Assembly (NCBI GenBank): GCA_019695115.1
Contig: JAIBAP010000007.1
Location: forward strand, 48,793-112,792
From: Caldilineales bacterium
GTDB lineage: Bacteria; Chloroflexota; Anaerolineae; J102
Direction of reading: 5' to 3'
Length of the DNA stretch: 64,000 bases
How positions within the stretch are numbered: position 1 is the stretch's first letter; every line of letters starts with the position of its first letter. Under the pieces are notes generated by a model. That model was not told where the DNA came from, ran no database searches, and saw nothing but the letters and a program-made list of their open reading frames with translations. Positions 1 through 64,000 of the stretch are shown here, piece after piece. A program made the position numbers and the translations under genes.

Positions 1-379
1 GTCCTGCCATAAGTCACGGAGATGAGTGAGCATCAGCGACCAAACCAGAAGGCATGAGGAGAAAGGGGTGTTGGGTACGTATGCAATATCTTACATGAGA
101 CCGGCTTTCGTGTCAAGACCGGCGTAGGGGCTAGAGGCGCCGCGCGCGGCGGTGCGTACAGCATAGAAACCCCCGGAAATCGAGAACCTGTTCCTTCGCT
201 GTGTTCAGGACAAGCTCTGAGCGCAGCGAATGGATGCTTCACTGGTTGATCACTGCAACAACGTTGGCTGATCGACCCGTTCAGCATGACACGACGAGGC
301 GATTCTTGCTCGGGCGACATACCGCCACGAGACATGTGGTACTCAGTAGAAAGGCCGCGACGGGCAGGCCATCGCCGGC

Positions 380-700
380 GGCGGCAAGCATTGAACTCCC
401 ACCTTGTCTTTCCGAGCGGGTCGATCGGGCGCTCCCTCGCTTCGCGCAGCCAGCGAGGAATCCCCAAGCCCGAGAGAATTTGCCGCGCCATCGTGCAAAC
501 GTTGCAGCGGCAGCCCCGCCCGGTTGTGCTGGCCGGCCATTCCAGCACCGGGTACCCGCTGCAAGTCGCGGCCCCCACGTCGGCGGAGAAGATCGAGCGG
601 TTGATCTTCCTCAACGCTTTCATCCTCCCCGAAGGCTTTGCCCAGTTCGACCTCGTCCCCCAGAGGCAGCGCAGGGCGCCTTGCTCGGCCGGCCGATGCG
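380..700 (+). pseudogene. Possible remnant of an alpha/beta-hydrolase (nucleophile-elbow region only)
   Basis: In the frame of ORF 286..3351 the segment PVVLAGHSSTGYPLQVAAPTSAEKIERLIFLNAFILPEG resembles the GHSxG elbow and following strand of alpha/beta hydrolases. No credible N- or C-terminal parts flank it, and downstream the frame runs antisense into the next gene. Confidence 0.25.
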
Positions 701-825
701 ACCACAGCCTGAATTACGGCCCGCACCCATTGTCGGCGTACAGGCTCCTCCCTCTCACCCTGGCGCGGCAGGACAGAGCGACCCCGCTTGCATCTGGCCG
801 TAAGAGCAAGCGTCGGCGCTTCCGC

Positions 826-3303
826 CTATCGCCTCACCGCCGGCAGATAGGTCACGGCCAGCGAAGCGGTCTCATCGCCGATCAGCAGCACGCCGCCGCT
901 GTCGGCCCGCTGGCTGCCGCCCGCCTGCACGGTGACGCGCACGCCGCCGGCCGCGGGAGCGGTCTGCACGGTGTAGCCGGCGCCCGGCGTCAGCCCGGTG
1001 ACCAGGTGGCGGGTCACGCCGGCCGGGGCGACGTAACTGAACTGCGCCGGGGCCGGGCCGAGATCGACCGGGAAGAGCACGGCCGTCCCGCGCACGGCCG
1101 CGCCCTCGAACGCCGCCTCCTCGCTGCGGATGAGCGCAGCGGGATCGGCGCTGGCGCCGGCGTCCGCGCCTTGCAGCACGTGCAGGAAGCGCACGGCCTG
1201 GGGGTTGCCCGGCGCATCGACGCGCAGCCGCACCTTCATCGGGTCGTTGGCGGCGGCCGTGTCCTCGATGTGTTGCTCGTTGGTGTTCACCGCCGTCAGC
1301 GCGGCGTTGGCAGGCAGCAGGGCGGTGACGAACAACTGCTGGCCGGTCGCGGTCTGCATGGCCGCGCGGTTGCCGTCGATCGTCGCCGGCGCCGGCAGTT
1401 GCAGCCACCAGCGTTTGAAGCGATTCGTTTTCGCGGTCGCGGCGCGGTCGTAGACGACGATGTGATCCGGTTCGAGCCAGACCAGGGCGCGGCTGGCGTG
1501 GGTCACGTCGCTGGCGCTTTCGTTCGGCGCATTGTAGAGGTTGGTGGCGTCGCCCAGGGCGTAGGTGTAGGACGCGGCGGCGCTGTGGGCCAGCCACAGC
1601 GGATCGCCCGCCGACACGTAGTTCCACTGCGAACCGCGCCGCCAGAGGTCGATCCGCCAGTCGTCGTCCTCGCGGTCGGCCGGGCGATCGTTTTCGATGG
1701 CCACAGCGTTGTAGAACTCGGAACTGGCGATGCCCTCGGCGATGTCGGCATAGCCCACCCGCCCTTTGGTCAGCCACTCGCCCCCGCGATAGAAGGCGAA
1801 ATGATTGCCATCGGCCATCTGGTGATCGATCGAGTTCCAACTCAGGCTGAAGGTGAGCCAGGCGGCGTCCTCGCCCCAGCCGCTGCGGCTGAAGAGGCGA
1901 TTCAGCCCCGGCGCCAGGTAGTCGGGGGCCAGGGCCGGACGCGGGTCGGTGGCGGGCGCGGCGGCCGGGTCGTAGAGCATGAAGTAGAGGATTGCCTCGC
2001 GGAAGTCGTTGGGATTGCGCACGCGCTCGGCCAGCAGCTCGGCGCCGCCGGGCGCGGTGTGCGTTTGCAGCCAGCGCACGGTGTTCAGCCGGGCCGCATC
2101 GCCGGCGACGAGGTCATAGAGGCCGATGGGCGCGAAGGCGCTGATGAAATCGGGCAGATGGTAGGTCTGGCCGTCGCCGTAGAAGGCCGGCTGGTAGAGG
2201 GTTCCACCCTCCTCACGCGCCGCCGGGGCCGGGCTGAGCGAGTGCAGATAGCCGGTCAGGCTCTGGCTCCAGAAGGGGTTGGCGGCCAGGGTGGCGGCCG
2301 CGGGGTAGCTGGCGCCGGACGTGTGCAACGCCAACAGGAATTGGGTGACGTAGCCGATGGTCTGCGGGCTGTATTCCAGCCCCTCGGGCAGCAGCCCGCC
2401 GCGGCTGTCGTGGCGGGTCAGGTGCTCGAAGATGTAGAGATAGGCGCCGATCGCGTTGTTCAGGTACGCGGCCAGGCTGCCATCCGCATCATCGGCGGGG
2501 TCGAGCGCCAGCGCCATCAGCCCCAGGTTGCGCATGTGGGCGGCGTAGTAGTTGTTGGCGCTGAAGCGCACCTGCTGTGGGTCGGCCAGCAGCGCCGGAT
2601 CGTCCATCAGCCCCACCGGCTCCGGGTGATGGTAGCCGCGGGTGATCACCTCGCCCGACCAGCGCAGGAAGACCTTGCGGATGGTGGCCTTGTCCGCGGC
2701 GCTGAGCGAGGGGTAGATCCAGTCCACGGTCAGCGGGAAGGCCTCGCCGTGGTAGCGGATGCGGTCGCGGTCTTCGGTGGCGAAGTCGGGGTGGCGGAAG
2801 GGCGGGTATTGCTGCGAGCCGTTGCAGGTGTAGTTCTCGGCGCTCGCCGGGCCTTTGGCGGCTTCGTTCATGACGTGCATGAGCAGGGAGCGGGCGCGGG
2901 CGGCGTAGTCGGCGCGGGCGGCGGCGTCGTTCTCGACCAGCGAGAGGAAGGCGAACAGCTCGGCGTACATCTCGGTGGGATACTCCTCATAGCCGACATT
3001 GCCGCAGTCCTGGTCAGGGACGCGGTTTTCGTCCATGTCCTGCACCGCCCGTGCGGCCAGCAAGGCCAGCCCGTCGCGGTAGAGCGGGTTGCTGGCGCTG
3101 GCCCAGGCGCGCAGCCGCGGCAGGTCGGCGGCGGTGAGCCACAGCCGCGGGTGGCCGGCGGCGGTGGCGTCGCCCGTCGCCGGCGCCGGCGGCGCCTCGT
3201 CCGGCTCGGTGGCGGCGCGCGTCGGCTGGCCGCCCAGACAGGCGGTCAAGAAGAGGAGGATGAGGAGGGCGACGATGCGGGGCATGAGAAGGGGCTTCCT
3301 CAT
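826..3303 (-). CDS. Heparinase II/III-like (alginate-lyase superfamily) polysaccharide lyase family lipoprotein
   Basis: The real start is MRKPLLMPRIVALLILLFLTAC (lipobox) at 3303, not the upstream ATG of the track ORF. The ~825-aa protein carries a DHQMADGNHFAFYRGGEWLTKGRVGY segment like Hepar_II_III family proteins. Its start overlaps the stop of the upstream lipoprotein gene (ATGA). Confidence 0.55.
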   Translation of the reverse strand: MRKPLLMPRIVALLILLFLTACLGGQPTRAATEPDEAPPAPATGDATAAGHPRLWLTAADLPRLRAWASASNPLYRDGLALLAARAVQDMDENRVPDQDCGNVGYEEYPTEMYAELFAFLSLVENDAAARADYAARARSLLMHVMNEAAKGPASAENYTCNGSQQYPPFRHPDFATEDRDRIRYHGEAFPLTVDWIYPSLSAADKATIRKVFLRWSGEVITRGYHHPEPVGLMDDPALLADPQQVRFSANNYYAAHMRNLGLMALALDPADDADGSLAAYLNNAIGAYLYIFEHLTRHDSRGGLLPEGLEYSPQTIGYVTQFLLALHTSGASYPAAATLAANPFWSQSLTGYLHSLSPAPAAREEGGTLYQPAFYGDGQTYHLPDFISAFAPIGLYDLVAGDAARLNTVRWLQTHTAPGGAELLAERVRNPNDFREAILYFMLYDPAAAPATDPRPALAPDYLAPGLNRLFSRSGWGEDAAWLTFSLSWNSIDHQMADGNHFAFYRGGEWLTKGRVGYADIAEGIASSEFYNAVAIENDRPADREDDDWRIDLWRRGSQWNYVSAGDPLWLAHSAAASYTYALGDATNLYNAPNESASDVTHASRALVWLEPDHIVVYDRAATAKTNRFKRWWLQLPAPATIDGNRAAMQTATGQQLFVTALLPANAALTAVNTNEQHIEDTAAANDPMKVRLRVDAPGNPQAVRFLHVLQGADAGASADPAALIRSEEAAFEGAAVRGTAVLFPVDLGPAPAQFSYVAPAGVTRHLVTGLTPGAGYTVQTAPAAGGVRVTVQAGGSQRADSGGVLLIGDETASLAVTYLPAVRR

Positions 3304-4070
3304 CACATCGGCGCCGCAATGGTGATGGTGGGGTCGTATTCGATGGTCTGAACCGTCGTGGATTGGACGCCCCCGGCCTCGCCCACCACTTCCTGCTTCA
3401 CGGGCACCCCGCGCCTGGCGCTGACCCACAGCTTGACCGCGCTGACGACCTGGCTGCCCGACCCCAGGTCGGTGGTCGAGGTGTAGGTGTAGACGTTGGT
3501 CGGCTCACCGTCCACCGTATCCGTCCCGGCCGTCCCGGCCTTGCTGATCGTGCCGATGAGTTGATCGACCGCAAGCGCCGGAAAGGCCGATTGCAGCATC
3601 TCCTTGCCCGATACCGGCAACACCGACCAGGCGCCGTCGCGCTTGCTCCAGACGGCGTCGCCGATGACGATGGTCTCGCTCTCGAAGCTGGCGGTCGTCA
3701 TCATGGTGTGCAGCTTGTCCGGCGGGATCATCTCGCCCACCAGGTTGATCGTGTCGCTGCCGGCGACGATGGTGGTCTTGGTGCGATAGGGGCCGGCCTG
3801 GAGCAGGGCCTGGAGGGCGGCGACAATGGCATCCTGCGGGCTGCCAACCGGCGCCGGAACCGCGGTCGGCGCGGGGGTCGCTGTCGCTGCGGGGGCAGCG
3901 GTGGGAGCAACGGTCGGCGCGGGGGCCGTGGTGGCGGCGGGGGCGGATGTGGCTGCCGGCGCGGCGGGGGCGGTGGTCGCCGCCGGCGCAGAGGTGGGCG
4001 CGGCGGGGCTGCCGCCACATGCGGCCAGCAACAGGGTCAGGACGAACAGAGCGACGAGCAGAGGTTTCAT
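3303..4070 (-). CDS. Secreted lipoprotein with Ala/Pro/Thr-rich linker, unknown function
   Basis: MKPLLVALFVLTLLLAAC lipoprotein signal at 4070, confirmed by cat at 4068-4070. An (APATSAPAATT)n linker is followed by a ~170-aa globular domain. The gene is translationally coupled to the downstream lyase-like gene. Confidence 0.5.
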   Translation of the reverse strand: MKPLLVALFVLTLLLAACGGSPAAPTSAPAATTAPAAPAATSAPAATTAPAPTVAPTAAPAATATPAPTAVPAPVGSPQDAIVAALQALLQAGPYRTKTTIVAGSDTINLVGEMIPPDKLHTMMTTASFESETIVIGDAVWSKRDGAWSVLPVSGKEMLQSAFPALAVDQLIGTISKAGTAGTDTVDGEPTNVYTYTSTTDLGSGSQVVSAVKLWVSARRGVPVKQEVVGEAGGVQSTTVQTIEYDPTITIAAPM

Positions 4071-4403
4071 CGAGAGAGCTCCTGGGTGGATGGGAAGAGA
4101 ATGTGCGGTGGGAAATTGCGGCGCTTGAGGGTTGGGCCGGCATCGTACAGGCCAGGAGCAAGTGTAGCATAGAAAGCATTCCCATTTGTCCGGCGTGTAG
4201 GAGACCATCTACCAGACCTCCTGGCCGGCAGGCGCGCCCCAATCGACTTCGGCCGGCTCAAGGTCAGGTGGGAGGGCGGCTACCAGGGTCGCGATATCGA
4301 AACGGCCATGGACGCTCGCTGCTGGTTCGATGATGATCTTGCCGTCGGCCACGGTGATGTTGACTTTGTCATTGGTCAGCAAGGACACCGCCGCTTCACT
4401 CCC

Positions 4404-5201
4404 TCACGCCCACCGGGTCAGGATCGCCTCACGATCGAAGATGCGCACCGCCAGCCACGACAGGATGACATCGAGCACAAGGGCGAGGAGGGCGAAGACG
4501 AAGACCAGCGCCTGGCTGAGGTAGAACCAGCCGATGACCTGGCCGAAGAAGACGATGAGGATGGGAAAGACGACCAGCGAGGCGATCTGCTGGGCCACGC
4601 GCGGGTCGGTGCTGCGCGACGAGACCATGATCGCCAGGTTGACCGAGAGCACCGCCAGCACGGGGCCGAGGATGAAAACGGCGACCAGCCAGCGGGCCTC
4701 GAACAGACGGGCGAAGACAGCCGGGTCGGAGATGATCAGCCGGGCGCCGAGGGCGAAGACGCCGAAGGCCAGCCAGGTGGAGGCGATGGCCGGCAGAGTG
4801 GCGGCCAGGTTCTTGCCCAGCAGCAGGTCGCCGGTGCTGATCGGGGTGGCCAGCAGCGGTTCGAGCGTGCGCTGCGTCTTCTCGCCGACGATGGTGTAGG
4901 GGGCGATGGTGGCGGGGATCAGCAGCGGCAGCATCATGAACAGGACGATGAACTGGCTGGCGATGAAGACCTGGGTGCAGGCGCCGGAACTCAGTCCCTG
5001 GCAGAACTGCGCCATCTGCGGCGGCAGGGCGCTGGCCGCCTCATCGACGGCGCCTTCATAGCCGCCGGTGGACCAGAGGATGACCAGAGGCAGAGCGGCG
5101 AAGATGATGGGCAGGAATAGCACCGAGAGGACGATGAGGGTGTCCTTGTAGAGTTCGGCCCATTCTTTGCGCACGATGGCGCTGATGTCGCGTAGGTTCA
5201 T
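4404..5201 (-). CDS. ABC-2 type transporter permease
   Basis: 265 aa with six hydrophobic segments and an ABC-2/NatB-like pattern. It lies immediately downstream of the ATPase gene on the same strand, with an ATG at 5199-5201. Confidence 0.75.
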   Translation of the reverse strand: MNLRDISAIVRKEWAELYKDTLIVLSVLFLPIIFAALPLVILWSTGGYEGAVDEAASALPPQMAQFCQGLSSGACTQVFIASQFIVLFMMLPLLIPATIAPYTIVGEKTQRTLEPLLATPISTGDLLLGKNLAATLPAIASTWLAFGVFALGARLIISDPAVFARLFEARWLVAVFILGPVLAVLSVNLAIMVSSRSTDPRVAQQIASLVVFPILIVFFGQVIGWFYLSQALVFVFALLALVLDVILSWLAVRIFDREAILTRWA

Positions 5202-5235
5202 TGGTTAGACCCAGGTGGCTTTGGAAACACTGCCT

Positions 5236-5310
5236 CGAAGGACGAAGGACAAATGACGATGGACGAAGCGGATCGGCTGGAGGGAGGATCCACTGCCATC
5301 CGTCATCCGC
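5236..5310. repeat. Repeated ~70-bp element, copy A (core GACGAAGGACnAAnGACGATGGACGAAG...CTGGnGGnAGGA)
   Basis: Shares a ~55-nt conserved core with 26899..26982. It sits in the 100-nt gap between the ABC ATPase and permease genes. Confidence 0.7.
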
Positions 5311-6229
5311 CCTGGCGCATGAGCTGGAGATAGACATCCTCGAGCGAGTGGCGCAACTCGCCCACGAACTGCACATCGGCCCCGGCAGCCACCAGGGCGC
5401 GAATGATGTCGGGGTTGGTGCGGTCGGGGTCGCCGAGACGCACCAGCAACCGGTTGTCGATGGCTTCGGCGCTCTGGACATCGGGCAGGGCGGCGATCTG
5501 GGCGGGCAGGGCGGGCGGCAGGGCGCGGAGATGGTAGACGACCTGGCGACCGAAGATGCGCCGGCGCAGGTTGGCGGGCGTATCCACCACCAGCAGCCGG
5601 GTCTTGAACACGGCCACGCGGTCGCACAACCGCTCGGCCTCGTCCAGGTTGTGGGTGCAGAGGAAGATGGTGCGGCCCTGCCCGCGCAGCCCATCGATGG
5701 CATCGCGCACCAGGGCGGCAGCTTCGGGGTCCAGCCCGGCGGTAGGTTCGTCCAAGAAGAGCAAGGCGGGTTCGTGCAACAAAGCTCGCGCCAGGGCCAG
5801 CTTCTGCCGCATCCCCTTGGAGAAGGACCCCACCTCATCCTCCCGCCGCTCCCACAGCCCCAACAGGCGCAGATACTTCTCGACCTGCCCCTCCAGGTCT
5901 TCGCTGCCGTAGAAGCCGCCAAAGAAGCTCAGGTTCTGGCTGGCGCTCAGGCGGTCGTACATCCCTGGCGTCTCGGTCAGCAGGCCTACGCTGCGCCGGA
6001 TGCCCGTGCTCTCGCGGCCGACTGTATAGCCGTTGACCACGGCGCTGCCGCTGCTGGGGCGGATGAGGCAGGCCAGGAGGCGGATGGTGGTCGTTTTGCC
6101 GGCGCCGTTTGGGCCCAGGAAGCCAAAGACTTCGCCCCGCCCGACATCCAGGCTGAGGTCATCGACGGCCGTCAGGGGGCCGCCCTCTTTGCGGGCGAAG
6201 GTGCGGGTGAGGTGTTCGGTGTGGATCAT
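5303..6229 (-). CDS. ABC transporter ATP-binding protein
   Basis: Walker A GPNGAGKTTT, signature LSKGMRQKLALA and Walker B LLFLDEPTAGLD are present, with an ATG at 6227-6229. Confidence 0.9.
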   Translation of the reverse strand: MIHTEHLTRTFARKEGGPLTAVDDLSLDVGRGEVFGFLGPNGAGKTTTIRLLACLIRPSSGSAVVNGYTVGRESTGIRRSVGLLTETPGMYDRLSASQNLSFFGGFYGSEDLEGQVEKYLRLLGLWERREDEVGSFSKGMRQKLALARALLHEPALLFLDEPTAGLDPEAAALVRDAIDGLRGQGRTIFLCTHNLDEAERLCDRVAVFKTRLLVVDTPANLRRRIFGRQVVYHLRALPPALPAQIAALPDVQSAEAIDNRLLVRLGDPDRTNPDIIRALVAAGADVQFVGELRHSLEDVYLQLMRQGG

Positions 6230-6316
6230 GTGCGTGATGCGTGGGTGCGTGTTCCGTGCGTCGGCGGAGTTCCGTGTTGCGTGGTGCGTGTTCCCTGCGT
6301 CGGCGGGGTTCGCCCC

Positions 6317-7156
6317 CTACGTGCGCAGGTCGCCGCCATCAGGGGTCGGCGGGGGGATAGGGATCGACTGCGCCGAGGGAGGCTGCGCGGCGCGTCCGGG
6401 TTGATCACGCAGGGCGAAGATCACGCCCAACGCGGCCAGGGCAAACAGCGCCAACAGCCCCTCGGCGGCCAGCGGCCCCCAGCGCGTCAGGACATAGACC
6501 GCCACCGTGTTGCCGGCCCAATGCCAGAGGATGGCGAAACCAAGCCAGCGCCACTGCCGGCGTAAAAAGACCTGCATCACTAACACCGCCAGTGCCAGAT
6601 GGGTGATGAGGGCAAAGACGCGCTCGACCGCGCCCAACAGACTCATATACCACGGCGCCGTCCAGTAGGCGCTCAATTGCGACTGCACGGCGGCCAATTG
6701 TTCGGCAGGTAGCGTGGAGAGCAGGGCCGGGTTGTCTCGTAGTAGCACCAGGTTCACATAGGCGATGGCGGCCAGCAGCCCGGTGATGATGGCCTCGATC
6801 CCGCCCCACCCCGCCCCGAACATCAGGGCCGCATCCCGCGACCGCGCCTCTTTGAGCGCGAACCTGAGCATGAGATAGCGCATCGGCTCCTCGCAGATGG
6901 CCGCGGTCAGGCCCAGGACGACGGGGTTGAACAACGGCTGCCAGCCTTCGGGCGGCGCCGGCAGCAATCCCTGCCGGAAGGCCAGGGTGAGGCCGGCGTT
7001 GAGGGGGATGTGAAAGACCTGCGAAAGGACGAAGCCGATGGCGCCGACGAGGAAGAAGCGCCAGGGTTGGGTCAGCCGCCGGGCCAGGAACCAACCCAGG
7101 GCCAGCGGCATCAGCAGCATCAAGGTAAAGTTCAGGGCATAGGTAACGTAGAGCAC
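6317..7156 (-). CDS. CPBP/YhfC-like intramembrane metalloprotease family membrane protein
   Basis: Polytopic membrane protein with the motifs ICEEPMRY (EExxR), FALITH and ILWHWAGN (HxxxN). The likely start is a GTG at 7156 preceded by GAGGA 4 nt upstream. The upstream part of the track ORF (to 8113) is a shadow of the MFS gene. Confidence 0.5.
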   Translation of the reverse strand: MLYVTYALNFTLMLLMPLALGWFLARRLTQPWRFFLVGAIGFVLSQVFHIPLNAGLTLAFRQGLLPAPPEGWQPLFNPVVLGLTAAICEEPMRYLMLRFALKEARSRDAALMFGAGWGGIEAIITGLLAAIAYVNLVLLRDNPALLSTLPAEQLAAVQSQLSAYWTAPWYMSLLGAVERVFALITHLALAVLVMQVFLRRQWRWLGFAILWHWAGNTVAVYVLTRWGPLAAEGLLALFALAALGVIFALRDQPGRAAQPPSAQSIPIPPPTPDGGDLRT

Positions 7157-7252
7157 GATATCCTCGCAGCGAATGCGTCGAGCGTTGTTTGGGCGATTAT
7201 AGCACGTTAGCGTTAAGATGCACGATTGGACACCCGCCCACAAAGAGGTGCA

Positions 7253-8614
7253 ATGGCCAAACTCCCTCCTCCCCCGCCTGCCTTGCCGCCCACCCACCAG
7301 CCTGCCCGACCTTCCCGCTGGCCGCAGACCTTTCGCTCGCTGCGGCACCGCAACTACCGGCTGTGGTTCTTCGGCCAGGGACTTTCGCTCATCGGCACCT
7401 GGATGCAGACCGTGGCCCAGCAGGTGCTCCTCTATCGCCTGACCGGTTCTGCCGCCGCCCTCGGTCTGGCCAGCTTCATCGGCCTCATCCCCCTGGCGCC
7501 GCTGGCGCTGTGGGGCGGGTCGATGGCCGACCGCTTCCCCAAACGCCGGGTGTTGCTGATCACCCAGGCGGCCATGCTGGCCCAGGCGCTGGCGCTGGCC
7601 GTGCTGACCTTCAGCGATGCCGTGCAGGTGTGGCAGGTGTATGTGCTGACGCTGGCCCTGGGTGCGGTGCAGGCCATCGATATCCCCGTGCGGTTGGCCT
7701 TTACCTCCGAGATGGTGGATGCCACGGGGGATCAGCGAGCGAGCCGGGAGGATCTGACCAACGCCATCGGCCTGAATGCGGCCATCTTCAACGCTGCCCG
7801 GGCAGTGGGGCCGGCCCTGGCCGGCCTGACCGTGGCGGCGGTGGGCGAGAGCGCGGCCTTCTTCATGAATGGGCTGAGTTTCATCCCCGTCATCGTCAGC
7901 CTGCTGTTGATGCGCGGGCTGCCTGCCGCCGAACGAAGCTCGCTTGGCGCCGGCGGCGTCGCTCATCACACGGCGGCCGGGGTTCGGTTCGTCATCCAGC
8001 AGCGCACCCTGTTGATCCTGGTCAGTCTGGTGGCGGTCAGCGCCCTGCTGGCCATGCCCTTCAACACACTCATGCCCGTTTTCGCCAGCGAAACCCTCAA
8101 CCAATCGGCCCAACCGGTGGTGGAGGCGCTTTGTTCGCGCTGGTTAAGCTGCCAGACGCCCGCCGCCCTGCCGCTGGGGATGTTGCTTTCGGTGGTGGGG
8201 GTGGGGGCGCTGGTGGGGGCGCTTTCGGTGGCCTCGTTGCCAGCCCAGGCCCGCCGCGGGCGCATGCTCACCATCGGCAACCTGGTCTTTCCGCTCATCC
8301 TGCTCGCCTTTGCGCTGACCGATTCCTTTGCGCTGGCGCTGCTGTTGATGTTCGGCGCCGGCGTCAGTTTCGTCTGGCAGAATGCGCTGGCGAACACGCT
8401 GATCCAGATCCACACGCCCGACCGCTTGCGCGGGCGCGTGCTCAGCCTTTATTCGTTCACGTTTCAGGGGATGATGCGGGTGGGGAGTTTGCAGGCCGGG
8501 TTCATGGCCGACCGCCTGGGCGCAGGGCTGGCGCTGGGGATGGGCGCGGCCGTGGCCCTGGTCTATGGCCTCTACATGGCTGTCCGCTATCCGGCGGTGC
8601 GCGAGTTGGCGTGA
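7253..8614 (+). CDS. MFS transporter (EntS/MFS_3-like)
   Basis: 12-TM profile with an N-terminal RNYRLWFFGQGLSLIGTWMQ segment typical of the MFS_3 family. The ATG at 7253 is preceded by AAGAGG, whereas the track start at 7226 is a TTG. Confidence 0.8.
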   Translation: MAKLPPPPPALPPTHQPARPSRWPQTFRSLRHRNYRLWFFGQGLSLIGTWMQTVAQQVLLYRLTGSAAALGLASFIGLIPLAPLALWGGSMADRFPKRRVLLITQAAMLAQALALAVLTFSDAVQVWQVYVLTLALGAVQAIDIPVRLAFTSEMVDATGDQRASREDLTNAIGLNAAIFNAARAVGPALAGLTVAAVGESAAFFMNGLSFIPVIVSLLLMRGLPAAERSSLGAGGVAHHTAAGVRFVIQQRTLLILVSLVAVSALLAMPFNTLMPVFASETLNQSAQPVVEALCSRWLSCQTPAALPLGMLLSVVGVGALVGALSVASLPAQARRGRMLTIGNLVFPLILLAFALTDSFALALLLMFGAGVSFVWQNALANTLIQIHTPDRLRGRVLSLYSFTFQGMMRVGSLQAGFMADRLGAGLALGMGAAVALVYGLYMAVRYPAVRELA

Positions 8615-8637
8615 GCGGGTGGCAGGTGCGGCGCCAT

Positions 8638-8670
8638 AGGTGCGACGCACTTCCAAAGTGCGTCGCACCT
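8638..8670. repeat. MITE/REP-like palindromic element, copy 1 (AGGTGCGACGCAC-ttccaa-AGTGCGTCGCACCT)
   Basis: Perfect 13-14 bp terminal inverted repeats, 3' of the MFS gene. Confidence 0.85.
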
Positions 8671-8789
8671 GATGCTCGTCACGAGCACCCAATTTTGCAC
8701 CGCTCCCCCCCTCGCTGCTGATGGTTCAAGCATCATGATGTGCTATACTGGTGGCAGAGAAGTCAATTGCACCACGGAGATAGACATTG

Positions 8790-9149
8790 ATGGCAACCTC
8801 CCTTGTTCTGGATATTTCGGATGACCTGGCAGAGCAGCTGCGACCGGTTGGCGACCGCCTGACGCGCATCCTGGAATTGGGTTTGCGCGAATATCGCGCT
8901 TCGAGCGAGAATGGCTTCAAGGGCATGGCCGAGGTGTTGGAGTTTCTTGCCACCTTGCCTGCACCCGAAGACATCCTGGCCTTGCACCCAGCCGCTTCAC
9001 TGCAAACGCGCATCAGTTATCTGCTGGATAGAAACCGGACGCCAGGGTTGACGCCTGCCGAAGCGAGCGAGTGGGAACAGTATCAGTATCTGGAGCATTT
9101 GGTGCGCATGGCCAAACTCAATGCGCATCTCAAGCTAGAGCACGCCTGA
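8790..9149 (+). CDS. Small protein with RHH-like N-terminus (possible antitoxin/partner of the HNH protein)
   Basis: 119 aa. The N-terminus SLVLDISDDLAEQLR..RILELGLREY resembles ribbon-helix-helix antitoxins. GGAGA lies 9 nt upstream of the ATG, and the stop is 7 nt before the HNH gene start. Confidence 0.4.
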   Translation: MATSLVLDISDDLAEQLRPVGDRLTRILELGLREYRASSENGFKGMAEVLEFLATLPAPEDILALHPAASLQTRISYLLDRNRTPGLTPAEASEWEQYQYLEHLVRMAKLNAHLKLEHA

Positions 9150-9156
9150 CGATGGC

Positions 9157-9573
9157 ATGAGCGACTCGTACATCCCGGCAGGGTTGCGGCGATTGGTGAT
9201 CGAACGGGCGGGGAATCGTTGCGAATATTGTCTCATGCCGGAAAGGTTCACCTTCGCCCGACACGAGATCGATCATGTTGTGGCTGTGAAACATGGCGGC
9301 AGAACTGCCGCGGACAACCTTGCGCTGTCGTGCACGCTATGCAACAAGCTCAAGGGGAGCGACATCAGCACTATCGATCCTGCAACCGGCTTGATGGCCC
9401 CTCTCTTTCATCCGCGCCTGAATCAATGGTCCGATCATTTTCGACTGGACGGCGCACGGATCGAGCCGCAGACCGCCACCGGGCGTGCAACCACCCGCCT
9501 GCTTCAATTCAATCGCGCGGATCGTATCGCCGAGCGCGAGTTGCTCATCTTGGCCGGGGTGCTGAGGCCGTAG
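9157..9573 (+). CDS. HNH endonuclease
   Basis: CEYC..(28 aa)..H EIDHVVAVKHGG ..N..LSCTLCNKLK is a canonical HNH motif with two CxxC zinc knuckles. The stop TAG is embedded in a palindromic repeat element. Confidence 0.75.
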   Translation: MSDSYIPAGLRRLVIERAGNRCEYCLMPERFTFARHEIDHVVAVKHGGRTAADNLALSCTLCNKLKGSDISTIDPATGLMAPLFHPRLNQWSDHFRLDGARIEPQTATGRATTRLLQFNRADRIAERELLILAGVLRP

Positions 9574-9619
9574 GTGCGACGCACGGCAACCTGCGGTTGC
9601 TTGGAGGTGCATCGCACCT
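9572..9619. repeat. MITE/REP-like palindromic element, copy 2
   Basis: aggtgcgacgcac...(21 nt)...aggtgcatcgcacct. It overlaps the HNH gene stop codon. Confidence 0.75.
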
Positions 9620-9630
9620 TTCTTTACGAG

Positions 9631-12354
9631 TTAGCGCTGCATCAGGGGCAGGTACAGGGGTGCGACCGGGCCGGCAATGCCGCCGGGGATGGTGAGCGTG
9701 GTCAGGCCGCCGCCTTCTTGCTGGCGCTGGGGAGCGCTGGCCGCCACGATGAAGCTGGCGGTAACGGCGGGGTTGTCGCCAGCCTGGATGTCGTACACGC
9801 CGTCATCCGCCGCCGACGTGTCGAGGAAGATCAGGAATTCACCGGTGGTAGCGTACTTGGGAATCGTGCCCAGGGCAACGCCGTTCACCGTCAGCTCTTT
9901 GGCCGGCCAGCCGGCGCCGCTGAGGGTGAGGATGCTGCCGCGCGCGCCGATGGTGTAGTTCAGCGACAATTGCGGTGGCAAGGGGCCAGCGCTCACATCC
10001 ATCGGGAGGGGGGTCTGCCGCATCGCGAACTGGCCCAGCGCGCCATACATGTTCCAGCCCCAGCACTTGGGCCGCCCGTTGCCGACCAGGGTGCAGGTAT
10101 GACTCCCCCCTGCCGCCACGGCCGTGACGCCGCTGCTCATGCCCATCACATCGTGGGGCGTCGAACTGTTGGCGACCGTGCCGTCGCCTAGCTCACCATA
10201 CCCATTGTAACCCCAGCACTTCACCCCGCCGCCAACCAGGGCGCAGGTGTGCCCACCATTTGCCGCCAACGCCGTAACCCCACTGGTCAAGCCAACGACA
10301 TCCACCGGTTTATCACGGCTCATGGTCGTGCCGTCGCCCAGTTCCCCAAGCAAGTTCCTTCCCCAGCATTTGACGCCGCCCGCACTGGTGAGGGCGCAAC
10401 TGTGATCGCCGCCCAGCGCCAGCGCCACGACGCCGCTCAAACCGATGACGTCCACCGGCGCTCTGCGATCCGTGGTCGTGCCATCGCCCGCCTGACCAAA
10501 ATAGTTGTTTCCCCAACACTTCACCCCACCGCCCGTCGTAAGGGCGCAGGTGTGCAGGCTTCCGCCCGCCACCGCCGCCACCCCGCTGGATAGACCCACC
10601 ACGTCCACCGGCTTGCGCCGCAACGGCGCCGTCGAGTCTTCGCCCAACTGCCCGTGCGTGTTCCTTCCCCAGCATTTGAGGCCACCACCGTCAGTGACGG
10701 CGCAGGAGTGGTTTCCGCCGGCCCCCACCGACTTCACGCCGCTGGTCAGTCCGAAGACATCGCCCGGCGTCAGGCTGGCGTCTATCTTGCCGTTGCCCAG
10801 TTCGCCGGTTCCGTTTTGGCCCCAACACTTGACCCCGCCAGCGTCGGTGACGGCGCAATTGTGAGCTCCGCCGGCGGCCAGGACTTTGACGCCGCTCAAC
10901 CTGGCCGCACAGCCGGCCGCGCCACCGGCGCACACATCCACCGGCATGGCAGAGTCGAGAGTCGTGCCATTGCCCAACGCGCCGCTCAAGTTCCATCCCC
11001 AGCACTTCACCCCGCCGCCATCGGTAAGAGCGCACGTATGCGAAGAGCCCCCCGCCAGCGCTGCCAGCCCACCCGTGAGGCCCATTACATCCACGGGCGC
11101 CGCCCGAACCTTGAACCAATCGACGCCCAGTTGGCCCCAGTAGTTTGCCCCCCAGCACTTGACCCCGCCGCTTCGCGTGAGGGCGCAGGCGTGCACCTGC
11201 CCCACTCCCAGCGCCACCGCATCGTTGCCCAGGCCCAACACATCCACGGGCGTTGAGTGGTTGGTGGCCGTGCCATCGCCCAATTGCCCGTAGGTGTTCA
11301 GCCCCCAGCATTTGACCCAGCCTTCGGTGGTGAGCGCGCAGATATGGCCGGGTTCATCGTTGAAGGCATCGCCGGTGGCGACCGCCGCCACGCCACTGCT
11401 CAGACCGATCACATCGACCGGCGTTTGGCTATCCGTGGTGGTGCCGTTGCCCAACTGCCCGAACTTGTTGAATCCCCAGCATTTCACGCCACCGCCCGTG
11501 GTCAGGACGCAAGTGTTGCGGCCGCCAGCGCTAACAGCAGCGATGCCGCTGCTCAGCCCGCTCACGTCCACCGGAGTGGTGCGGTCGGTGGTGGTGCCAT
11601 CGCCCAAGGCACCGTTCTCATTCCAGCCCCAGCACTTGACGGCGCCAGCGTTGGTGACGGCGCAACTATGCTTGTAGCCAGTCGACACGGCAATGACGCC
11701 GCTGCCCAAACCAGCGACGGCAGTGGGCTTGGTTCGCGTCACGTTGGTGCCATCGCCCACCTGGCCTTTCTCATTCGAGCCCCAGCAATAGGCGCCACCA
11801 TTGATCACGGCGCAAGCGTGGTACCCTCCTGCCGCCACCGCCGTAGCAGGCCCAGGCATATTGACCACACTTCTCGGCTTGTAAACTGTCTCCGAGGGCG
11901 GAACGCCGATGCCCAGTTGGCCAGAGTCGTTGTAGCCCCAGCACTTCAGGCTACCATCACCGAGAAGGGCACAGGAATGACCGCCACCGGCTACCACCGC
12001 CGTGATGGTATCGGAAGCAAGATCGGCCACGTCCTGAGGAACGTAGCGGTCTATGCCCATCCCGCCAGCACCATCGCCCACCTGCCCCACCCAGTCGTTG
12101 CCCCAGCACTTCACGGCGCCGCTGGTGGTGAGCACGCAGTTGTGGCCGGACCCCACCGAGAGCTTGGCAACGTTCAGCAGGGGCGGGACGGAGACGGTGT
12201 TCAGCCCGGATAGGGGAGTCTGGTCAGGTTCTTGGAGAGCGTTTTCGGGAACATCGGTCGATTGAGCGCTGGCGACCGGCGAGACGCACAGGCTCAGCGC
12301 CATCGCCAACGCCAACAACAAAGAAATGGCGGAAATACGTTGCGTTTTCATGGC
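9631..12354 (-). CDS. Secreted RCC1-repeat (regulator of chromosome condensation-like) beta-propeller protein
   Basis: Signal peptide MKTQRISAISLLLALAMALSLCVSPVASA, with the start at 12354. At least 14 tandem ~50-aa repeats follow the pattern GxxH(S/T)CALTxxGxVKCWGxNxxGQLGDGT, followed by a ~110-aa C-terminal domain. Confidence 0.85.
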   Translation of the reverse strand, partial: AMKTQRISAISLLLALAMALSLCVSPVASAQSTDVPENALQEPDQTPLSGLNTVSVPPLLNVAKLSVGSGHNCVLTTSGAVKCWGNDWVGQVGDGAGGMGIDRYVPQDVADLASDTITAVVAGGGHSCALLGDGSLKCWGYNDSGQLGIGVPPSETVYKPRSVVNMPGPATAVAAGGYHACAVINGGAYCWGSNEKGQVGDGTNVTRTKPTAVAGLGSGVIAVSTGYKHSCAVTNAGAVKCWGWNENGALGDGTTTDRTTPVDVSGLSSGIAAVSAGGRNTCVLTTGGGVKCWGFNKFGQLGNGTTTDSQTPVDVIGLSSGVAAVATGDAFNDEPGHICALTTEGWVKCWGLNTYGQLGDGTATNHSTPVDVLGLGNDAVALGVGQVHACALTRSGGVKCWGANYWGQLGVDWFKVRAAPVDVMGLTGGLAALAGGSSHTCALTDGGGVKCWGWNLSGALGNGTTLDSAMPVDVCAGGAAGCAARLSGVKVLAAGGAHNCAVTDAGGVKCWGQNGTGELGNGKIDASLTPGDVFGLTSGVKSVGAGGNHSCAVTDGGGLKCWGRNTHGQLGEDSTAPLRRKPVDVVGLSSGVAAVAGGSLHTCALTTGGGVKCWGNNYFGQAGDGTTTDRRAPVDVIGLSGVVALALGGDHSCALTSAGGVKCWGRNLLGELGDGTTMSRDKPVDVVGLTSGVTALAANGGHTCALVGGGVKCWGYNGYGELGDGTVANSSTPHDVMGMSSGVTAVAAGGSHTCTLVGNGRPKCWGWNMYGALGQFAMRQTPLPMDVSAGPLPPQLSLNYTIGARGSILTLSGAGWPAKELTVNGVALGTIPKYATTGEFLIFLDTSAADDGVYDIQAGDNPAVTASFIVAASAPQRQQEGGGLTTLTIPGGIAGPVAPLYLPLMQR

Positions 12355-12606
12355 TTTTCCTGCGCTGTGGCGGGCGCACCCGGCGGCTGCTGGAGCGAGC
12401 CGCATGCGTGGATGGGAGGCCGCTCAGACTTCGGGTTTTTACGGAAAACCCGAAGTCTCATTTGTTCCAGGGTAGCGCACGGGTATCAAAAAATCATCAA
12501 AAATCGCCGGGTGCGGCGCACCTCTTGTCTCCATTTGTGCGAGACTGCGTCGCCCCCAAACGACTCCTGCCCACCAGCCCCTCCCGCTTTGCACGACTAC
12601 CGCGTG

Positions 12607-12966
12607 CTACCTTTCGCTCTCCGCCAACAATCCGCTCATGTCCAGTGTCCGCTGGCTCCATGCCTGCGCGCCACGACTTAACTGTTGGCGCCAGGCCGGA
12701 TCAGAAAAGCGCTCCCCCAACTGCGCTCGCCACGTCACCAGGCCGCGCTGCAATTCCAAGAGCACGATCTGGGTTTCGAGATCGCAATCGGGCGCACACC
12801 ATTCGATCAAATGCGCCGCCTCGCGCACCAAAGACGCCACAGCCGCCAAATTCGCCTGGTTACGAGAGAATGAGGCAATGCGCGCCATATCAGCAGCCAG
12901 CCCACCCAAACGCATGGGGATCGGTTCGCGCATGTAGCGGGCGCGGATGTGCGCAAGGTCGTTCAT
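12607..12966 (-). CDS. Hypothetical protein (119 aa)
   Basis: Protein-like composition. Its start overlaps the upstream ORF stop by 4 nt (12963-12966), which suggests an operon. I recognise no domain. Confidence 0.35.
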   Translation of the reverse strand: MNDLAHIRARYMREPIPMRLGGLAADMARIASFSRNQANLAAVASLVREAAHLIEWCAPDCDLETQIVLLELQRGLVTWRAQLGERFSDPAWRQQLSRGAQAWSQRTLDMSGLLAESER

Positions 12967-13217
12967 TCTGCGGCAATTTCCCCCAGCAGACGCCAGACGA
13001 TCGCTTCGACCTGCGTGCCGATGATCGGATCGAGGATGATCATGCTGGCATTGCGCAAACGAGGACGTATATTGATCAGCGCTTCCAACTGCACTTCCTG
13101 GGTCTCCGGCAGCCAGTCAGCGCCCCAAACATCTTCCTGACGACTGCCATCGTCCAGTACCATGTGCGGCGTCGCTCGTTCGCGCACAATGTGCATGAGC
13201 ATGTCAGTCATGCCCAC
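12963..13217 (-). CDS. Hypothetical protein (~82 aa)
   Basis: Overlaps the downstream ORF by 4 nt. Start codons are a GTG at 13217 or an ATG at 13211. I recognise no domain. Confidence 0.35.
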   Translation of the reverse strand: MGMTDMLMHIVRERATPHMVLDDGSRQEDVWGADWLPETQEVQLEALINIRPRLRNASMIILDPIIGTQVEAIVWRLLGEIAAE

Positions 13218-13253
13218 ATTGTACCACGGCCCTCCACTCGCCCCGCACTCGAA

Positions 13254-13463
13254 TTATCTCCGATCTCCGAACTCTGAGGATTTGTCGCCCACCCCAAACC
13301 TGCGCACGAACTCCTCCACCCCCGCCCAATCCTGCACCGCTGCCCGCTCGCCGCTGGGCAGGTGCTCGATCCAGCCCCGCCAGCGCAGACCGGACTCGCT
13401 CCATTCCTGCCACAAGCGCAGGACGAACGTGTACGCGGCGGGAAGGGTGGGTGGTTGGGACAT
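13254..13463 (-). CDS. Hypothetical small protein (~69 aa, MSQPPTLPAAYTFVLRLWQEW...)
   Basis: Internal ATG at 13461-13463 of track ORF 13254..13691. The upstream portion of that ORF is Arg/Ala-rich and shadow-like. Trp-rich; I cannot place it in a family. Confidence 0.25.
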   Translation of the reverse strand: MSQPPTLPAAYTFVLRLWQEWSESGLRWRGWIEHLPSGERAAVQDWAGVEEFVRRFGVGDKSSEFGDRR

Positions 13464-13820
13464 GGCCGGGTGCAGCCTCGTGGCCGGACGAAAGCAGTGA
13501 CGTCCGGGGCCGAGGCGTCCGGCCCAGGCCCCGAACTTGTCCACACAGCACCCCGCAACGGGGCGGCGCCCTCTCGCCAGTGACGCCGGCGCCATGTCGA
13601 CGCCCAAAGCATCGCGCCGGAGAATCAAAAAATCATCAAAAGCGCCGGCGGCAAGCCTGTCGCCGGCGCGCGGCGCGCCGTTTGCGTCCATGCTCGTGCG
13701 CTGGCTGCATAGGGTCAGCGTCTTCGTCTGGCGCGAGATTGAACGGTCATCGGCGTTCGGCTATACTGGACGGGTCAAACCCTTGACTACTCGCATCCCC
13801 CAGCTCAAAGAGGAGCCACT

Positions 13821-15398
13821 GTGCCTTACAAGGTCTTTTTCGTCGAAGATGAGATCGTGGCCCGCGAAGGCATCCGCGACAACGTGGACTGGAAAGCCCA
13901 CGGCTTTGAGTTCTGTGGAGAAGCCCCCGACGGTGAGATGGCGCTGCCGCTGCTACAGGCGCTCAGACCCGATATCCTGATCACCGACATCCGCATGCCG
14001 TTCATGGATGGCCTGGAACTCAGCCGGATCGTCCGCGAGCGCCTGCCCAAGACCAAGGTCATCATCCTCAGCGGCCACGATGAGTTTGAGTACGCGCAGC
14101 AAGCGATCAAGCTGGGGGTATCGGAATATATGCTCAAACCGGTCTCGGTGCAGGACTTGCACCTGGTGTTGCAAAAGGTGGCAGCAGAACTGGACCGGGA
14201 GCGGATCGAGCAGGTGGCCTTGCAAAGGCTGCGCGAGCAGGCCGAGGAAAGCCGGGCCGCGCTCAAAGAGCGTTTTCTGCTCAGGCTACTCACCGGGGTC
14301 GCCTCTTCCGCCGAGGCCATCGAGAAAAGCGGGATGCTCGGCATCGACCTGATCGCCCGCTGTTACCTTGTCGTCCTGATCAGGATCGAACCTGCGCAAA
14401 GCGCGGAAACGTTCGACTTTCAGCGCTGCCAGCGTGTGCAGCAGATGCTGGCGGGCATGGTCGAGGACAATCCGGATGTCTTCTTGTTGACAAAGGATAT
14501 GGATGAGCTGGTGCTCCTGATGAAGGGGAACTCGGCCGAGAATCTGTATGAAGACAGAGAGCTGCTCATCGCGCGCGCCGGGCCCGAAGCGCGTCGTTAC
14601 GGCTGTGAGTTGATTGTCAGGTCGGGCGCGCCCCAGCAACGGATCACGGATATCCAGCGGTCTTTCGGCGAAGCGACTGATGGCATCCGATCCGCCTCCG
14701 GCTGGCACGGCGGCGCCTTCAGATTCGACAAGTCCGAGCTGCTCAAAGTCGGCAAGTCCGAGATCGAAGACTATCTGCGATCGGGAACAGTGGAGGGTTT
14801 GGATGCCTTGTTCGAAACCGTGGTGCATCCCTTGGGTGAAAATGCGCTCGGGTCGCCCGTCGTCAGGGCCGTCATCTTCACCGACATCGTCATGGCAGCC
14901 GCGAAGTTCGTGGATGAACTCGGCGGAGACGTTGGCGCCATGTTCCCGGAACTGGACAACCTGGAAACCGCTCTGACCAGCATCGGCGCCACAGAGCAGT
15001 TGCGGTCCGGCGCCCGTGACATCTTGAGCCGGGCGCTGGGGTTCAGAGACCGCCAGGTATCCAGCCAATACGCCGGCGTCATCAGGCAGGCGCAAGACTT
15101 TATCTCCCGCCGGTACATGGACCCCGAATTGTCTCTCAACAACGTGGCTGCCCAGGTAAACCTCAGCCCCTCCCATTTCAGCGCCATCTTTAGCCAGGAA
15201 ACCGGCCGTACGTTCAAGGAATACTTGACCGAAACCCGGATCAAAAGGGCCAAGGAAATGCTGCGGATGACGACGATGAAGGTGTTCGAGATCGGTTACC
15301 AGGTCGGATACAGCGACCCGCACTATTTCAGCCATGTTTTCCATAAATACACCGGTCTGACGCCCGTTGAGTTCAGGTTGCAGGCTCAGATAGGGTAG
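13821..15398 (+). CDS. Two-component response regulator, REC + AraC-type HTH (YesN-like)
   Basis: Receiver domain with D..DIRMP and K (FFVEDE...ILITDIRMPFMDG...LKP) and a C-terminal AraC HTH (LSPSHFSAIFSQETGRTFKEYL). GTG start with AGAGGAG 5 nt upstream. Confidence 0.9.
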   Translation: MPYKVFFVEDEIVAREGIRDNVDWKAHGFEFCGEAPDGEMALPLLQALRPDILITDIRMPFMDGLELSRIVRERLPKTKVIILSGHDEFEYAQQAIKLGVSEYMLKPVSVQDLHLVLQKVAAELDRERIEQVALQRLREQAEESRAALKERFLLRLLTGVASSAEAIEKSGMLGIDLIARCYLVVLIRIEPAQSAETFDFQRCQRVQQMLAGMVEDNPDVFLLTKDMDELVLLMKGNSAENLYEDRELLIARAGPEARRYGCELIVRSGAPQQRITDIQRSFGEATDGIRSASGWHGGAFRFDKSELLKVGKSEIEDYLRSGTVEGLDALFETVVHPLGENALGSPVVRAVIFTDIVMAAAKFVDELGGDVGAMFPELDNLETALTSIGATEQLRSGARDILSRALGFRDRQVSSQYAGVIRQAQDFISRRYMDPELSLNNVAAQVNLSPSHFSAIFSQETGRTFKEYLTETRIKRAKEMLRMTTMKVFEIGYQVGYSDPHYFSHVFHKYTGLTPVEFRLQAQIG

Positions 15399-15410
15399 CG
15401 AGGTGACACC

Positions 15411-16862
15411 ATGCCAATGTATCTGTCCGTGCGGACGAAAATCCTGCTTTCACTGTGCATCGTGATCTTGATCATGAGCGTCACCAATGTCGCCCTGGTG
15501 TTGCAGGTATTGAGCTACGGCCGCCAGTATGACGCCATCATCGCCAACATCACCACGGCCAACAGCATCAGCGGGCATATCAAACCTGAGATCGATACGG
15601 AAATGTGGCGGATCGTGGCCGGCAAGATCGACTTCGACGCCGGCAAACAGTACGACATCATCAACGATGTGAATGCCAAGGTGCAACAGATGACGGCCAA
15701 CACCACCTCGCCGCGGGCCAGGATCAAGCTAGAAGGAATCTTGAGGACCATGTTGACACTTACACAGGATGTCAACCGGATGGGCCAGCAGATCGCGGCC
15801 GGCAGCACTACGGCCGAGAATGAGGCAGTGTTGGAGGACATTCGCTTTGTCTCCGACGTGGTGGAACAGGTGGTGCAGGATTACGCCCTGTTCGAAGTGC
15901 AGCGAACCAGCAACCAGTATCAGCAAATCCGGGCCGGTTTCACACGTTGGGGCATCCTCTATTCCGTGCTGATGGCCGGCGCCATCGTCTTTTCGGTGCT
16001 GGCCGCCTGGCGTATTTCCAGAAGCATCTACATCCCGATTCAGAAGCTTCATGATATGACCAGCACCATCACCAAGAATGACTTGCAGGCGCTGGTGACG
16101 CACGACAACGTCGATGAGATCACCGAACTGGGCATCAGCTTCAATATCATGGTCGGCAGAATCAGAGATCTGCTCGATGCGAAGGTCAGGGAACAGGAGA
16201 ACCTGAAAAAAGCCGAGTTGCGGGCCTTGCAAGCGCAGATCAATCCCCACTTTCTCTATAACACGTTGGACGCCATCATTTGGATGGCAGAGTCGAAGCG
16301 AACGGACGATGTGATCGAGATCGTCAGGGCGTTGTCGAATTTCTTCAGGATCAGTCTCAGCAAGGGCAGAGATTGGATCACCATTGGCGAGGAAATCGAA
16401 CGAACCCGCAGCTATCTGACCATTCAGAAGATGCGTTATCACGATATTGTGGATTATCAGATCGAACAAGACGACGGCGTAGCAGGCTATAGCGTCCTGA
16501 AATTGATCCTGCAACCGTTGGTCGAGAATGCACTGTATCACGGTGTCAAGAACAAACGGCGGGGCGGAACGATCGTGGTGCGAGCCAAACCGTGGAACGA
16601 GAACGACATTCTGCTCCAGGTCGAGGACAACGGTATCGGCTTTACCCCGGAGAGGTTGGCGCACCTACAGGCGGAACTCAATGACGAATCCGGGGAAATC
16701 AAACTGGAAAGCGGGTTTGGCATAGGCAATGTCCACAAACGAATCCGCCTCTATTATGGCAAGCAGTACGGGGTTTCGATTCAGAGCGAGTATCAGGTAG
16801 GCACATGCGTATCGATCCTCATTCCAGCACGTTGCGGTGAAGTGGAAGGAGACGGCCCATGA
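15411..16862 (+). CDS. Sensor histidine kinase, LytS/YesM-type (TM-HAMP-His_kinase-HATPase)
   Basis: Two TM segments flank a ~150-aa extracytoplasmic loop. The LytS-type H-box INPHFLYNTLDAIIWMA and the HATPase_c motifs (ENALYHG, DNGIGF, GFGIGN) are present. Confidence 0.9.
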   Translation: MPMYLSVRTKILLSLCIVILIMSVTNVALVLQVLSYGRQYDAIIANITTANSISGHIKPEIDTEMWRIVAGKIDFDAGKQYDIINDVNAKVQQMTANTTSPRARIKLEGILRTMLTLTQDVNRMGQQIAAGSTTAENEAVLEDIRFVSDVVEQVVQDYALFEVQRTSNQYQQIRAGFTRWGILYSVLMAGAIVFSVLAAWRISRSIYIPIQKLHDMTSTITKNDLQALVTHDNVDEITELGISFNIMVGRIRDLLDAKVREQENLKKAELRALQAQINPHFLYNTLDAIIWMAESKRTDDVIEIVRALSNFFRISLSKGRDWITIGEEIERTRSYLTIQKMRYHDIVDYQIEQDDGVAGYSVLKLILQPLVENALYHGVKNKRRGGTIVVRAKPWNENDILLQVEDNGIGFTPERLAHLQAELNDESGEIKLESGFGIGNVHKRIRLYYGKQYGVSIQSEYQVGTCVSILIPARCGEVEGDGP

Positions 16863-17863
16863 AGCGGTGGCAACTCTTTGTTCGGCTGCTGATGGCCGCA
16901 ATGGTGATCGGTTTGGTAGGGTGCCAGGGCAGCGTCCCCGCTCCGCCCCCACAACCTGCTGCCACGATCGACGCCAAACCCAAGAAAACCTATGCCGACC
17001 TCATCGTTGGCTACGTGCAGCTCGGCGCCGAAAGCGAGTGGCGTTCCGCCAACACGGCTTCGGTCAAGGAGGCGGCGGAAGCGGCAGGGGTCGAGCTACG
17101 ATTCTCGGACGCGCAGCAGAAGCAGGAAAACCAAATCAAGGCCATCCGTTCGCTGATTGCCCAAAGGGTGGATGTGATCGGGGTGGCGCCGTTGACTGAG
17201 ACAGGCTGGACGGAAGTTTTTCAAGAAGCCAAGGATGCCGGCATTCCGATCATCCTCGTCGACCGTCGCGCCGATGTCGCACCCGACCTTTATGTAACAC
17301 TGATGGGGTCTGACTTTATGGAAGAAGGTCGCAAAGCTGCCCGCATTATGGCGGATCTGACTGGCGGCGAGGCCAACATTGTCGAACTGGTGGGTACGAT
17401 CGATTCTGCGCCCGCCAACGACCGCTATAAGGGTTTCAGAGAGGTGATGAAGGACTATCCGGGCATGAAGATCATCGCTTCGCGCAGCGGCGATTTCACC
17501 GTCGCCCAGGGCAGAGAAGTCATGGAAGCATTTTTGCAGGAGCATGGCGATGCCATTACTGCCGTCTATGCCCACAACGACGACATGGCGCTGGGAGCGA
17601 TCAAGGCGATCGAAGCGCACGGGCTACGACCGGGCATCGACATCAAGATCGTCTCGGTCGATGCAGCCCGTGGAGCCTTCGAGGCGATGGTCGCTGGCAA
17701 GTTGAACGCCACGGTTGAGTGCAATCCGTTGCTCGGCCCCGAGTTCATCGAGACAGCCTTGAAGGTGGTCAACGGTGAAACGGTGCCGAAGTGGCTGCCG
17801 TCCGAGGAAGGCGTCTTCTTCCCGGACGATGCCGCCGAGATCCTGCCCACGCGCACGTACTGA
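16859..17863 (+). CDS. YtfQ-like periplasmic sugar-binding lipoprotein (sensor-associated SBP)
   Basis: Lipoprotein signal MKRWQLFVRLLMAAMVIGLVGC. The segments QQKQENQIKAIRSLIAQ and AVYAHNDDMALGAIKAIEAHGLRPG match my recollection of E. coli YtfQ (galactofuranose-binding PBP1). Its start overlaps the kinase stop (ATGA). Confidence 0.85.
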   Translation: MKRWQLFVRLLMAAMVIGLVGCQGSVPAPPPQPAATIDAKPKKTYADLIVGYVQLGAESEWRSANTASVKEAAEAAGVELRFSDAQQKQENQIKAIRSLIAQRVDVIGVAPLTETGWTEVFQEAKDAGIPIILVDRRADVAPDLYVTLMGSDFMEEGRKAARIMADLTGGEANIVELVGTIDSAPANDRYKGFREVMKDYPGMKIIASRSGDFTVAQGREVMEAFLQEHGDAITAVYAHNDDMALGAIKAIEAHGLRPGIDIKIVSVDAARGAFEAMVAGKLNATVECNPLLGPEFIETALKVVNGETVPKWLPSEEGVFFPDDAAEILPTRTY

Positions 17864-17978
17864 GGGACATCGAAAAATAGTCAACTTCCAGCCAAAAAAC
17901 TTGTACGTTGTTGCGCCAGACGTGTTTTGTCGTGGTTGGATAGAACAAGAACCTCATCCTTCCCCCAAAGAAATATCA

Positions 17979-18007
17979 TTGACTCTCCGCACTCACAGGT
18001 ATAGTAT
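17979..18007 (+). promoter_or_regulatory. Sigma-70-like promoter for the SBP2-ABC transporter operon
   Basis: TTGACT with a 15-17 nt spacer and a TATAGT/TAGTAT -10 box, ~90 nt upstream of the SBP2 ATG. Confidence 0.45.
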
Positions 18008-18024
18008 CGGCAATAGTCGGCCGT

Positions 18025-18043
18025 ATTTCATCCCGGGTGAAAT
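18025..18043 (+). promoter_or_regulatory. Perfect palindrome ATTTCA-tcccggg-TGAAAT in the SBP2 5' leader
   Basis: 6-bp arms around a 7-bp palindromic core, between the putative promoter and the RBS. Candidate operator or RNA hairpin. Confidence 0.4.
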
Positions 18044-18094
18044 GCGCCTCGTCGAATAACCCAACAAGCCGAACCCACCGAAGGAGAGAATGAA

Positions 18095-19087
18095 ATGAAG
18101 ACCTCGGCAGTCTTGTTCTTCGTTACGTTGTTTTTGGTCGTGTCTGTGGTGGCTGGTTGTGCGCCGGCAGGGCAAAGCCAGGCAACTGCGGCCCCTGTCG
18201 TCACTACCAAAACCTATGCAGACTTGACGTTGTGCTATCCCCAACTCGGCGCCGAGAGCGACTGGCGCACGGCCAATACGGCCTCGATCAAAGAGACCGC
18301 CGAGAAACTGGGGATCAAGCAGTTGGTATTCTCGGATGCGCAGCAGAAGCAAGAGAACCAGATCGCAGCCGTACGCGCCTGCATCGCACAGAAGGTGGAC
18401 GTGATCGCTCTGCCGCCTGTTGTCGAAGACGGTTGGGATGCCGCCCTCACTGAGGCCAAGAACGCTGGCATCCCGGTGATCATCGTTGACCGCAGCGTGA
18501 GCGCCGACCCTTCGCTCTACGCCGCCCACATCGGCTCGAACATGGTGCTGGAAGGTGAGCGCGCCGCCGCCGAGTTCAACAAGATGTTGCCCAATGGCGG
18601 GGCCGTGCTCGAACTTTCGGGGACCACCGGTTCGGGCGCAGCGGTTGGCCGGGCCAAGGGCTTCCGCAACAAACTCAACCCCAACATCAAGATCCTCGAC
18701 TCGCAGACCGGCAACTTCACCCGCGCCGAAGCCGTGCCCGTGATGCAGGCCTTCTTGAAAAAGTACAAGCCAGGTCAGGACTTCCAGGGCGTCTTCATCC
18801 ACAACGATGACATGGGCATTGGCGCCATCGAGGCCCTCAAGGCCGCCGGCGTCAACCCCGGCGACCTCAAGATCGTGTCTGTGGATGGCACCCGCGGTGG
18901 GTTCCAGGCCATGGTCGACGGTTGGTTCCAGGCCGATGTCGAATGCAATCCCCTGCTCGGCCCGCAAGTCTTCGACATGGCCCTGAAGCTGGTGAACGGC
19001 GGAGCGGTCGATCGCGAAACTCTGACCAACGAGACCGTGTACTATCCTGACAAGGCCACCGATCTGCTGCCCACCCGCCAGTACTAA
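18095..19087 (+). CDS. YtfQ-like ABC transporter sugar-binding lipoprotein
   Basis: Paralog of the previous SBP (QQKQENQIAAVRACIAQ; IHNDDMGIGAIEALKAAGVNPG) with a lipobox VVAGC. It has its own promoter and is the first gene of the transporter operon. Confidence 0.85.
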   Translation: MKTSAVLFFVTLFLVVSVVAGCAPAGQSQATAAPVVTTKTYADLTLCYPQLGAESDWRTANTASIKETAEKLGIKQLVFSDAQQKQENQIAAVRACIAQKVDVIALPPVVEDGWDAALTEAKNAGIPVIIVDRSVSADPSLYAAHIGSNMVLEGERAAAEFNKMLPNGGAVLELSGTTGSGAAVGRAKGFRNKLNPNIKILDSQTGNFTRAEAVPVMQAFLKKYKPGQDFQGVFIHNDDMGIGAIEALKAAGVNPGDLKIVSVDGTRGGFQAMVDGWFQADVECNPLLGPQVFDMALKLVNGGAVDRETLTNETVYYPDKATDLLPTRQY

Positions 19088-19136
19088 TCACCCCGGTTGC
19101 GCGAGTCCCAACGACCACGCACGCCTACACCTCCAA

Positions 19137-19182
19137 CCTGAACAGAGAAGCGGCGTCCTCTGGCGCTACTTCTCTGTTCAGG
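19137..19182 (+). promoter_or_regulatory. Intercistronic stem-loop between SBP2 and the ATPase gene
   Basis: CCTGAACAGAGAAG-(18 nt)-CTTCTCTGTTCAGG is a perfect 14-bp stem with no T-tract. This is typical of the mRNA stabiliser or partial attenuator that follows a highly expressed SBP gene. Confidence 0.5.
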
Positions 19183-19237
19183 ACAGACGACGCCCACATG
19201 CCAGCCGGCTTGAGCATTCGAACCAGCAGGAGTTCCT

Positions 19238-20758
19238 ATGACCGCCGCCGAACCACAGACTATCCTCAGCATGCGAGGCATCACCAAGTCCTTCCCAGGC
19301 GTCATGGCCCTTGAGGAAGTCGACTTTTCTTTGCGGGCAGGTGAAGTGCACGCCCTGATGGGAGAGAATGGGGCGGGGAAATCGACATTGATCAAGGTGT
19401 TGACGGGGGTAGAACAGCCTGACTCCGGTGTGATCGAGCTGATGGGCAAACCGGTGCAAGTGCGATCTCCGCAGCATTCACAGAAAATCGGCATCAGCAC
19501 GGTCTATCAAGAAGTCAACCTGTGCACTAATCTGTCGGTGGCCGAGAACATCCTGTTAGGACGCGAGCCTCATCGCTTCGGCGGCATCGACTGGCGGCAG
19601 ATGAATCGACTTGCCGGCCAGGCAATGAAGCGACTGGACATCGACATCGATGTCTCGCGCCCACTGGGTGCGTACTCGCTGGCCATCCAGCAAATGACCG
19701 CCATCGCCCGCTCGCTGGAGATCGCTTCCGCCAAAATCTTGATCCTGGATGAGCCTACTTCCAGCCTGGACGCCAACGAAACCAAACTCCTGTTCGAGGT
19801 GATCCAGAAGCTGCGGAATGAAGGGATCGGCATCATCTTCATCACCCACTTCTTGGATCAGGTGTACCGGATCGCCGATCGGATCACCGTCCTTCGCAAC
19901 GGCAGGTTAGTGGGCGCCTATGAGACCGCTTCCCTGCCGCGCGTCGAGCTTGTCGCCAAAATGTTGGGCCGCAGCATGACCGATCTGGCGGCGGTATCGG
20001 AATCCAAGGCCAAACACGAGCAGGAGACTCAATTGCAGCCGCTGCTCGAAGCCAAAGGGTTGGGGCGCGCAGGCGCCCTCGACCCCACCGACCTGGAGCT
20101 GAACGTGGGGGAGGTGGTAGGGATCGCCGGTCTTCTTGGCTCCGGCCGCACCGAAATGGCAAACCTGCTCTTTGGCGTCGATACGCCCGACACAGGCTCG
20201 CTCATGGTCAAAGGCAACAAGGTCGAACGCTTTTCGCCGATACACTCGCTTCGCAACCGCATCGCCTTGTGCCCTGAAGACCGGAAGGCGCAAGGCATTG
20301 TGGGTGATCTGACGATTCGAGAGAATATCATCCTGGCGTTGCAAGCTCGCTACGGTTGGTTCCGATACCTGAACATTGCCCAACAAAACGAGGTTGCCGA
20401 CAGGTACATCACGCTGCTGGGAATCGTTACTCCCTCGCCTGAACAATTGACCAAGAACCTGAGCGGCGGCAATCAGCAAAAGGTCATCCTGGCCCGGTGG
20501 CTGGCCACCAGCCCACAGGCGCTGATCCTGGACGAACCAACCAGAGGCATCGATGTCGGCGCCAAAGCCGAGATTCAGAAGCTGGTGCTCGATCTGGCCG
20601 AGGAGGGCAAGTCCTGCATCTTCATTTCCTCAGAACTGGAAGAAGTGATGCGCATCAGTCACCGCATTGTGGTGATGCGCGACCACAAGAAAGCGGCTGA
20701 ATATACGGGTGATGTTGACGCACAGACCATCATCCACACCATGGCAGGGGTGCTATGA
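19238..20758 (+). CDS. Sugar ABC transporter ATP-binding protein, duplicated ATPase (YtfR/RbsA-like)
   Basis: Two ABC cassettes: Walker A GENGAGKST and LSGGNQQK; signature LSLAIQQM-type; Walker B ILILDEPT and LILDEPTRGID. AGGAG RBS upstream. Confidence 0.9.
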   Translation: MTAAEPQTILSMRGITKSFPGVMALEEVDFSLRAGEVHALMGENGAGKSTLIKVLTGVEQPDSGVIELMGKPVQVRSPQHSQKIGISTVYQEVNLCTNLSVAENILLGREPHRFGGIDWRQMNRLAGQAMKRLDIDIDVSRPLGAYSLAIQQMTAIARSLEIASAKILILDEPTSSLDANETKLLFEVIQKLRNEGIGIIFITHFLDQVYRIADRITVLRNGRLVGAYETASLPRVELVAKMLGRSMTDLAAVSESKAKHEQETQLQPLLEAKGLGRAGALDPTDLELNVGEVVGIAGLLGSGRTEMANLLFGVDTPDTGSLMVKGNKVERFSPIHSLRNRIALCPEDRKAQGIVGDLTIRENIILALQARYGWFRYLNIAQQNEVADRYITLLGIVTPSPEQLTKNLSGGNQQKVILARWLATSPQALILDEPTRGIDVGAKAEIQKLVLDLAEEGKSCIFISSELEEVMRISHRIVVMRDHKKAAEYTGDVDAQTIIHTMAGVL

Positions 20759-21831
20759 AGAACTCTCCGCGACTCAAACGCATGCGTGAAAGCCGGCTGT
20801 TCCTGCCGTTGGGCGCGCTGGCGTTGATTCTGCTTTTCGATGCCATCTATGCTCCCAGTTTCTTCAGGATTGGCATCCAAAGCGGGCACCTGTATGGCAA
20901 CCTCATCGATGTGCTCAACAATGGCGCCCCGCTCATGCTGGTGTCCATTGGTATGACTCTGGTGATTGCCACCGGGGGGATCGATCTGTCGGTGGGCGCG
21001 GTGATTGCGATCTCGGCGGCGATGGGGGCGGTGTTGATCAACCCGGCCCTGGGCAACAGACTGATCAGCAATGAAATCCTGACCAAAGATGCCACCAACA
21101 CACCTCTGCCGATCATCGTTCTGGCCACCTTGGCGGCAGGGACATTGTGTGGACTCTGGAACGGGCTTCTAGTCTCAAGGGCCAGGATCCAACCGATGGT
21201 GGCGACGTTGATCTTGATGGTGGCTGGCCGTGGCATTGCCCAACTCATCACCAATGGGCAAATCATGACCATCTACTACACGCCCTATTTCTGGTTTGGC
21301 AACGGTTATATCTTAGGTTTGCCTGTTTCGATCTACATTGTCGCGTTTGTGGTTCTCGTGACCTGGGTATTGGTGCGCAGGACGGCGATCGGTATGTTCA
21401 TCGAGTCGGTGGGAATCAACGCTAAGGCATCCTACTACGGCGGTGTGGACGAGAAGAACATCAAATTGGCGGTCTACGCCTTTTGCGGCCTGTGTGCAGC
21501 TATTGCTGGTTTGATCCTCAGTTCCTATGTCCACAGCGCCGATGGCAACAACAACGGCCTAAACTATGAGTTGGATGCCATTCTCGCGGTGGTCATGGGT
21601 GGAACGCTGTTGTCAGGTGGACGATTTTCCTTGTTCGCCAGTGTGATCGGCGCCGTGGTCATTTGGACTTTCACCCTGACGGTGTACACGCTGGGGGTGC
21701 CTGCGAATGCTCTGCTGGCCGCGAAGGCGGTGCTGGTCATGGTTGTCATCCTCCTTTATTCCGACTTTGCGCGACGACTGTTGAACAGGCTATCCGAGAG
21801 GAGAGGTACCCAAGATGGTACGGCGTCTTAA
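20755..21831 (+). CDS. Sugar ABC transporter permease (YtfT-like)
   Basis: Polytopic membrane protein of the BPD_transp_2 type (RbsC/YtfT family). Its start overlaps the ATPase stop. Confidence 0.85.
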   Translation: MKNSPRLKRMRESRLFLPLGALALILLFDAIYAPSFFRIGIQSGHLYGNLIDVLNNGAPLMLVSIGMTLVIATGGIDLSVGAVIAISAAMGAVLINPALGNRLISNEILTKDATNTPLPIIVLATLAAGTLCGLWNGLLVSRARIQPMVATLILMVAGRGIAQLITNGQIMTIYYTPYFWFGNGYILGLPVSIYIVAFVVLVTWVLVRRTAIGMFIESVGINAKASYYGGVDEKNIKLAVYAFCGLCAAIAGLILSSYVHSADGNNNGLNYELDAILAVVMGGTLLSGGRFSLFASVIGAVVIWTFTLTVYTLGVPANALLAAKAVLVMVVILLYSDFARRLLNRLSERRGTQDGTAS

Positions 21832-22795
21832 GCCCTTCCTGTTGGACTATGGTCCCCTGCTGACGACTGTAGCGATTTTCATCCTGGCCTACTTCATTGG
21901 CGGCCGCATCTATCCCGTCATGCGGCAGCCGCAGGTATTCTTCAACCTGTTCATCAACAACGGTAGCCTGTTGCTCGTCTCCATTGGTATGACGTTGGTG
22001 ATCCTGACGGGGGGCATCGACCTGTCGGTCGGCGGGGTGCTGGCCTTGACCACGGCCGCGTCGGCAGCTCTGCTCAAGGCTGGCGTCAGTCCGGTGCTGG
22101 TGATCCCGCTGATGATCGCAATGGGGATCACGTTTGGGCTGACTATGGGCGGCATCATCCAGTTCCTGAAGGTGCAGCCTTTCATCGCCACCTTGATGGG
22201 ACTGTTCTTTGCACGCGGCATGGCCTATATCATCAGCCTGAGTTCTGTCACTATCACCGATAGTTTCTACAAGTATCTGGCGTTGACGCCCGTCTACATA
22301 CCCTTTTTCTCCAAAACCTATGTCTATATTCCCACCCTTGTAGGGCCGCTGATGCTTTTGGTGTCCATCTACCTGACCTATTTCACTCGTTTTGGCCGCA
22401 CCGTCAAAGCCATTGGCAACAACGAACAGTCGGCTCTGCTGATGGGTCTACCGGTCGCACGCACGAAGCTCGCAGTCTACTCCTTCAGCAGTCTTTGTTC
22501 TGCTCTCGCCGGCATCGTCTTCAGCATGTCTCTGCTGGCTGGCTATGGCCAGTTTGCCACCGGCATGGAGTTGGACGCCATCGCCTCCGTGGTGATGGGC
22601 GGCACGTCGCTGTCAGGGGGTATCGGCTCGGTGATCGGCACCCTTTTTGGCGTCCTGATCAACGGCACCATCGTCTCGATCCTGCAATTCAACGGCACCC
22701 TGAGTTCGTGGTGGACGCGCATTGGCGTCGGTGTGCTCACACTCATTTTCATCGGCATTCAAAGCATTTTCTACGTGCGCAAGAAGCATTCTTGA
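21815..22795 (+). CDS. Sugar ABC transporter permease (YjfF-like)
   Basis: Second BPD_transp_2 permease overlapping the previous gene by 17 nt. This completes a ytfQRT-yjfF-type gene order. Confidence 0.85.
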   Translation: MVRRLKPFLLDYGPLLTTVAIFILAYFIGGRIYPVMRQPQVFFNLFINNGSLLLVSIGMTLVILTGGIDLSVGGVLALTTAASAALLKAGVSPVLVIPLMIAMGITFGLTMGGIIQFLKVQPFIATLMGLFFARGMAYIISLSSVTITDSFYKYLALTPVYIPFFSKTYVYIPTLVGPLMLLVSIYLTYFTRFGRTVKAIGNNEQSALLMGLPVARTKLAVYSFSSLCSALAGIVFSMSLLAGYGQFATGMELDAIASVVMGGTSLSGGIGSVIGTLFGVLINGTIVSILQFNGTLSSWWTRIGVGVLTLIFIGIQSIFYVRKKHS

Positions 22796-22871
22796 CAGCG
22801 GTTCGGCGCCATTTCTCCCGTCCTGTATCTCTGCGTCGTTCACCGCCTTCGTCCCGCCATCGTTCGGCCGC

Positions 22872-25800
22872 TCAGTGTTCTTCGATCACAATCGCCTTCC
22901 ATCCCTGTTCTCCCTGCATCGGGGCCGTGGCATAGTGCTTTACCCAGGGTTTGACCAGCATCGGGATATGCGGATAAAACATCGGCGCCACCGACGCCTC
23001 GTGTAAGAGCAGGTCTTCGGCCTGGTGGTAGAGACGCATTCGGGCGGCATGGTCGAATTCCCGGCGCGCTTCTTCGACCAGGCGATCATAAGTCGGGTTC
23101 TGCCAACCGGTGAAGCGCCGCACCTGCGCCATCGCCTGGCGCAGCCAGTCGTCAGGGTCGGGGTAGTTGCCCCACCACGACAACCCAAAGACGTGCGGTC
23201 GATCGACCGCCAGGCCAGCCAGATACTCACTGCGCGCCACTACCTCCGCTGTGATGTCGATGCCCAAGTTGTCGCGCCATTGCCCCACCCAGGCCGGCAC
23301 GGTCTGCTCGGCTTCGGGCGTGTAGAAAGTACGGAAGCGGATGGGCGGGAAGCCACGACCATCCGGGTAGCCAGCCTCGGCCAAGAGTTGGCGCGCCCGA
23401 TCGAGATCATAAGGCAGACCGACGCCAGGCCGGTGTCCGGGCATCCTGGCCGGGATCCAGCCTCCGCGATCGATGGCCCAGTGGTCTTTGCCTTGCGCCG
23501 CACGCACGGGAATGACATCTAACGCTCTGGCGAAGGCTTCGCGCACGCGCACGTCGTCGAACGGCGGCCGGCGTACGTCGAAACCGGATGCAACTGTGTA
23601 ATAAACGGGGAAAACTTTACGCTCTTGGCGGAAGCGCCGCTCCACCTCGACCAGGGCCGCCTGTGGCAGATTGCCGATCATCACCGCATCGATTTCACTC
23701 GCCTTGTACATCGCCAGCCCCAACCGCCAATCGGCCAGGGCCTCGGAGTTCAGCAACAGGTGAATCTCTTGCAGGTTGCCGGTGAAGCGTCTGCTAAAGC
23801 CAGGGTTGCGGGTGAGCACGATTTTGTCTCCACGCCGCCAGCTCAGCAATTGAAAGGCGCCGTTGCTGGCGATGTGCTCCGGTTGCGTCCAGGCATCGCC
23901 CCACTGTTCCACCACGTGACGGGGAATGGGGAAAGCGGCCGGCAAGGCCAACAGATGCAGGAAATAGGCAGCGGGTTGGGCCAGAGTCACGGCCAGGGTG
24001 AGATCATCTACCGCTTTCACACCCACCTGCTCCGAATCCTGAAGCCGTCCTTCGTGCAGATCCTGGGCGTTGGCGATGTCGTACAAGAAGCGGGCTGCGG
24101 GCGAATCCCTTTGTGACAACACCCGTTTCCAGGCATACTCGAAATCCTTCGCCGTGACAGGGGCGCCGTCCGTCCAGGCAGCGTCTGACCGCAGATGGAA
24201 GAGGTATCGCCGGCCGCCGTCCAGGGCTTCCCAGCGCCAGGCTGCGTCTGGGATGACCTCCATTTCCGGGCTTTCCTCCACCAGCCCGCTAAAGACGTGA
24301 TGGGTGACGCTGGCATCGCCTAGAATGGGATCGACGCTGAGTGGGTGATAGACATAAAGCAAGCGGAAGGGATGAGGGGCAGGCGGCAGGGTCAGGGCGC
24401 GTACCCTGATCGCCTCTGCCTTCTGCCAGAGGGCAAAGCCTTCGTCGTAGACTTGCCGCGCCGCCTCGAAGGCAAAGACGCTATGATGGGTCTGTCCCAG
24501 CCTGAGAAGCGTATGTGCGGCGGCTTCATCATCACCCACCCCCTGCGCTATCGCCAGCGCGCGCTGATAATAGTCGATTGCCTCCTGGCTGGCGTACAAC
24601 GTGCGCGCCCGGTCGCCCGCCAACCATAGATAGCGCAGGGCCTTTGCCGTCAGCGCGGGGTCGTGCCCGCGGCCTTGCTCGAAGTGAAAAGCCAGCTCGC
24701 CCGCCAGCGCCTCGGCTTGGGTGGCATAGACGTGTTCCATGCCCTCGCCCACTCGACCGTGGATACGTCGCCGCCTCTGTTGCGGCAGTTCAGCATAAAG
24801 AACTTCCTGGATTTTGTGGTGAGTGAAGGCATAGTCTCGTCCCAACGGTCCCGTCCCTTCCTCGATCAGCCGGTGACGCAACAGATCCTCGACCGCCGCC
24901 AGCGTCGCCTCCTCACCTTGGCCCCAGATCGCCGCCAACAGGTCGAAATCGAACTCGCGCCCCAATACTGCCGCCACACTCAGGGCCTCTTGCGTCGTCT
25001 CTGGCACACGACGAGCGCGCGCGAGGATCGCCTCGCCCATCGTGGCGGGCAGAGGCAGCCTGGCCCTGATCGCTTGAGTCAGCTCACCCTGCCAGACGCT
25101 TCCTTCCATCCGCAGCACTCCCGCTTCGAACAACGCTTTGATTACCTGCATCAGGAAGAACGGGTTGCCTTCGGTCTCCCGGTACAACCATCCTGCCAGC
25201 GACCGCGCCTCCTCTCCCCTGCCCGACATCTCGTTCACGAATCGCTCTACGTCCTGTAGCGCCAACGGCGCCAACGTCAGCACCTCTGCCTTACCTTCGC
25301 GACTTAACCGACGGCTCATGGCGTTGAGGGGGTGATCCGATGCCAGCGCTTCGGGCCGAAAAGTGATCGCCAGCAGCGCCGGTCGTCCGTTCAGGCGTTG
25401 GGCCAAATGATGCACCATATCCAACGTCGGCCCTGTGGCCCAATGCAAATCCTCCAAGACGATCAAAATCGGCCCGTGTCCGGAAAGCTCGGACAGGAAT
25501 CTGGCTACGCCTTCGAACAGATGCTGAGGGTCGGCATCATTGGCGCCGCCGGGGGCGGGCCAGGCGCGCGGGCGTAACTCGCCGATCTCCGGCGCCAGCC
25601 GCTCGACCTCGATCAGGGTCCAGGCAGAAAGGGTTGCCGCTTCGTCGGCAGCCAGCGACGGCAACAGCGAGTGCAAGGCCTCGGCCACGGGTTGATAGGG
25701 CAGCACCCGCTCGAACTCGAAGCAACGTCCCCAAAGGACGCGGCCGCCCTGCCACCGCACCCACTGGCTGAAATCCTCCATGAGCCGCGTCTTCCCCCGT

Positions 25801-26708
25801 CCGGCCTCGCCGCGGATGAACACCGGTAACCCGCGTCCGGCCTTTGCCTCAACCCAGCGCGCCCGCAATCGCGTCCATTCCTGCTCGCGCCCCACCAGTC
25901 TGCCCCTTGTCAAGGCGTCGAATGGGTCGCGTCCGCCCGTAAGCGGGACAGGTGGCTCGGATTGCAGGGGCGTGGTCGCCGTGCCAACGCTCTCACCCAA
26001 GCGGTCCGACCGGATCGCTTCGGCGAGGGCGGTGGTTTCGGGCATCGGATCTGCGCCGAGTTCTTTCCGCAAAACATTTTGGCAGCGGCGGTACTGTTCC
26101 AGCGCCGCGCCGCGCCGGCCCAAGGCCGCGAACGTCCGCATGGCCAGCCGGTGGGCATCCTCGCGCAGTGGGTCGCAGGCCAGCAAGCGCCCGGCCGCGG
26201 CCAGCGCCGCCTCGAAATCGCCCTGCACTTCGCGACCAGTCATCAGCCGCGCCAGCGCCTCGGTATAGAGCGCCTCCAGCCGGTATCGCTCCGAGATCAC
26301 CCAGTCATCGTAAAAGCCGTCCAGAAAGTCGCCGCGATAGAGACTCACAGCCTCTTGTGCAGCGTCTAGGTCTCTACGCGCCGCCAGATCCGCAAAGGCA
26401 TCGCTGTCGAGCCAGCAATCGACCTCGGGAGCGAGGAAAACCGTGTGCAAATCGCTGACGATCACACCGTCGCCCAGGCAACGGCGGATATGCCATAGCG
26501 CCGTGGCCAGCGAGTGATGAGCCTTCTCTTCTGGCCTCTCACCCCAAAAGAGATCGGCCAGGCGTTCGCGGGGATGGGGCTGCCGACGATGGACCAGGAG
26601 ATAGGCCAGCAATGACTGAGACTTGAGTGTGGGTGGCTTGAGCAGGCTGCGCTCGCCCATGCACACGTCTATCGACCCGAACAGACGGACTTGTAGAACA
26701 GACGCCAT
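22872..26708 (-). CDS. SARP/AfsR-family regulator (wHTH-BTAD-NB-ARC ATPase-TPR) fused to a C-terminal family-5 solute-binding protein domain
   Basis: N-terminal OmpR-like wHTH (LQVRLFGSIDV...LKSQSLLAYLLV...LADLFWGERPEE), BTAD (LYRGDFLDGFYDDWVISERYRLEALY), Walker A GEAGRGKTRL and Walker B ILIVLEDLHWA, and a TPR-like alpha region. The C-terminal ~520 aa carry SBP_bac_5 hallmarks (WTDGAPVTAKDFEYAWKRVL; Opp/Dpp-like fold). There is no signal peptide or TM segment. Confidence 0.8.
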   Translation of the reverse strand: MASVLQVRLFGSIDVCMGERSLLKPPTLKSQSLLAYLLVHRRQPHPRERLADLFWGERPEEKAHHSLATALWHIRRCLGDGVIVSDLHTVFLAPEVDCWLDSDAFADLAARRDLDAAQEAVSLYRGDFLDGFYDDWVISERYRLEALYTEALARLMTGREVQGDFEAALAAAGRLLACDPLREDAHRLAMRTFAALGRRGAALEQYRRCQNVLRKELGADPMPETTALAEAIRSDRLGESVGTATTPLQSEPPVPLTGGRDPFDALTRGRLVGREQEWTRLRARWVEAKAGRGLPVFIRGEAGRGKTRLMEDFSQWVRWQGGRVLWGRCFEFERVLPYQPVAEALHSLLPSLAADEAATLSAWTLIEVERLAPEIGELRPRAWPAPGGANDADPQHLFEGVARFLSELSGHGPILIVLEDLHWATGPTLDMVHHLAQRLNGRPALLAITFRPEALASDHPLNAMSRRLSREGKAEVLTLAPLALQDVERFVNEMSGRGEEARSLAGWLYRETEGNPFFLMQVIKALFEAGVLRMEGSVWQGELTQAIRARLPLPATMGEAILARARRVPETTQEALSVAAVLGREFDFDLLAAIWGQGEEATLAAVEDLLRHRLIEEGTGPLGRDYAFTHHKIQEVLYAELPQQRRRRIHGRVGEGMEHVYATQAEALAGELAFHFEQGRGHDPALTAKALRYLWLAGDRARTLYASQEAIDYYQRALAIAQGVGDDEAAAHTLLRLGQTHHSVFAFEAARQVYDEGFALWQKAEAIRVRALTLPPAPHPFRLLYVYHPLSVDPILGDASVTHHVFSGLVEESPEMEVIPDAAWRWEALDGGRRYLFHLRSDAAWTDGAPVTAKDFEYAWKRVLSQRDSPAARFLYDIANAQDLHEGRLQDSEQVGVKAVDDLTLAVTLAQPAAYFLHLLALPAAFPIPRHVVEQWGDAWTQPEHIASNGAFQLLSWRRGDKIVLTRNPGFSRRFTGNLQEIHLLLNSEALADWRLGLAMYKASEIDAVMIGNLPQAALVEVERRFRQERKVFPVYYTVASGFDVRRPPFDDVRVREAFARALDVIPVRAAQGKDHWAIDRGGWIPARMPGHRPGVGLPYDLDRARQLLAEAGYPDGRGFPPIRFRTFYTPEAEQTVPAWVGQWRDNLGIDITAEVVARSEYLAGLAVDRPHVFGLSWWGNYPDPDDWLRQAMAQVRRFTGWQNPTYDRLVEEARREFDHAARMRLYHQAEDLLLHEASVAPMFYPHIPMLVKPWVKHYATAPMQGEQGWKAIVIEEH

Positions 26709-26898
26709 CAGCGTAGTCCTTCATTCACGATTAACAGAAAGTGACAACGCTCACATTTTATCAAAGCACCTGTGCGTACCCAAATCGAAGGCGCGGTCTC
26801 ACAAGGGGTTACAGCCGATGATCACCAACCCCTTCTCATGTGCACGTCCGACCCCGTGCAGCCTAAACTGAAATCACGTCGAGAACAGTAGTTTTGTC

Positions 26899-26982
26899 AC
26901 GGACGAAGGACGAAAGACGATGGACGAAGAAGGCCGTCTGGGTGGAGGAATCGCCTTTGTCCTCAGTCCTTCGTCTTTCGTC
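26899..26982. repeat. Repeated ~70-bp element, copy B
   Basis: ggacgaaggacgaaagacgatggacgaagaaggccgtctgggtggaggaatcgcc...tcgtctttcgtc. Internal 12-bp inverted repeat gacgaaagacga/tcgtctttcgtc. It lies between the GH3 stop and the SARP-SBP5 regulator start. Confidence 0.7.
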
Positions 26983-27022
26983 AAATCAGAAACGGAACTT
27001 ATGTTTTCAAAGTGACTTAGGT

Positions 27023-29668
27023 TTAATCAATCGAAACCGGACAAACGAAGGCGCGTTCCTCGATGGCAGTCTGGCCGAGACCGGTGACCGCGAACACGCC
27101 CTTGCAGCGAATATCCTGCGAAGACGAGCCAACCATCGCTTTGAATGAACCTGATTCGACGACCAGCTTCATGCCGGCGTTGTAAAAGGCAAGTTGCGTG
27201 ACCGGCAGGTGAAAGGTCACGCGGCGGCTCTCGCCGGGGGATAGGCTAAGGCGGGCGAAGCCTTTTAGTTCTTTGATCGGCCGCGCGACGCTGGTGGATT
27301 CGCCCTGCACATACAGTTGCACGACCTCATCACCTGCCACTCCGCCCGTGTTTGTGACCATGACGGAAATGGCAAGCGTATCGTTGGCGGCGACTTCGTT
27401 TGCGGACAAAGTGAACTCGCTGTAAACAAAGCTCGAATAGCTCAGGCCGTGACCAAATGGATAAAGCGGCGCCTCGGTCATGTAGCGGTAGGTGCGGCGA
27501 TCCATGCTGTAGTCTTCGAACGGCGGCAATTGATCGACTGACTTGTAGAACGTGATCGGCAGCCGCCCGCCGGGGTTGTAATCGCCGAAGAGGACATCGG
27601 CAATGGCCGACCCTCCTTCTTCTCCCGGATACCATGCCTCCAGGATTGAGGGCACATGGGCGTCTGCCCAGTTGACGGCCAGGGCGCCGCCACCCAACAG
27701 CGCCAAGACCACCGGTTTGCCCAGGGACTGAATCTGTCGCAACAAGGCTTCTTGCGTGCTCGGCAGGGCGATGTCGGTGCGGTCGCCGCCCGCAAAGCCT
27801 TCGACGTTCACCGGCATCTCTTCGCCTTCTAGCGCCGGCGAAAGCCCCATCACCATGACTGCGACTTCGGCTTTCTCTGCTGACTGCACGGCTTCGACGG
27901 CGAGTTCCTGGCCCGGAATTGCCCACAGCAATTGCACCTGCGGATCACGGCCCTGATTGGCGTAATCGAGGCGGACATCGTACAGCCGGCCGGCCTCCAA
28001 ATCGAGTGCAACCGTGCGTGTAAAGGCATGATGTTCGTTGTCGGCAAAGGGCAGGATCTCGCGGCCATCCAACCAGAGGCCATAAGCGCTCGACCCACGC
28101 ACCCCCAGTTGGTAACGTCCTGAGACGGGCGGGATGAGCACGCCAGTCCAACAGACACGGAACGGCTGTGTGGCGCCTCCACCCAGCGGCGAGTCCAGAC
28201 GCCACATGAAATCGATGGCAGGGTCGACGCGCGTGAAGACGGCAGCGGCCCCGACGCCGGAGACGGCAAAATAGTCGCCGCGTAGCCCGGTCTGCCCTGC
28301 GCCGCCGGCCAACGCTCGCAGACAGGCAGATGGCACAACCTGAAGCGCCGGCGCCTCAGCCGCGTGATGGCAGCCCTGAGCGTAATACACCACTGTCTTC
28401 GGCGATACCTTGCGGCGAATGCCCTCCAGCGGCGTGACCGCGCTCGACGGCGTGCCGTTGTAGTTGCCCAAGAGCACGGCCAGATCGTCGGCGTTCGGCC
28501 CAATGACGGCGATGGACTTGATATCCTTTGCCAGCGGCAGCAACGGGCGCTGCGGATCGGTCGCGGGAAAAGGTTCGTTCTTGAGCAGGACGATCGATTT
28601 CCTTGCCGTCTGCAAGGCCAGGGCGCGGTGTGCGGGCGAATCATTGAGTTCGTAGGGGATGCTGGCAAAGCGAACCTGTGCTGGTGGATCGAACATGCCC
28701 AGACGGAATCGGGCCGTGAAAAGCCGCCTCACAGCCTGATCGATGGCTGCTTCGTCGATCAAGCCCTGCTCGACCGCTTCGATCAAGGACACGAAAACGC
28801 ATCCACATTCCAGGTCGCAGCCGGCCTTCACCGCCAGAGCCGCCGCCTCGGCTGGCGTTTCGACCAGCTTGTGGCCACCGAAAATGTCGTCGATGGCCCA
28901 GCAATCGGAAACCACGTGGCCATCGAAACCCCATTCCTCGCGCAAGATCTTCCCGATCAAGGTGGGACTGGCGCAACATGGCTCACCATTCACCCGGTTA
29001 TAGGCCCCCATCACCGAGACAGCCCCGCCTACCTTCACGCACGCCTCGAACGCAGGCAGGTAGGTCTCGCGCAGGTCGTGCTCGCTGACGCGTACATCGA
29101 AGTGATGGCGGATGGCTTCTGGTCCGCTGTGGGCGGCGAAGTGCTTTGGGGTCGCTGCCAGCTTGAGATAGGCCGGATCGTCGCCTTGCAAACCCTTGAT
29201 GAAAGTGATGCCCATAAGCCCGGTCAGGTAGGGATCCTCGCCGTAGGTCTCTTGGCCGCGACCCCAACGCGGGTCGCGAAAGATGTTGATGTTGGGCGAC
29301 CACAAAGTGAGGCCGGTGTAGATGTCGCGCACGCCGCGGCGCACGAACTCGTGGTGCTTGGCCCTGGCCTCATCCGAAATGGCCGTGGCAACCTCTGCCA
29401 TGAGGTCGACGTCCCACGTCGCCGCCAGGCCGATAGCCTGTGGAAACACCGTTGCCACGCCAGCGCGGGCGACGCCGTGCAAGCATTCGTTCCACCAATG
29501 GTAGGCGGGGATGCCCAGGCGCTCGAGAGCAGCGGCGCTGGAAACCATTTGTGAGACCTTCTCTTCCAGCGTCATCCTGGCGATGAGATCATCTACGCGC
29601 TCGGCAATCGGTCGAGAGACATCGAAATAGAGTGGATTGAGGGTGGTCGGCGAGCCGGTGGGGGGCAT
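27023..29668 (-). CDS. Glycoside hydrolase family 3 (beta-glucosidase/beta-xylosidase) with PA14 insertion
   Basis: N-terminal GH3 motifs (LEEKVSQMV, KHFAAHSGPE, GFDGHVVSDCWAIDD), a PA14-like insert (GDYFAVSG...) and a C-terminal GH3 domain. There is no signal peptide. Confidence 0.9.
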   Translation of the reverse strand: MPPTGSPTTLNPLYFDVSRPIAERVDDLIARMTLEEKVSQMVSSAAALERLGIPAYHWWNECLHGVARAGVATVFPQAIGLAATWDVDLMAEVATAISDEARAKHHEFVRRGVRDIYTGLTLWSPNINIFRDPRWGRGQETYGEDPYLTGLMGITFIKGLQGDDPAYLKLAATPKHFAAHSGPEAIRHHFDVRVSEHDLRETYLPAFEACVKVGGAVSVMGAYNRVNGEPCCASPTLIGKILREEWGFDGHVVSDCWAIDDIFGGHKLVETPAEAAALAVKAGCDLECGCVFVSLIEAVEQGLIDEAAIDQAVRRLFTARFRLGMFDPPAQVRFASIPYELNDSPAHRALALQTARKSIVLLKNEPFPATDPQRPLLPLAKDIKSIAVIGPNADDLAVLLGNYNGTPSSAVTPLEGIRRKVSPKTVVYYAQGCHHAAEAPALQVVPSACLRALAGGAGQTGLRGDYFAVSGVGAAAVFTRVDPAIDFMWRLDSPLGGGATQPFRVCWTGVLIPPVSGRYQLGVRGSSAYGLWLDGREILPFADNEHHAFTRTVALDLEAGRLYDVRLDYANQGRDPQVQLLWAIPGQELAVEAVQSAEKAEVAVMVMGLSPALEGEEMPVNVEGFAGGDRTDIALPSTQEALLRQIQSLGKPVVLALLGGGALAVNWADAHVPSILEAWYPGEEGGSAIADVLFGDYNPGGRLPITFYKSVDQLPPFEDYSMDRRTYRYMTEAPLYPFGHGLSYSSFVYSEFTLSANEVAANDTLAISVMVTNTGGVAGDEVVQLYVQGESTSVARPIKELKGFARLSLSPGESRRVTFHLPVTQLAFYNAGMKLVVESGSFKAMVGSSSQDIRCKGVFAVTGLGQTAIEERAFVCPVSID

Positions 29669-29673
29669 CGGTG

Positions 29674-30951
29674 CTAGTTTCCTTGAGGCGAGTAAATGCG
29701 AAAATTGCCGCTAACGTGCAGCAATGCCAACATGTACAACATCCCATCGTAGTAACGCCATCTGCCGGATGGGATCGGTGCATCCCAAAGCGCCTGCACA
29801 AATTCGGGCGCCTTGCTAGTCGTGGCAGCCAGGGCGGCGACAGCGTTCATCGCCACCAGGCCGGTCGAGCGATCCGAGGAGAGCGGCTTGCCGTCGAGCG
29901 TGTACTGGTTGACATAGCTATCGATGCCCTGACCATAGAAGAATTCGAGCAGGCGGTTACTTTGCTCGATCTGCCAGGGGTCGGCGGCAAACCAGGCATA
30001 ATCGACGGCTACATTGGCGCCGGCGCGAAAGGCGTCGAACCGAAAGTCCTCATGCTCGCCGCCCGTCGGCGCACCATCGAATTGGGCATAATCAGGCATC
30101 AAGCCCGTCTGAGGATGGGCGGCTTGCTTGAAGAACTCGCGGCTGGTATGGGCCGCCTGTTGCCAGAAATCGTTATCCTTGTCGGCCCAGCGCGCCCACA
30201 ACTCATAGTAGGCCGGCAGATGGTAGGATGGATCTGTGAAGCTCGAATTCTTGCCGATGGTGGGGACGAACACGACCTGTTTGGTCGCAGCATCGAACAT
30301 GTTCGTCGCCAGATCGCTCTTCTGCTCTTCTTTGTGCAGCATGGCGTCGAGGATGGCCTGCGCCTCGGCGCTGTAGTCGAATAGGCCTTCGCCGTTGCCC
30401 CAGCGCGCCGATGCAAACAATAGCGCCATCACAAACCATTCCTCGCCGTCTGAGGCCGGGTTGCCGTGGATTTGCTCGCCGCTCGGCTGGCAATGCCAGG
30501 CAAAATAGCCTTGATAGGGCCCGTCTTGTTGATACATGTAGGTTTTGGTCCACTTCCAGAGGCGGTCGAATTCCTCCTTTTTGTCCAATTGCACCGCGAT
30601 CATCATACCGTAGGACATTCCCTCTGAGCGCACGTCGGCGTTGCCTATGTCCATGATATAGGCCATGTCCGCGCCGACGGGGTAGTAGACGCGCTCTGTA
30701 TCGTCATTTCCGTAGAACAGCTGCTCCCAGGCGGCGCCGAGCTTGGCCTGGACTTCAGCGTCGCTCTTGTGCAACATCTCTTGGAACAAGTTGCGGTACT
30801 GGCCCGAAGTGAACGCGCCTGCCGGCGTCGGTGCAACGGTCGGCGGATAAGGGGTGGGGGAGGCCGGCGCACCTTGTGGGGGGATGCAGCCTGACAGCGC
30901 AAATGACAGAACGAGCGCGAGCAAGGTGAAACGAGTAGCGTAGTATCTCAC
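29674..30951 (-). CDS. Glycoside hydrolase family 8, Rex-type reducing-end xylose-releasing exo-oligoxylanase-like lipoprotein
   Basis: Close similarity to Bacillus halodurans Rex8A as I remember it: [16 protein letters not shown] (catalytic Glu), [22 protein letters not shown] and [19 protein letters not shown]. Lipobox LSGC, GTG start. Confidence 0.85.
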
Positions 30952-30960
30952 AGGCAGAAC

Positions 30961-31839
30961 CTATCCCTTCACCGCGCCGGCGGTCAAACCAGCCACGATC
31001 TGCCGCTCGGCAAACAAATAGAAAATGACCGCGGGCACAGCGGACAGGGTAACGAAGGCGGCCACCAACGCCAGGTCCTGGCCGTACTGACCCTGAAACT
31101 GCATCGTTCCCAAAGGCAGCGTCCACAACGTATCCTTGTCTACAATCACCAACGGCACCAGCAAATCGTTCCAGCTGACGACCATGGTCAGAGCTGCGAC
31201 TGCAGCCAGCGCCGGCCGCGCCAATGGCAACAAAATGCGCCAGAAGAAGCCAAAAACGGTGCAGCCATCGATATAGGCCGCATCCTGCAACTCTTTTGGA
31301 ATGGCGGCAAAGAACCCGCGCAGGATCAGGATGTTGGCTGAGAGTAGAAAAGCGGTTTGCACCACGATCACGCCCCAAAGGCTGTTCAACCAGCCGATCT
31401 GTCGCAAGGCGAGGTAGACGGGCAGGATGGCGACGTTGATAGGGAACATGATGCCCACTGTGAGCACGATGAATGCCAGGCTTTTGCCCCGAAAATCCGT
31501 GCGCGCAAAGACGAAGGCAGCCAGACTGCAGATGAAGACAACGGCGATTGTGACTGCCGACATCACCACCAGGCTGTTGCGCAACATGATCCAGAATGAT
31601 CGCTGCCCCAGCACCCTGCCGTAGTTTTCCCAGTGCGGCGGAATGGGGAGGGTATAGGGTTGTGAATACATCTCTCCTCGAGTCTTCAGAGCGCCGAAGA
31701 CCAGGATTACGATGGGCACGAAGATTATCAGGACAACGATGGTGAGGATGAGGTATTGCCAGAATCTCGGCCAGAAGCGTCGCCGTTTGCCGGTGGGGTA
31801 ATAAGTGGAGGTCGTCACAGGTGTAGCCCTCTCAGGCAT
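30961..31839 (-). CDS. Carbohydrate ABC transporter permease (CUT1, MalG/AraQ-like)
   Basis: Six TM segments with an EAA-like loop (DAAYIDGCTVFGFFWRILLPLARPAL). Confidence 0.9.
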   Translation of the reverse strand: MPERATPVTTSTYYPTGKRRRFWPRFWQYLILTIVVLIIFVPIVILVFGALKTRGEMYSQPYTLPIPPHWENYGRVLGQRSFWIMLRNSLVVMSAVTIAVVFICSLAAFVFARTDFRGKSLAFIVLTVGIMFPINVAILPVYLALRQIGWLNSLWGVIVVQTAFLLSANILILRGFFAAIPKELQDAAYIDGCTVFGFFWRILLPLARPALAAVAALTMVVSWNDLLVPLVIVDKDTLWTLPLGTMQFQGQYGQDLALVAAFVTLSAVPAVIFYLFAERQIVAGLTAGAVKG

Positions 31840-32785
31840 TGGCGAGATAATCTGAACGTTGCACCAGGCGCTGGTAGATGAGCGAGAAAGTCAGGCAAAT
31901 CAAAAACATGACAATGGCCACGGCGCAACCATAACCAAACCAGAATCGCACGAAGCCGAAGCGATACATATAGGTCGCCATGACTTCACTGGCATTGACC
32001 GGCCCGCCCTTGGTCATCACCCAAATCAGGGCGAATTGCTGCAACGAGCCTACCACGGAGAGGTAAACGCAGGTGAGGATGGTGCCACTCAGCAACGGCA
32101 AGGTGATGCGGGTCAGCAACTGGCCTCCATTGGCGCCATCGATGCGAGCAGCCTCTTCGATTTCCGCCGGGATGTTTTGCAGGCCGGCCATGAACAACAG
32201 CATGTACAAGCCAAAGTATTTCCAGGTCAGCACGACGAAGACGGCTGCCAGGACGATGCTGGTGTCGCCTAACCAGGCGACGGGTTCGACGCCTGGAATG
32301 CGAACCAAGAGCGAATTGATGAAGCCTCGGTCAGGGTCGGGGTTATAGAGACTCAGCCACATGATGGCCGTGATGACCTCGGAAAAGACGTATGGCAAGA
32401 AAAAGATGATGCGGAAGAAAGCACGCCCCGGCAAATCGCGGCCCACCATCAGCGCCAGCGCCAGCGCCAATGGCAGCTGCAGTACGAGAGATAACCCCAC
32501 GAGTAAGAACCCGTTCCGCACCGACCGGAGGAAAACCTGGTCGCGTAAGATGTTCAGGTAATTGTTCAGGCCGATGAAATTCGTCGCTGCCCCCAGGCCT
32601 TTCCAGTCGAACAAGCTATAGTAAACCGATTGCAGGATCGGATAGATGACAAAGGCAAGGAAAAGTACGAATGCAGGCAAGAGGAACAGGAAGATGGTCA
32701 GATTGTCCCGGAAGCGGCGCCTGACGCCCGCTTGTTGTGGTTGCGGCGCGGCCAGGGCGCTGTGGCCAGCTAGAGTCGTTTGCAT
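31832..32785 (-). CDS. Carbohydrate ABC transporter permease (CUT1, MalF/AraP-like)
   Basis: BPD_transp_1 with EAA loop EAARIDGANGGQLLTRITLPL. The ATG is at 32783-32785 (MQTTLAG...); the track's N-terminal extension is spurious. Confidence 0.9.
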   Translation of the reverse strand: MQTTLAGHSALAAPQPQQAGVRRRFRDNLTIFLFLLPAFVLFLAFVIYPILQSVYYSLFDWKGLGAATNFIGLNNYLNILRDQVFLRSVRNGFLLVGLSLVLQLPLALALALMVGRDLPGRAFFRIIFFLPYVFSEVITAIMWLSLYNPDPDRGFINSLLVRIPGVEPVAWLGDTSIVLAAVFVVLTWKYFGLYMLLFMAGLQNIPAEIEEAARIDGANGGQLLTRITLPLLSGTILTCVYLSVVGSLQQFALIWVMTKGGPVNASEVMATYMYRFGFVRFWFGYGCAVAIVMFLICLTFSLIYQRLVQRSDYLANA

Positions 32786-32859
32786 GAGCCTTTTCCCTCT
32801 GGGGCTGTGTGATGCGTGCGGGGGTTGGAGAACCTCCAACCCCCGCACGGCTACGCGAC

Positions 32860-34206
32860 CTACTTCAATTCCGTCTTGGCCGAATCCTCGATAGCCTGGG
32901 CGGCCTGCTCAGGCGTCAGCGTGCCAGCGAAGAGACCCTGGGTGCTGTCGTTTATCACAGAACCCATCGCGGGGGGCAGCGCCTGATCGTAGTACAGTTG
33001 GAAGTACTTGGCGGCGGCAAGGCTCTTCTGGAGCGTTTGCAGCAGCGGATCGGTCAGGCCAGCCTCGCCACCCTTGACCACGGGTATGGCAACACCGATC
33101 TCGGCGAGTTGCACCTGCGATTCCGCACGCGTCAGATATTTGACGAAGTCAATGGCCTCTGGCGAAGCGTTCTTGCCAATCGCAAAGCCATTGCCGCCAC
33201 CCACCGCGTCGCCCGGATCGCCAGCGCCCCCTTCGACCATGGGGAAGGGGAACCAAGCCAGTTTATCGCCGATTCCCTGCTTGTCAGTGCTGTTGTCCTT
33301 TTCGACGGCCGGCGCCCACTGACCCATCAACTCCATGGCGGCTTTGCCGTTGCCCATGGCGGTGGCCTCATCACCGTAAGTTGCACCCAAGAAGCCGTCC
33401 TGGAACGGCTCGAGTGCCAGCATCTCCTGGAGCTTGTTGCCGGCGTCTACGAACGGCTTGTCGGTGAAGGAGCCGGTGCGCAGGAGCGCGCCCTCGAAGT
33501 TGGCCTTGCCGCCGAGTCGGGTGACAAGATACGCCCACATGTGCATACCAGGCCATTTGTCGCCCTCGCCGAGAGCGATGGGGGTGATGCCGGCGGCCTT
33601 GAGCTTTTTCACATCCTCGAGCAGCTCTGCCCAAGTGGTGGGTGGCGCCTGAATGCCGGCCTGAGCGAACAGGTCTTTGTTGTACCACCAGCCGATCATG
33701 CCCATGTCCCACGGCACACCGTAGTTCTTGTCCTTATAGGCATAGACGCCCAGAGCACCGGGTGCGAACGTGTTGCGCCAGGCGCCGCCGTCGGCATCGA
33801 GATCGGCCGTAATATCCTTCAGCAGACCGGCGTTGGCGTATTCGTTCATCACACCGCCGCCCCAGCTCTGGAAAATGTCGGGTGGATCACCGGATTGCAT
33901 GGTGGTGGTCAACTTGGTCTTGAAGGCTTCGTTCTCCAACACCGTGATCTCGACGGTTACGTTTGGGTGGGCGGCCATGTATTCATCCGCCAGCTTCTGC
34001 CAGAGCGCCTTGTGTTCGTCTGCCGTCGAGATGTGCCACCAGCGGACGGTGACTGGTTCGGCAGCTGGCGCTGCGGTGGGTTCGGCCTCGGCTGGGGCCG
34101 CGGTGGGTTCGGCGGCAGGGGCTGGCGTCGCAGGTGCTGCGCAAGCGGCCAGGACGAAGGCAAAGATCAGGATCATGCTGAGTAGTGAAAGAATCTTGCG
34201 AGACAT
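32860..34206 (-). CDS. Extracellular solute-binding protein family 1 (oligosaccharide ABC transporter SBP) lipoprotein
   Basis: MSRKILSLLSMILIFAFVLAAC lipobox followed by a PT/A-rich tether. The SBP_bac_1 fold carries a WQKLADEY..FKTKL pattern. The ATG at 34204-34206 is preceded by AAGGAG. Confidence 0.85.
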   Translation of the reverse strand: MSRKILSLLSMILIFAFVLAACAAPATPAPAAEPTAAPAEAEPTAAPAAEPVTVRWWHISTADEHKALWQKLADEYMAAHPNVTVEITVLENEAFKTKLTTTMQSGDPPDIFQSWGGGVMNEYANAGLLKDITADLDADGGAWRNTFAPGALGVYAYKDKNYGVPWDMGMIGWWYNKDLFAQAGIQAPPTTWAELLEDVKKLKAAGITPIALGEGDKWPGMHMWAYLVTRLGGKANFEGALLRTGSFTDKPFVDAGNKLQEMLALEPFQDGFLGATYGDEATAMGNGKAAMELMGQWAPAVEKDNSTDKQGIGDKLAWFPFPMVEGGAGDPGDAVGGGNGFAIGKNASPEAIDFVKYLTRAESQVQLAEIGVAIPVVKGGEAGLTDPLLQTLQKSLAAAKYFQLYYDQALPPAMGSVINDSTQGLFAGTLTPEQAAQAIEDSAKTELK

Positions 34207-34224
34207 GGTGTTTCTCCTTTGATG

Positions 34225-34350
34225 AGCTAAGTGGATGAGATAAGTGTTCACGTTAGAGGTGCGACGGACTTCGGGAACGCGAATGACCCGGAGTTCCAGC
34301 ACAATGCAGGTCATCAAGTCGCTCAAAGTGCGTCGCACCTGAACTGATAC
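34225..34350. repeat. MITE/REP-like palindromic element, long form, copy 3
   Basis: agctaagtg...taagtgttcacgttagaggtgcgacggac ... gcaggtcatcaagtcgctcaaagtgcgtcgcacctgaactgatac. It shares flanking blocks with copy 4 and lies in the promoter region of the oligosaccharide ABC operon. Confidence 0.8.
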
Positions 34351-34436
34351 GGGATGGGCAATGTAGGTTGACGAGCGAAGGCTTGGATGATTGAATCTTG
34401 ATCCTCCTTGTTCTAGGCTATCGGTCAGGCTCAATG

Positions 34437-35456
34437 TCAGACAGCGGCGCTGAATTCTCTGCATGAACCCCGAACAATCAACTTTGTCGGCATTTTTGCA
34501 ATCTTTTCCTCCAATTTCTGGCCGTCAATCAGAGAGAAAAGCATCTTTGTCGCAGTGAAGGCCATCTTGGCTACGAACTGATCCACGGTTGTCAAGTCAA
34601 AATATGCAGCCTCTGGGATATTATCGAAGCCAACAACCGACAAATCATCTGGTATCTTCAGACCCATCTTATTCGCTACCTGAATGACGCCAATCGCCGA
34701 TTGGTCGTTGGCGGCGAAAATCGCTGTCGGTCGATCGACCCGTTCCAACAAACTTCGTGCACAGCGGGCGGCGGTTTCGGTCGTATAGTCTCCGGCTGCG
34801 ATAAGCGATTCATCGATGGCGACGCCAGCCTGGTCGAGCGCTGCCCGATAGCCCATCAATCGGCGAACGGAGCTTTGCAGTTCCGGTCGTCCCGAAATGT
34901 GGCCGATGCGGCGATGGCCCAATTGCAGCAAGTAGTGCATAGCGTCCAAGGCGCCTTGATAATTGGTGGCATGAATCGAGGGGTAACTCGGATCGATCAT
35001 GGCCGGGTCGATCGATACGAGGGGGGCATCGGTCGTGAACTCGGCCGCGACGGGAGCGACAACGATCACGCCGTCGGTAATCGAGTTGTTTAGCAAGGTG
35101 ACATATTTCTGTTGGTGCAAGGCAGTTTCGTATTTGCGTACGTCGCCTGTGGTGTAGATGAGCAGATCCGACTCAGAAGCTGCAACCGCCTCGTTGACCC
35201 CCTTCATCACTTCGATGGCAAAAGGATAGGCGACATCGGGCATGATCAAGCCGATCAAATTCGTCTTGCTACCGCGCATGCTTCTGGCCGCCAGGTTGGT
35301 GGTATAGCCGAGTTGGTCGATGATGTCTTGGACCTTCTCTTGTGTGTCTACGGCCACATCGACCTTGCCGTTCAAGACGCGCGAGACGGTGGAGACAGAT
35401 ACTCCCGCCGCCTTGGCGACATCCAGGATGGTGACTGCGCTTCTTTTGCGTCGCAT
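34437..35456 (-). CDS. LacI-family transcriptional regulator
   Basis: N-terminal HTH (TILDVAKAAGVSVSTVSRVLNG) and a periplasmic-binding-like effector domain. A perfect 35-bp palindrome lies upstream. Confidence 0.9.
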   Translation of the reverse strand: MRRKRSAVTILDVAKAAGVSVSTVSRVLNGKVDVAVDTQEKVQDIIDQLGYTTNLAARSMRGSKTNLIGLIMPDVAYPFAIEVMKGVNEAVAASESDLLIYTTGDVRKYETALHQQKYVTLLNNSITDGVIVVAPVAAEFTTDAPLVSIDPAMIDPSYPSIHATNYQGALDAMHYLLQLGHRRIGHISGRPELQSSVRRLMGYRAALDQAGVAIDESLIAAGDYTTETAARCARSLLERVDRPTAIFAANDQSAIGVIQVANKMGLKIPDDLSVVGFDNIPEAAYFDLTTVDQFVAKMAFTATKMLFSLIDGQKLEEKIAKMPTKLIVRGSCREFSAAV

Positions 35457-35483
35457 GGTGTTCCCAAAAGACTAGATCGGGAC

Positions 35484-35518
35484 GATATCGTTGCCGGTAA
35501 CGTTACCGGCAACGATAT
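35484..35518. promoter_or_regulatory. LacI-family operator-like perfect palindrome upstream of the LacI gene
   Basis: GATATCGTTGCCGGTAACG|TTACCGGCAACGATAT with 17/18 matching arms and a central CG, as in LacI/CcpA-type operators. It starts 28 nt upstream of the LacI start codon. Confidence 0.6.
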
Positions 35519-35680
35519 TCGCACACATTTCTGCGAAAGTCAAATCGCGTAATCAGCCGATCAGACAATCAGCCCCTGTCTTGGTTGCAGCCCTCACCCG
35601 CGATGCTATTCGGCGCACCCGCAGCAGAACCCCACAAAATCTGCTGCTGCGCATATCATGCGCGCTCGCCAACGCCTAGT

Positions 35681-37144
35681 CTACCTTCTCTGACCCGGTC
35701 TGCCGCGACCACGGCTGCGACGCCGCCCGCCATCGCTGTGATTCGAGGCCGCAGCCGGGGCTGCAGCGGCCATCGCCGGCGGTTGCGCCACCGGCGCGTG
35801 CAGCAATTGCTGGTAATAGTCGTCCAGCAGCATGGCCATGATGGCCGATTCTTCTTCGTTTTCGGCCAGACTGCGGGCCAGGGGGATGAAGCGCAGGCTG
35901 CGCTCGGCCTGGAGTTTGTCGCGGTCGCGCAAGCGCGCTTCCAGATGGGCGATCAGGCGTTCGGTCACCACCGCTTCGACATCGGCATCGGTGGGAAGGG
36001 GGCGCTCGATCAGGTCGATCTCGTAGCGGCGGGCGATGCGGTCGAGGGCGTTTTTTTCCAGGATGCTGATCAGCGAGATGGCCACGCCTGCCGCCCCGGC
36101 CCGGCCGGTGCGCCCGGCGCGGTGGATGTAGGCTTCGATGTCTTCCGGCGCCTCGTACTGGATGACGTGCGACAGTTCGGGAATGTCCAGCCCGCGGGCG
36201 GCGACATCGGTGGCCACCAGGAAGCGCAGGCTGCCCTGGCGGACGCGGTCGAGCACGCGCTCGCGGTCTTTCTGGGCCAGGTCGGCGCTCAGTTCGTCGG
36301 CGTCGTAGCCGAATCGCTGCAAGACGACGGTGACATAGTGGACATGCTGGCGGGTGTTGCAGAAGATGATGGCCGAGGCGGGATTTTCGACTTCGATGAT
36401 GCGCACCAGGCTGCGGTCTTTGTCCATGGCCGGGGCCAGGTAGTAGACGTGCTCGGTGTCAGTGACATGGACATGGTCGTGGCTGAGCGAGAGGAAGTCG
36501 GGCGCGGTCATGAATTCGGCCGCCGTGCGCATGACGTAGGAGGGGAAGGTGGCCGAGAACATGCAGGTGTGGACGCGGCGGTTGGGCAGGTTGCGCCGGA
36601 CGCGCACCATGTCGGGGTAGAAGCCCATCGACAACATGCGGTCGGCCTCGTCCAGGACCAGGGTGCGCAGGTGTTCGAGTGTGAGTGAACGGCGCAAGAG
36701 GTGGTCGAGGACGCGACCGGGGGTGCCGACGACGATGTGAGCGCCCTGCTGCAGCGCCTGCGTTTGCGGGCCGTAGCCGACGCCGCCGTAGACGGCGACG
36801 GTGCTAAACCCGGCCGGTGCGCACAATGTCTCGGCCTCGCGCCAGACCTGGTAGGCCAGCTCGCGGGTGGGGGTCAGGATCAGCGCCTGGCAGACAGGGC
36901 GGCTGGGGTCCAGCCGCTCGATCAGGGGCAGCAGGTAGGCGCCGGTCTTGCCGCTGCCGGTGCGGGCCTGGATCATCATGTCACGGCCGGCCAGCAGATA
37001 GGGGATGGCCCTGGCCTGAACGGGCATGAGATCAGTCCAGCCGGCGCGGGCGCAGGCGGCGCTCATGGCCGGGGTCAGGTCACCAAAGGCCAGGTCGGGC
37101 AGTGGGTTGTGGGGTTCGGTGGGGATTGGGCTGGGATCGGTCAT
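35681..37144 (-). CDS. DEAD-box ATP-dependent RNA helicase
   Basis: Q-motif, Walker A TGSGKT, DEAD (VLDEADRM), SAT, HRAGRTGRAG and an RG-rich C-terminal tail. Confidence 0.9.
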   Translation of the reverse strand: MTDPSPIPTEPHNPLPDLAFGDLTPAMSAACARAGWTDLMPVQARAIPYLLAGRDMMIQARTGSGKTGAYLLPLIERLDPSRPVCQALILTPTRELAYQVWREAETLCAPAGFSTVAVYGGVGYGPQTQALQQGAHIVVGTPGRVLDHLLRRSLTLEHLRTLVLDEADRMLSMGFYPDMVRVRRNLPNRRVHTCMFSATFPSYVMRTAAEFMTAPDFLSLSHDHVHVTDTEHVYYLAPAMDKDRSLVRIIEVENPASAIIFCNTRQHVHYVTVVLQRFGYDADELSADLAQKDRERVLDRVRQGSLRFLVATDVAARGLDIPELSHVIQYEAPEDIEAYIHRAGRTGRAGAAGVAISLISILEKNALDRIARRYEIDLIERPLPTDADVEAVVTERLIAHLEARLRDRDKLQAERSLRFIPLARSLAENEEESAIMAMLLDDYYQQLLHAPVAQPPAMAAAAPAAASNHSDGGRRRSRGRGRPGQRR

Positions 37145-37162
37145 GGTCTTTTCGTTGGCTAC

Positions 37163-38250
37163 TCACCAGGTCACGTGCCGCACCCGGCCGGGCGGGCTGA
37201 GCGGGATCAGGCGGCCGTCTTCCTCCTGCCGGACGACGTTCACCCACCAGATCAGTTCGGGTGGGCGCTCGCCAGGGGACGGGCGCAGGGCGGGGTCGAG
37301 GCGGGCGCTGCTGTTGCGGGTGAGGATGGTTTCGATGGGTGGGAGGGTGGGGTCGGCATAGGCCAGGTGCACCGCGTACCAGGCGCCTTCGGGCAGCAGG
37401 TCGACTGTCACCCAACGCAGGGTAAGCGCTTGGTCGCCGACGATGATGCTGTGGTCGGGGGGGCTGATCGGGGCCGGGGCCGGATAGACGGGTGTTGGCA
37501 AGGGGGCGGCGCCCTCGGCGTCTTCTCTGGCCAGGCCGACGGGGATGGCGAGGATGGTGCCGGGGATGAGGTCGTTGGCGTCGCCGATGTCGTTGTTGGC
37601 GATGATGTCGCCGATGGCGACGCCGAGCGTCTCGGCGATGCCGGTGAGGGTGTCGCCGGGCTTGACCTGGTAGTTGACGGCGCCCATGACCGGCGTGGGG
37701 GTGGTCGGGCCATTAGCCGGGCCATTAGCCGGGCCGGCGGTTTCAGGCAGGGATGCCGCCGGGGGTGGGATCACCAGCACCATGTTGGGCAGCAACGGTG
37801 GGGGCGTGGTCCAGTTGTTGGCGGCCAGGAGCTGGTCGAGGGTGATGCCGAAGTTGCCGGCGATGCCGAGTAGCGTGTCGCCGCTCACGACGGTGTAGGC
37901 GATGGGGGCCGGGGTGGGGGTGGGGCTGGGGGTGGGGGTGGGGGTGGGGACGGGGGTGAGGGTGGAGGTGGGGGTGGGGGTGAGGGTGGGGGTGGGGGTG
38001 GGGCTGGGCGTCAGGGCCAGGACGCGCTCGGCTGTATCCCACCGCCACCAAAGGGCCAACACGGCCAGGATGCCCAAGACGAGGGCGATGTCGGCAAAGG
38101 GTGGTCGCCAGCGACGACGGGCGGGCGTGACCAGGTCGTAGCCGCACATGAAGCAGTCGGCGGCGCTGTGGCTGACGCGCGCCCCGCAGTTGGGGCAGAT
38201 GCGGGCGGAAGGGGGATGGGAGGACACGGGGGGGAATGCGGAGTGCGGAT
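37163..38250 (-). CDS. Zinc-ribbon/TM/PT-linker/double LysM domain protein
   Basis: N-terminal CPNCG...CFMCGY zinc ribbon, one TM (IALVLGILAVLALWW), a (TPTP)n linker and two LysM motifs (YTVVSGDTLLGIAGNFGITLDQL; YQVKPGDTLTGIAETLGVAIGDII). The start is uncertain (GTG/ATG between 38250 and 38341) because the 5' end runs into heptamer repeats. Confidence 0.65.
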
Positions 38251-38309
38251 TGCGGATTTGGAAATGTGTGTTGCGTGTTTCGTGTTCCGTGGTGCGTGGT
38301 GCGTGAAAA
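38234..38309. repeat. Degenerate heptamer repeats (GANTGCG)x4 and (GTGNNNC)x6
   Basis: gaatgcg gagtgcg gattgcg gatttgg ... gtgttgc gtgtttc gtgttcc gtggtgc gtggtgc gtgaaaa, lying in the 5' region of the LysM gene. Confidence 0.8.
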
Positions 38310-38329
38310 CCGCCGATGTTTTCTCGCAT

Positions 38330-38497
38330 TTCACGCTTCACGTTTCACGCTTCACGTTTCACGTTTCACGCTTCACGTTTCACGCTTCACGCTTCACGTT
38401 TCACGCTTCACGTTTCACGCTTCACGCTTCACGTTTCACGTTTCACGTTTCACGCTTCACGCTTCACGTTTCACGCTTCACGTTTCACGCTTCACGT
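38330..38497. repeat. Heptanucleotide tandem repeat (TTCACGY)x24
   Basis: Perfect 7-bp periodicity with C/T alternation at position 7. Intergenic, between the stop of the GT-C-like gene (38530) and the 5' region of the LysM gene. Confidence 0.95.
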
Positions 38498-38529
38498 ATT
38501 ACGGCCTTCCTGACAAATCAACTCAACAA

Positions 38530-40263
38530 TCAATAAGAGATACGTAATAGGAAATAAGCGATGTAGTCGGAGAAAAGTAGCGTGATCAGCAATAGGAGCG
38601 AAAATAGCGAGATCAGGGCGGCGGCGGTGCGCAGGGGCGTGTTGCCAAAACGGATGCTCACGTCGTGTTCGCCGGCGGGCAGGTCGAGGGTGATGAGGGC
38701 GTCGGGGCCGGCGCTGCGCAGGGCGATCTCTTCGCCGTTGGCCGTCCCCTGCCAGCCAGGATACCAGTAGGTGTAGAACTGGAGGGTGACGGGGGTGCGG
38801 GCGAGGACGCGCACGCGCTCGGAGCCGCCGCCGTGGCGGGTGGGCGTGACTTCGCCCTCGCCGGCGATGATACCCGCAAGGGGCAGGGTTCCGCCAGTCA
38901 GGTAGGCGTCCAGTTTGGGGCTGGCGATGGGCGGTTGGCCGGCAAAGGCGGTGGAGCCGCGCATGTCGGGGAAGGCGACCTCGAAATCGGTGACGGCGGC
39001 GGGGCTTTGGTTGCGGGCGCTGACGGGGGTGTGTTCGGGCCGGAGGGTGGGGTAGGAGGCGAGGACGATGGCCAGGCCGATGGCCAGGGCAGGGGTCGGG
39101 AGCGGGGCGGCTGGGGTCTTGGCGGCCGGCCGCCGGGGGAGGAGGGCGGCCAGGACGGCGGCCGCCGTCAGGGCCAGGAAGAGGTCCGCCATCGCCAGTA
39201 AGCGGAAGGGGAACTGGATAAGGGCGAGGGGCGGGAGGGCGGCCCAGATCGGCTGCGTGACGGCCAACATGCCAAGGATGGCGATGAGGGCGGCGGCCAG
39301 GAAGCCGGCCAGAAGGCCGCGATGGGCGAGGCGGGCCCGCCACAGCAGGAGCAGGGCTGCCAGGCCGAGAATGAACAGCCAAAGCCCGATCTGTTGGCTC
39401 ATACCGTCGTCGGGGCCGGGGAGGGCGTGGCCGAAGCCCCAATCGAGGCTGAGAAGCTGGAAGAGGTAGGGGTACTGTTTGGCGTAGTTGTAGGCGTCGG
39501 GCAGCCACTGCGCCTGGACGATGTAGGGGCTTTCGGCCAGGGCCGGGAGCAGGAAGATGGTGGCCATCCCGCCCGCCAGCAGCCCCGCCAGCAGGACGGC
39601 GAAACTCCGCTGCCAGGGGAAGCGCCCGGTCTGCCGCCGGTGCAGCAGCAGCCAGTAGAGGATCAGGCCGATGAGGAAGGGCGGGAAGATGAGCAGGGTG
39701 ACGCTGTGCGTGAGCAGGGTGAGGCCCAGGCTGAGGCCGGCCAGGGCCAGCCGGCGCCGCCCGCCCCGTTCGATCAGATCCCAGAAGCAATACAGCACCC
39801 AGGGGAAGAGGGCGAAGGCGACGAATTCGGCCAACGCCGCCCGCACGTAGATGTTGACCAGGTGGTACGGGGCGAAGGCGTAGAGCAGCCCGGCCACGAA
39901 GCCAGCGCCCGCTCCCCACAGCCGGCTGGCGAAGCGGTACATGGTGAGGCCAGAAAGGAGGAAGGCCAGACCCCAGGTGAGTTTGACGGCCGCAACGATG
40001 CTCGCGCCCAGGAGGTGAAAGGCTTCGGCGATGTAGAAGGCCAGCGGCGCATAGAAGGTGAAGAGCGGGTAGCCGTAGCCGAGCACGTGGTCGGTCGCCC
40101 AGCGCGGCCAGAAGAAGCCGTCACGGATGCCCTGGTCGAATTCGACCAGCCAGAACAGGCTGTGGGCGGCGTCGTGGGCGCGCAGGAAGTAGCCGGGCGC
40201 CATCAGCGGCGCGCAGCCGATCAAGGTAAGGAAGAGCAGGAGGACGAGAGGGGAGCGGCGCAA
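38530..40263 (-). CDS. Polytopic GT-C-like membrane protein (PTPS-related/YfhO-like family), putative glycosyltransferase
   Basis: ~577 aa with ~11 TM segments in the N-terminal two thirds (FWPRWATDHVLGYGYPLFTFYAPLAFYIAEAF) and a C-terminal extracytoplasmic domain. It is a paralog of the next gene. The start is a TTG at 40263, immediately abutting a heptamer array. Confidence 0.5.
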   Translation of the reverse strand: MRRSPLVLLLFLTLIGCAPLMAPGYFLRAHDAAHSLFWLVEFDQGIRDGFFWPRWATDHVLGYGYPLFTFYAPLAFYIAEAFHLLGASIVAAVKLTWGLAFLLSGLTMYRFASRLWGAGAGFVAGLLYAFAPYHLVNIYVRAALAEFVAFALFPWVLYCFWDLIERGGRRRLALAGLSLGLTLLTHSVTLLIFPPFLIGLILYWLLLHRRQTGRFPWQRSFAVLLAGLLAGGMATIFLLPALAESPYIVQAQWLPDAYNYAKQYPYLFQLLSLDWGFGHALPGPDDGMSQQIGLWLFILGLAALLLLWRARLAHRGLLAGFLAAALIAILGMLAVTQPIWAALPPLALIQFPFRLLAMADLFLALTAAAVLAALLPRRPAAKTPAAPLPTPALAIGLAIVLASYPTLRPEHTPVSARNQSPAAVTDFEVAFPDMRGSTAFAGQPPIASPKLDAYLTGGTLPLAGIIAGEGEVTPTRHGGGSERVRVLARTPVTLQFYTYWYPGWQGTANGEEIALRSAGPDALITLDLPAGEHDVSIRFGNTPLRTAAALISLFSLLLLITLLFSDYIAYFLLRISY

Positions 40264-40271
40264 AGGGAGGG

Positions 40272-40474
40272 GGTGGCAGGTGGCAGGTGGCGGGTGGCAG
40301 GTGGCAGGTGGCAGGTGGCAGGTGGCAGGTGGCGGGTGGCGGGTGGCAGGTGGCAGGTGGCGGGTGGCAGGTGGCGGGTGGCGGGTGGCAGGTGGCAGGT
40401 GGCAGGTGGCGGGTGGCAGGTGGCGGGTGGCAGGTGGCGGGTGGCAGGTGGCAGGTGGCAGGTGGTGGGTGGCA
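40272..40474. repeat. Heptanucleotide tandem repeat (GGTGGCR)x29
   Basis: 203 bp of ggtggca/ggtggcg units immediately (8 nt) upstream of the TTG start of the GT-C-like membrane protein gene at 40263, on the minus strand. Confidence 0.95.
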
Positions 40475-40532
40475 GAGCTTGTCCCTTCGCTCCGTTCAGG
40501 GCAGGCTCTGAGTGAAACGAAGGATGGCAGGT

Positions 40533-40579
40533 GGCTCGTTGGTTGTTGACTGTTGATTGTTGACTGTTGATTGTTGAGT
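40533..40579. repeat. Heptanucleotide tandem repeat (TGTTGAN)x~7
   Basis: ttgttgac tgttgat tgttgac tgttgat tgttgag tgttgac tgtt. The unit ACTGTTG is the reverse complement of cyanobacterial STRR3 (CAACAGT). It lies just 3' of the stop of gene 40596..42353. Confidence 0.9.
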
Positions 40580-40595
40580 GTTGACTGTTTTCCCC

Positions 40596-42353
40596 TTATC
40601 TTCTTCTTTGCCAGAGGAGCAGGGCGATGAGCAGGATGAGGGAGACAAGCGAGAGGATGTCGCTGGCGCGGCGGATGGGTGTGTCTTCAAAGCTGAGACG
40701 GAGGAGATGGTCGCCAGCGGGGACGGGGACAGATAGCAGGCCGTAAGGTGGGCGGGTGTGGGCTGGGGTGAGGGCGAAACGGTCGAGGACGGTGTTCGTG
40801 GCGGGATCGAGGAGGGTGGCCGTCCAGCCGGGGTACCACTGGCGCAGGAAGGGCACCCGCTCGCCCTCGCTTCCGGCATGAACCCAGAGGGTTTCGCTGG
40901 TCACGCTGTGTTCGAGGCTGTTCACGGCCAGGGTTTCGTCCTGGGGCGCCAGGCTATAATCGACCTGGCTTGTGACCGGCGTCCCGGCCATGTGCAGGTC
41001 GGCAATGGGCGACCAGGCCGGGATTTCCTGGGCGGTGATGGTCATGCCGGTCATTTCGTCGGCGCTGCGCTGGAATTCCATCAGCCCGGCCAGGGTGGCG
41101 CCGCCGGGCGGGGGCGGCGCCACCTCGACCTTCAGATAAGCGGCGCTGCCCAGGATGATCAGGCCGGCCAGCAGCAGCGGCGGCAACCAGCCTTCGTTTT
41201 CCTCGCCCAACACGGTGGGGGCCAGGACGGCCAGGGCCAGGGCGGCCAGGGTGAGGTAGCGCCAGGGGAACTGGGCCGATGACACCAGCGGCAGGTGGTC
41301 CCAGGCCCAGGTCGAAACGGCGGTGGTCAGCCAGAGGCTGGCGAGCAACACCGCCAGCCAGAAGCCGATTTCCAGCCGCGAGCGGGCGTCGCGGCGCAGC
41401 CAACGCCACCCGGCCAGCGCAGCCAGGGCGAAGGGAACCAGGCCGAGCTGGTAGCTGAGGGGGTCGTTGGGGCCAGGTTCACTGATGCCGAAACCCCAGC
41501 GCGGGTCGAAAAGTTGGGCGAAGTAGACGAAATGGTCGTGGAAGTCGTAATAGCCCTTGAACCACTGGTCGAGGTTGACGAAACGGGCTTCGAGCAGGGC
41601 CGGGAGGACGAAGAAGGCGGCCAGGGCCAGGCCGAGGCCCATCCCCAGGACTGGAGCGATCAACGCCCGCAGCCCGGTTCGCAGCCGCTTGCCCCGATCC
41701 GGGCTGCGGCGGGCGACGCCGATGACCAGGATGAGGATGTAGCCGGCCAGGACGGGCGTGAAGATGAGGGCGACCAGGTTGGAGCTGAGGTGGACGGCGG
41801 CATAGCCGAGGGCGGCAAGGGCGAGGCTGCGCGGGCAGGGCCGGAGGACGGCGCGGCGGGCGCCCAACAGGGCCAGCGGCAGCAGGGCCAGGGCCAGGCT
41901 TTCGGCCATGGCTGCGCGCACATAGATGTCGACCAGATGGTAGGGCGCATAGACAAAGGCCACGGCCGCCACCAGCGCCGCCCGCTCGCCCCGCCAATCG
42001 CGCACGAAGAACCACATACACCAGGCGCCCACCAGGATGGTGGCGATGAAGGTGGCTTCGACCGCGCCCTCAAGGCTGAGCGGCAACAGGCGATAGAGCA
42101 GCGTCCCCAGAAAGGTGGCGGCGGGGGCGTAGATGTTGAAGAAGGGGTAGCCGTAGCCAAAGGCCCAGTCGGGCGACCAGCGCGGGAAGATCGTGCCTTC
42201 GTTCCAGGTCAGGTTGTATTGCAGGATGAAGTAAACATCGTGCCGGGCGTCGTGCGCACCCCAGAAGTAGCCCGGCCGCAGCAAGGGCGCGAGGGCGAAG
42301 GCGCACAACAGGGTCGTGGCCCAGAAGGAAGGAGAGCGGAGGAAGCGGGGCAC
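40596..42353 (-). CDS. Polytopic GT-C-like membrane protein, paralog (PTPS-related/YfhO-like family)
   Basis: FPRWSPDWAFGYGYPFFNIYAPAATFLGTLLY aligns with the paralog. By alignment the likely start is a GTG at 42353; the track's ATG at 42485 adds an Arg/Pro-rich extension that is absent from the paralog. Confidence 0.5.
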   Translation of the reverse strand: MPRFLRSPSFWATTLLCAFALAPLLRPGYFWGAHDARHDVYFILQYNLTWNEGTIFPRWSPDWAFGYGYPFFNIYAPAATFLGTLLYRLLPLSLEGAVEATFIATILVGAWCMWFFVRDWRGERAALVAAVAFVYAPYHLVDIYVRAAMAESLALALLPLALLGARRAVLRPCPRSLALAALGYAAVHLSSNLVALIFTPVLAGYILILVIGVARRSPDRGKRLRTGLRALIAPVLGMGLGLALAAFFVLPALLEARFVNLDQWFKGYYDFHDHFVYFAQLFDPRWGFGISEPGPNDPLSYQLGLVPFALAALAGWRWLRRDARSRLEIGFWLAVLLASLWLTTAVSTWAWDHLPLVSSAQFPWRYLTLAALALAVLAPTVLGEENEGWLPPLLLAGLIILGSAAYLKVEVAPPPPGGATLAGLMEFQRSADEMTGMTITAQEIPAWSPIADLHMAGTPVTSQVDYSLAPQDETLAVNSLEHSVTSETLWVHAGSEGERVPFLRQWYPGWTATLLDPATNTVLDRFALTPAHTRPPYGLLSVPVPAGDHLLRLSFEDTPIRRASDILSLVSLILLIALLLWQRRR

Positions 42354-42421
42354 GGGAGACAACAGCCCCAGGTCGCGGCCTGGGGCTGGATGAAAGGCAG
42401 GGAAGTGGGCGGGGCGCCGGA

Positions 42422-43720
42422 TCAGGGCGGGGGTTCTTCGATGTAGATTTCGATCCACGGCGCACAGGTGGGGTTGGCCGTGCACTCGCTGGAATAGAAC
42501 TGATACCAGACGTTCGAGCCTTGCTCGCCGCGGAAGAGGAAGCCGTTGTTCTGGTCGGGATGGGCGTACATGTCCTGGATCTGCGAGCTGATGTCCCAGG
42601 TGTAGCTGCGGACCTGCGGCGTCAGTTGGGCTTCGGCGATGATCTGGTCCGAGCGGTCGACGCCGAGGCTGTCGGCGCCGGGTCTAGCCCAGCGAACTGA
42701 CGCCGTGGCGCTGTTCCAGGTGACGGCGGCCTCGTCCCACGGGCGCAACAGGCGATAGAGCCGCGCCCGCGAGGTGCCGCTGTTGTTGGGGTTGTTGCCA
42801 GCCTCCACCAGGTTCATGTGCAGCTTCGCCGCCAGGGGCTTGACGCCCGGCCCCAGAGACGGCGGGACGATCTTCATGGCCAGGTGCCATTGTTTGTCGC
42901 CGCGGATCGAGGCAACCGGAGAGGAGCCGTTGTTCAGGTCTGGCTCCCAGCCGTTCAGGTTGCCTTCGCTGATACCGTTATAGCCATCCACGCCGGGGCG
43001 AGCGATGATCCAGCGGCGAGAGGGGCCAGCGACGAAACGCATCAGGCCCTGGGCAGGCGTGGGCGCGTTATAGGTCTCGCCCTCCCACACCAGATACTGC
43101 AAACCCAGCCCGACATCGCGATCCTGCACGCCCCAGGTGAAGCCGATCTGGGCGTTGGAGAGGAAATCGGAGCCGAATTGGTCGAGTGGGATCGAGGCTT
43201 CGGTCAGCCAGCCATTGGCGCGGCGGATGGTCTGCGACTCGACGCCCAGGGCCAGCCCGCCGCTGTTGGTCGCCAGTCCGTCCGGGCTGAAGGTGAGGCG
43301 GATGTCGCCCAGGCTGAAGATGCCGCTGTTGTCCACATCGAAGGTGAAGGCGGCCATGTCGTCGAAATGCCAGTTGCGCGCGACGCGCACGACATTGTCG
43401 TCGGTGACATCGAAGGCGATGTAGAGTTTGTCGGAATCCCAGACCAGGCTGGCCCAGGCGCTGAGGTCATTGGGCTGCGGGCGTTCGTCGACCGGCGGAA
43501 AGCTGGCGGTGGTGCGGTCGAGCTGGATTTTTTGGTAGCCGCTCCAATCGCTGAGGTTGCCATCGACGACGGGCGGCGTGCGCTGCCAGACGACATCGAA
43601 GCTCCTGGCGGCGGGGTTGGCAGGGGCGGCGCGGAGGGAGGCGGCGGGGCCGATGAGCAAACCACCGAGGGCGAGCAAGATCGGCAGGAGGGAGCGAAAT
43701 CGCAAGGGAAGAAGGGGCAT
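42422..43720 (-). CDS. Secreted protein with CBM9/DOMON-like carbohydrate-binding domain(s)
   Basis: Signal peptide MPLLPLRFRSLLPILLALGGLLIGPAASLRA, with an ATG at 43718-43720. The VVDGNLSDWSG...LYIAFDVTDD pattern matches the CBM9-like family. Confidence 0.5.
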   Translation of the reverse strand: MPLLPLRFRSLLPILLALGGLLIGPAASLRAAPANPAARSFDVVWQRTPPVVDGNLSDWSGYQKIQLDRTTASFPPVDERPQPNDLSAWASLVWDSDKLYIAFDVTDDNVVRVARNWHFDDMAAFTFDVDNSGIFSLGDIRLTFSPDGLATNSGGLALGVESQTIRRANGWLTEASIPLDQFGSDFLSNAQIGFTWGVQDRDVGLGLQYLVWEGETYNAPTPAQGLMRFVAGPSRRWIIARPGVDGYNGISEGNLNGWEPDLNNGSSPVASIRGDKQWHLAMKIVPPSLGPGVKPLAAKLHMNLVEAGNNPNNSGTSRARLYRLLRPWDEAAVTWNSATASVRWARPGADSLGVDRSDQIIAEAQLTPQVRSYTWDISSQIQDMYAHPDQNNGFLFRGEQGSNVWYQFYSSECTANPTCAPWIEIYIEEPPP

Positions 43721-43827
43721 GGGAAGGGAAAGTCTCCTCAAAAGGGTATGTGGTTTTGGGGAGTTGAGACGTAGTGTAGCGCAAAGCCGGTCGCGCGGCG
43801 AAATCACAGCCTCTGGGCAAGCGCCCT

Positions 43828-44295
43828 TCATTCGGCCACAGCCGAGGCCAGCCCCCCGCCCAAGGCCCCCATCATCCCCCCCACCAGCCAGATCACGCCG
43901 CACAAAAGCACCGAGAAGAACAGACTGCCGCCCACCGTATCCAGCCGCATCAAGTCCATGCCGGCGTTGGCAAAGGCCTCGAGCACGCCCTGCGGCAGCA
44001 GGTGCAGGCTGGTCATGGTGTCGCCGGCCAGGTTGAAGCGCACCGGCGACAAGGCGATGTTGACCAGGCCGTCCACGATCCCGGCCAGGATGCCTGCGCC
44101 CAGGCCCGCCACCGCCGCCCGGTTGCGGAAACCGAGCTGGATGGCCATGCGCCCGGCCAGGAAGCCGCCAATGGCATAGGCAAGCAGCCGCAGCGGCAGA
44201 GCGGCAAAGCCACAGACCGGGATCACCCCCAGCACCGAGAAAGCCACAGCCAGCAGTGCGCCCACCAGCCCCCCGCGCAACAGGCTACGGCTCAC
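43828..44295 (-). CDS. Small integral membrane protein (4 TM), unknown function
   Basis: 155 aa with Gly/Ala-rich hydrophobic helices. GTG start with GGAG upstream. Confidence 0.45.
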   Translation of the reverse strand: MSRSLLRGGLVGALLAVAFSVLGVIPVCGFAALPLRLLAYAIGGFLAGRMAIQLGFRNRAAVAGLGAGILAGIVDGLVNIALSPVRFNLAGDTMTSLHLLPQGVLEAFANAGMDLMRLDTVGGSLFFSVLLCGVIWLVGGMMGALGGGLASAVAE

Positions 44296-44571
44296 GGTCG
44301 TTTCTCCGGCGCGGCGGCGCTTCGTTCGTCGTTCATGGCTTCATTCTACACAGCCGCCGGTGCGCGGCCAAATAATCGGTCTCTGAACACAGATAGAGAA
44401 ATGTGGAAGTTGTTCCACTATGTACCAGGCGTTGATCGTTTCTATCATTGCAGGGTGGGAGGGTCTTGAGTGAGCAAAGGAAGCAATCCCGTTCTCCACG
44501 CGAGTTGAGTTACTTTTCGGAGAACGTAGTTTATATTACGGATTATCTCGATATTTGGAGGTATGTTTATT

Positions 44572-44594
44572 TGTGATTTCTTGAACAAATCACA
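44572..44594 (+). promoter_or_regulatory. Palindrome TGTGATTT-cttgaac-AAATCACA upstream of the secreted CBM protein gene
   Basis: Perfect 8-bp inverted arms with TGTGA/TCACA CRP-like half-sites, ~25 nt upstream of the ATG in an unusually AT-rich 300-bp intergenic region. Confidence 0.45.
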
Positions 44595-44618
44595 GGTGAA
44601 ATAAGTAGAGGTACTTCG

Positions 44619-47177
44619 ATGACGCGCATCATCTCACTCCTGATCGGCTTCGTGCTCGTGGTTGGCATGGCGGTGGCGATGGCGTCCCAGGCGGCCGAGG
44701 AAAGGCCAACGGCAGGGGATGGCGACGATTGGGGGACGGGGAAGGAGCGGTCAGCCTCGTCGAGGCAGACGTTGCTGAACAGCGCCCCCTACCCGCGCAC
44801 CTACATGTTCTACCATAGCAGCCCACCCAATAACTGCGTGACGACGACGGACCGAGACGGCGTCTTGGGTCAGGCGGCCGTGTATGCCAATGTGATCGAG
44901 ACGCTGATGCAATACGGGGCCAACGACCCGGCGCCGGGCTATGAGGGTTGGTCGTCGCTGAAACCGTGGCGCCTGCCGACGAGCGGCAGCACCTGCACGG
45001 ACAGCGACCCCAAGCTGGCGGCGTGGCTGCAAAGCCAGTCGGAGGCGCTGGCGAACGGGACGCAGCGAAACTGTTGGGGCGAGACCGTTCTGCACTCGCA
45101 AATTGCCTTCATCTCGACCTGGAACTACTACGCCGATGCCATTGGCGGTTTTCGCAAGCTGCACCAGGATGCGATGCTGGCCTGCGACGAAGCGGATGGG
45201 ACGTCGGCGGGAGAGACGCTGCCGGTGGAGTATCAGACCAGGCAGACCTGGGCGGTGCACACCACGGGCGCCAACAATGCCGCCACCCGGGGGCTGATAC
45301 CGCGCTGGCGGGAGTATGGCGGGGCCAATGTCCTGGTCGGCGCGCCGGTCAGTCCGGGCGCGGATAACATCTGCTCGACGGCGCCATCGCCGTGGGGGAC
45401 GAATGCGCAGTGGCGCTATGTGGATTGGCTGCCAGCCTGGCTGCACGAGCGGATTGGCGGCATTGCGGCCTGGGATGGGGTGCGGATGGACCTGCCGGGC
45501 AACATTCACTCGTACTGGAGTCCGAAGGACATCGACCAAGATCTGGATGGCTGTCGTGATTATGCGCAGAATGGCGCGCCGGTGACATCGCCTCCATGTC
45601 CAGTTGAAGCAATACCCGCAGGGCGCAAGTATCTGGACGCCATCTATCGCGCTGGCAACGACTACATCTTCGGCAAGATCCATGAGTCAGGCTATCATCC
45701 GGCCTGGCTGATCGGCGGCAACGACGCCTGGATGCCCCAAGATAGCGACAGTAACTACATGCCCGGCTTCGCCGCCTCAGACGAGATCGATTTCACCATC
45801 GCCGAGAACTGGACGGATCGTTGGGAAACCACCTCCGGGGGCGCTCAACTATACTACTTTTCGCAATGGCGAGACCCCAACACTGGCGGTGGCGTCAATG
45901 TGAGCTTTGCTCAAGCAATCAAGATCTGGGATCAGTGGTCGCACCACGGCAACGGCGACAAGTCCTATGTCATCCTCTCCAAATGCATCTTCAACGGTCT
46001 GATCCCACCCGGCTGGACGTGTACACCGACCAACATGTACCGGGAATTTCGCTTCAGCCTGGCTGCGGCTACGATGCTCGACGCCCATCACGGCTTCATC
46101 GGCGCCGCCAACACCCTGCGGCCGGAATGGTTCGACGAATATGCCGTCTATCCCACCAATCAGGCGGCAGACACCCCCACCGAAAAAGCCCTGGGCATCG
46201 GCTGGCTGGGGATGCCGGCCGCCGACATGTACACCCCCAACGCCAGCGGCCAGGTCAGCAGCACCATCTACAGCGCCCTCGCCGCCGCCAACTGGCAGAC
46301 TGTCATCGATAACAGCGTCTGGGTGCGCTACTTCAAGCGTGGGGTGGCGTTGCTCAACCCGACAGGGAGCAGCCGGACGGTGACGCTGCTGCCCGGCGAG
46401 TATTGGCGCATCCAGGGCGTCCAGGATGCCGCCGTCAACAACGGGACTCAGATCAGCGGCAACAGCGTGTCCGTGCCCCCGCACGATGGCCTGCTGCTGG
46501 TCAAAGGCCCGCTGACTTCCTCCTGCTCGACGACGCCGCCTACTGACACACCCACACCCACCCGGACGCCCACCCCGACTCGAACACCCACCCGCACGCC
46601 GACGCCGACGCTCACACCCACGCCCACCCGCACGCCGACGCCCACACCAACACCCACGCCCTCGGCCAACAGCATCGTGCTGGAAGCGGAAAGCGGCGTC
46701 CGCACCAACATGTCGGTGGGCGTCAGCGGCGGTTGCAGTTACATCTACGGCGGCGACTGGCAGACGGGCTGGAGCGATTACACCTTCACGGCTGCCGCCG
46801 GAACCTATCGTCTGCACGGCGTCGTCGCCAACCCGGGCGGCGTGGGGTCGTTCTACTACAAGCTGGATGCACAGGCGGTCAAGCTGTGGTACTACACGCC
46901 TGGCGATGCTAACTGGCATTGGGATACCGATGACGAAACCCTGCCGCTGGCGACGGGCGGCCAGCACACATTGCGCATCTATGGCGGGCGACCCAACAGC
47001 CGGCTGGATGTGATCGAGATCAACCTGGGGGCGACGCCGACATTCAACGGCAGCACGTGCCTGGGCAGCCTGGCGCAAATCTTCAAGCAGCCGCAGCGGG
47101 AGCCGCGTCATCTCGAGGCCGTCCTGGCGCGCCTGCGTCGTTTGTTCGCACCTCTCATGACAAGGAGAAGACTATGA
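44619..47177 (+). CDS. Secreted protein: unknown ~600-aa N-terminal domain, PT linker, C-terminal CBM6/CBM35-like module (putative novel glycoside hydrolase)
   Basis: Signal peptide MTRIISLLIGFVLVVGMAVAMASQA. A (TPTPTRTP)n linker lies at aa ~645-690, and the C-terminal SIVLEAESG...GDWQTGWSDYTF...LDVIEI is typical of CBM6/35-like sugar-binding modules. AGAGG RBS upstream. Confidence 0.6.
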   Translation: MTRIISLLIGFVLVVGMAVAMASQAAEERPTAGDGDDWGTGKERSASSRQTLLNSAPYPRTYMFYHSSPPNNCVTTTDRDGVLGQAAVYANVIETLMQYGANDPAPGYEGWSSLKPWRLPTSGSTCTDSDPKLAAWLQSQSEALANGTQRNCWGETVLHSQIAFISTWNYYADAIGGFRKLHQDAMLACDEADGTSAGETLPVEYQTRQTWAVHTTGANNAATRGLIPRWREYGGANVLVGAPVSPGADNICSTAPSPWGTNAQWRYVDWLPAWLHERIGGIAAWDGVRMDLPGNIHSYWSPKDIDQDLDGCRDYAQNGAPVTSPPCPVEAIPAGRKYLDAIYRAGNDYIFGKIHESGYHPAWLIGGNDAWMPQDSDSNYMPGFAASDEIDFTIAENWTDRWETTSGGAQLYYFSQWRDPNTGGGVNVSFAQAIKIWDQWSHHGNGDKSYVILSKCIFNGLIPPGWTCTPTNMYREFRFSLAAATMLDAHHGFIGAANTLRPEWFDEYAVYPTNQAADTPTEKALGIGWLGMPAADMYTPNASGQVSSTIYSALAAANWQTVIDNSVWVRYFKRGVALLNPTGSSRTVTLLPGEYWRIQGVQDAAVNNGTQISGNSVSVPPHDGLLLVKGPLTSSCSTTPPTDTPTPTRTPTPTRTPTRTPTPTLTPTPTRTPTPTPTPTPSANSIVLEAESGVRTNMSVGVSGGCSYIYGGDWQTGWSDYTFTAAAGTYRLHGVVANPGGVGSFYYKLDAQAVKLWYYTPGDANWHWDTDDETLPLATGGQHTLRIYGGRPNSRLDVIEINLGATPTFNGSTCLGSLAQIFKQPQREPRHLEAVLARLRRLFAPLMTRRRL

Positions 47178-48307
47178 ATCATCCCTTTGTACGCCTGGCG
47201 CTCCTTTGCATCACCGCCATTCTGGTGATGGCGGTCGCGGCCTCCTCGACCGTGGCCTCGCCGCCTTTGCCCTCCCAGGCCAACGTGACCTCGGTGCAGT
47301 TCGACGGCGAGGTGCTGACGGTGGAAGTGCGCGGTGACTATGCCTATGTCGGGCTCGACACGGGCCTGGTCATACTCGATATCACCCAGCCAACTCATGC
47401 AATCGTCAAGGGCATGACCACAGGTCGAACAATCACGATTGCTCTCAGTGGTGACTATGCCTACACTTCCGGGGGGGGACTGCTGCGGGTGATCGATGTC
47501 TCGCAGCCGGCGCGGCCGCTGAAACTGTCCGAGAGCGATGCGTTTGGCAGCATCGACGATCTGGCCGTCTATGGCGATCATGTGTACCTGGCCAGCGAGA
47601 TGGGTTTCCGCATCGTCGATGTAAGCGATCCGCTTGCGCCGGTTGTGGTCGGGGCTGTGCCGGATCGCGGGGAGTTGAAGGGGCTGGATGTGGCGCCCGA
47701 CGCCACGACCGGACGGCTGTATGCCTATGTGGTCGGCTATCCGGTGGAAGTCCTGACCGATGTCTGGGTCGGCGGCGGCCTAAGAGTCCTCGATGTCACC
47801 GAACCGACGAACCCGCAGGAGGTCTATCCGTGCAGCAATGCGGATCCCTGCGCTCAGGAGTTTGGACCGCATGATATCCGCGTGCAGGGTCAATTCGCCT
47901 ATATCGCCAACTACCGCGACAGTGTGGCCGGTGCGAAAGGCCTCACCATCTATGACCTGGCCGATCCTCTACATCCGGTGGGGGTCGGCGCCTACCCCAC
48001 CCATGAATCCTCCTACCATGTGACTACATCGGGGAACAGAACCTTTTTCACCACCGCCTACATGCCATACCCGTGGCAAGGCGATCTGCTGTACAGCATC
48101 GACGTCACCGACAAGGCTCATCCGCGCTCGCTTGCCGCACAGGAGCTGGACCAGAATCGGACGGGAGGTCTGGCGGCTTCGCAGGCCAAAGGCTGCGTGT
48201 TTGCAGCGCAGCAGGCGCGGGGCTTGAAGATCCTCTGCCAGGCCACGGCCGACCTGACCCCGCCCTCGCTGACATATCTGCCCATGTTGACCAGGCCGGC
48301 GGGGTGA
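47174..48307 (+). CDS. LVIVD-repeat beta-propeller protein, secreted
   Basis: Signal peptide MNHPFVRLALLCITAILVMAVAA. Repeated (Y)AYVxxGxxGLxI(L/V)DV(S/T)xPxxP units are present. AAGGAGAAG RBS; the start overlaps the upstream gene's stop (ATGA). Confidence 0.6.
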   Translation: MNHPFVRLALLCITAILVMAVAASSTVASPPLPSQANVTSVQFDGEVLTVEVRGDYAYVGLDTGLVILDITQPTHAIVKGMTTGRTITIALSGDYAYTSGGGLLRVIDVSQPARPLKLSESDAFGSIDDLAVYGDHVYLASEMGFRIVDVSDPLAPVVVGAVPDRGELKGLDVAPDATTGRLYAYVVGYPVEVLTDVWVGGGLRVLDVTEPTNPQEVYPCSNADPCAQEFGPHDIRVQGQFAYIANYRDSVAGAKGLTIYDLADPLHPVGVGAYPTHESSYHVTTSGNRTFFTTAYMPYPWQGDLLYSIDVTDKAHPRSLAAQELDQNRTGGLAASQAKGCVFAAQQARGLKILCQATADLTPPSLTYLPMLTRPAG

Positions 48308-48394
48308 GAAAGTCCGGCGAAGCTTTCGGTGAACTTTCAACCGCTTGTTTTTGTTGATTTCAGGCGACCCCTACTGCTTCACAAGCCATCTTCA

Positions 48395-49768
48395 TTACCA
48401 GCGCAGATGCCGCGGATAGTGATTCTTGACCACCCTGCCCACCCGCTTGCCCCAGCCCAGCCCAAACCCCGCCAGCGTGACCAACACCCACCCCTCCGGC
48501 CCCTCAGCGGTGAGCGTTTCGCCAGCCAGATAGGCCCCTGCCTCGACCTCCGAGACGGCGGCGGTGTTCAGAACGTCGGCCGGGGCGAGGGCCAGCGCCA
48601 GGGCGTGGTCAGGCTCGAAACGCTCGCCGGCGATGCGGCCCCCGCGCAGCCCCGCCCGCACCACCCGCACCCCCTGCCAGAAGTCCGGCCCGACCGGCGT
48701 CCGATAGAGATGCTCGCCGTACTGCGCCCAGCCGTCTTCGGGGAGGGTCAGGCGCACAGTCTGTTCCCAGAAGCGGCGGAGGGGAGCGGGCGGCATGGCC
48801 CTGCGGACCGGCGGGAGGGGAGCGGGGTCGGAGTCGCCGGTGCGGGCGAGGAGGGCGAAGAAATGCCCCTCGCCCGGCGCCCGGTGCGGCCAGAGGCGCA
48901 CACATCGCTCCAGCGGCAGCCCGGCGGCCAGGTCGCGCTCGATCCAGTCCGGGCGGCCGGGGTCGAAGCCGGGCGGCCGGGGCGGCGACAGCAGCTCGAA
49001 ATCGGGCCGGCGGCGCAAGAAGCGGGCGACCGCGCCCTCGTCTTCCTCGGGTGCAAAGGTGCAGGTGGCATAGAGCAGCCGTCCGCCGGGGCGCACCATG
49101 TGGGCGGCCGCCAGCAGGATGGCGTCCTGGCGCAGGGCGCAGCCCGCTACGGCGGCCGGTCGCCACTGGCGGCGGGCGGCAGGCGTCTTGCGGAACATGC
49201 CCTCGCCCGAACAGGGGGCGTCCACCAGCACCCGGTCGAAGCGCTCCGGCCAGCGTTCGGCCAGGCGCTCCGGGGCCTCGTTCGTCACCAGAATGTTGGC
49301 GGCCCCGAAGCGTTCCAGGTTGGCGACCAGGGCCGGGATGCGGTCCCCGACCGCTTCGTTGGCCACCAGCAACCCCTGCCCTGCCAGTCGCGCCGCCAGA
49401 TCGGTGGCCTTGCCGCCGGGCGCGGCGCAGAGGTCGAGCACCACTTCGCCGGGTTGCGGGGCCAGCAGGCTGGCCGCGGCCAGGGCGCTGGGGTCTTGCA
49501 GATAATAGAGACCGGCGGCGTGGTAGGGGTGGTGGCCGGGGCGGGCTTCCAGGTCGGGCGGGAGCAGGAAGCTATCGGGGCGCCAGGGGACGGGCGGCAT
49601 CTCCCAGCCGGTGAGGGCTTGCAGGACAGATGGGGCGATCTTGAGGGTGTTGGGGCGCAGGGCCTGGCGCGGGGGCTGGTCGAAGCTGGCGCGAAAGGCG
49701 GCGGCTTCGTCGCCCAGCAGGGCGTCCATGCGGGCCAGAAAGGCGGAGGGAAGGTCAGGGATGGGCAT
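48395..49768 (-). CDS. 16S rRNA m5C methyltransferase, RsmB/RsmF (NOL1/NOP2/Sun) family
   Basis: SAM-binding motif VLDLCAAPGGKAT, DRVLVDAPCSGEGMFRK and the catalytic LLYATCT motif. Confidence 0.85.
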   Translation of the reverse strand: MPIPDLPSAFLARMDALLGDEAAAFRASFDQPPRQALRPNTLKIAPSVLQALTGWEMPPVPWRPDSFLLPPDLEARPGHHPYHAAGLYYLQDPSALAAASLLAPQPGEVVLDLCAAPGGKATDLAARLAGQGLLVANEAVGDRIPALVANLERFGAANILVTNEAPERLAERWPERFDRVLVDAPCSGEGMFRKTPAARRQWRPAAVAGCALRQDAILLAAAHMVRPGGRLLYATCTFAPEEDEGAVARFLRRRPDFELLSPPRPPGFDPGRPDWIERDLAAGLPLERCVRLWPHRAPGEGHFFALLARTGDSDPAPLPPVRRAMPPAPLRRFWEQTVRLTLPEDGWAQYGEHLYRTPVGPDFWQGVRVVRAGLRGGRIAGERFEPDHALALALAPADVLNTAAVSEVEAGAYLAGETLTAEGPEGWVLVTLAGFGLGWGKRVGRVVKNHYPRHLRW

Positions 49769-49789
49769 GACAGGGGCTATTCTACACGA

Positions 49790-49819
49790 TTGACAGCCTC
49801 CTTGCCCCCATGCTAAGAT
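49790..49819 (+). promoter_or_regulatory. Putative pyrG promoter (TTGACA-18-TAAGAT)
   Basis: A consensus -35 box and a TAnnnT -10 box, 130 nt upstream of pyrG, divergent from rsmB/F. Confidence 0.45.
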
Positions 49820-49898
49820 TCGGCCTGTCGTCGAAGCTGGCGACGTTTGGCTATGATCCTGCTATTACCCTTTTCCTCTCGCAACCGATTTCGCACCT

Positions 49899-49933
49899 CA
49901 GACACGGAGCGCCGCCTCCGTGTCTGTTTTTGT
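49899..49933 (+). terminator. Leader terminator/attenuator hairpin immediately upstream of pyrG
   Basis: CAGACACGGAG-cgccgc-CTCCGTGTCTG followed by TTTTTGT, ending 15 nt before the pyrG ATG. Confidence 0.55.
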
Positions 49934-49947
49934 CGAGGCTTGTCACG

Positions 49948-51573
49948 ATGACTAAATACATTTTCGTCACCGGCGGCGTGGTCAGCGGCCTGGGCAAGGG
50001 CGTGACCGCCGCCGCCATCGGCCGGCTTTTGCGCAGCCGCGGCGTGACCGTGGCCGTGCAGAAGCTCGACCCCTATCTCAACGTCGATCCAGGGACGATG
50101 AGTCCCTATCAGCACGGCGAGGTCTTCGTCACCAACGACGGGGCCGAGACCGACCTGGATTTGGGGCATTACGAGCGTTTTACGGGCGTCGATGTCACCC
50201 GGTCGAGCAATGTCACCAGCGGCCAGATCTATCATGAGGTGATCAGCCGCGAGCGCCGGGGCGACTATCTGGGCGGCACGATCCAGGTCATCCCGCATGT
50301 CACCAACGAGATCAAACGCCGCATCGGGCTGGTGGCGCGCGAGACCGGGGCCGAGGTGGTGCTGGTGGAGGTGGGGGGGACGGTGGGCGACATCGAGGGC
50401 GAGCCGTTTCTGGAAGCCATCCGCCAGATGCGCAAGGATGTGGGCCGGCAGAACGCCGTCTACATCCACCTGACGCTGCTGCCGCACATCGGCGCGACCG
50501 GCGAGCTGAAGACCAAGCCCACCCAACACAGCGTCCGTGACCTGCGCGGGATCGGCATCCAGCCGGATGTGATCTGTTGCCGGGCGGATGTGCCCATCGA
50601 TGACGAAGTGCGCGAGAAGATCGCCCTTTTTTGCGATGTGGAACAGCGGGCGGTCATCCCCCTGGTAACGGCCAGCACCATCTACCAGGTGCCGCTGACG
50701 CTGGAACAAGCCGGGCTGGGCGAGTATCTGGTCGAGCGGCTGGGCCTGGAAGCCGGCCCGACCGACCTGGCCACCTGGAGCGATCTGGTGGCCCGCATCC
50801 GCTCGCCCCGGCCCAGCGTGCGCATCGCCCTGGTGGGCAAATATGTGGCCCTGCAAGATGCCTACATGAGCGTGCGCGAGGCGCTCTTCCATGCTGGCGT
50901 CGAGCAAAACCACAACGTCGATATCGACTGGATTCATTCCGAAGAACTCGAGCGCGGTCGCTGTCTCGACCGCCTGGCCGAGGCCGACGGCATCATCGTC
51001 CCCGGCGGCTTTGGCTACCGCGGCATCGAGGGCAAGATCATCGCCGCCCGCTTCGCCCGCGAACACCAGACGCCCTACCTGGGGCTGTGCCTGGGCATGC
51101 AGGTGATGTGCATCGAGCTGGCCCGGCATGTCTTTGGCGGCGACGAGCCGAACAGCACCGAGTTCAACCCCACCACCCGCTACCCGGTCATCGACCTGAT
51201 GGCCGACCAGCGCGACATCGCCAACATGGGCGGCACCATGCGTTTGGGTCTGTACCCGTGCTGTTTGCAGCCGGGCAGCCGGGCGCAGGCGGCCTATCGG
51301 GGCGAACTGGTGCAAGAGCGGCACCGGCATCGTTGGGAGTTCAACAACTACTATCGCCAGGTCTTGGCGCAGGCGGGGCTGCGTTACAGCGGCCTCAGCC
51401 CGGATGGGCGCCTGGTCGAGATCGCCGAACTGGCCGACCATCCCTTCATGGTGGGCAGCCAGTTCCACCCCGAATTCAAATCCCGCCCCGAACTGCCGCA
51501 CCCGCTGTTCTCGGCCTTCGTGCGCAGCGCCATCGATCACCAAACCATTCGTCAGGCCCCGCTTCTGGCCTGA
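49948..51573 (+). CDS. pyrG: CTP synthase
   Basis: [19 protein letters not shown]-terminus and a C-terminal glutamine amidotransferase domain (GLCLGMQ). ATG at 49948. Confidence 0.95.
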
Positions 51574-51642
51574 CTTGTGCTAGAATAGCAACACAATTCT
51601 CATTCCAATCACAAGATTCAAACGATCTGGAGCTGTCGTTCT

Positions 51643-52395
51643 ATGTCCGGTCACAGCAAATGGGCCAATATCAAGCACCGTAAATCCGCCGTCGATGCCC
51701 GGCGGGGCAAAATATTCACCAAGATCGCCCGCGAATTGCAGGTGGCGGCACGGCATGGCGGGCCAGACCCCGATATGAACATGCGGCTGCGGCTGGTTTT
51801 GGACAAGGCCCGCGCCGCCAACATGCCCAAGGATAACATCGAGCGCGCCATCGCCCGCGGGTCCGGAACCGAAAAAGGCGAAGACCTGGAAGAAGTCATG
51901 TACGAAGCCTACGCGCCGCACGGCATCGCCCTCCTGATCGAAGTCCTGACCGACAACCGCAATCGCACCGTCTCGGACCTGCGCCATGTGCTGACCAAAG
52001 CCGGCGGCAACATGGCCAGCGCCGGGGCCGTGGCCTGGCAATTCAACCGCAAGGGCCAGATCATGCTCGACGCCGCCAAACTCGACCCCGATGAACTCTT
52101 CCTCACTGCCGTCGAAGCCGGGGCCGAAGATGTGGCGGTGAGCGATGGCGCCGCCGAAATCCTCACCGCCGACGCCGACTTGGGCGCCGTGCGCGACGCC
52201 CTCAGTCAGGCCGGCCTCGCCATCGAGAGCGCCGAGCTGACCATGACCCCGCAGACCGAGGTCGAACTGGATGTCGAGGCGGCCATGCAGATCATGGGCC
52301 TGGTCGAGCGTCTGGAAGAACTGGACGACGTGCAGAAAATCCACTCCAACCTGGCCTTCACCGACGCCCTGATGGCGCAACTCGAGACCGCGTAG
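51643..52395 (+). CDS. yebC: YebC/PmpR family DNA-binding transcriptional regulator
   Basis: MSGHSKWANIKHRK...FTKIAREL N-terminus is diagnostic. Confidence 0.95.
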   Translation: MSGHSKWANIKHRKSAVDARRGKIFTKIARELQVAARHGGPDPDMNMRLRLVLDKARAANMPKDNIERAIARGSGTEKGEDLEEVMYEAYAPHGIALLIEVLTDNRNRTVSDLRHVLTKAGGNMASAGAVAWQFNRKGQIMLDAAKLDPDELFLTAVEAGAEDVAVSDGAAEILTADADLGAVRDALSQAGLAIESAELTMTPQTEVELDVEAAMQIMGLVERLEELDDVQKIHSNLAFTDALMAQLETA

Positions 52396-52445
52396 GGGCG
52401 GGGTCCCCCCGCCCCCCGCCCGCCCGCCGCCCGCCGCCCCCGCCC

Positions 52446-52565
52446 AGGGCGAGGGGACCTCGCCCCTACGCGGGGTGCCCCTCCACCCACCTTCGAGGGC
52501 GAGGGGACCTCGCCCCTACGCGGGGTCCTCCCCGCCCCACCAGGGCGAGGGGACCTCGCCCCTAC
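52446..52565. repeat. REP-like array of three tandem hairpin units (AGGGCGAGG-gga-CCTCGCCCT...)
   Basis: Three copies of agggcgaggggacctcgcccctac at 52446, 52496 and 52542, each an 8-bp stem with a 3-nt loop. They follow a GC-rich inverted segment (52396-52440), between yebC and ruvC. Confidence 0.85.
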
Positions 52566-52575
52566 CAGTGCGCGT

Positions 52576-53097
52576 GTGAATCATTCTCCCACCGTCATCC
52601 TCGGCATCGACCCCGGCATCGCCATCACCGGCTTTGGCGTGGTGGCCGACCATCGCGGCGACCCTCGCGTCGTCGAATTCGGCGTCATTCGCACTCCGGC
52701 CGAGGACCCGCTGCCCCAGCGCCTGCAAACCCTCTACGCCGAATTGAGCGCCCTGCTAGCTCGGCATCGGCCTCGCGCCATCGCCATCGAGGAACTCTTC
52801 TTCGCCAAGAACGCCCGCACGGCCCTGACCGTCGGCCACGCCCGCGGCGTCGCCCTCCTGGCCGCCGCTCAGTCGGGCGCTCACATCTACCAGTACAAGC
52901 CGGCCGAGGTGAAGCAAGCCGTCACAGGCTATGGCAATGCCGAAAAACGCCAGATCCAGGAGATGGTGCGACTCCTGCTCGGCCTGGACGACATCCCCCG
53001 CCCCGACGATGCCGCCGACGCCCTGGCCATCGCCCTCTGCCACTTTCAGTCGGCGCGTTTTCACACCGCCTTCCCAGAGTCTTCTTCCCCCATCTGA
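52576..53097 (+). CDS. ruvC: Crossover junction endodeoxyribonuclease RuvC
   Basis: ILGIDPGIAITGFGVV, EELFFAKNARTAL and ADALAIALCH motifs. GTG start at 52576. Confidence 0.9.
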   Translation: MNHSPTVILGIDPGIAITGFGVVADHRGDPRVVEFGVIRTPAEDPLPQRLQTLYAELSALLARHRPRAIAIEELFFAKNARTALTVGHARGVALLAAAQSGAHIYQYKPAEVKQAVTGYGNAEKRQIQEMVRLLLGLDDIPRPDDAADALAIALCHFQSARFHTAFPESSSPI

Positions 53098-53138
53098 GAC
53101 CCGAACCTGCCCTCTTTCTGCCAACCAGGAGCATTTGC

Positions 53139-53858
53139 ATGGCTGCTGCACCCAAAGCCCGCATCCTCATCGCCGAGGATGAACCCGCCTTGCGCAACCT
53201 GCTCGAGATCAGCTTGTCGGCCAACGGCTATCACATCTACCAGGCCAACGATGGGCAAGATGCCCTCGACCGACTCAAGGCGCACAGCGACATCGACCTG
53301 GTCATCCTCGACATCATGATGCCCCGGCTCGATGGCTTCACGGTCTTGAAGGAAATCCGCAAGACCTCGGAGGTGCCGGTCGTCATCCTCACCGCCCTCG
53401 GCTCCAGCGAGGACATGGTCAAAGGCTTTGCGTTGGGCGCCGATGACTACATCACCAAGCCCTTCACCTTTCTCGAAGTCGCCGCCCGCATCGAAGCCAT
53501 CCTCCGCCGCGTGCGTTGGCTCACCCAGCCGGCCGCGCCGCCCACCGTCTTTCGCGCCGGCCATGTCGTGTTGGATGTCGAGGCCCACACCGTCGTCGTG
53601 CAGGGCGCGCTCTGCCACATGACCCCGATCGAGTTCAGCCTGCTGCGCTACTTCATGACCCACCCCAACCAGGTCATCACCAAAGACGATCTCTTCCGCG
53701 ATGTCTGGGGCTACGAATTCGAAGGCTCCACCAACCTGGTGGAAGTGGCCGTGCGCCGCCTGCGCGAGAAAATCGAACTCAACCCCTCCGACCCGCAACT
53801 GATCCGCACCGTGCGCGGCGTCGGCTACCGCTTCCACCCCGGCCCTGATACACCATGA
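53139..53858 (+). CDS. OmpR/PhoB-family response regulator (REC + winged helix)
   Basis: ILIAEDEP...DLVILDIMMPRLDG receiver and a C-terminal trans_reg_C domain (TPIEFSLLRYFMTHPNQVITKDDL...GVGYRF). Confidence 0.9.
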   Translation: MAAAPKARILIAEDEPALRNLLEISLSANGYHIYQANDGQDALDRLKAHSDIDLVILDIMMPRLDGFTVLKEIRKTSEVPVVILTALGSSEDMVKGFALGADDYITKPFTFLEVAARIEAILRRVRWLTQPAAPPTVFRAGHVVLDVEAHTVVVQGALCHMTPIEFSLLRYFMTHPNQVITKDDLFRDVWGYEFEGSTNLVEVAVRRLREKIELNPSDPQLIRTVRGVGYRFHPGPDTP

Positions 53859-54433
53859 TCGCCCGCTTGCGCGGTCGCGCCGAGCATATCGGCGACGACC
53901 ACCTCATCGTCGATGTCGGGCCGTTGGGCCTCACCGTCTTCATGCCGGCCAGCCAGTTGCTGGGCCTGCACGCCGGCCAATCGGTGGCGCTCTTCACCCA
54001 CCTGCACATCCGCGAGCAGGACATCTCACTCTTTGGCTTCAACAGCGCCGAAGACCTGCAACACTTTCAGATGCTCCTCGGCGTCGATGGCATTGGCCCG
54101 CGGCTGGCCCTCAACATCCTCTCGACCATGACCGCCGACAGCCTGCGCCTGGCCGTGGCCAACGACGAACCGGGCCTGCTGACCCGTGTGCCGGGCATCG
54201 GCGTCAAGACCGCCCGCAAGATCCTCTTCCAACTCAAAGACAAACTGGCCCCCACCGACCTCGACGCCGCCGGCCTGCGGCTGCTGGGCGACGCCGACGC
54301 CGAAGTCATCGACGCCCTCACCACCCTCGGTTACAGCGTCGTCGAGGCGCAACGAGCCTTGCAATCCATCCCCAAAGACACGACCGGCGTCGAAGACCGC
54401 CTGCGCGCCGCCCTTTCCTATCTTGCGCCCTGA
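53855..54433 (+). CDS. ruvA: Holliday junction DNA helicase RuvA
   Basis: MIARLRG...LIVDVGPLGLTVF, HhH motifs LLGVDGIGPRLALNIL/VPGIGVKTARKI and a C-terminal domain III. The start overlaps the RR stop (ATGA). Confidence 0.9.
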   Translation: MIARLRGRAEHIGDDHLIVDVGPLGLTVFMPASQLLGLHAGQSVALFTHLHIREQDISLFGFNSAEDLQHFQMLLGVDGIGPRLALNILSTMTADSLRLAVANDEPGLLTRVPGIGVKTARKILFQLKDKLAPTDLDAAGLRLLGDADAEVIDALTTLGYSVVEAQRALQSIPKDTTGVEDRLRAALSYLAP

Positions 54434-54442
54434 TTGCTTGCC

Positions 54443-54535
54443 AGCTAAGTGTTCACCGTAGAGGTGCGACGCACTTCTTTCAGCTCCGTGCAGGTCCTGA
54501 AGTCGCTCGAAATGCGTCGCACCTGGAACTGATAC
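54443..54535. repeat. MITE/REP-like palindromic element, long form, copy 4
   Basis: agctaagtgttcaccgtagaggtgcgacgcac...gcaggtcctgaagtcgctcgaaatgcgtcgcacctggaactgatac, between ruvA and tRNA-Thr. Confidence 0.8.
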
Positions 54536-54578
54536 CTTGCCAGCACCTGCCACCCCTGCTATAATGTCATCCCACCGC

Positions 54579-54651
54579 GCCACCCTAGCTCAGCCGGTAG
54601 AGCAGCGCACTCGTAATGCGCAGGTCATCGGTTCGAATCCGATGGGTGGCT
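54579..54651 (+). tRNA. tRNA-Thr (anticodon CGT)
   Basis: Cloverleaf: acceptor GCCACCC/GGGTGGC, D-arm GCTC-AGCCGGTA-GAGC, anticodon arm GCGCA-CTCGTAA-TGCGC (anticodon CGT), T-arm ATCGG-TTCGAATC-CGAT, discriminator T. No encoded CCA. TATAAT at 54560-54565 upstream. Confidence 0.85.
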
Positions 54652-54663
54652 CCTCATTCCAAC

Positions 54664-54691
54664 CCCGGTCGTTTGCGACTGGGGTTTTTTC
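54664..54691 (+). terminator. Rho-independent terminator after tRNA-Thr
   Basis: CCCCGGTCG-tttg-CGACTGGGG followed by TTTTTT. Confidence 0.6.
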
Positions 54692-54709
54692 TTGACCACC
54701 GGCCCACCC

Positions 54710-56019
54710 ATGCCGACCGGCGCCCCCCCCTCCCCCACCCCCGTGGCCTGGCTCCGACCCCTGCTGCGACTCATCGGCCATCCCCTGTGGCTGCTGCTGC
54801 TGCTGACCGCCGTTGCCCTGGCCGGCGCCGCCCACCTGTGGCTGCCCCAGGCCCCCACCTCACTTGGGGCCGATGCCAGCGCCCTCGCCGCCTGGCTGGA
54901 CGCGACCGCCGCCTCTCTCCCGGCCGGTTCACTCTTGTCGCTGCTCGGCGTCCTCGACCTGGCCCACAACCCCGGCCTGCGCCTCCTGCTGGCCCTGCTG
55001 GCCGCCACCCTCGTCCTGCGCCTGTTCGACGCCCTCCACCTGGCCTGGGCCACGCGGCGCCTGGCCCCGCCCGATCACTGGCTTCCCCGCCTCGCCCTGG
55101 TCGAGCGCCAGCAACCCGGCGCAGCCAGCGGCCGGGGGCCGGCCCTGGCGCAGCTATTCGAGCGTTGGCAAACCGCCTCGCACCCTGCCGACGATGCCGC
55201 CGCAGCCTATGACGAAGCCTTCGGCGACCGCAACCAGCGCTTCACCTGGGCGGCGCCCCTGATCGAACTGGGTCTGCTGCTGGCCCTGTTGGTTTTGGCG
55301 CTCGACCTGCGCAGCGGCTGGCAGATCGACACCCTCAGCCTCGACCCCGGCCAGAGCGCCAGCCTGGCCCCCTTTGGCCCTGACCTCGTCCGCCTGGACG
55401 AGACCGGCGCCACCCTGGAACTCTGCTGCCGGCGACCGACCTCGGCCCCCCTCGCCCCATCCCTCCACCTGGTTACGCCCGGCCTGCGGCTGAACGTCCG
55501 GCAGGTTGGCCCGGCCGTCTCGCTCTCGGCCCAGGCCGAAGGGGAGGTCGTGCCGCTTCAGGCTGTCGAAGGGGGCGGCGCGCCCGCTTCGGCGCTCGTC
55601 CTCCGCTTCCCTGCCGAACGCGCCGAACGCGCCGTCGCCCTCCCCGACCGCAACCTCTTCCTGCGGCTGGTGGCGCTGCCCGGCGATCAGTTCAGCCTGC
55701 AGGCGCTCGACGGCGCCAACAATGTGCTCTTGACCGAGTCCCTCGCCGCCGCCGCCAACCTGACGGTGGGCGATGTCAGCCTGCAAGTCCGGCCCGGCCA
55801 CTACGCCGTGGTCAGCGTCGTCGCCCGGCCCTGGCAAGGGTTGTTCGTCCCGGCCCTGCTCCTGGCCCTGGTGGGATGGCTGCTGCGTTGGCGCTTCCCC
55901 TATGTGCGCGGGGGCCTGCGGCTGAACGAGGGCGGGGCGATGGTGCGCTGGCAGGGACAGGCCGGCGGCCGGCCCAGGGTCGATGACCTCGCCGGCGCCC
56001 TGGCTAGGGCCGAAGCGGA

Positions 56020-56032
<13 letters not shown>
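54710..56032 (+). CDS. Hypothetical membrane protein with large extracytoplasmic domain (ResB/Ccs1-like topology)
   Basis: ATG at 54710 ([10 protein letters not shown]...). TM segments lie near the N-terminus ([16 protein letters not shown]; [15 protein letters not shown]; [15 protein letters not shown]) and the C-terminus ([15 protein letters not shown]). I recognise no catalytic motif, and the family call is weak. Confidence 0.4.
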
Positions 56033-57354
<1,322 letters not shown>

Positions 57355-57374
57355 CGCTGCGGATACGGAAGACG

Positions 57375-59387
57375 TCAACGGCGCTGGTCCATCAGCCAAC
57401 GGCTGGAGTGGCGGCGCGAGGCAAGGGCCTGTTCGAGGTGTTTCAAGTCGCGAGTCTGTCGGGTCAATTGCCGATGAAGTTCGAGGTCGGCGCCGTCGCT
57501 GGCATGGAGCAGGATCTCCAGGTCGCGGCACCGTTCCCGGAGTCGCTGTCTTCGTAGTTGGAGGATGCTATCCAGCAAGTCCTTGCGGCGCTGCTCGTCG
57601 CGCACCGTCTCCAGACCGGCAATGGCCTGCTGCAAGGTGGCGGACGCCAGCTGGAGGCCGGGGGCTAGATGGTTCAGGCGTTCGACCAGGGGCAGGGTTG
57701 GCCCGGCAGCGGCGTCACTGTACAGGAATTCCTGCTGAGCGTCAAACATGGCGCGGTTGGGGGTTTCCTGAAAGTCCTCGGCGTTGATAGGGTCGAAACG
57801 CAGTTGGGCCAGTTCGTGGTCGGCCCAGGCCAACAGAGTGGGCTGGGCGAAGAGATGGGCCAGGATGTGCAGCTCCAGCCGGTTCAGAGGCTCTGAGGAG
57901 GCGGCGGTGGCAGGTCTTACGGGCGCGGGCGGCCTGGGGGCGGGGGCAAGGTTGTCGTCCGGCCACAGCGGCGGTTCTTCATCGGCGCCGCTGCTGGCGG
58001 GCGGGTGAGGTTCGGGCGCAGGGGGCTGCTGGCGCGGGCCGGCTTTGGCCCGCCCTTGCTGGCGCACGTAGTTCTCCAATTCGAGGTCGATCTCGCGTTC
58101 GTTGACGCCGACCAGACGCGCCAGCCGGCCGATATAGTGGCGGCGCTCGACCGGGTCGTCGATCTCGCTGATGCTGGGCGCCAGCTGGCGGACGAGCTGG
58201 ACTTTGCCCTGCGCCGTTTTCAGGTCGGCGGCGGCGGCGCTCTGCTCGAAGAGGAAGTCGAGCAAGGGGGTGGCGGCGGCGATGAGGTGTTGCCAGGCGG
58301 CGGGGTCGTGGCGGATGACGTCGTCGGGGTCCTGGCCGGGCGGCATGGCGGCGATCTTGATCACGGCGCCGAGGCGGGTTTCGTAGCGCAGGCCGCGGGC
58401 GGTGGGGACGGGGGCGGCGCTGGCCAGGGCCTCGCGCGCCACTTGCAGGCTGCGCAGGGTGGCGCTGGCCCCGGCGGCGTCGGCGTCGAGGGCAAAGACG
58501 AAGGTGCGCGTGTAGCGACTCAGGCGCTGCAGGTGTGGCGGGGTGATGGCGGTGCCCATGGCGGCGACGACGTTGTTGAAGCCGGCCTGGTGGGCGCTGA
58601 TCACGTCCATGTAGCCTTCGACGATGACGGCCTGATCCTGGGCGAGGAGGGCGCGGCGGGCCAGGTCGAGGGCGAAGATGACGCTGCCCTTGTCGAACAG
58701 CGGCGTCTGCGGCGAATTGAGGTATTTCGGCTCGCCCTGGTCGAGGATGCGGCCGCCAAAGCCGATCACGCGGCCCTGGGCATCGCGGATGGGGATCATC
58801 ACCCGGCCCCGGAAACGGTCGTAGTGGCCGCCACCATCGCGGCGCACCACCAAGCCGGCGGTTTCGAGTTCGGCGGCGGCGAAGTCGCGGCCGGCCAGGT
58901 AGTTCAGAAGCGCATCCCATCCCTGGGGGGCGTAGCCAAGCTGGAAGCTGGCGACCGTCTCGGCCAGGATGCCCCGGCGTTGGAGGTAGGCCTGCGCCGG
59001 TTCGCCGCCGGGGGTGTGCAGCAACTGGTGCTGGAAAAAGCCCGCGGCCAGGGTGTGGATCTCGCGCAGGCGGTTGAGTTTGCTGGCGGCTTCGGGGTCG
59101 CGGTCGCGGTCGAGATCGACGTGGGCGCGTTTGGCCAGCAGCTCCAGGGCGGTGCGGAAGTCAACGTTTTCTTTCTTCTCGACGAAACGGATGACATCGC
59201 CGCCGGTGCTGCAGGCGCCAAAACAACGCCACGTGCCTCTATCGGGGAAGACGTAGAACGAGGGCGTCTTTTCGGCATGAAATGGGCAAAGGGCCTTGTA
59301 GTTGCGGCCGGCTTTTTGCAGCGGGATGTAGCCGCCGATGACATCGACGATGTCGAGGCGGTCTTTGATTTCGTCGATGGCGGACAT
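57375..59387 (-). CDS. dnaG: DNA primase DnaG
   Basis: Zinc-binding [13 protein letters not shown]...WRCFGC, a TOPRIM domain ([16 protein letters not shown]) and a C-terminal helicase-interaction domain. It lies upstream of rpoD, in the classical dnaG-rpoD order. Confidence 0.95.
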
Positions 59388-59458
59388 CGAGGTTCCAGTT
59401 TAGCGTGGGGGGTGAAGTCCCTGAGATTGTTCCCAACTCTGATCGGGTGACGCGGAAA

Positions 59459-61057
59459 TCACGAAGAAACCGTGATCTGCGGGGTAGGCCATGACATCAG
59501 CAACCCTAATGCCTGCAAATTGCCTTGAATCGTGCGATGCTGTTCTTGCATCAGTCTCAGTAATTCATCTGCATCTCTGTCATCGTGTTGGGCTTTGAAG
59601 TGAGGGTTGACAGCCTTCAGATCGTAGTTGTTTTTTTCGATTTGCCCGCGAGTGATGGACCAGCTTCTGTCGCTATCTGCAAGACCTGGCATCAAATTGA
59701 AAAAACCAGCGAAATGTTCAGCAGTTAAAGGTTCTGTCTTACTGATCTTTATATCGGATAGGTCGTAGTACCAAATTTTCTCTGTCAGCTCTCCTTTGAT
59801 GAAAAACAGGATATCTGTCTTGATCGATGCTCCCGCGTTGACAAAAGTTCCTGACGGTAAACTGATAACACACCACAGGTTACACGTATCCAGGAGTTTT
59901 CGCTTTGTTTGTACAAAAGCTGTATCATTGGTTCGAAACAGAATGCCCTCATCGACGACGATTGCGCAGCGTCCTCCCGGAGCAAGGCTATCGATGACAT
60001 GCTGAAGGAAAAGCAACTGGGTAGAACTCGACTTGTAGGCGAATTGCGTTTGCGCCACCTTGCTTTCTTTGCCGCCAAAGGGGGGATTGGTCACGATCAC
60101 ATCGAAGCGCCTCGGTGCGTGTTCGAACAGCCCGCCGTAGATCTCGTTCCCGGTCAGTGTGTTGCCATGCCAAATATGCGGTTCATCGATGCCATGAAGG
60201 ACGAGGTTAGCGAGTGCGATGGGGTAGATCAGGTTTTCCTTCTCACGTCCGTAGAGATGACACGGTTGGATCGCTGAGTCGGGGGGCAGTTCGCCAACGG
60301 AATCTGCTTGTTTCTGCCTCACATGTTCATAGCATTGCACCAGAAAACCACCGGTGCCACAGCAAGGATCATAAATAGACTCGTCCGGTTGCGGATCGAT
60401 GGCCCTGACCATCGCCCGCACAACTTCGCGAGGGGTGAAGAATTGCCCACCGTCGTTGGACTTGTGCCCCATTTTTAATAACAAGCCTTCGTAGACTTGT
60501 GAGAGTGGGAAGATATGCGTTGGATCGATGCTGTCAGCGCGTATCTCCTGAACGCGATTCAGAACCTCGATCAGATTGTATTCGGTATCGATACGCGTCC
60601 GTTCGATATTTGCAGCGATTTCGCCGACGATCTTCTGGCGTGATGTCGCTTGGGGGTGCTGGCCGAGTCCCCTCAGGTATGGAAAAAGTTCATCATTGAC
60701 AAACGCCAGCAGAGAACCTTCACCCTTCGTTTCCAGCTCGCGGCGCTTCCATCCCTGCGGCTTATGGTTGTCTGGGTCGTGAAACAGTGATGGTTCATAG
60801 GGCGCGGCCCAGTCGTGCCAGCGATAGGGCGACTCGATGGAGTAATCAAAGACCCGTCCTGTTGCTTCGACTCTTTCTGCCTCGTTCGTTTCCTGCTCGT
60901 CAAGAATGCGCAAGAACAGGATCCAGGTAAGCTCAGGTATGTACTGCAAGGCGCCGGCGCAGTTCGAGCGTCGCAAAATATCGGTAATTCCTTTGATCGC
61001 TTTGTTCAAAGACTGCTGGGTGGGAAAGACCTTCCCGGATCTTTTAGTTGTCATCAT
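59459..61057 (-). CDS. HsdM-like N6-adenine DNA methyltransferase (gamma class)
   Basis: HsdM_N-like N-terminus, motif I DPCCGTGGFLV and motif IV NPPFGG. The gene lies in a ~47% GC island. Confidence 0.85.
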   Translation of the reverse strand: MMTTKRSGKVFPTQQSLNKAIKGITDILRRSNCAGALQYIPELTWILFLRILDEQETNEAERVEATGRVFDYSIESPYRWHDWAAPYEPSLFHDPDNHKPQGWKRRELETKGEGSLLAFVNDELFPYLRGLGQHPQATSRQKIVGEIAANIERTRIDTEYNLIEVLNRVQEIRADSIDPTHIFPLSQVYEGLLLKMGHKSNDGGQFFTPREVVRAMVRAIDPQPDESIYDPCCGTGGFLVQCYEHVRQKQADSVGELPPDSAIQPCHLYGREKENLIYPIALANLVLHGIDEPHIWHGNTLTGNEIYGGLFEHAPRRFDVIVTNPPFGGKESKVAQTQFAYKSSSTQLLFLQHVIDSLAPGGRCAIVVDEGILFRTNDTAFVQTKRKLLDTCNLWCVISLPSGTFVNAGASIKTDILFFIKGELTEKIWYYDLSDIKISKTEPLTAEHFAGFFNLMPGLADSDRSWSITRGQIEKNNYDLKAVNPHFKAQHDDRDADELLRLMQEQHRTIQGNLQALGLLMSWPTPQITVSS

Positions 61058-61062
61058 GTTGT

Positions 61063-61875
61063 CTATTTGTTCGAAGTTCGCTCTCTGGTGCGATTCGATA
61101 CAGCATCGACGAACTGGAGATACGCCTGAATATAAGCAGATAGTTCAAACAGATCCGTTTTTCGCGACTTATGAACGATCCGCAAGATTTTGCCAGCGTT
61201 ATGGGGATCAGGTGTGAGTTCGCCTGGGTGTTTCTTGCTCGGCACGAAAATGCCGGTTTCGTCTACTCTGCCGCCCCGTAGCGCCACGCTTGTATCACGT
61301 TCTTGGGCCAGCTCTACCGCGGGAATGACAACATACGAGAATATCTCCGGGTATTCGTATGGCGTGCCGTCGGCAAGTGCGTCGTTGCGCCACGCCCATC
61401 CTACCATGACCACCAGGTCTTCTTCGGCGTTGATCAGACTGCTCAGGACCTCGAAGCGCGCCGACTGTTCATCAGAGTCAGCATCGACGGCCTTCATCTC
61501 GATTTGAACTCGTTTTCCCAGTACGGCATCCCGAATGAAGAAATCCGGGTACTCATGGGCTACGGCAAAGGTCAGCCGCAAGTCGAAACCAAACGCCTCC
61601 AGAATCGAGTCATCCATGTATTTGCTGAGCGCATACTCCAGCATGGCGCCAATACGGGTGCGATAAGAGGATAACTGGCGTCTGCCCGTCGGCAATGGCT
61701 CGGTAGCCCGGTCGCGTTTGGCCAGTTGTCGCGGAGCAAAAAGGGAGTTGACCTGGTTGACTGCCTGTGGCATGAGCGCGTTGATGAAGATTGTGATCTC
61801 CTCGATCATGGCTTTCCCATTCGCGATCTTGTTGCCAATACTGAGTATTTCAGGATGAAGATTCATCATCTGCAA
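61063..61875 (-). CDS. Putative PD-(D/E)xK nuclease (candidate restriction endonuclease of the island R-M module)
   Basis: YPDFFIRD...VQIEMKAV fits a PD...ExK catalytic core. It sits between the hsdS-like and hsdM-like genes and overlaps hsdS by ~25 nt. I recognise no other homology. Confidence 0.4.
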   Translation of the reverse strand: MQMMNLHPEILSIGNKIANGKAMIEEITIFINALMPQAVNQVNSLFAPRQLAKRDRATEPLPTGRRQLSSYRTRIGAMLEYALSKYMDDSILEAFGFDLRLTFAVAHEYPDFFIRDAVLGKRVQIEMKAVDADSDEQSARFEVLSSLINAEEDLVVMVGWAWRNDALADGTPYEYPEIFSYVVIPAVELAQERDTSVALRGGRVDETGIFVPSKKHPGELTPDPHNAGKILRIVHKSRKTDLFELSAYIQAYLQFVDAVSNRTRERTSNK

Positions 61876-62485
61876 GTCGATTATCCTTTTCTGTGTCGGT
61901 GATTTTCAGTGGGAAAGGGAATTCTGAGAGAATTTTCTGTTCATAAGCATCAAGAAGATGCAATTGCCTCTGATAAGCAAGACTTGTCTCGATCACCAGA
62001 TTCATCCGGCGCGTCAATTCGTCGGCCAGGTGCTGTTGTTCTTGGATGGAGTCAGGAACAAGGACTTCTTGTGCAAGCACGTGTCGCATATTGGCGCGGG
62101 GCATCCGCGCCCCCGTCCGCTCTTGCATGGCCGCCTGGACGGTCTGTGGTCTTCGCAATATCCAGGCGAGGAAATCCTTTGAAACGCCTGGTCGCGGTAA
62201 GAGCGGCACAAGTTCGGTAGAGCAACGACCCGCGAAGTCAGGAACCGCGACCTTATTCAGATAGGGCCGCAGTTTGCAGTAGAGCACGTGGCGGGCGTCA
62301 AACAGAAATGCTGTCCCATGGCCGTGGTTGGAGGAGGTCAAGCCGTCGTACAGAATTCTGCCTGTAACGCTTTCGATATGCTCCAGACCCAGAAATGGTA
62401 GCTTAGCAGCCACCGGTGAATCCGGCGCTATGACCGTTCGGTTTTCGACGCACAAATCCCCGATGGCCTGCCATCGATATGCCAT
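61850..62485 (-). CDS. Type I R-M specificity subunit HsdS, single target-recognition domain (half-size)
   Basis: The TRD fold pattern (LGDLCVE...LPFLGLEHI...DARHVLYCKLRPYLNKVAV) and the conserved central region VPDSIQEQQHLADEL with a following coiled coil are typical of HsdS. Confidence 0.7.
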   Translation of the reverse strand: MAYRWQAIGDLCVENRTVIAPDSPVAAKLPFLGLEHIESVTGRILYDGLTSSNHGHGTAFLFDARHVLYCKLRPYLNKVAVPDFAGRCSTELVPLLPRPGVSKDFLAWILRRPQTVQAAMQERTGARMPRANMRHVLAQEVLVPDSIQEQQHLADELTRRMNLVIETSLAYQRQLHLLDAYEQKILSEFPFPLKITDTEKDNRLADDESSS

Positions 62486-62530
62486 TGCAGACTCCAGATG
62501 TCTGAAAATATCGCTCGAGGCAACGCTGGC

Positions 62531-62788
62531 CTAGGCCGCTTGCAGCGCGCCCTCAAAAGATCCCTGCAGAGCCTGGAGAATGACCTGTGGAAACTCAACC
62601 ACCAGGAAGTAATCGGCAGGGTAGAGATAATCTTCGCCGCTTTCATCGACGATGCGCAGATCGCCTTCCAGCCGCGCATCTTCATCGGGCACAATTCGAT
62701 ACAACTTGTGTAATTCCAGAGAAGCCGGATAATCCCAGTTGTTTACGCAAATCGCATACTTTTGTGTCGAATGCATTGCTTCTTTCAT
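62531..62788 (-). CDS. Hypothetical small protein (85 aa) at the 5' end of the low-GC island operon
   Basis: ATG at 62786-62788. Low-GC codon usage like the rest of the island. No recognised domain. Confidence 0.3.
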   Translation of the reverse strand: MKEAMHSTQKYAICVNNWDYPASLELHKLYRIVPDEDARLEGDLRIVDESGEDYLYPADYFLVVEFPQVILQALQGSFEGALQAA

Positions 62789-62918
62789 GACGGCAATCCA
62801 AATAGCACTTTCGCTTGAATTCTTTCGCGGTGCACTCGGTGATCTCGAAGCGCATGATGTCTCATTCTACCGCAAGCGGGGGGGATCAGCCAACGACTGC
62901 CGGCAGCCCGGCAGCCGC

Positions 62919-63656
62919 TCAGCGGCCGGCGACATCCTCGGCCAGCCAGGTAGTCATGCGGCCATCGGCCAGGGCCGGCAGCCACCGCTCGGCGGCCAGG
63001 TCGTAGCGGTGGAGGCCGCCCGGTTCGGGCAGCAGCAGGCGGCCAGCGATCAGGGCCAGGCTGAAGACGCCGGTCAATGGATGATCGAGGTCGCCGCCCA
63101 ACAGCCGCAGCACCCGGCCTGATTGAACATCGATTTCGGCGAGGCGATGATACCTGGGCGTGTAGAGGAAAAGGGCGTACAAACGGCGGCCGGCGGCGTC
63201 GAAAGCCAGGGCTTGGGGATGGCCCATCCCGCCCAGGTGGACATCGACAACGGCGACCGCAGAAAAATGACCCAGGTCAGAAATCGGGATGAGGCGCACC
63301 ACGTCGCCCCCGGCCAGGCCGACGGCCAGGAAATCGCCAGCGCGGGCGAGGGCGAAGGGGGCCGGGCCGACTGCTATCTGGCCGATGCGAGCGAGGCTGG
63401 CCGGGTCGAGGACGAGAAGGCGGTCGTTGGCGGCATCGGCCACGTAGACGGCCTGGCCCGTGACCGCCAGCCCGGCCAGCCGGCTTCTTTCGGGGGGCAG
63501 GGCGGCCCAGGCCGGCGCCGACTGCCCTGGGCCGAGCCGCCACACCTGGCCCAGGCTGGCATCGCTGCCAAAGAGGGCGCCATCCGGGCCAAAGGCCAGG
63601 CCGCCCGGCGCCGGGCCGATAGGCGCTGTGCTGATGGGCCGGCCGTCGGCGGCCAA
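62919..63656 (-). CDS. Beta-propeller repeat protein (YVTN/NHL-like), probably the C-terminal part of a larger secreted protein
   Basis: Repeated ...G.A(V/L)..DG..(L/Y)(V/A).. strands (LAFGPDGALFGSD; AVYVADAANDRLLVLD; RLYALF). An upstream out-of-frame ORF (63767..63994) encodes a poly-Pro/Thr linker that runs off the window. There may be a frameshift, or these may be two separate ORFs. Confidence 0.45.
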   Translation of the reverse strand: MAADGRPISTAPIGPAPGGLAFGPDGALFGSDASLGQVWRLGPGQSAPAWAALPPERSRLAGLAVTGQAVYVADAANDRLLVLDPASLARIGQIAVGPAPFALARAGDFLAVGLAGGDVVRLIPISDLGHFSAVAVVDVHLGGMGHPQALAFDAAGRRLYALFLYTPRYHRLAEIDVQSGRVLRLLGGDLDHPLTGVFSLALIAGRLLLPEPGGLHRYDLAAERWLPALADGRMTTWLAEDVAGR

Positions 63657-64000
63657 CAGCCGGAGACGACCAGGCTCGGCAATGGCAAAGCGGTGGCCAC
63701 TGTGGTCGACGGCCAGGATGGCGGGCCGCCAACCGGCAGTTCGGGCCGCAGCCGGGGCTGTCTGGTTCAGGAGCCGGGGCAGGCCGAGGCGATGGGGGGT
63801 GGGGGTAGGTGTGAAGGTGGGCGTGGGCGAGGGGGTGGGGGTTTCGGTGTGGGTGGGGGTAATGGTGGGCGTGGGGGTGAGGGTGGCGGTGGGCGAGGGT
63901 GTGGACGACGGGGTTTGGGTGGGGGTGGGGGAAGGGGTGAAGGTAGGGGCGACGAGATCGAGATGAAGACGGTAGATGGCGAAACAGGAGCCAACCGCCG

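Follow-up and report, generated by a model that had tools for sequence, protein, structure and literature searches.

A predicted secreted glycanase of the GHL15/GH168 branch and its LVIVD propeller partner in a Caldilineales bacterium

ORF1 and ORF2 are adjacent genes in a 64-kb stretch of DNA (the window) from the MAG of a Caldilineales (Chloroflexota) bacterium. We consider it likely that they form an operon for a glycanase of the GH168/GHL15 branch and an LVIVD propeller partner; the palindrome in front of them is not a CRP site. Within a known enzyme superfamily, ORF1 represents a divergent new variant whose partner gene is conserved. Its product is predicted to be a Sec-secreted glycoside hydrolase, in which an enlarged (beta/alpha)8 barrel followed by a beta-sandwich would represent a rare GHL15/GH168 branch.

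Organisation of the locus

The features of the locus are listed by their positions in the window.

43828-44295, minus strand: gene for a 155-aa membrane protein, upstream of ORF1 and divergent from it
44296..44618 (323 bp), unstranded: divergent intergenic region between the minus-strand 155-aa membrane-protein gene and ORF1
44572-44594, plus strand: inverted repeat TGTGATTT-cttgaac-AAATCACA, separated from the ORF1 ATG (44619) by 24 nt
44619..47177, plus strand: ORF1, 852-aa predicted secreted multidomain protein (signal peptide, GH168/GHL15-like barrel, beta-sandwich, Pro/Thr linker, CBM6-like module, basic tail)
44619..44687, plus strand: predicted Sec signal peptide, residues 1-23, cut after AMA
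44781..46298, plus strand: enlarged (beta/alpha)8 barrel with long insertions, approximately residues 55-560
45489-45491, plus strand: predicted catalytic Asp291 in WDGVRMD
45804-45806, plus strand: predicted catalytic Glu396 in IAENWT
45810..46043, plus strand: strain-variable cassette, approximately residues 398-475, directly after the catalytic Glu
46299..46514, plus strand: C-terminal beta-sandwich of the catalytic module, approximately residues 561-632
46530..46664, plus strand: Pro/Thr linker, residues 638-682, 84% Pro + Thr
46665..47036, plus strand: CBM6-like beta-sandwich module, residues 683-806, under the family threshold
47174..48307, plus strand: ORF2, 377-aa secreted LVIVD-repeat seven-bladed beta-propeller, its start ATG at 47174 overlapping the ORF1 stop

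An earlier note, made from the sequence alone, had described an 852-aa product with a signal peptide, a Pro/Thr linker and a CBM6/35-like C-terminal module. The open reading frame and the linker are present as described, and the N-terminus resembles a signal peptide when judged by eye (MTR, a hydrophobic core and a junction between AMA and SQ). The C-terminal module is indeed CBM6-like, but in isolation it scores 22 bits (E 2e-4) against Pfam CBM_6, under the gathering threshold of 28.9. PDB 8zvk contains repeated modules to which it is similar at 9e-12 and 2e-12, and most ORF1 homologues bear CBM96-like modules. Compared with the sister strain, the cassette after the catalytic Glu has 57-80% nucleotide identity and the remainder of the ORF1 gene 97-100%; the sister-strain linker is 12 residues longer.

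The intergenic region presumably holds both divergent promoters. Its GC content is 0.47 against 0.63 for the window, in agreement with the AT-rich stretch noted before 44619, and falls to a 300-bp minimum of 0.44, about 3 SD under the mean. Because ten window segments lie below 0.50 GC, this is a normal intergenic dip and nothing exceptional. The sole plus-strand consensus promoter-like site in the region is TACACA-18-AATAAT (44347-44376), and an Rfam scan of it returned only a chance-level mir-308 match (E 0.77, 17 bits against a gathering threshold of 60). The Shine-Dalgarno sequence of ORF1 is GAGG at 44608-44611. The neighbouring upstream genes encode a CBM9/CBM96/disaggregatase-like protein and PTPS_related/PMT_2 (GT-C-like) membrane proteins. 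At the other end of ORF1, the stop overlaps the ORF2 start as ATGA and AAGGAG precedes the ORF2 ATG. No promoter-like site was found at 46900-48500, and the one weak terminator-like hairpin (47125-47140) compares with 0.7 expected by chance. ORF1 and ORF2 probably make up a translationally coupled two-gene operon, in which they would be co-transcribed.

Ancestry and predicted active site of the ORF1 catalytic domain

Residues 1-635 were assigned to no family by Pfam-A, even at E <= 10, or by NCBIfam. Searches of all PDB chains with ORF1 (phmmer) and with the family profile A1 (hmmsearch) gave no GH168 match at E <= 10, although the chains included GH168 structures 8ya6, 9jof, 9jos, 9nhf, 9f9v and 8rg5. 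ORF1 likewise did not match Pfam GHL15 (PF14885) at E <= 10; the gathering threshold is 27 bits, and two members of the family also stay below it, P0011 at 18.1 bits and P0012 at 24.1. The earlier note had called this region unassignable, which holds at the level of family models. Since the family profile has no GH168 match in the PDB, the dbCAN GH168 HMM would probably miss ORF1.

Structure and profile-profile comparison place the region nonetheless. An AlphaFold model of residues 50-635 reached a pTM of 0.74 and a mean pLDDT of 64.9, with insertions totalling about 140 residues below 50, and we are only moderately confident in it. The C-terminal beta-sandwich is its highest-confidence part (pLDDT 87-92) and is also the part of the profile most widely common to distant homologues. 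The top three Foldseek matches of the model were all Fun168D. Using hhalign, profile A1 was aligned with 66 distant relatives over 416 columns (probability 100%, E 5e-44). Pfam GHL15 was independently matched by 55 of these relatives, and their profile matches GH168 PDB chains at 1e-16 to 1e-8. The sequence similarity between ORF1 and GH168 is transitive only, via GHL15-type intermediates. Rather than lacking relatives, the N-terminal domain branches deeply within the GHL15/GH168 (GH114-like) TIM-barrel clan.

The catalytic residues of GH168 are D172/E243 in WfGH168_II (PMC12534559) and D152/E228 in Rho5174 (PMC11685898). In the motifs DGvFmD and mIEhF this pair corresponds to the second D and to the E, with which D291 and E396 of ORF1 line up. 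Neither residue varies among the 15 family sequences spanning the two positions, and in the model each comes at the C-terminal end of a predicted strand. Homology with GH168 would make Asp291 (end of strand 4) and Glu396 (end of strand 6) the catalytic pair. The predicted Asp/Glu pair is intact, and, in line with the candidate carbohydrate-active enzyme of the earlier note, the N-terminal region is very probably a carbohydrate-active catalytic domain. A DxDxDG-like loop after strand 4 (D306-G311) is common to non-GH168 GHL15-type proteins and missing from the aligned GH168 chains.

The known GH168 enzymes are endo-alpha-1,3/1,4-L-fucanases such as Fun168A/FunA, Fun168D, Rho5174 and PbFucA. They combine a barrel with a small beta-sandwich (PMC11685898), a layout that the ORF1 catalytic module shares. 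The closest fold neighbours being GH168 structures and the catalytic pair being aligned, ORF1 could be read as a true member of GH168, an endo-alpha-fucanase for sulfated fucans, yet we regard this as highly improbable. Structure-based identity to GH168 is 10-14%, no GH168 chain was matched by sequence, and the ORF1 barrel exceeds that of GH168 by about 200 residues and carries long insertions as well as an N-terminal extension of ~110 residues. A -1-subsite Tyr is conserved in GH168, GH29, GH107 and GH151 (PMC12534559); the position aligned with it in the ORF1 family is an invariant Phe164 (IAF motif), and the one aligned with GH168 Asn218 is N, D, V or G. The -1-subsite set of WfGH168_II (Tyr99, Asn101, Asn218) is not matched in the ORF1 family, a finding of moderate confidence because the alignment is remote. 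The scanned or listed genes of the window include no sulfatase or fucosidase. ORF1 comes from a Caldilineales (Chloroflexota) MAG rather than a marine fucoidan degrader, and ORF1, unlike GH168, has a conserved LVIVD partner. The change from Tyr to Phe suggests that the substrate probably differs from that of GH168 and is probably not sulfated fucan; together with the variable Asn218 position, it would also allow a different chemistry or a non-catalytic role. GH114, GH191, GH135 (Ega3) and GH166 (the PelA hydrolase domain) are endo-alpha-glycanases for galactosaminogalactan and Pel exopolysaccharides. Their barrels comprise about 250-290 residues and lack the beta-sandwich, whereas ORF1 is much larger, and ORF1 has no sequence-detectable similarity to them. 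No propeller partners are known for these families.

The inverted repeat upstream of ORF1

An inverted repeat had been reported about 25 nt before the ATG and was interpreted as a CRP-like palindrome under a dedicated regulator. The repeat is present, ending 24 nt upstream. In its short form it has perfect 8-bp arms and a 7-nt spacer; in its long form, TGTGATTTCTT-G-AACAAATCACA, the arms are 11 nt and complementary at 10 of 11 positions. The CRP/FNR operator is a TGTGA-N6-TCACA dyad, a 16-bp core inside a 22-bp site. The palindrome resembles it in having TGTGA and TCACA inverted with a gene downstream, but here the pentamers are arranged as TGTGA-N13-TCACA, with 13 nt between them instead of 6. 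As N6 spacing defines CRP, a CRP site is ruled out. The window has 14 N6-type CRP sites (<=2 mismatches) where 17.5 would be expected, so there is no enrichment, and no CRP-family gene occurs among the genes annotated or scanned. Nor is there support for a dedicated regulator: no transcription-factor gene adjoins the ORF1 locus, the palindrome occurs once in 64 kb, and every TGTGA-N13-TCACA site with one mismatch lies inside an ORF. The regulon search returned no second copy in the window, no recurrence there of the left-arm block, and no similar motif upstream of the homologous operons at other loci.

Three readings of the palindrome were weighed. That it is a functionless chance feature of an AT-rich intergenic region is, in our judgement, close to an even proposition. 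A perfect inverted repeat (arms >=8 nt, spacer <=12 nt) arose in about 4% of Markov-simulated 323-bp regions, which is suggestive but not compelling because some 50 intergenic regions share the window, and about 30 distinct inverted repeats with arms >=8 bp occur in it. The motif occurs once in the window, with no detectable regulon. Chance accounts less readily for its position just 5' of the ribosome-binding site and for its partial conservation in L019, a related genome that provides the sole alignable orthologous upstream region. There, ATTTGTGATTTCTnnAACAA is the only shared non-coding block; the left arm and spacer are kept, but the right arm reads AAGTTGTA, which breaks the dyad symmetry.

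The shared block, the near-perfect 23-bp symmetry, the ~4% chance level and a position downstream of the probable promoter region but ahead of the Shine-Dalgarno sequence are also consistent with a candidate operator for a non-CRP dimeric transcription factor, encoded elsewhere and controlling the ORF1-ORF2 operon, which is broadly what the earlier note had in mind. We think this unlikely, given the N13 spacing, the single copy, the non-recurrent left arm, the broken dyad in L019, and the lack of both an adjacent regulator gene and a similar motif at homologous operons. More doubtful still is a candidate RNA hairpin in the 5'-UTR of the ORF1 mRNA, serving as a stabiliser or processing signal. 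On the plus strand, G-U pairs lengthen the stem from 8 bp to 14, where the other strand would have A-C mismatches, and the hairpin stops 13 nt before the Shine-Dalgarno sequence, which is left free. However, the folding z-score is just -1.8 (10 of 200 shuffles fold equally well), there is no Rfam match, transcription of the hairpin is itself an assumption, and in L019 the stem is not kept and compensatory changes are absent.

The LVIVD propeller and the proposed role of the pair

ORF2 (NCBI MBX7233620.1, a hypothetical protein of the Caldilineales bacterium MAG) scores 98.6 bits (E = 1e-28) against Pfam LVIVD (PF08309), well over the gathering threshold of 20.2 bits, which upholds the earlier description of an LVIVD gene overlapping the ORF1 stop. 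Its model (pLDDT 85.5) has seven four-stranded blades. ORF2 is therefore a clear member, and predicted secreted propeller, of the LVIVD-repeat or 'choice-of-anchor B' beta-propeller surface proteins (Adindla et al. 2004, PMC2447325). It differs from them in belonging to a rare ~377-aa subfamily that lacks the C-terminal anchor domain and is tied to the ORF1 family. This subfamily, of about nine clusters, is as rare as the ORF1 family, which comprises about ten clusters among 1.84 billion representatives and occurs in 3 species genomes out of 185,579; every carrier is a Chloroflexota-type MAG. In ORF2 the strain-variable cassettes are central blades, with copy-number variation; in ORF1 they are loops after the catalytic Glu.

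The pairing of the two genes was borne out at other loci. LVIVD genes flank the ORF1 family at 9 of 12 independent loci (the window, L005, L006, L007, L008, L011, L012, L014 and L017/L018), a tenth (L015) showing a weak case; L010, L013 and L016 are family loci without an LVIVD neighbour. Fused FG-GAP propellers are present in 10 of the 66 GHL15-type relatives, indicating that barrel plus propeller is a recurrent combination. L019 has an intact LVIVD gene, whereas its ORF1 orthologue has been reduced by deletion to a frameshifted remnant, so the partner is not strictly dependent on ORF1.

The literature that we found gives no function for any LVIVD protein. ORF2 is most likely a non-catalytic binding or scaffolding subunit secreted alongside ORF1, and less likely a second enzyme. 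The latter, a polysaccharide lyase or metal-dependent hydrolase paired with ORF1 on an acidic polysaccharide, strikes us as improbable, though several polysaccharide-lyase families (PL11, PL22, PL24, PL25, PL42) are beta-propellers and the Sb-PTE propeller hydrolase 5hrm is both the only sequence-level PDB match of ORF2 (E 6e-4) and among its fold matches. The CBM96-like modules of most ORF1 homologues point the same way, the founding CBM96 being an alginate binder (PMC9971899). Against it, ORF2 matches no lyase or hydrolase family in Pfam or NCBIfam, and its top fold neighbours are generic WD40-type scaffolds (TM ~0.6); the fold search gave no informative neighbour. In the ORF2 alignment the columns that are invariant or nearly so consist of Pro, Gly, Tyr, Ala and Leu, and conservation of acidic or metal-binding residues was not seen.

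ORF1 would most likely cut an alpha-linked extracellular polysaccharide in endo mode, its CBM6-like module, tethered by the Pro/Thr linker, keeping the enzyme attached to the polymer. A matrix or exopolysaccharide that belongs to the organism itself or to its neighbours may be the substrate, as suggested by the adjacent genes for GT-C-like membrane proteins and a CBM9/CBM96 protein. A bolder proposal, which we hold tentatively and judge somewhat unlikely, is that ORF1 founds a new CAZy GH family, sister to GH168 in the GH114-like clan. It would have a new specificity, directed at Chloroflexota or biofilm-matrix polysaccharides, an obligate and dedicated LVIVD propeller, and co-diversifying cassettes. 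If so, the strain-variable cassettes of both partners would be co-diversifying substrate-recognition surfaces, and an obligate ORF1-LVIVD system would provide the first function for the LVIVD/'choice-of-anchor B' repeat.

The ORF1-ORF2 locus and the fold of the ORF1 N-terminal region

The gene for a secreted 852-aa protein (ORF1) is followed directly by an LVIVD-repeat gene (ORF2). The features read at this locus are listed below in window positions.

44296-44618: intergenic region between ORF1 and a minus-strand gene (43828-44295) whose product is a hydrophobic protein of 155 aa
44572-44594: inverted repeat TGTGATTT-CTTGAAC-AAATCACA, 24 nt upstream of the ORF1 start codon (44619)
44608-44611, plus strand: Shine-Dalgarno GAGG preceding the ORF1 ATG at 44619
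44619-47177, plus strand: ORF1, 852 aa, with a signal-peptide-like N-terminus
ATG at 47174, plus strand: ORF2, LVIVD gene (Pfam LVIVD, E = 1e-28), in ATGA overlap with the ORF1 stop and with AAGGAG upstream

The 852-aa product with a signal peptide and a Pro/Thr linker, and the LVIVD gene overlapping its stop, are thus as the earlier note had described them. The linker comprises 45 residues, 84% of them Pro or Thr. ORF1 ends, after the carbohydrate-binding module (CBM), in a basic 46-residue tail (47037-47177) that contains a weak terminator-like hairpin (47125-47140) and whose DNA is conserved in a related genome (GCA_041918515.1, locus L019). The main role of this stretch may be as the upstream or translation-initiation region of the LVIVD gene.

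The earlier note had found the N-terminal region unassignable to any glycoside hydrolase family. At the level of direct sequence searches this held. Residues 1-635 had no Pfam-A match even at E <= 10 and nothing relevant in NCBIfam, phmmer matches of ORF1 to all PDB chains were confined to the linker and C-terminal module, and a profile of the family (ORF1 and its close homologues) matched no PDB chain at E <= 10. The family is rare. Nine family proteins were found among 5.8 billion clusters, 10 of 1.84 billion representatives scored at E < 1e-30 with the family profile, and a metagenome protein-pattern scan found no relatives. The one-genome-per-species set (185,579 species) held three family loci, in MAGs that carry the labels Anaerolineae, Chloroflexota and Calditrichia; the Calditrichia locus is a 2.5-kb contig. 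The window is part of a 133-kb JGI contig that public samples 3300013121 and 3300006092 carry. Within the assembly collection the ORF1 protein itself was indexed in 26 blocks, which include contigs from at least four samples.

Weaker profile matches numbered 954 at E <= 1e-3. Matches 11-76 were aligned as a more distant, GHL15-type set (66 proteins), of which 55 independently matched Pfam GHL15 (PF14885), the best at E 1e-40. Profile-profile comparison of the family with this alignment gave a probability of 100% (E 5e-44, 416 columns), and the GHL15-type profile in turn reached solved GH168 endo-fucanases at 1e-16 to 1e-8. For residues 50-635, AlphaFold gave a model (pTM 0.74, mean pLDDT 64.9) that was confident in the core and the C-terminal sandwich and poor in the insertions. 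Foldseek with this model ranked the GH168 endo-fucanase Fun168D first, independently of the sequence route. Residues ~55-632 have the same overall layout as GH168, a barrel plus a small β-sandwich (PMC11685898), with a barrel that is ~200 residues larger. The region therefore has relatives, despite the claim that it could not be assigned: fold and profile-profile comparison place it in GHL15/GH168. dbCAN- or Pfam-style HMMs would probably leave ORF1 'hypothetical', the label that NCBI gives to neighbouring ORF2, although fold and profile-profile comparison place it. ORF1 represents a deep and rare branch within a known glycosidase superfamily, and its LVIVD partner is conserved.

Catalytic residues, substrate and the C-terminal module

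The catalytic residues of the GH168 endo-fucanase WfGH168_II are D172 and E243, with Y99, N101 and N218 conserved (PMC12534559), and those of Rho5174 are D152 and E228 (PMC11685898). In HMMER alignments the GH168 catalytic Asp, N218 and catalytic Glu matched, in that order, DGVFMD (second Asp), YNG (Asn) and MIEHF (Glu). Profile-profile alignment gave W285-DGVRM-D291, G367-N368-D369 and A395-E396-N397 as the ORF1 equivalents. D291 and E396 were invariant in all family sequences covering them (15/15), and in the AlphaFold model both lie at the C-terminal ends of predicted β-strands, as expected for catalytic residues of TIM-barrel glycosidases.

The conserved Tyr position of GH168 is an invariant Phe (F164) in the ORF1 family, and the Asn position equivalent to N218 varies across it. 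A DxDxDG-like loop (D306-G311) after strand 4 of ORF1 is common to the GHL15-type relatives and absent from the GH168 chains aligned. It is very probable that the ORF1 domain is an active GHL15/GH168-clan glycosidase whose -1 subsite is unlike that of GH168 and whose substrate, in consequence, differs. To our knowledge, GHL15/GH168 has so far been known only through marine fucanases, and we know of no substrate for the many non-marine GHL15-type proteins; a literature search on GHL15 and AaBglC found no functional information.

The C-terminal module had been described as CBM6/35-like. In isolation it scored 22 bits with Pfam CBM_6, under the 28.9 cut-off, and it matched both repeated modules of PDB 8zvk at ~1e-12. 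'CBM6-like' is a fair, if unproven, label. The C-terminal regions of most ORF1 homologues are CBM96-like instead, and the founding CBM96 binds alginate (PMC9971899). This hints, though weakly, that the substrate is an acidic polysaccharide.

The LVIVD partner and strain variation

Gene neighbourhoods were collected for all family members whose loci could be found.

L005: LVIVD(632) - LVIVD(377) - family(1009) - LVIVD(383) - family(1009) - LVIVD(388)
L006: LVIVD - LVIVD - family - LVIVD
L007, L011, L012: LVIVD immediately upstream of the family gene
L008: upstream LVIVD, with a 126-aa ORF between it and the family gene
L014 (Anaerolineae MAG): four LVIVD genes followed by the family gene
L015: upstream ORF weakly LVIVD-like
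L017/L018 (sister strain): family gene followed by two LVIVD genes
L010, L013, L016: no LVIVD neighbour; a contig end cuts one side in two of the three

The ORF2-type subfamily (~377 aa) comprised about nine clusters at E < 1e-67, a rarity equal to that of the ORF1 family. FG-GAP propellers were fused in 10 of the 66 GHL15-type relatives. The pairing of a barrel with a propeller therefore recurs.

By exact sequence, ORF2 (MBX7233620.1), CTP synthase and RuvA of the window are proteins of an NCBI 'Caldilineales bacterium' MAG, in which ORF2 is annotated as hypothetical. ORF2 was modelled as a seven-bladed propeller (pLDDT 85.5). The fold search for an informative neighbour returned generic propellers only; the PDB neighbours were generic WD40 scaffolds and the propeller hydrolase Sb-PTE. 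A literature search found no function for LVIVD proteins. ORF2 would serve as a binding or scaffolding partner of ORF1, with an enzymatic role as the minority alternative.

ORF1 shared 97-100% nucleotide identity with the sister strain (L018) except in two places. One was linker length. The other was a cassette at 45810-46043 (residues ~398-475, right after the catalytic Glu) with only 57-80% identity. This mosaic pattern suggests recombination-driven diversification of substrate-facing loops. The sister strain also carries two tandem LVIVD genes (L018, 6738-9038) where the window has one (47174-48307). For its first 450 nt the extra copy matches ORF2 exactly, identity over the last ~140 nt is 91-98%, and the central blades diverge; LVIVD arrays reach up to four genes in other loci (L005, L014).

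In the more distant relative L019 (LVIVD identity 69%), all that is left of the ORF1 orthologue is a frameshifted stretch of ~330 nt (7667-8002). Roughly 2.2 kb is deleted, so that the equivalent of 44619-44862 is joined almost directly to that of 47089 onward. The LVIVD gene downstream of this remnant is intact and lies in a different neighbourhood. Since it persists beside a dead ORF1, the pair is conserved yet not obligatory for the propeller.

The upstream palindrome and the surrounding genes

The earlier note had proposed an AT-rich promoter region with a CRP-like palindrome under a dedicated regulator. The region is indeed AT-rich (44296-44618, GC 0.47 against a window mean of 0.63; lowest 300-bp value 0.44, ~3 SD below the mean). 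Ten segments across the window have values under 0.50, which makes this an ordinary intergenic dip for a genome rich in GC. The inverted repeat is likewise present at about the distance claimed, and it extends to 11-nt arms with one mismatch. CRP/FNR sites have a 6-nt spacer. The palindrome has CRP-type pentamers but a 13-nt spacer, and N6-type CRP sites were not enriched in the window (14 found, 17.5 expected). The CRP-like reading lacks support. A LacI operator was also considered and rejected: the palindrome has no central CG-type core, and the LacI-family gene 9 kb upstream owns a 34-bp palindrome. That perfect dyad, ATATCGTTGCCGGTAACGTTACCGGCAACGATAT (35485-35518), lies 29 nt upstream of the LacI-family gene (34437-35456, minus strand), is far stronger than the one at 44572-44594 and is probably the operator of that regulator.

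A regulon did not emerge either. An exact and 3-mismatch search of the window returned only the site itself, and no meaningful match came from searches with the left-arm block and with a 9-mer. Relaxed TGTGA-N13-TCACA matches were three 1-mismatch sites, all within ORFs and without inner symmetry. Among the homologous loci the palindrome was found only in the identical strains L001-L004 (contigs of the same organism). A metagenome DNA-block scan gave 84 unrelated chance matches, none with the window's flanking sequence or genes related to ORF1 or ORF2. No regulator gene adjoins the palindrome or ORF1; the nearest are the LacI-family gene and, 9 kb downstream, a response regulator of OmpR type. 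The dedicated regulator thus finds no support here. The sister strain's intergenic region is 99% identical and hence uninformative for footprinting, leaving L019 as the only usable comparison. The left arm and spacer (ATTTGTGATTTCTnnAACAA) are retained in L019, with AAGTTGTA in place of AAATCACA; as its ORF1 orthologue is dead, the site may have decayed there.

Among simulated regions of like size and composition, about 4% contained a perfect repeat whose arms spanned 8 bp or more. As RNA, the stem reaches 14 bp through G-U pairs, an extension that hints at strand specificity, and the fold is not exceptional (z = -1.8). Rfam gave just a chance-level miRNA match in the leader, a consensus promoter scan did not locate the transcription start, and a manual hexamer search around the palindrome found no convincing -35/-10 pair. 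A functional role for the palindrome is possible but unproven.

Other features of the window were recorded. The hairpin GGGCGAGGGGACCTCGCCC occurs three times (starts 52447, 52497 and 52543; 52447-52561) between a yebC-like gene and ruvC, and the copies look like REP-type intergenic repeats. A 1278-aa protein (22872-26708, minus strand) fuses BTAD, AAA_16, TPR and family-5 solute-binding domains, which is unusual for a regulator. An AT-rich block (59411-62891, GC 0.42-0.48) with an HsdM-like type I restriction-modification methylase (59459-61057) was probably acquired horizontally. A 1021-aa ORF (286-3351, plus strand) has no Pfam match at E <= 1e-4.

Downstream of ORF2, an ORF at 48329-49816 (plus strand, GC 0.73-0.76) was rejected as the spurious shadow of a convergent RsmB/RsmF-type methyltransferase gene (rsmF-like, 48395-49768, minus strand). 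Since this minus-strand gene is the real 3' neighbour, the putative operon ends at ORF2. Upstream, on the opposite strand, lie genes for a CBM9/CBM96/disaggregatase-like secreted protein and two PTPS_related/PMT_2 (GT-C-like) membrane proteins. Such surroundings are in keeping with remodelling of cell-envelope or matrix glycans and do not form a classic polysaccharide-utilisation locus.

The ORF1 branch is deeper than the GHL15-type proteins and makes a small system that lends itself to testing. As a clade it is rare and sharply bounded, and its catalytic residues are intact; its conserved partner belongs to the LVIVD repeats, described in 2004 and still lacking a known function; and natural variation between strains points to the loops that set specificity. 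Activated sludge and biofilms are reported habitats of Caldilineales and Anaerolineae, so the ORF1-ORF2 pair could matter for floc structure if it acts on matrix polysaccharides.

Follow-up and report, generated by a model that had tools for sequence, protein, structure and literature searches.

What kind of system is encoded by a compact gene cluster that joins an HsdM-like methyltransferase, a half-size HsdS-like specificity subunit and a small nuclease, with no HsdR among them? Such a cluster occupies an island of ~3.5 kb between dnaG and a propeller gene in a Caldilineales (Chloroflexota) bacterium, and we consider it here within the 64-kb stretch of DNA that was analyzed as a whole (hereafter, the window). 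An earlier note on this DNA had read the locus as an M+S methyltransferase accompanied by a small stand-alone PD-(D/E)XK nuclease without HsdR, a reading with which the domain, model and motif matches detailed below agree, and had regarded the architecture as possibly undescribed, which it is not. The island is most probably a self-contained Type II restriction-modification (R-M) cassette of the “Type IIH / Type 1½” kind, equipped with a nuclease of the DrdI family.

Gene Content and Composition of the Island

The host flanks of the island are, on one side, the primase gene dnaG (57375..59387, minus strand; 670 aa, identical to a gene in locus L089 that has the Pfam domains Zn_ribbon_DnaG, Toprim and DnaB_bind) and, on the other, the C-terminal part of a ~1020-aa cell-surface protein of the CLIPPER-domain (“propeller”) kind (62919..63656, minus strand). 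Between them lie four minus-strand genes, whose ORF coordinates, gaps and overlap agree with the tight packing and the sizes (85, 211, 270 and 532 aa) first reported for them: p85, an 85-aa SH3-like protein (62531..62788); the half-size hsdS-like specificity subunit, S (61850..62485); the DrdI-family Type II restriction endonuclease (REase), R270 or R (61063..61875); and the hsdM-like gamma-class N6-adenine DNA methyltransferase, M (59459..61057). The gap from p85 to S is 45 nt and that from R to M only 5 nt. The overlap between S and R is 26 nt, shrinking to 17-20 nt should R begin at its ATG; the probable start of R270 is the ATG at 61869 or 61866. Upstream of the cluster, in the propeller-proximal junction (62789..62918, minus strand), a candidate promoter, TTGGCT-18-TAGAAT, is found at 62893-62864, where the count of promoter matches is not above that in shuffles. 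Compared with a sister strain, all four island genes show dN/dS values of 0.10-0.16 (0.15 for M); they are under purifying selection and have probably retained function.

The composition of the island sets it apart from its surroundings. No other 3.46-kb piece of the window is as poor in GC as positions 59440-62900; GC is 52.1% in the island against 63.1% in the whole window, 67.7% in dnaG and 71.7% in the propeller gene. The drop in GC that had been noticed earlier is thus real, but the figure of ~47% attached to it is too low, as 43-47% is reached by only some 300-nt sub-windows of the island. Third codon positions follow suit (GC3 of 55-62% in island genes vs. 79-84% in dnaG, rpoD and the propeller gene). 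On the dnaG side the fall begins at the spacer of 71 nt that separates the start of dnaG from the stop of hsdM (59388..59458), and beyond 62900 GC climbs again to ~70%.

Comparison of dnaG loci bears out the proposal that the island was horizontally acquired. Propeller homologues sit directly upstream of dnaG in six relatives (L009, L010, L025, L035, L049, and L062), with a spacer of 30 nt in the closest genome, L009, and of <400 nt in the five others, and neither S nor R occurs in any of the 80 dnaG loci examined. Since the propeller gene adjoins dnaG in relatives, the island is a true insertion; its insertion point relative to L009 is not definable at the nucleotide level, the intergenic DNA being too diverged. 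In 14 of 15 hosts, the cassette is poorer in GC than the DNA that flanks it. No integrase or transposase gene lies inside the island, and a search for direct or inverted repeats on either side of it gave nothing beyond chance-level 10-20-mers. The G-rich flanking repeats of the earlier note are both present, GCGTGGGGGG at 59403-59412 in the dnaG-proximal junction and GCGGGGGGG at 62876-62884 in the propeller-proximal one, but the second lies 8 nt from the coordinate originally given and the two differ by an indel. On the two strands of the 64 kb together, the pattern GCG.?GGGGGG has only five occurrences, and the placement of this pair at the island ends, picked post hoc, is suggestive.

The outermost gene, p85, is an unrelated passenger in the island that stands outside the conserved R-M cassette. 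Its product has an SH3-like fold with no helix-turn-helix (HTH) match, by which a role as controller (C) protein was rejected, and it is one of a family, >2655 strong, that occurs in surroundings lacking R-M genes. No p85 homologue lies next to any other R270 locus, so that p85 was also discarded as a conserved fourth component; an 85-aa gene beside the cyanobacterial cassette L142 proved unrelated.

The Methyltransferase and Its Specificity Subunit

The 532-aa protein is, on the strength of its domains and motifs, a gamma-class HsdM-like m6A methyltransferase. It matches Pfam N6_Mtase (2e-63) and HsdM_N (3e-10) as well as the PADLOC MTase_I model (4.5e-178), carries motif I as DPCCGTGGF and motif IV as NPPF, and shares 51-71% identity with its counterparts in the cassettes of other hosts. 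Its 211-aa partner is recognizable as a half HsdS with a single target-recognition domain (TRD), laid out as one TRD followed by a C-terminal helical region. Evidence for this comes from the PADLOC Specificity_I model (1e-26) and 40 more S models, each matched on one half of its two-TRD profile, and from alignment of the protein to residues 36-170 of the 383 in the HsdS of PDB entry 7vru_C. Furthermore, S residues 31-175 align to residues 530-679 of the fused M~S methylase of plasmid pDrdI, which make up its C-terminal specificity domain. M and S are encoded by separate genes, as a Type IIH methyltransferase requires.

The Nuclease R270

Neither Pfam nor NCBIfam matches the 270-aa, 211-aa or 85-aa proteins, for which only the REBASE-derived PADLOC models were informative, and R270 has no match among PDB sequences. 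The PD-(D/E)XK core (YPDF...IEMK) previously proposed for it is nonetheless present (E80, P110-D111, E126-M-K128), and E80, D111, E126 and K128 are invariant across 37 homologues with identities down to 41%. The predicted PD-(D/E)XK fold was likewise found, as an alpha-beta core with the E...PD...(D/E)XK arrangement. This is a Type II REase fold, among whose closest known bearers are the EcoRV-like (beta-class) enzymes SwaI, BglI, HincII, EcoRV and SfiI; to these Type IIP enzymes R270 has no detectable sequence similarity and its Foldseek E-values are weak.

A closer relative is encoded on pDrdI. The DrdI R-M system comes from Deinococcus wulumuqiensis NEB 479, recognizes GACNNNN^NNGTC and has its methylase, M.DrdI (GACN6GTC, m6A), located on that plasmid (PMC6430315). 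R270 matches the PADLOC REase_II model PDLC03462 (8e-22) and is 31% identical over 220 aa (E 5e-27) to a 396-aa pDrdI protein, WP_114673385.1, with EYAL, PD and ExK aligned. This 396-aa protein fills the REBASE-derived PADLOC REase model (396/396 positions) and is encoded 2.3 kb from the 703-aa fused M~S N6-methylase, from which we infer that it is R.DrdI. R270 lacks ~160 C-terminal residues that are present in the pDrdI protein. Judged by this homology, R270 is a member of the REase family of the DrdI system, and at 31% identity its specificity need not be GAC N6 GTC.

Relation to Known Restriction-Modification Systems

The earlier note had assumed that Type II systems use no separate S subunit. 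This is contradicted by AhdI, PshAI and BsaBI, Type II systems whose methyltransferases consist of 2M+2S with a half-size S and which have been termed “Type 1½” or Type IIH (PMC3874165, PMC4081073, PMC6158711). The design of the island, likened to theirs by architecture, is uncommon but has therefore already been described: each combines a separate Type IIP-like REase, a gamma-class M and a separate half-size S, with no HsdR (PMC3874165, PMC4081073, PMC2878638), and a palindromic bipartite target such as theirs is predicted for the island. The arrangement of the genes is different. In AhdI, an M-S unit and a C-R unit converge and a controller protein is present (PMC2275141), whereas the island genes S, R and M run in the same direction as a single overlapping operon in which R stands between the other two, and no HTH controller was found.

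With DrdI, the island shares a homologous REase falling under a common PADLOC REase_II model and a gamma-class m6A methylase with an HsdS-like TRD, the island S aligning to the M.DrdI-like C-terminal domain at 29% identity (2e-12). DrdI differs in that its M and S parts are fused (703 aa) and its 396-aa REase has an extra C-terminal region, as opposed to the separate M and S genes and 270-aa REase of the island. Finally, the HsdM-like M with HsdM_N and the HsdS-like S are reminiscent of Type IB systems (EcoAI/FtnUII family), from which the island departs in having no HsdR, one TRD rather than two, and a Type II REase gene between hsdS and hsdM. Canonical Type I systems comprise HsdR and a two-TRD HsdS that also has two conserved helical regions; the island has neither.

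The S-R-M Cassette in Other Hosts

Homologues of R270 number ~214. The linkage of S, R and M is conserved among hosts. A gamma-class methylase adjoins R in every one of the ~50 R270 loci with enough flank, and these fall into clade A, with a split methylase in the order S-R-M, and clade B, with a fused M~S. The three genes diverge in step, the identities of S/R/M being 71/82/71% in L007 and 45/63/57% in L001. In clade B, M~S is usually convergent to R and there is no Type I context, which amounts to a classic Type II layout.

The claim that HsdR is missing holds across the whole 64-kb window, where neither Pfam searches of all large ORFs nor tblastn with two HsdR proteins found one, in the island or beyond it. 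HsdR is also missing from 12 distinct clade-A loci with adequate flank. In three related cassettes, L102, L103 and L105, the order is hsdR-hsdS-REase-hsdM, with an HsdR of Type IB and with S, R270 and M homologous to those of the window. L103 and L105 encode a full EcoAI/FtnUII-family HsdR (NCBIfam ~2e-130 and 6e-130; ResIII, Helicase_C, EcoEI_R_C and a weak HSDR_N) that overlaps or abuts the half-S gene, while in L102 the HsdR C-terminus lies at the contig edge, directly upstream of S. A fourth cassette, L141, bears a truncated HsdR remnant beside integrase and transposase genes, which indicates loss of HsdR. No remnant was found in the window or in the other HsdR-less cassettes; a 97-aa ORF of L007 with a faint HSDR_N match was set aside, being unsupported by tblastn.

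A Model for the Island and Its Alternatives

In the model that we favor, the half-size S would dimerize and bind two HsdM-like subunits, giving an M2S2 methyltransferase that would add m6A to each half of a bipartite palindrome, XYZ-N(4-6)-Z'Y'X'. R270, as a homodimer independent of M and S, would recognize the same site and cut within it when unmethylated, presumably with Mg2+ and no ATP. S, R and M would be co-transcribed and translationally coupled, and would move among hosts as a three-gene unit. The order of the genes weighs against this model to some extent: R precedes M in the operon and there is no controller (the island holds no HTH controller gene upstream of R, p85 being its only small gene), an arrangement that invites self-restriction on entering a new host. 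As a route to the site, the 64 kb were scanned for depleted bipartite palindromes. Counts of 6 for GAC N5 GTC (17.5 expected), 12 for GAC N6 GTC (17.5 expected) and 0 for GGA N4 TCC (11.1 expected) were obtained, nothing of which survives multiple testing, and a 3-periodic depletion pattern appears likewise in 768 kb of control Chloroflexota loci.

The cassettes that retain HsdR raise the matter of whether the island belongs to Type I, or to Types I and II at once, with M2S2 also recruiting an HsdR encoded elsewhere in the genome, so that one methyltransferase guards against two restriction activities. Given the HsdR-bearing L102, L103 and L105 and the remnant in L141, the M+S pair may be able to serve an HsdR. 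For the island itself we hold this to be unlikely, however, in view of a 64-kb window devoid of HsdR homologues, island included, the 12 distinct clade-A loci without HsdR, and the truncated state of the HsdR in L141. That same loss of HsdR within the cassette lineage would fit a decayed Type I locus, where M+S persists as an orphan (epigenetic) methyltransferase and R270 is a non-cognate accessory nuclease, for instance of abortive infection or repair; Type I loci often hold embedded accessory genes, and R270 has no Pfam or NCBIfam annotation. We consider such decay very unlikely, as the R270 family is always paired with a gamma m6A methylase, including the fused M~S of clade B, and R270 has a Type II REase fold and is related by homology to the protein that fills the REase model in the DrdI system.

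The missing C-terminal region of ~160 aa, together with the position of the R gene, sandwiched between S and M and translationally coupled to both, could instead mean that R270 itself lacks DNA specificity and docks on M2S2, the S subunit recognizing the site for it in the manner of a Type IIB enzyme or of a Type I module in trans. This is highly improbable: 270 aa is a self-sufficient size for a Type IIP enzyme (chain lengths of 226 aa for SwaI, 241-245 for EcoRV, 240-258 for HincII and 299 for BglI), clade-B members of the same length are convergent to their methylase, and DrdI, a commercial enzyme, is used on its own as a Type IIP endonuclease (PMC6430315).

Implications for the Evolution of Restriction Systems

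Read as a Type II cassette of the AhdI/PshAI/BsaBI design, the island ceases to be an apparent oddity and becomes an ordinary, well-preserved R-M island. By extension, the name of DrdI-family Type II REase can be given to ~200 “hypothetical proteins” of public databases for which neither Pfam nor NCBIfam has a model, and R270 may supply a new bipartite-site specificity from Chloroflexota.

The related cassettes with a Type IB HsdR upstream are the most interesting lead. Tentatively, the ancestor of the S-R-M cassette could be a Type IB system that acquired a DrdI-like Type II endonuclease gene between its hsdS and hsdM, a possible but rather doubtful scenario that would make the hsdR operons living intermediates and the island of the window the end state after loss of HsdR. 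Were it true, one M2S2 would license two nucleases of different mechanism, the HsdR being driven by ATP and the Type IIP enzyme cutting at its site, and the cassettes would form a natural series recording a transition from Type I to Type II; no description of a dual-restriction R-M system of the hsdR-hsdS-REase-hsdM kind was found in the literature searched. The REase family of DrdI type is partnered by fused M~S, by split M+S, or by split M+S with HsdR, and these three arrangements provide a sequence set for testing published proposals of an evolutionary link between Type I and Type II systems (PMC3874165, PMC6158711).

Gene content and insertion of the island

In this Caldilineales (Chloroflexota) bacterium, the low-GC island at 59440-62900, between dnaG (57375-59387, minus strand) and a propeller gene, carries four ORFs, all read from the minus strand and each matching in size what the earlier note gave. 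They encode an 85-aa SH3-like protein (62531-62788), a 211-aa protein (S; 61850-62485), a 270-aa nuclease (R; 61063-61875) and a 532-aa methyltransferase (M; 59459-61057). The tight packing that it described is borne out: the end of the 211-aa gene runs 26 nt into the 270-aa gene (17-20 nt if the latter begins at the ATG at 61869 or 61866), 5 nt separate the 270-aa stop from the 532-aa start, and 45 nt lie between the 85-aa and 211-aa genes, with GGAG preceding the ATG. This 3.46-kb stretch has the lowest GC in the 64-kb window, at 52.1%; the window as a whole has 63.1%, and the flanking dnaG and propeller genes have 67.7% and 71.7%. Its GC3 is 55-62% compared with 79-84% in the three host genes measured; the drop is real, though the ~47% first reported overstates it. 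The G-rich repeats said to flank the island are both present, GCGTGGGGGG at 59403-59412 and GCGGGGGGG at 62876-62884 rather than 62868, but the copies differ by an indel, and a repeat search found no better repeat bracketing the island.

A sigma-70-like site (TTGGCT-18-TAGAAT, 62864-62893, minus strand) lies 5' of the 85-aa gene and coincides with the island boundary, in a region whose count of such sites is not above that of shuffles, and the C-run forming one of the proposed repeats sits in its spacer. The propeller ORF (62919-63656, minus strand) covers no more than the C-terminal portion of a CLIPPER-domain protein of ~1020 aa, whose gene continues past the window end (compare 6808-9870 of the locus L089), and its stop codon is followed by a 7-bp GC-rich hairpin (CTGCCGG-GCTG-CCGGCAG).

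The horizontal origin already proposed gains support from 80 dnaG loci of other Chloroflexota genomes, none of which carries a gene homologous to S or to the nuclease. In the closest genome (DnaG 68% identical) the propeller homologue (49% identical) ends 30 nt before the dnaG start codon, and in five further relatives it lies at most 400 nt from dnaG; judged from these loci, the island is an insertion between the two genes. The locus was found again in many metagenomes, and a Caldilineales MAG encodes a protein, K1X65_04560, that matches the 85-aa protein at 100% identity. In a comparison of two strains of the species, dN/dS is 0.10-0.16 for all four island genes and 0.13 for dnaG with comparable dS, and the island is therefore older than the strain split and kept by selection. 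The R/M junction (window 61030-61090) is polymorphic in a 98%-identical strain (L004, 3340-3500), where the REase TAG stop is lost, the ORF continues, in a frame other than that of hsdM, for ~43 codons into the beginning of that gene, and the N-terminus of M reads MNRIRRSVKVFP in place of the window's MMTTKRSGKVFP.

A nuclease probably related to DrdI

The 270-aa protein has no sequence match in Pfam, NCBIfam or PDB, and all of its 214 homologues lack annotation. It does match the PADLOC Type II REase model PDLC03462 (8e-22), and the PD...ExK core previously recognized in it is invariant in 37 aligned homologues, down to 41% identity: E80, D111 (YPDF) and E126-M-K128 (IEMK), followed by D-x-x-S-x-E-Q. 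A tblastn search of 72,556 plasmids returned a single match (31% identity across 220 aa, E 5e-27, with E, PD and ExK in register), a 396-aa 'hypothetical protein' of pDrdI from Deinococcus wulumuqiensis NEB 479. Filling PDLC03462 over 396/396 positions with 943 bits, this protein is evidently the model's founding sequence. A 703-aa N-6 methylase with a C-terminal HsdS-like domain lies 2.3 kb away on the plasmid and shares 35% identity across 667 residues with the fused M~S methylases found beside distant homologues of the nuclease. NEB 479 is the source of DrdI (GACNNNN^NNGTC), and M.DrdI (GACN6GTC, m6A, Type II) is on pDrdI (PMC6430315). From the homology, the model fit, the methylase neighbour and this genome announcement, we infer the 396-aa protein to be R.DrdI; the window nuclease would then be a member of the DrdI REase family. 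Cyanomyoviruses (Synechococcus phage WH25-B, 122283-122984; also QB2 and S-M1) carry a distant REase homologue (24% identity, E 2e-7), solitary, flanked by psbD and the gene for the major head protein, with no methylase adjoining.

A split methylase and its linkage to the nuclease

The 532-aa protein combines N6_Mtase (2e-63) and HsdM_N domains, matches the PADLOC Type I methyltransferase model (4.5e-178) and reads motif I (DPCCGTGGF) before motif IV (NPPF), the order of the gamma-class HsdM-like enzymes to which it had been assigned. Matches to 41 specificity-subunit models (best 1e-26) were obtained for the 211-aa protein, which also aligns with residues 36-170 of a solved 383-aa HsdS; since each model alignment is confined to one of the halves of a two-TRD profile, the protein is, as first described, a half-size, single-TRD S subunit. 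It also aligns with the specificity domain of the M.DrdI-like methylase on pDrdI (29% identity, 2e-12).

Across ~50 loci encoding nuclease homologues, a gamma-class methylase adjoins R wherever the contig reaches far enough. In the window's clade (R at least 59% identical) the methylase is split and the three genes invariably run S-R-M in one direction; the hosts and contexts are unrelated and include the Phormidium sp. ETS-05 chromosome, other cyanobacteria and several metagenomic lineages. Distant members and one 58%-identical member (L145) instead have R beside a 680-790-aa fused M~S methylase, usually convergent to R as in the classical Type II layout, and a neighbour-joining tree nests the split clade within this fused radiation. 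S, R and M diverge in parallel across hosts, and cassette GC is below flank GC in 14 of 15 hosts, as expected of a mobile unit. One cyanobacterial cassette (L142/L143, 5179-9300) has an Mrr-like (Type IV) restriction gene as a neighbour, together with an 85-aa ORF unrelated to the window's, and this points to a small defence island.

The earlier note took Type II systems to do without a separate S subunit and called the architecture uncommon or undescribed. M.AhdI, M.PshAI and M.BsaBI contradict the first point: they are '2 gamma-M + 2 [half-site]' partners of Type IIP REases, with M.DrdI, M.XmnI and M.XcmI as their fused counterparts ('2 gamma-M~[half-site]'), and the split form was named 'Type 1½' and later Type IIH (PMC3874165, PMC4081073, PMC6158711). 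The island's architecture has therefore already been described. It differs from AhdI, which has convergent M-S and C-R units (PMC2275141), in forming one S-R-M operon and in lacking a controller protein. The 85-aa gene (62531-62788, minus strand), inside the low-GC island, was ruled out as a controller: its product has a predicted SH3-like barrel plus C-terminal helix, and its family (>2655 unannotated proteins from many phyla, no Pfam model; 22 invariant positions, including a D-E-S-G-E run at 48-52) is unlinked to the cassette elsewhere.

HsdR and competing explanations

No HsdR is encoded in the island or the 64-kb window, in agreement with the earlier reading, nor in 12 distinct related cassettes with adequate flank. 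Two relatives, L103 (1106-6852) and L105 (2617-7781), do carry a complete EcoAI/FtnUII-family (Type IB) HsdR, encoded just 5' of the half-S gene in the same direction (ResIII, SWI2_SNF2, Helicase_C and EcoEI_R_C matches, HSDR_N weak; NCBIfam ~2e-130 and 6e-130). An HsdR C-terminus stands at a contig edge upstream of another related cassette (L102, 1-1833), and a fourth locus (L141, 3643-4344) retains only a 233-aa C-terminal remnant, beside integrase and Tn3-like genes. Such hsdR-hsdS(half)-REase-hsdM operons come from three independent metagenomes, and we found no published description of the layout in the literature searched. At another Anaerolineales dnaG-rpoD locus (L057, 6497-6904), a 136-aa fragment 67-75% identical to the L103/L105 HsdR lies ~3 kb past rpoD, with no M, S or R homologue nearby.

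These relatives are what favours a Type I or dual system whose hsdR lies elsewhere in the genome; set beside the HsdR-free cassettes, we consider it unlikely here. An orphan methylase with an embedded non-cognate nuclease fits the nuclease's lack of annotation, but with R paired with a gamma-class methylase throughout, even where that partner is a fused and usually convergent M~S gene, it seems improbable. Least likely of the three is a nuclease that depends on S and is supplied in trans. Instead, the probable explanation is a self-contained R-M system of Type IIH-like design. In it an M2S2 complex would methylate adenine in each half of a palindromic bipartite target, and a DrdI-family homodimer, acting independently of it, would cut that target when unmethylated. 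The analysis establishes the gene content, the nuclease fold with its catalytic residues, the homologies, the linkage of the genes, the insertion and the selection on them, whereas M2S2 stoichiometry, symmetry of the target, independent action of R and activity itself are inferred. Counts of bipartite palindromes in the 64 kb (observed vs expected: GGA N4 TCC, 0 vs 11.1; GAC N5 GTC, 6 vs 17.5; GAC N6 GTC, 12 vs 17.5) leave these three as candidate recognition sites; none is significant once multiple testing is taken into account together with a codon periodicity that confounds such depletion and is likewise present in control loci.

Significance

The earlier observation was essentially correct, and its interpretation holds for function and horizontal origin, though not for novelty, the split M+S architecture being known from enzymes of the AhdI kind. 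The island probably adds one more system to the described split-methylase (Type IIH) design, and its own significance is modest. The HsdR-linked relatives are the more interesting evolutionary lead: they may be dual systems, of Type I and Type II at once, in which one M2S2 methylase serves two nucleases, or else intermediates in evolution, snapshots of a Type II enzyme taking the place of HsdR.
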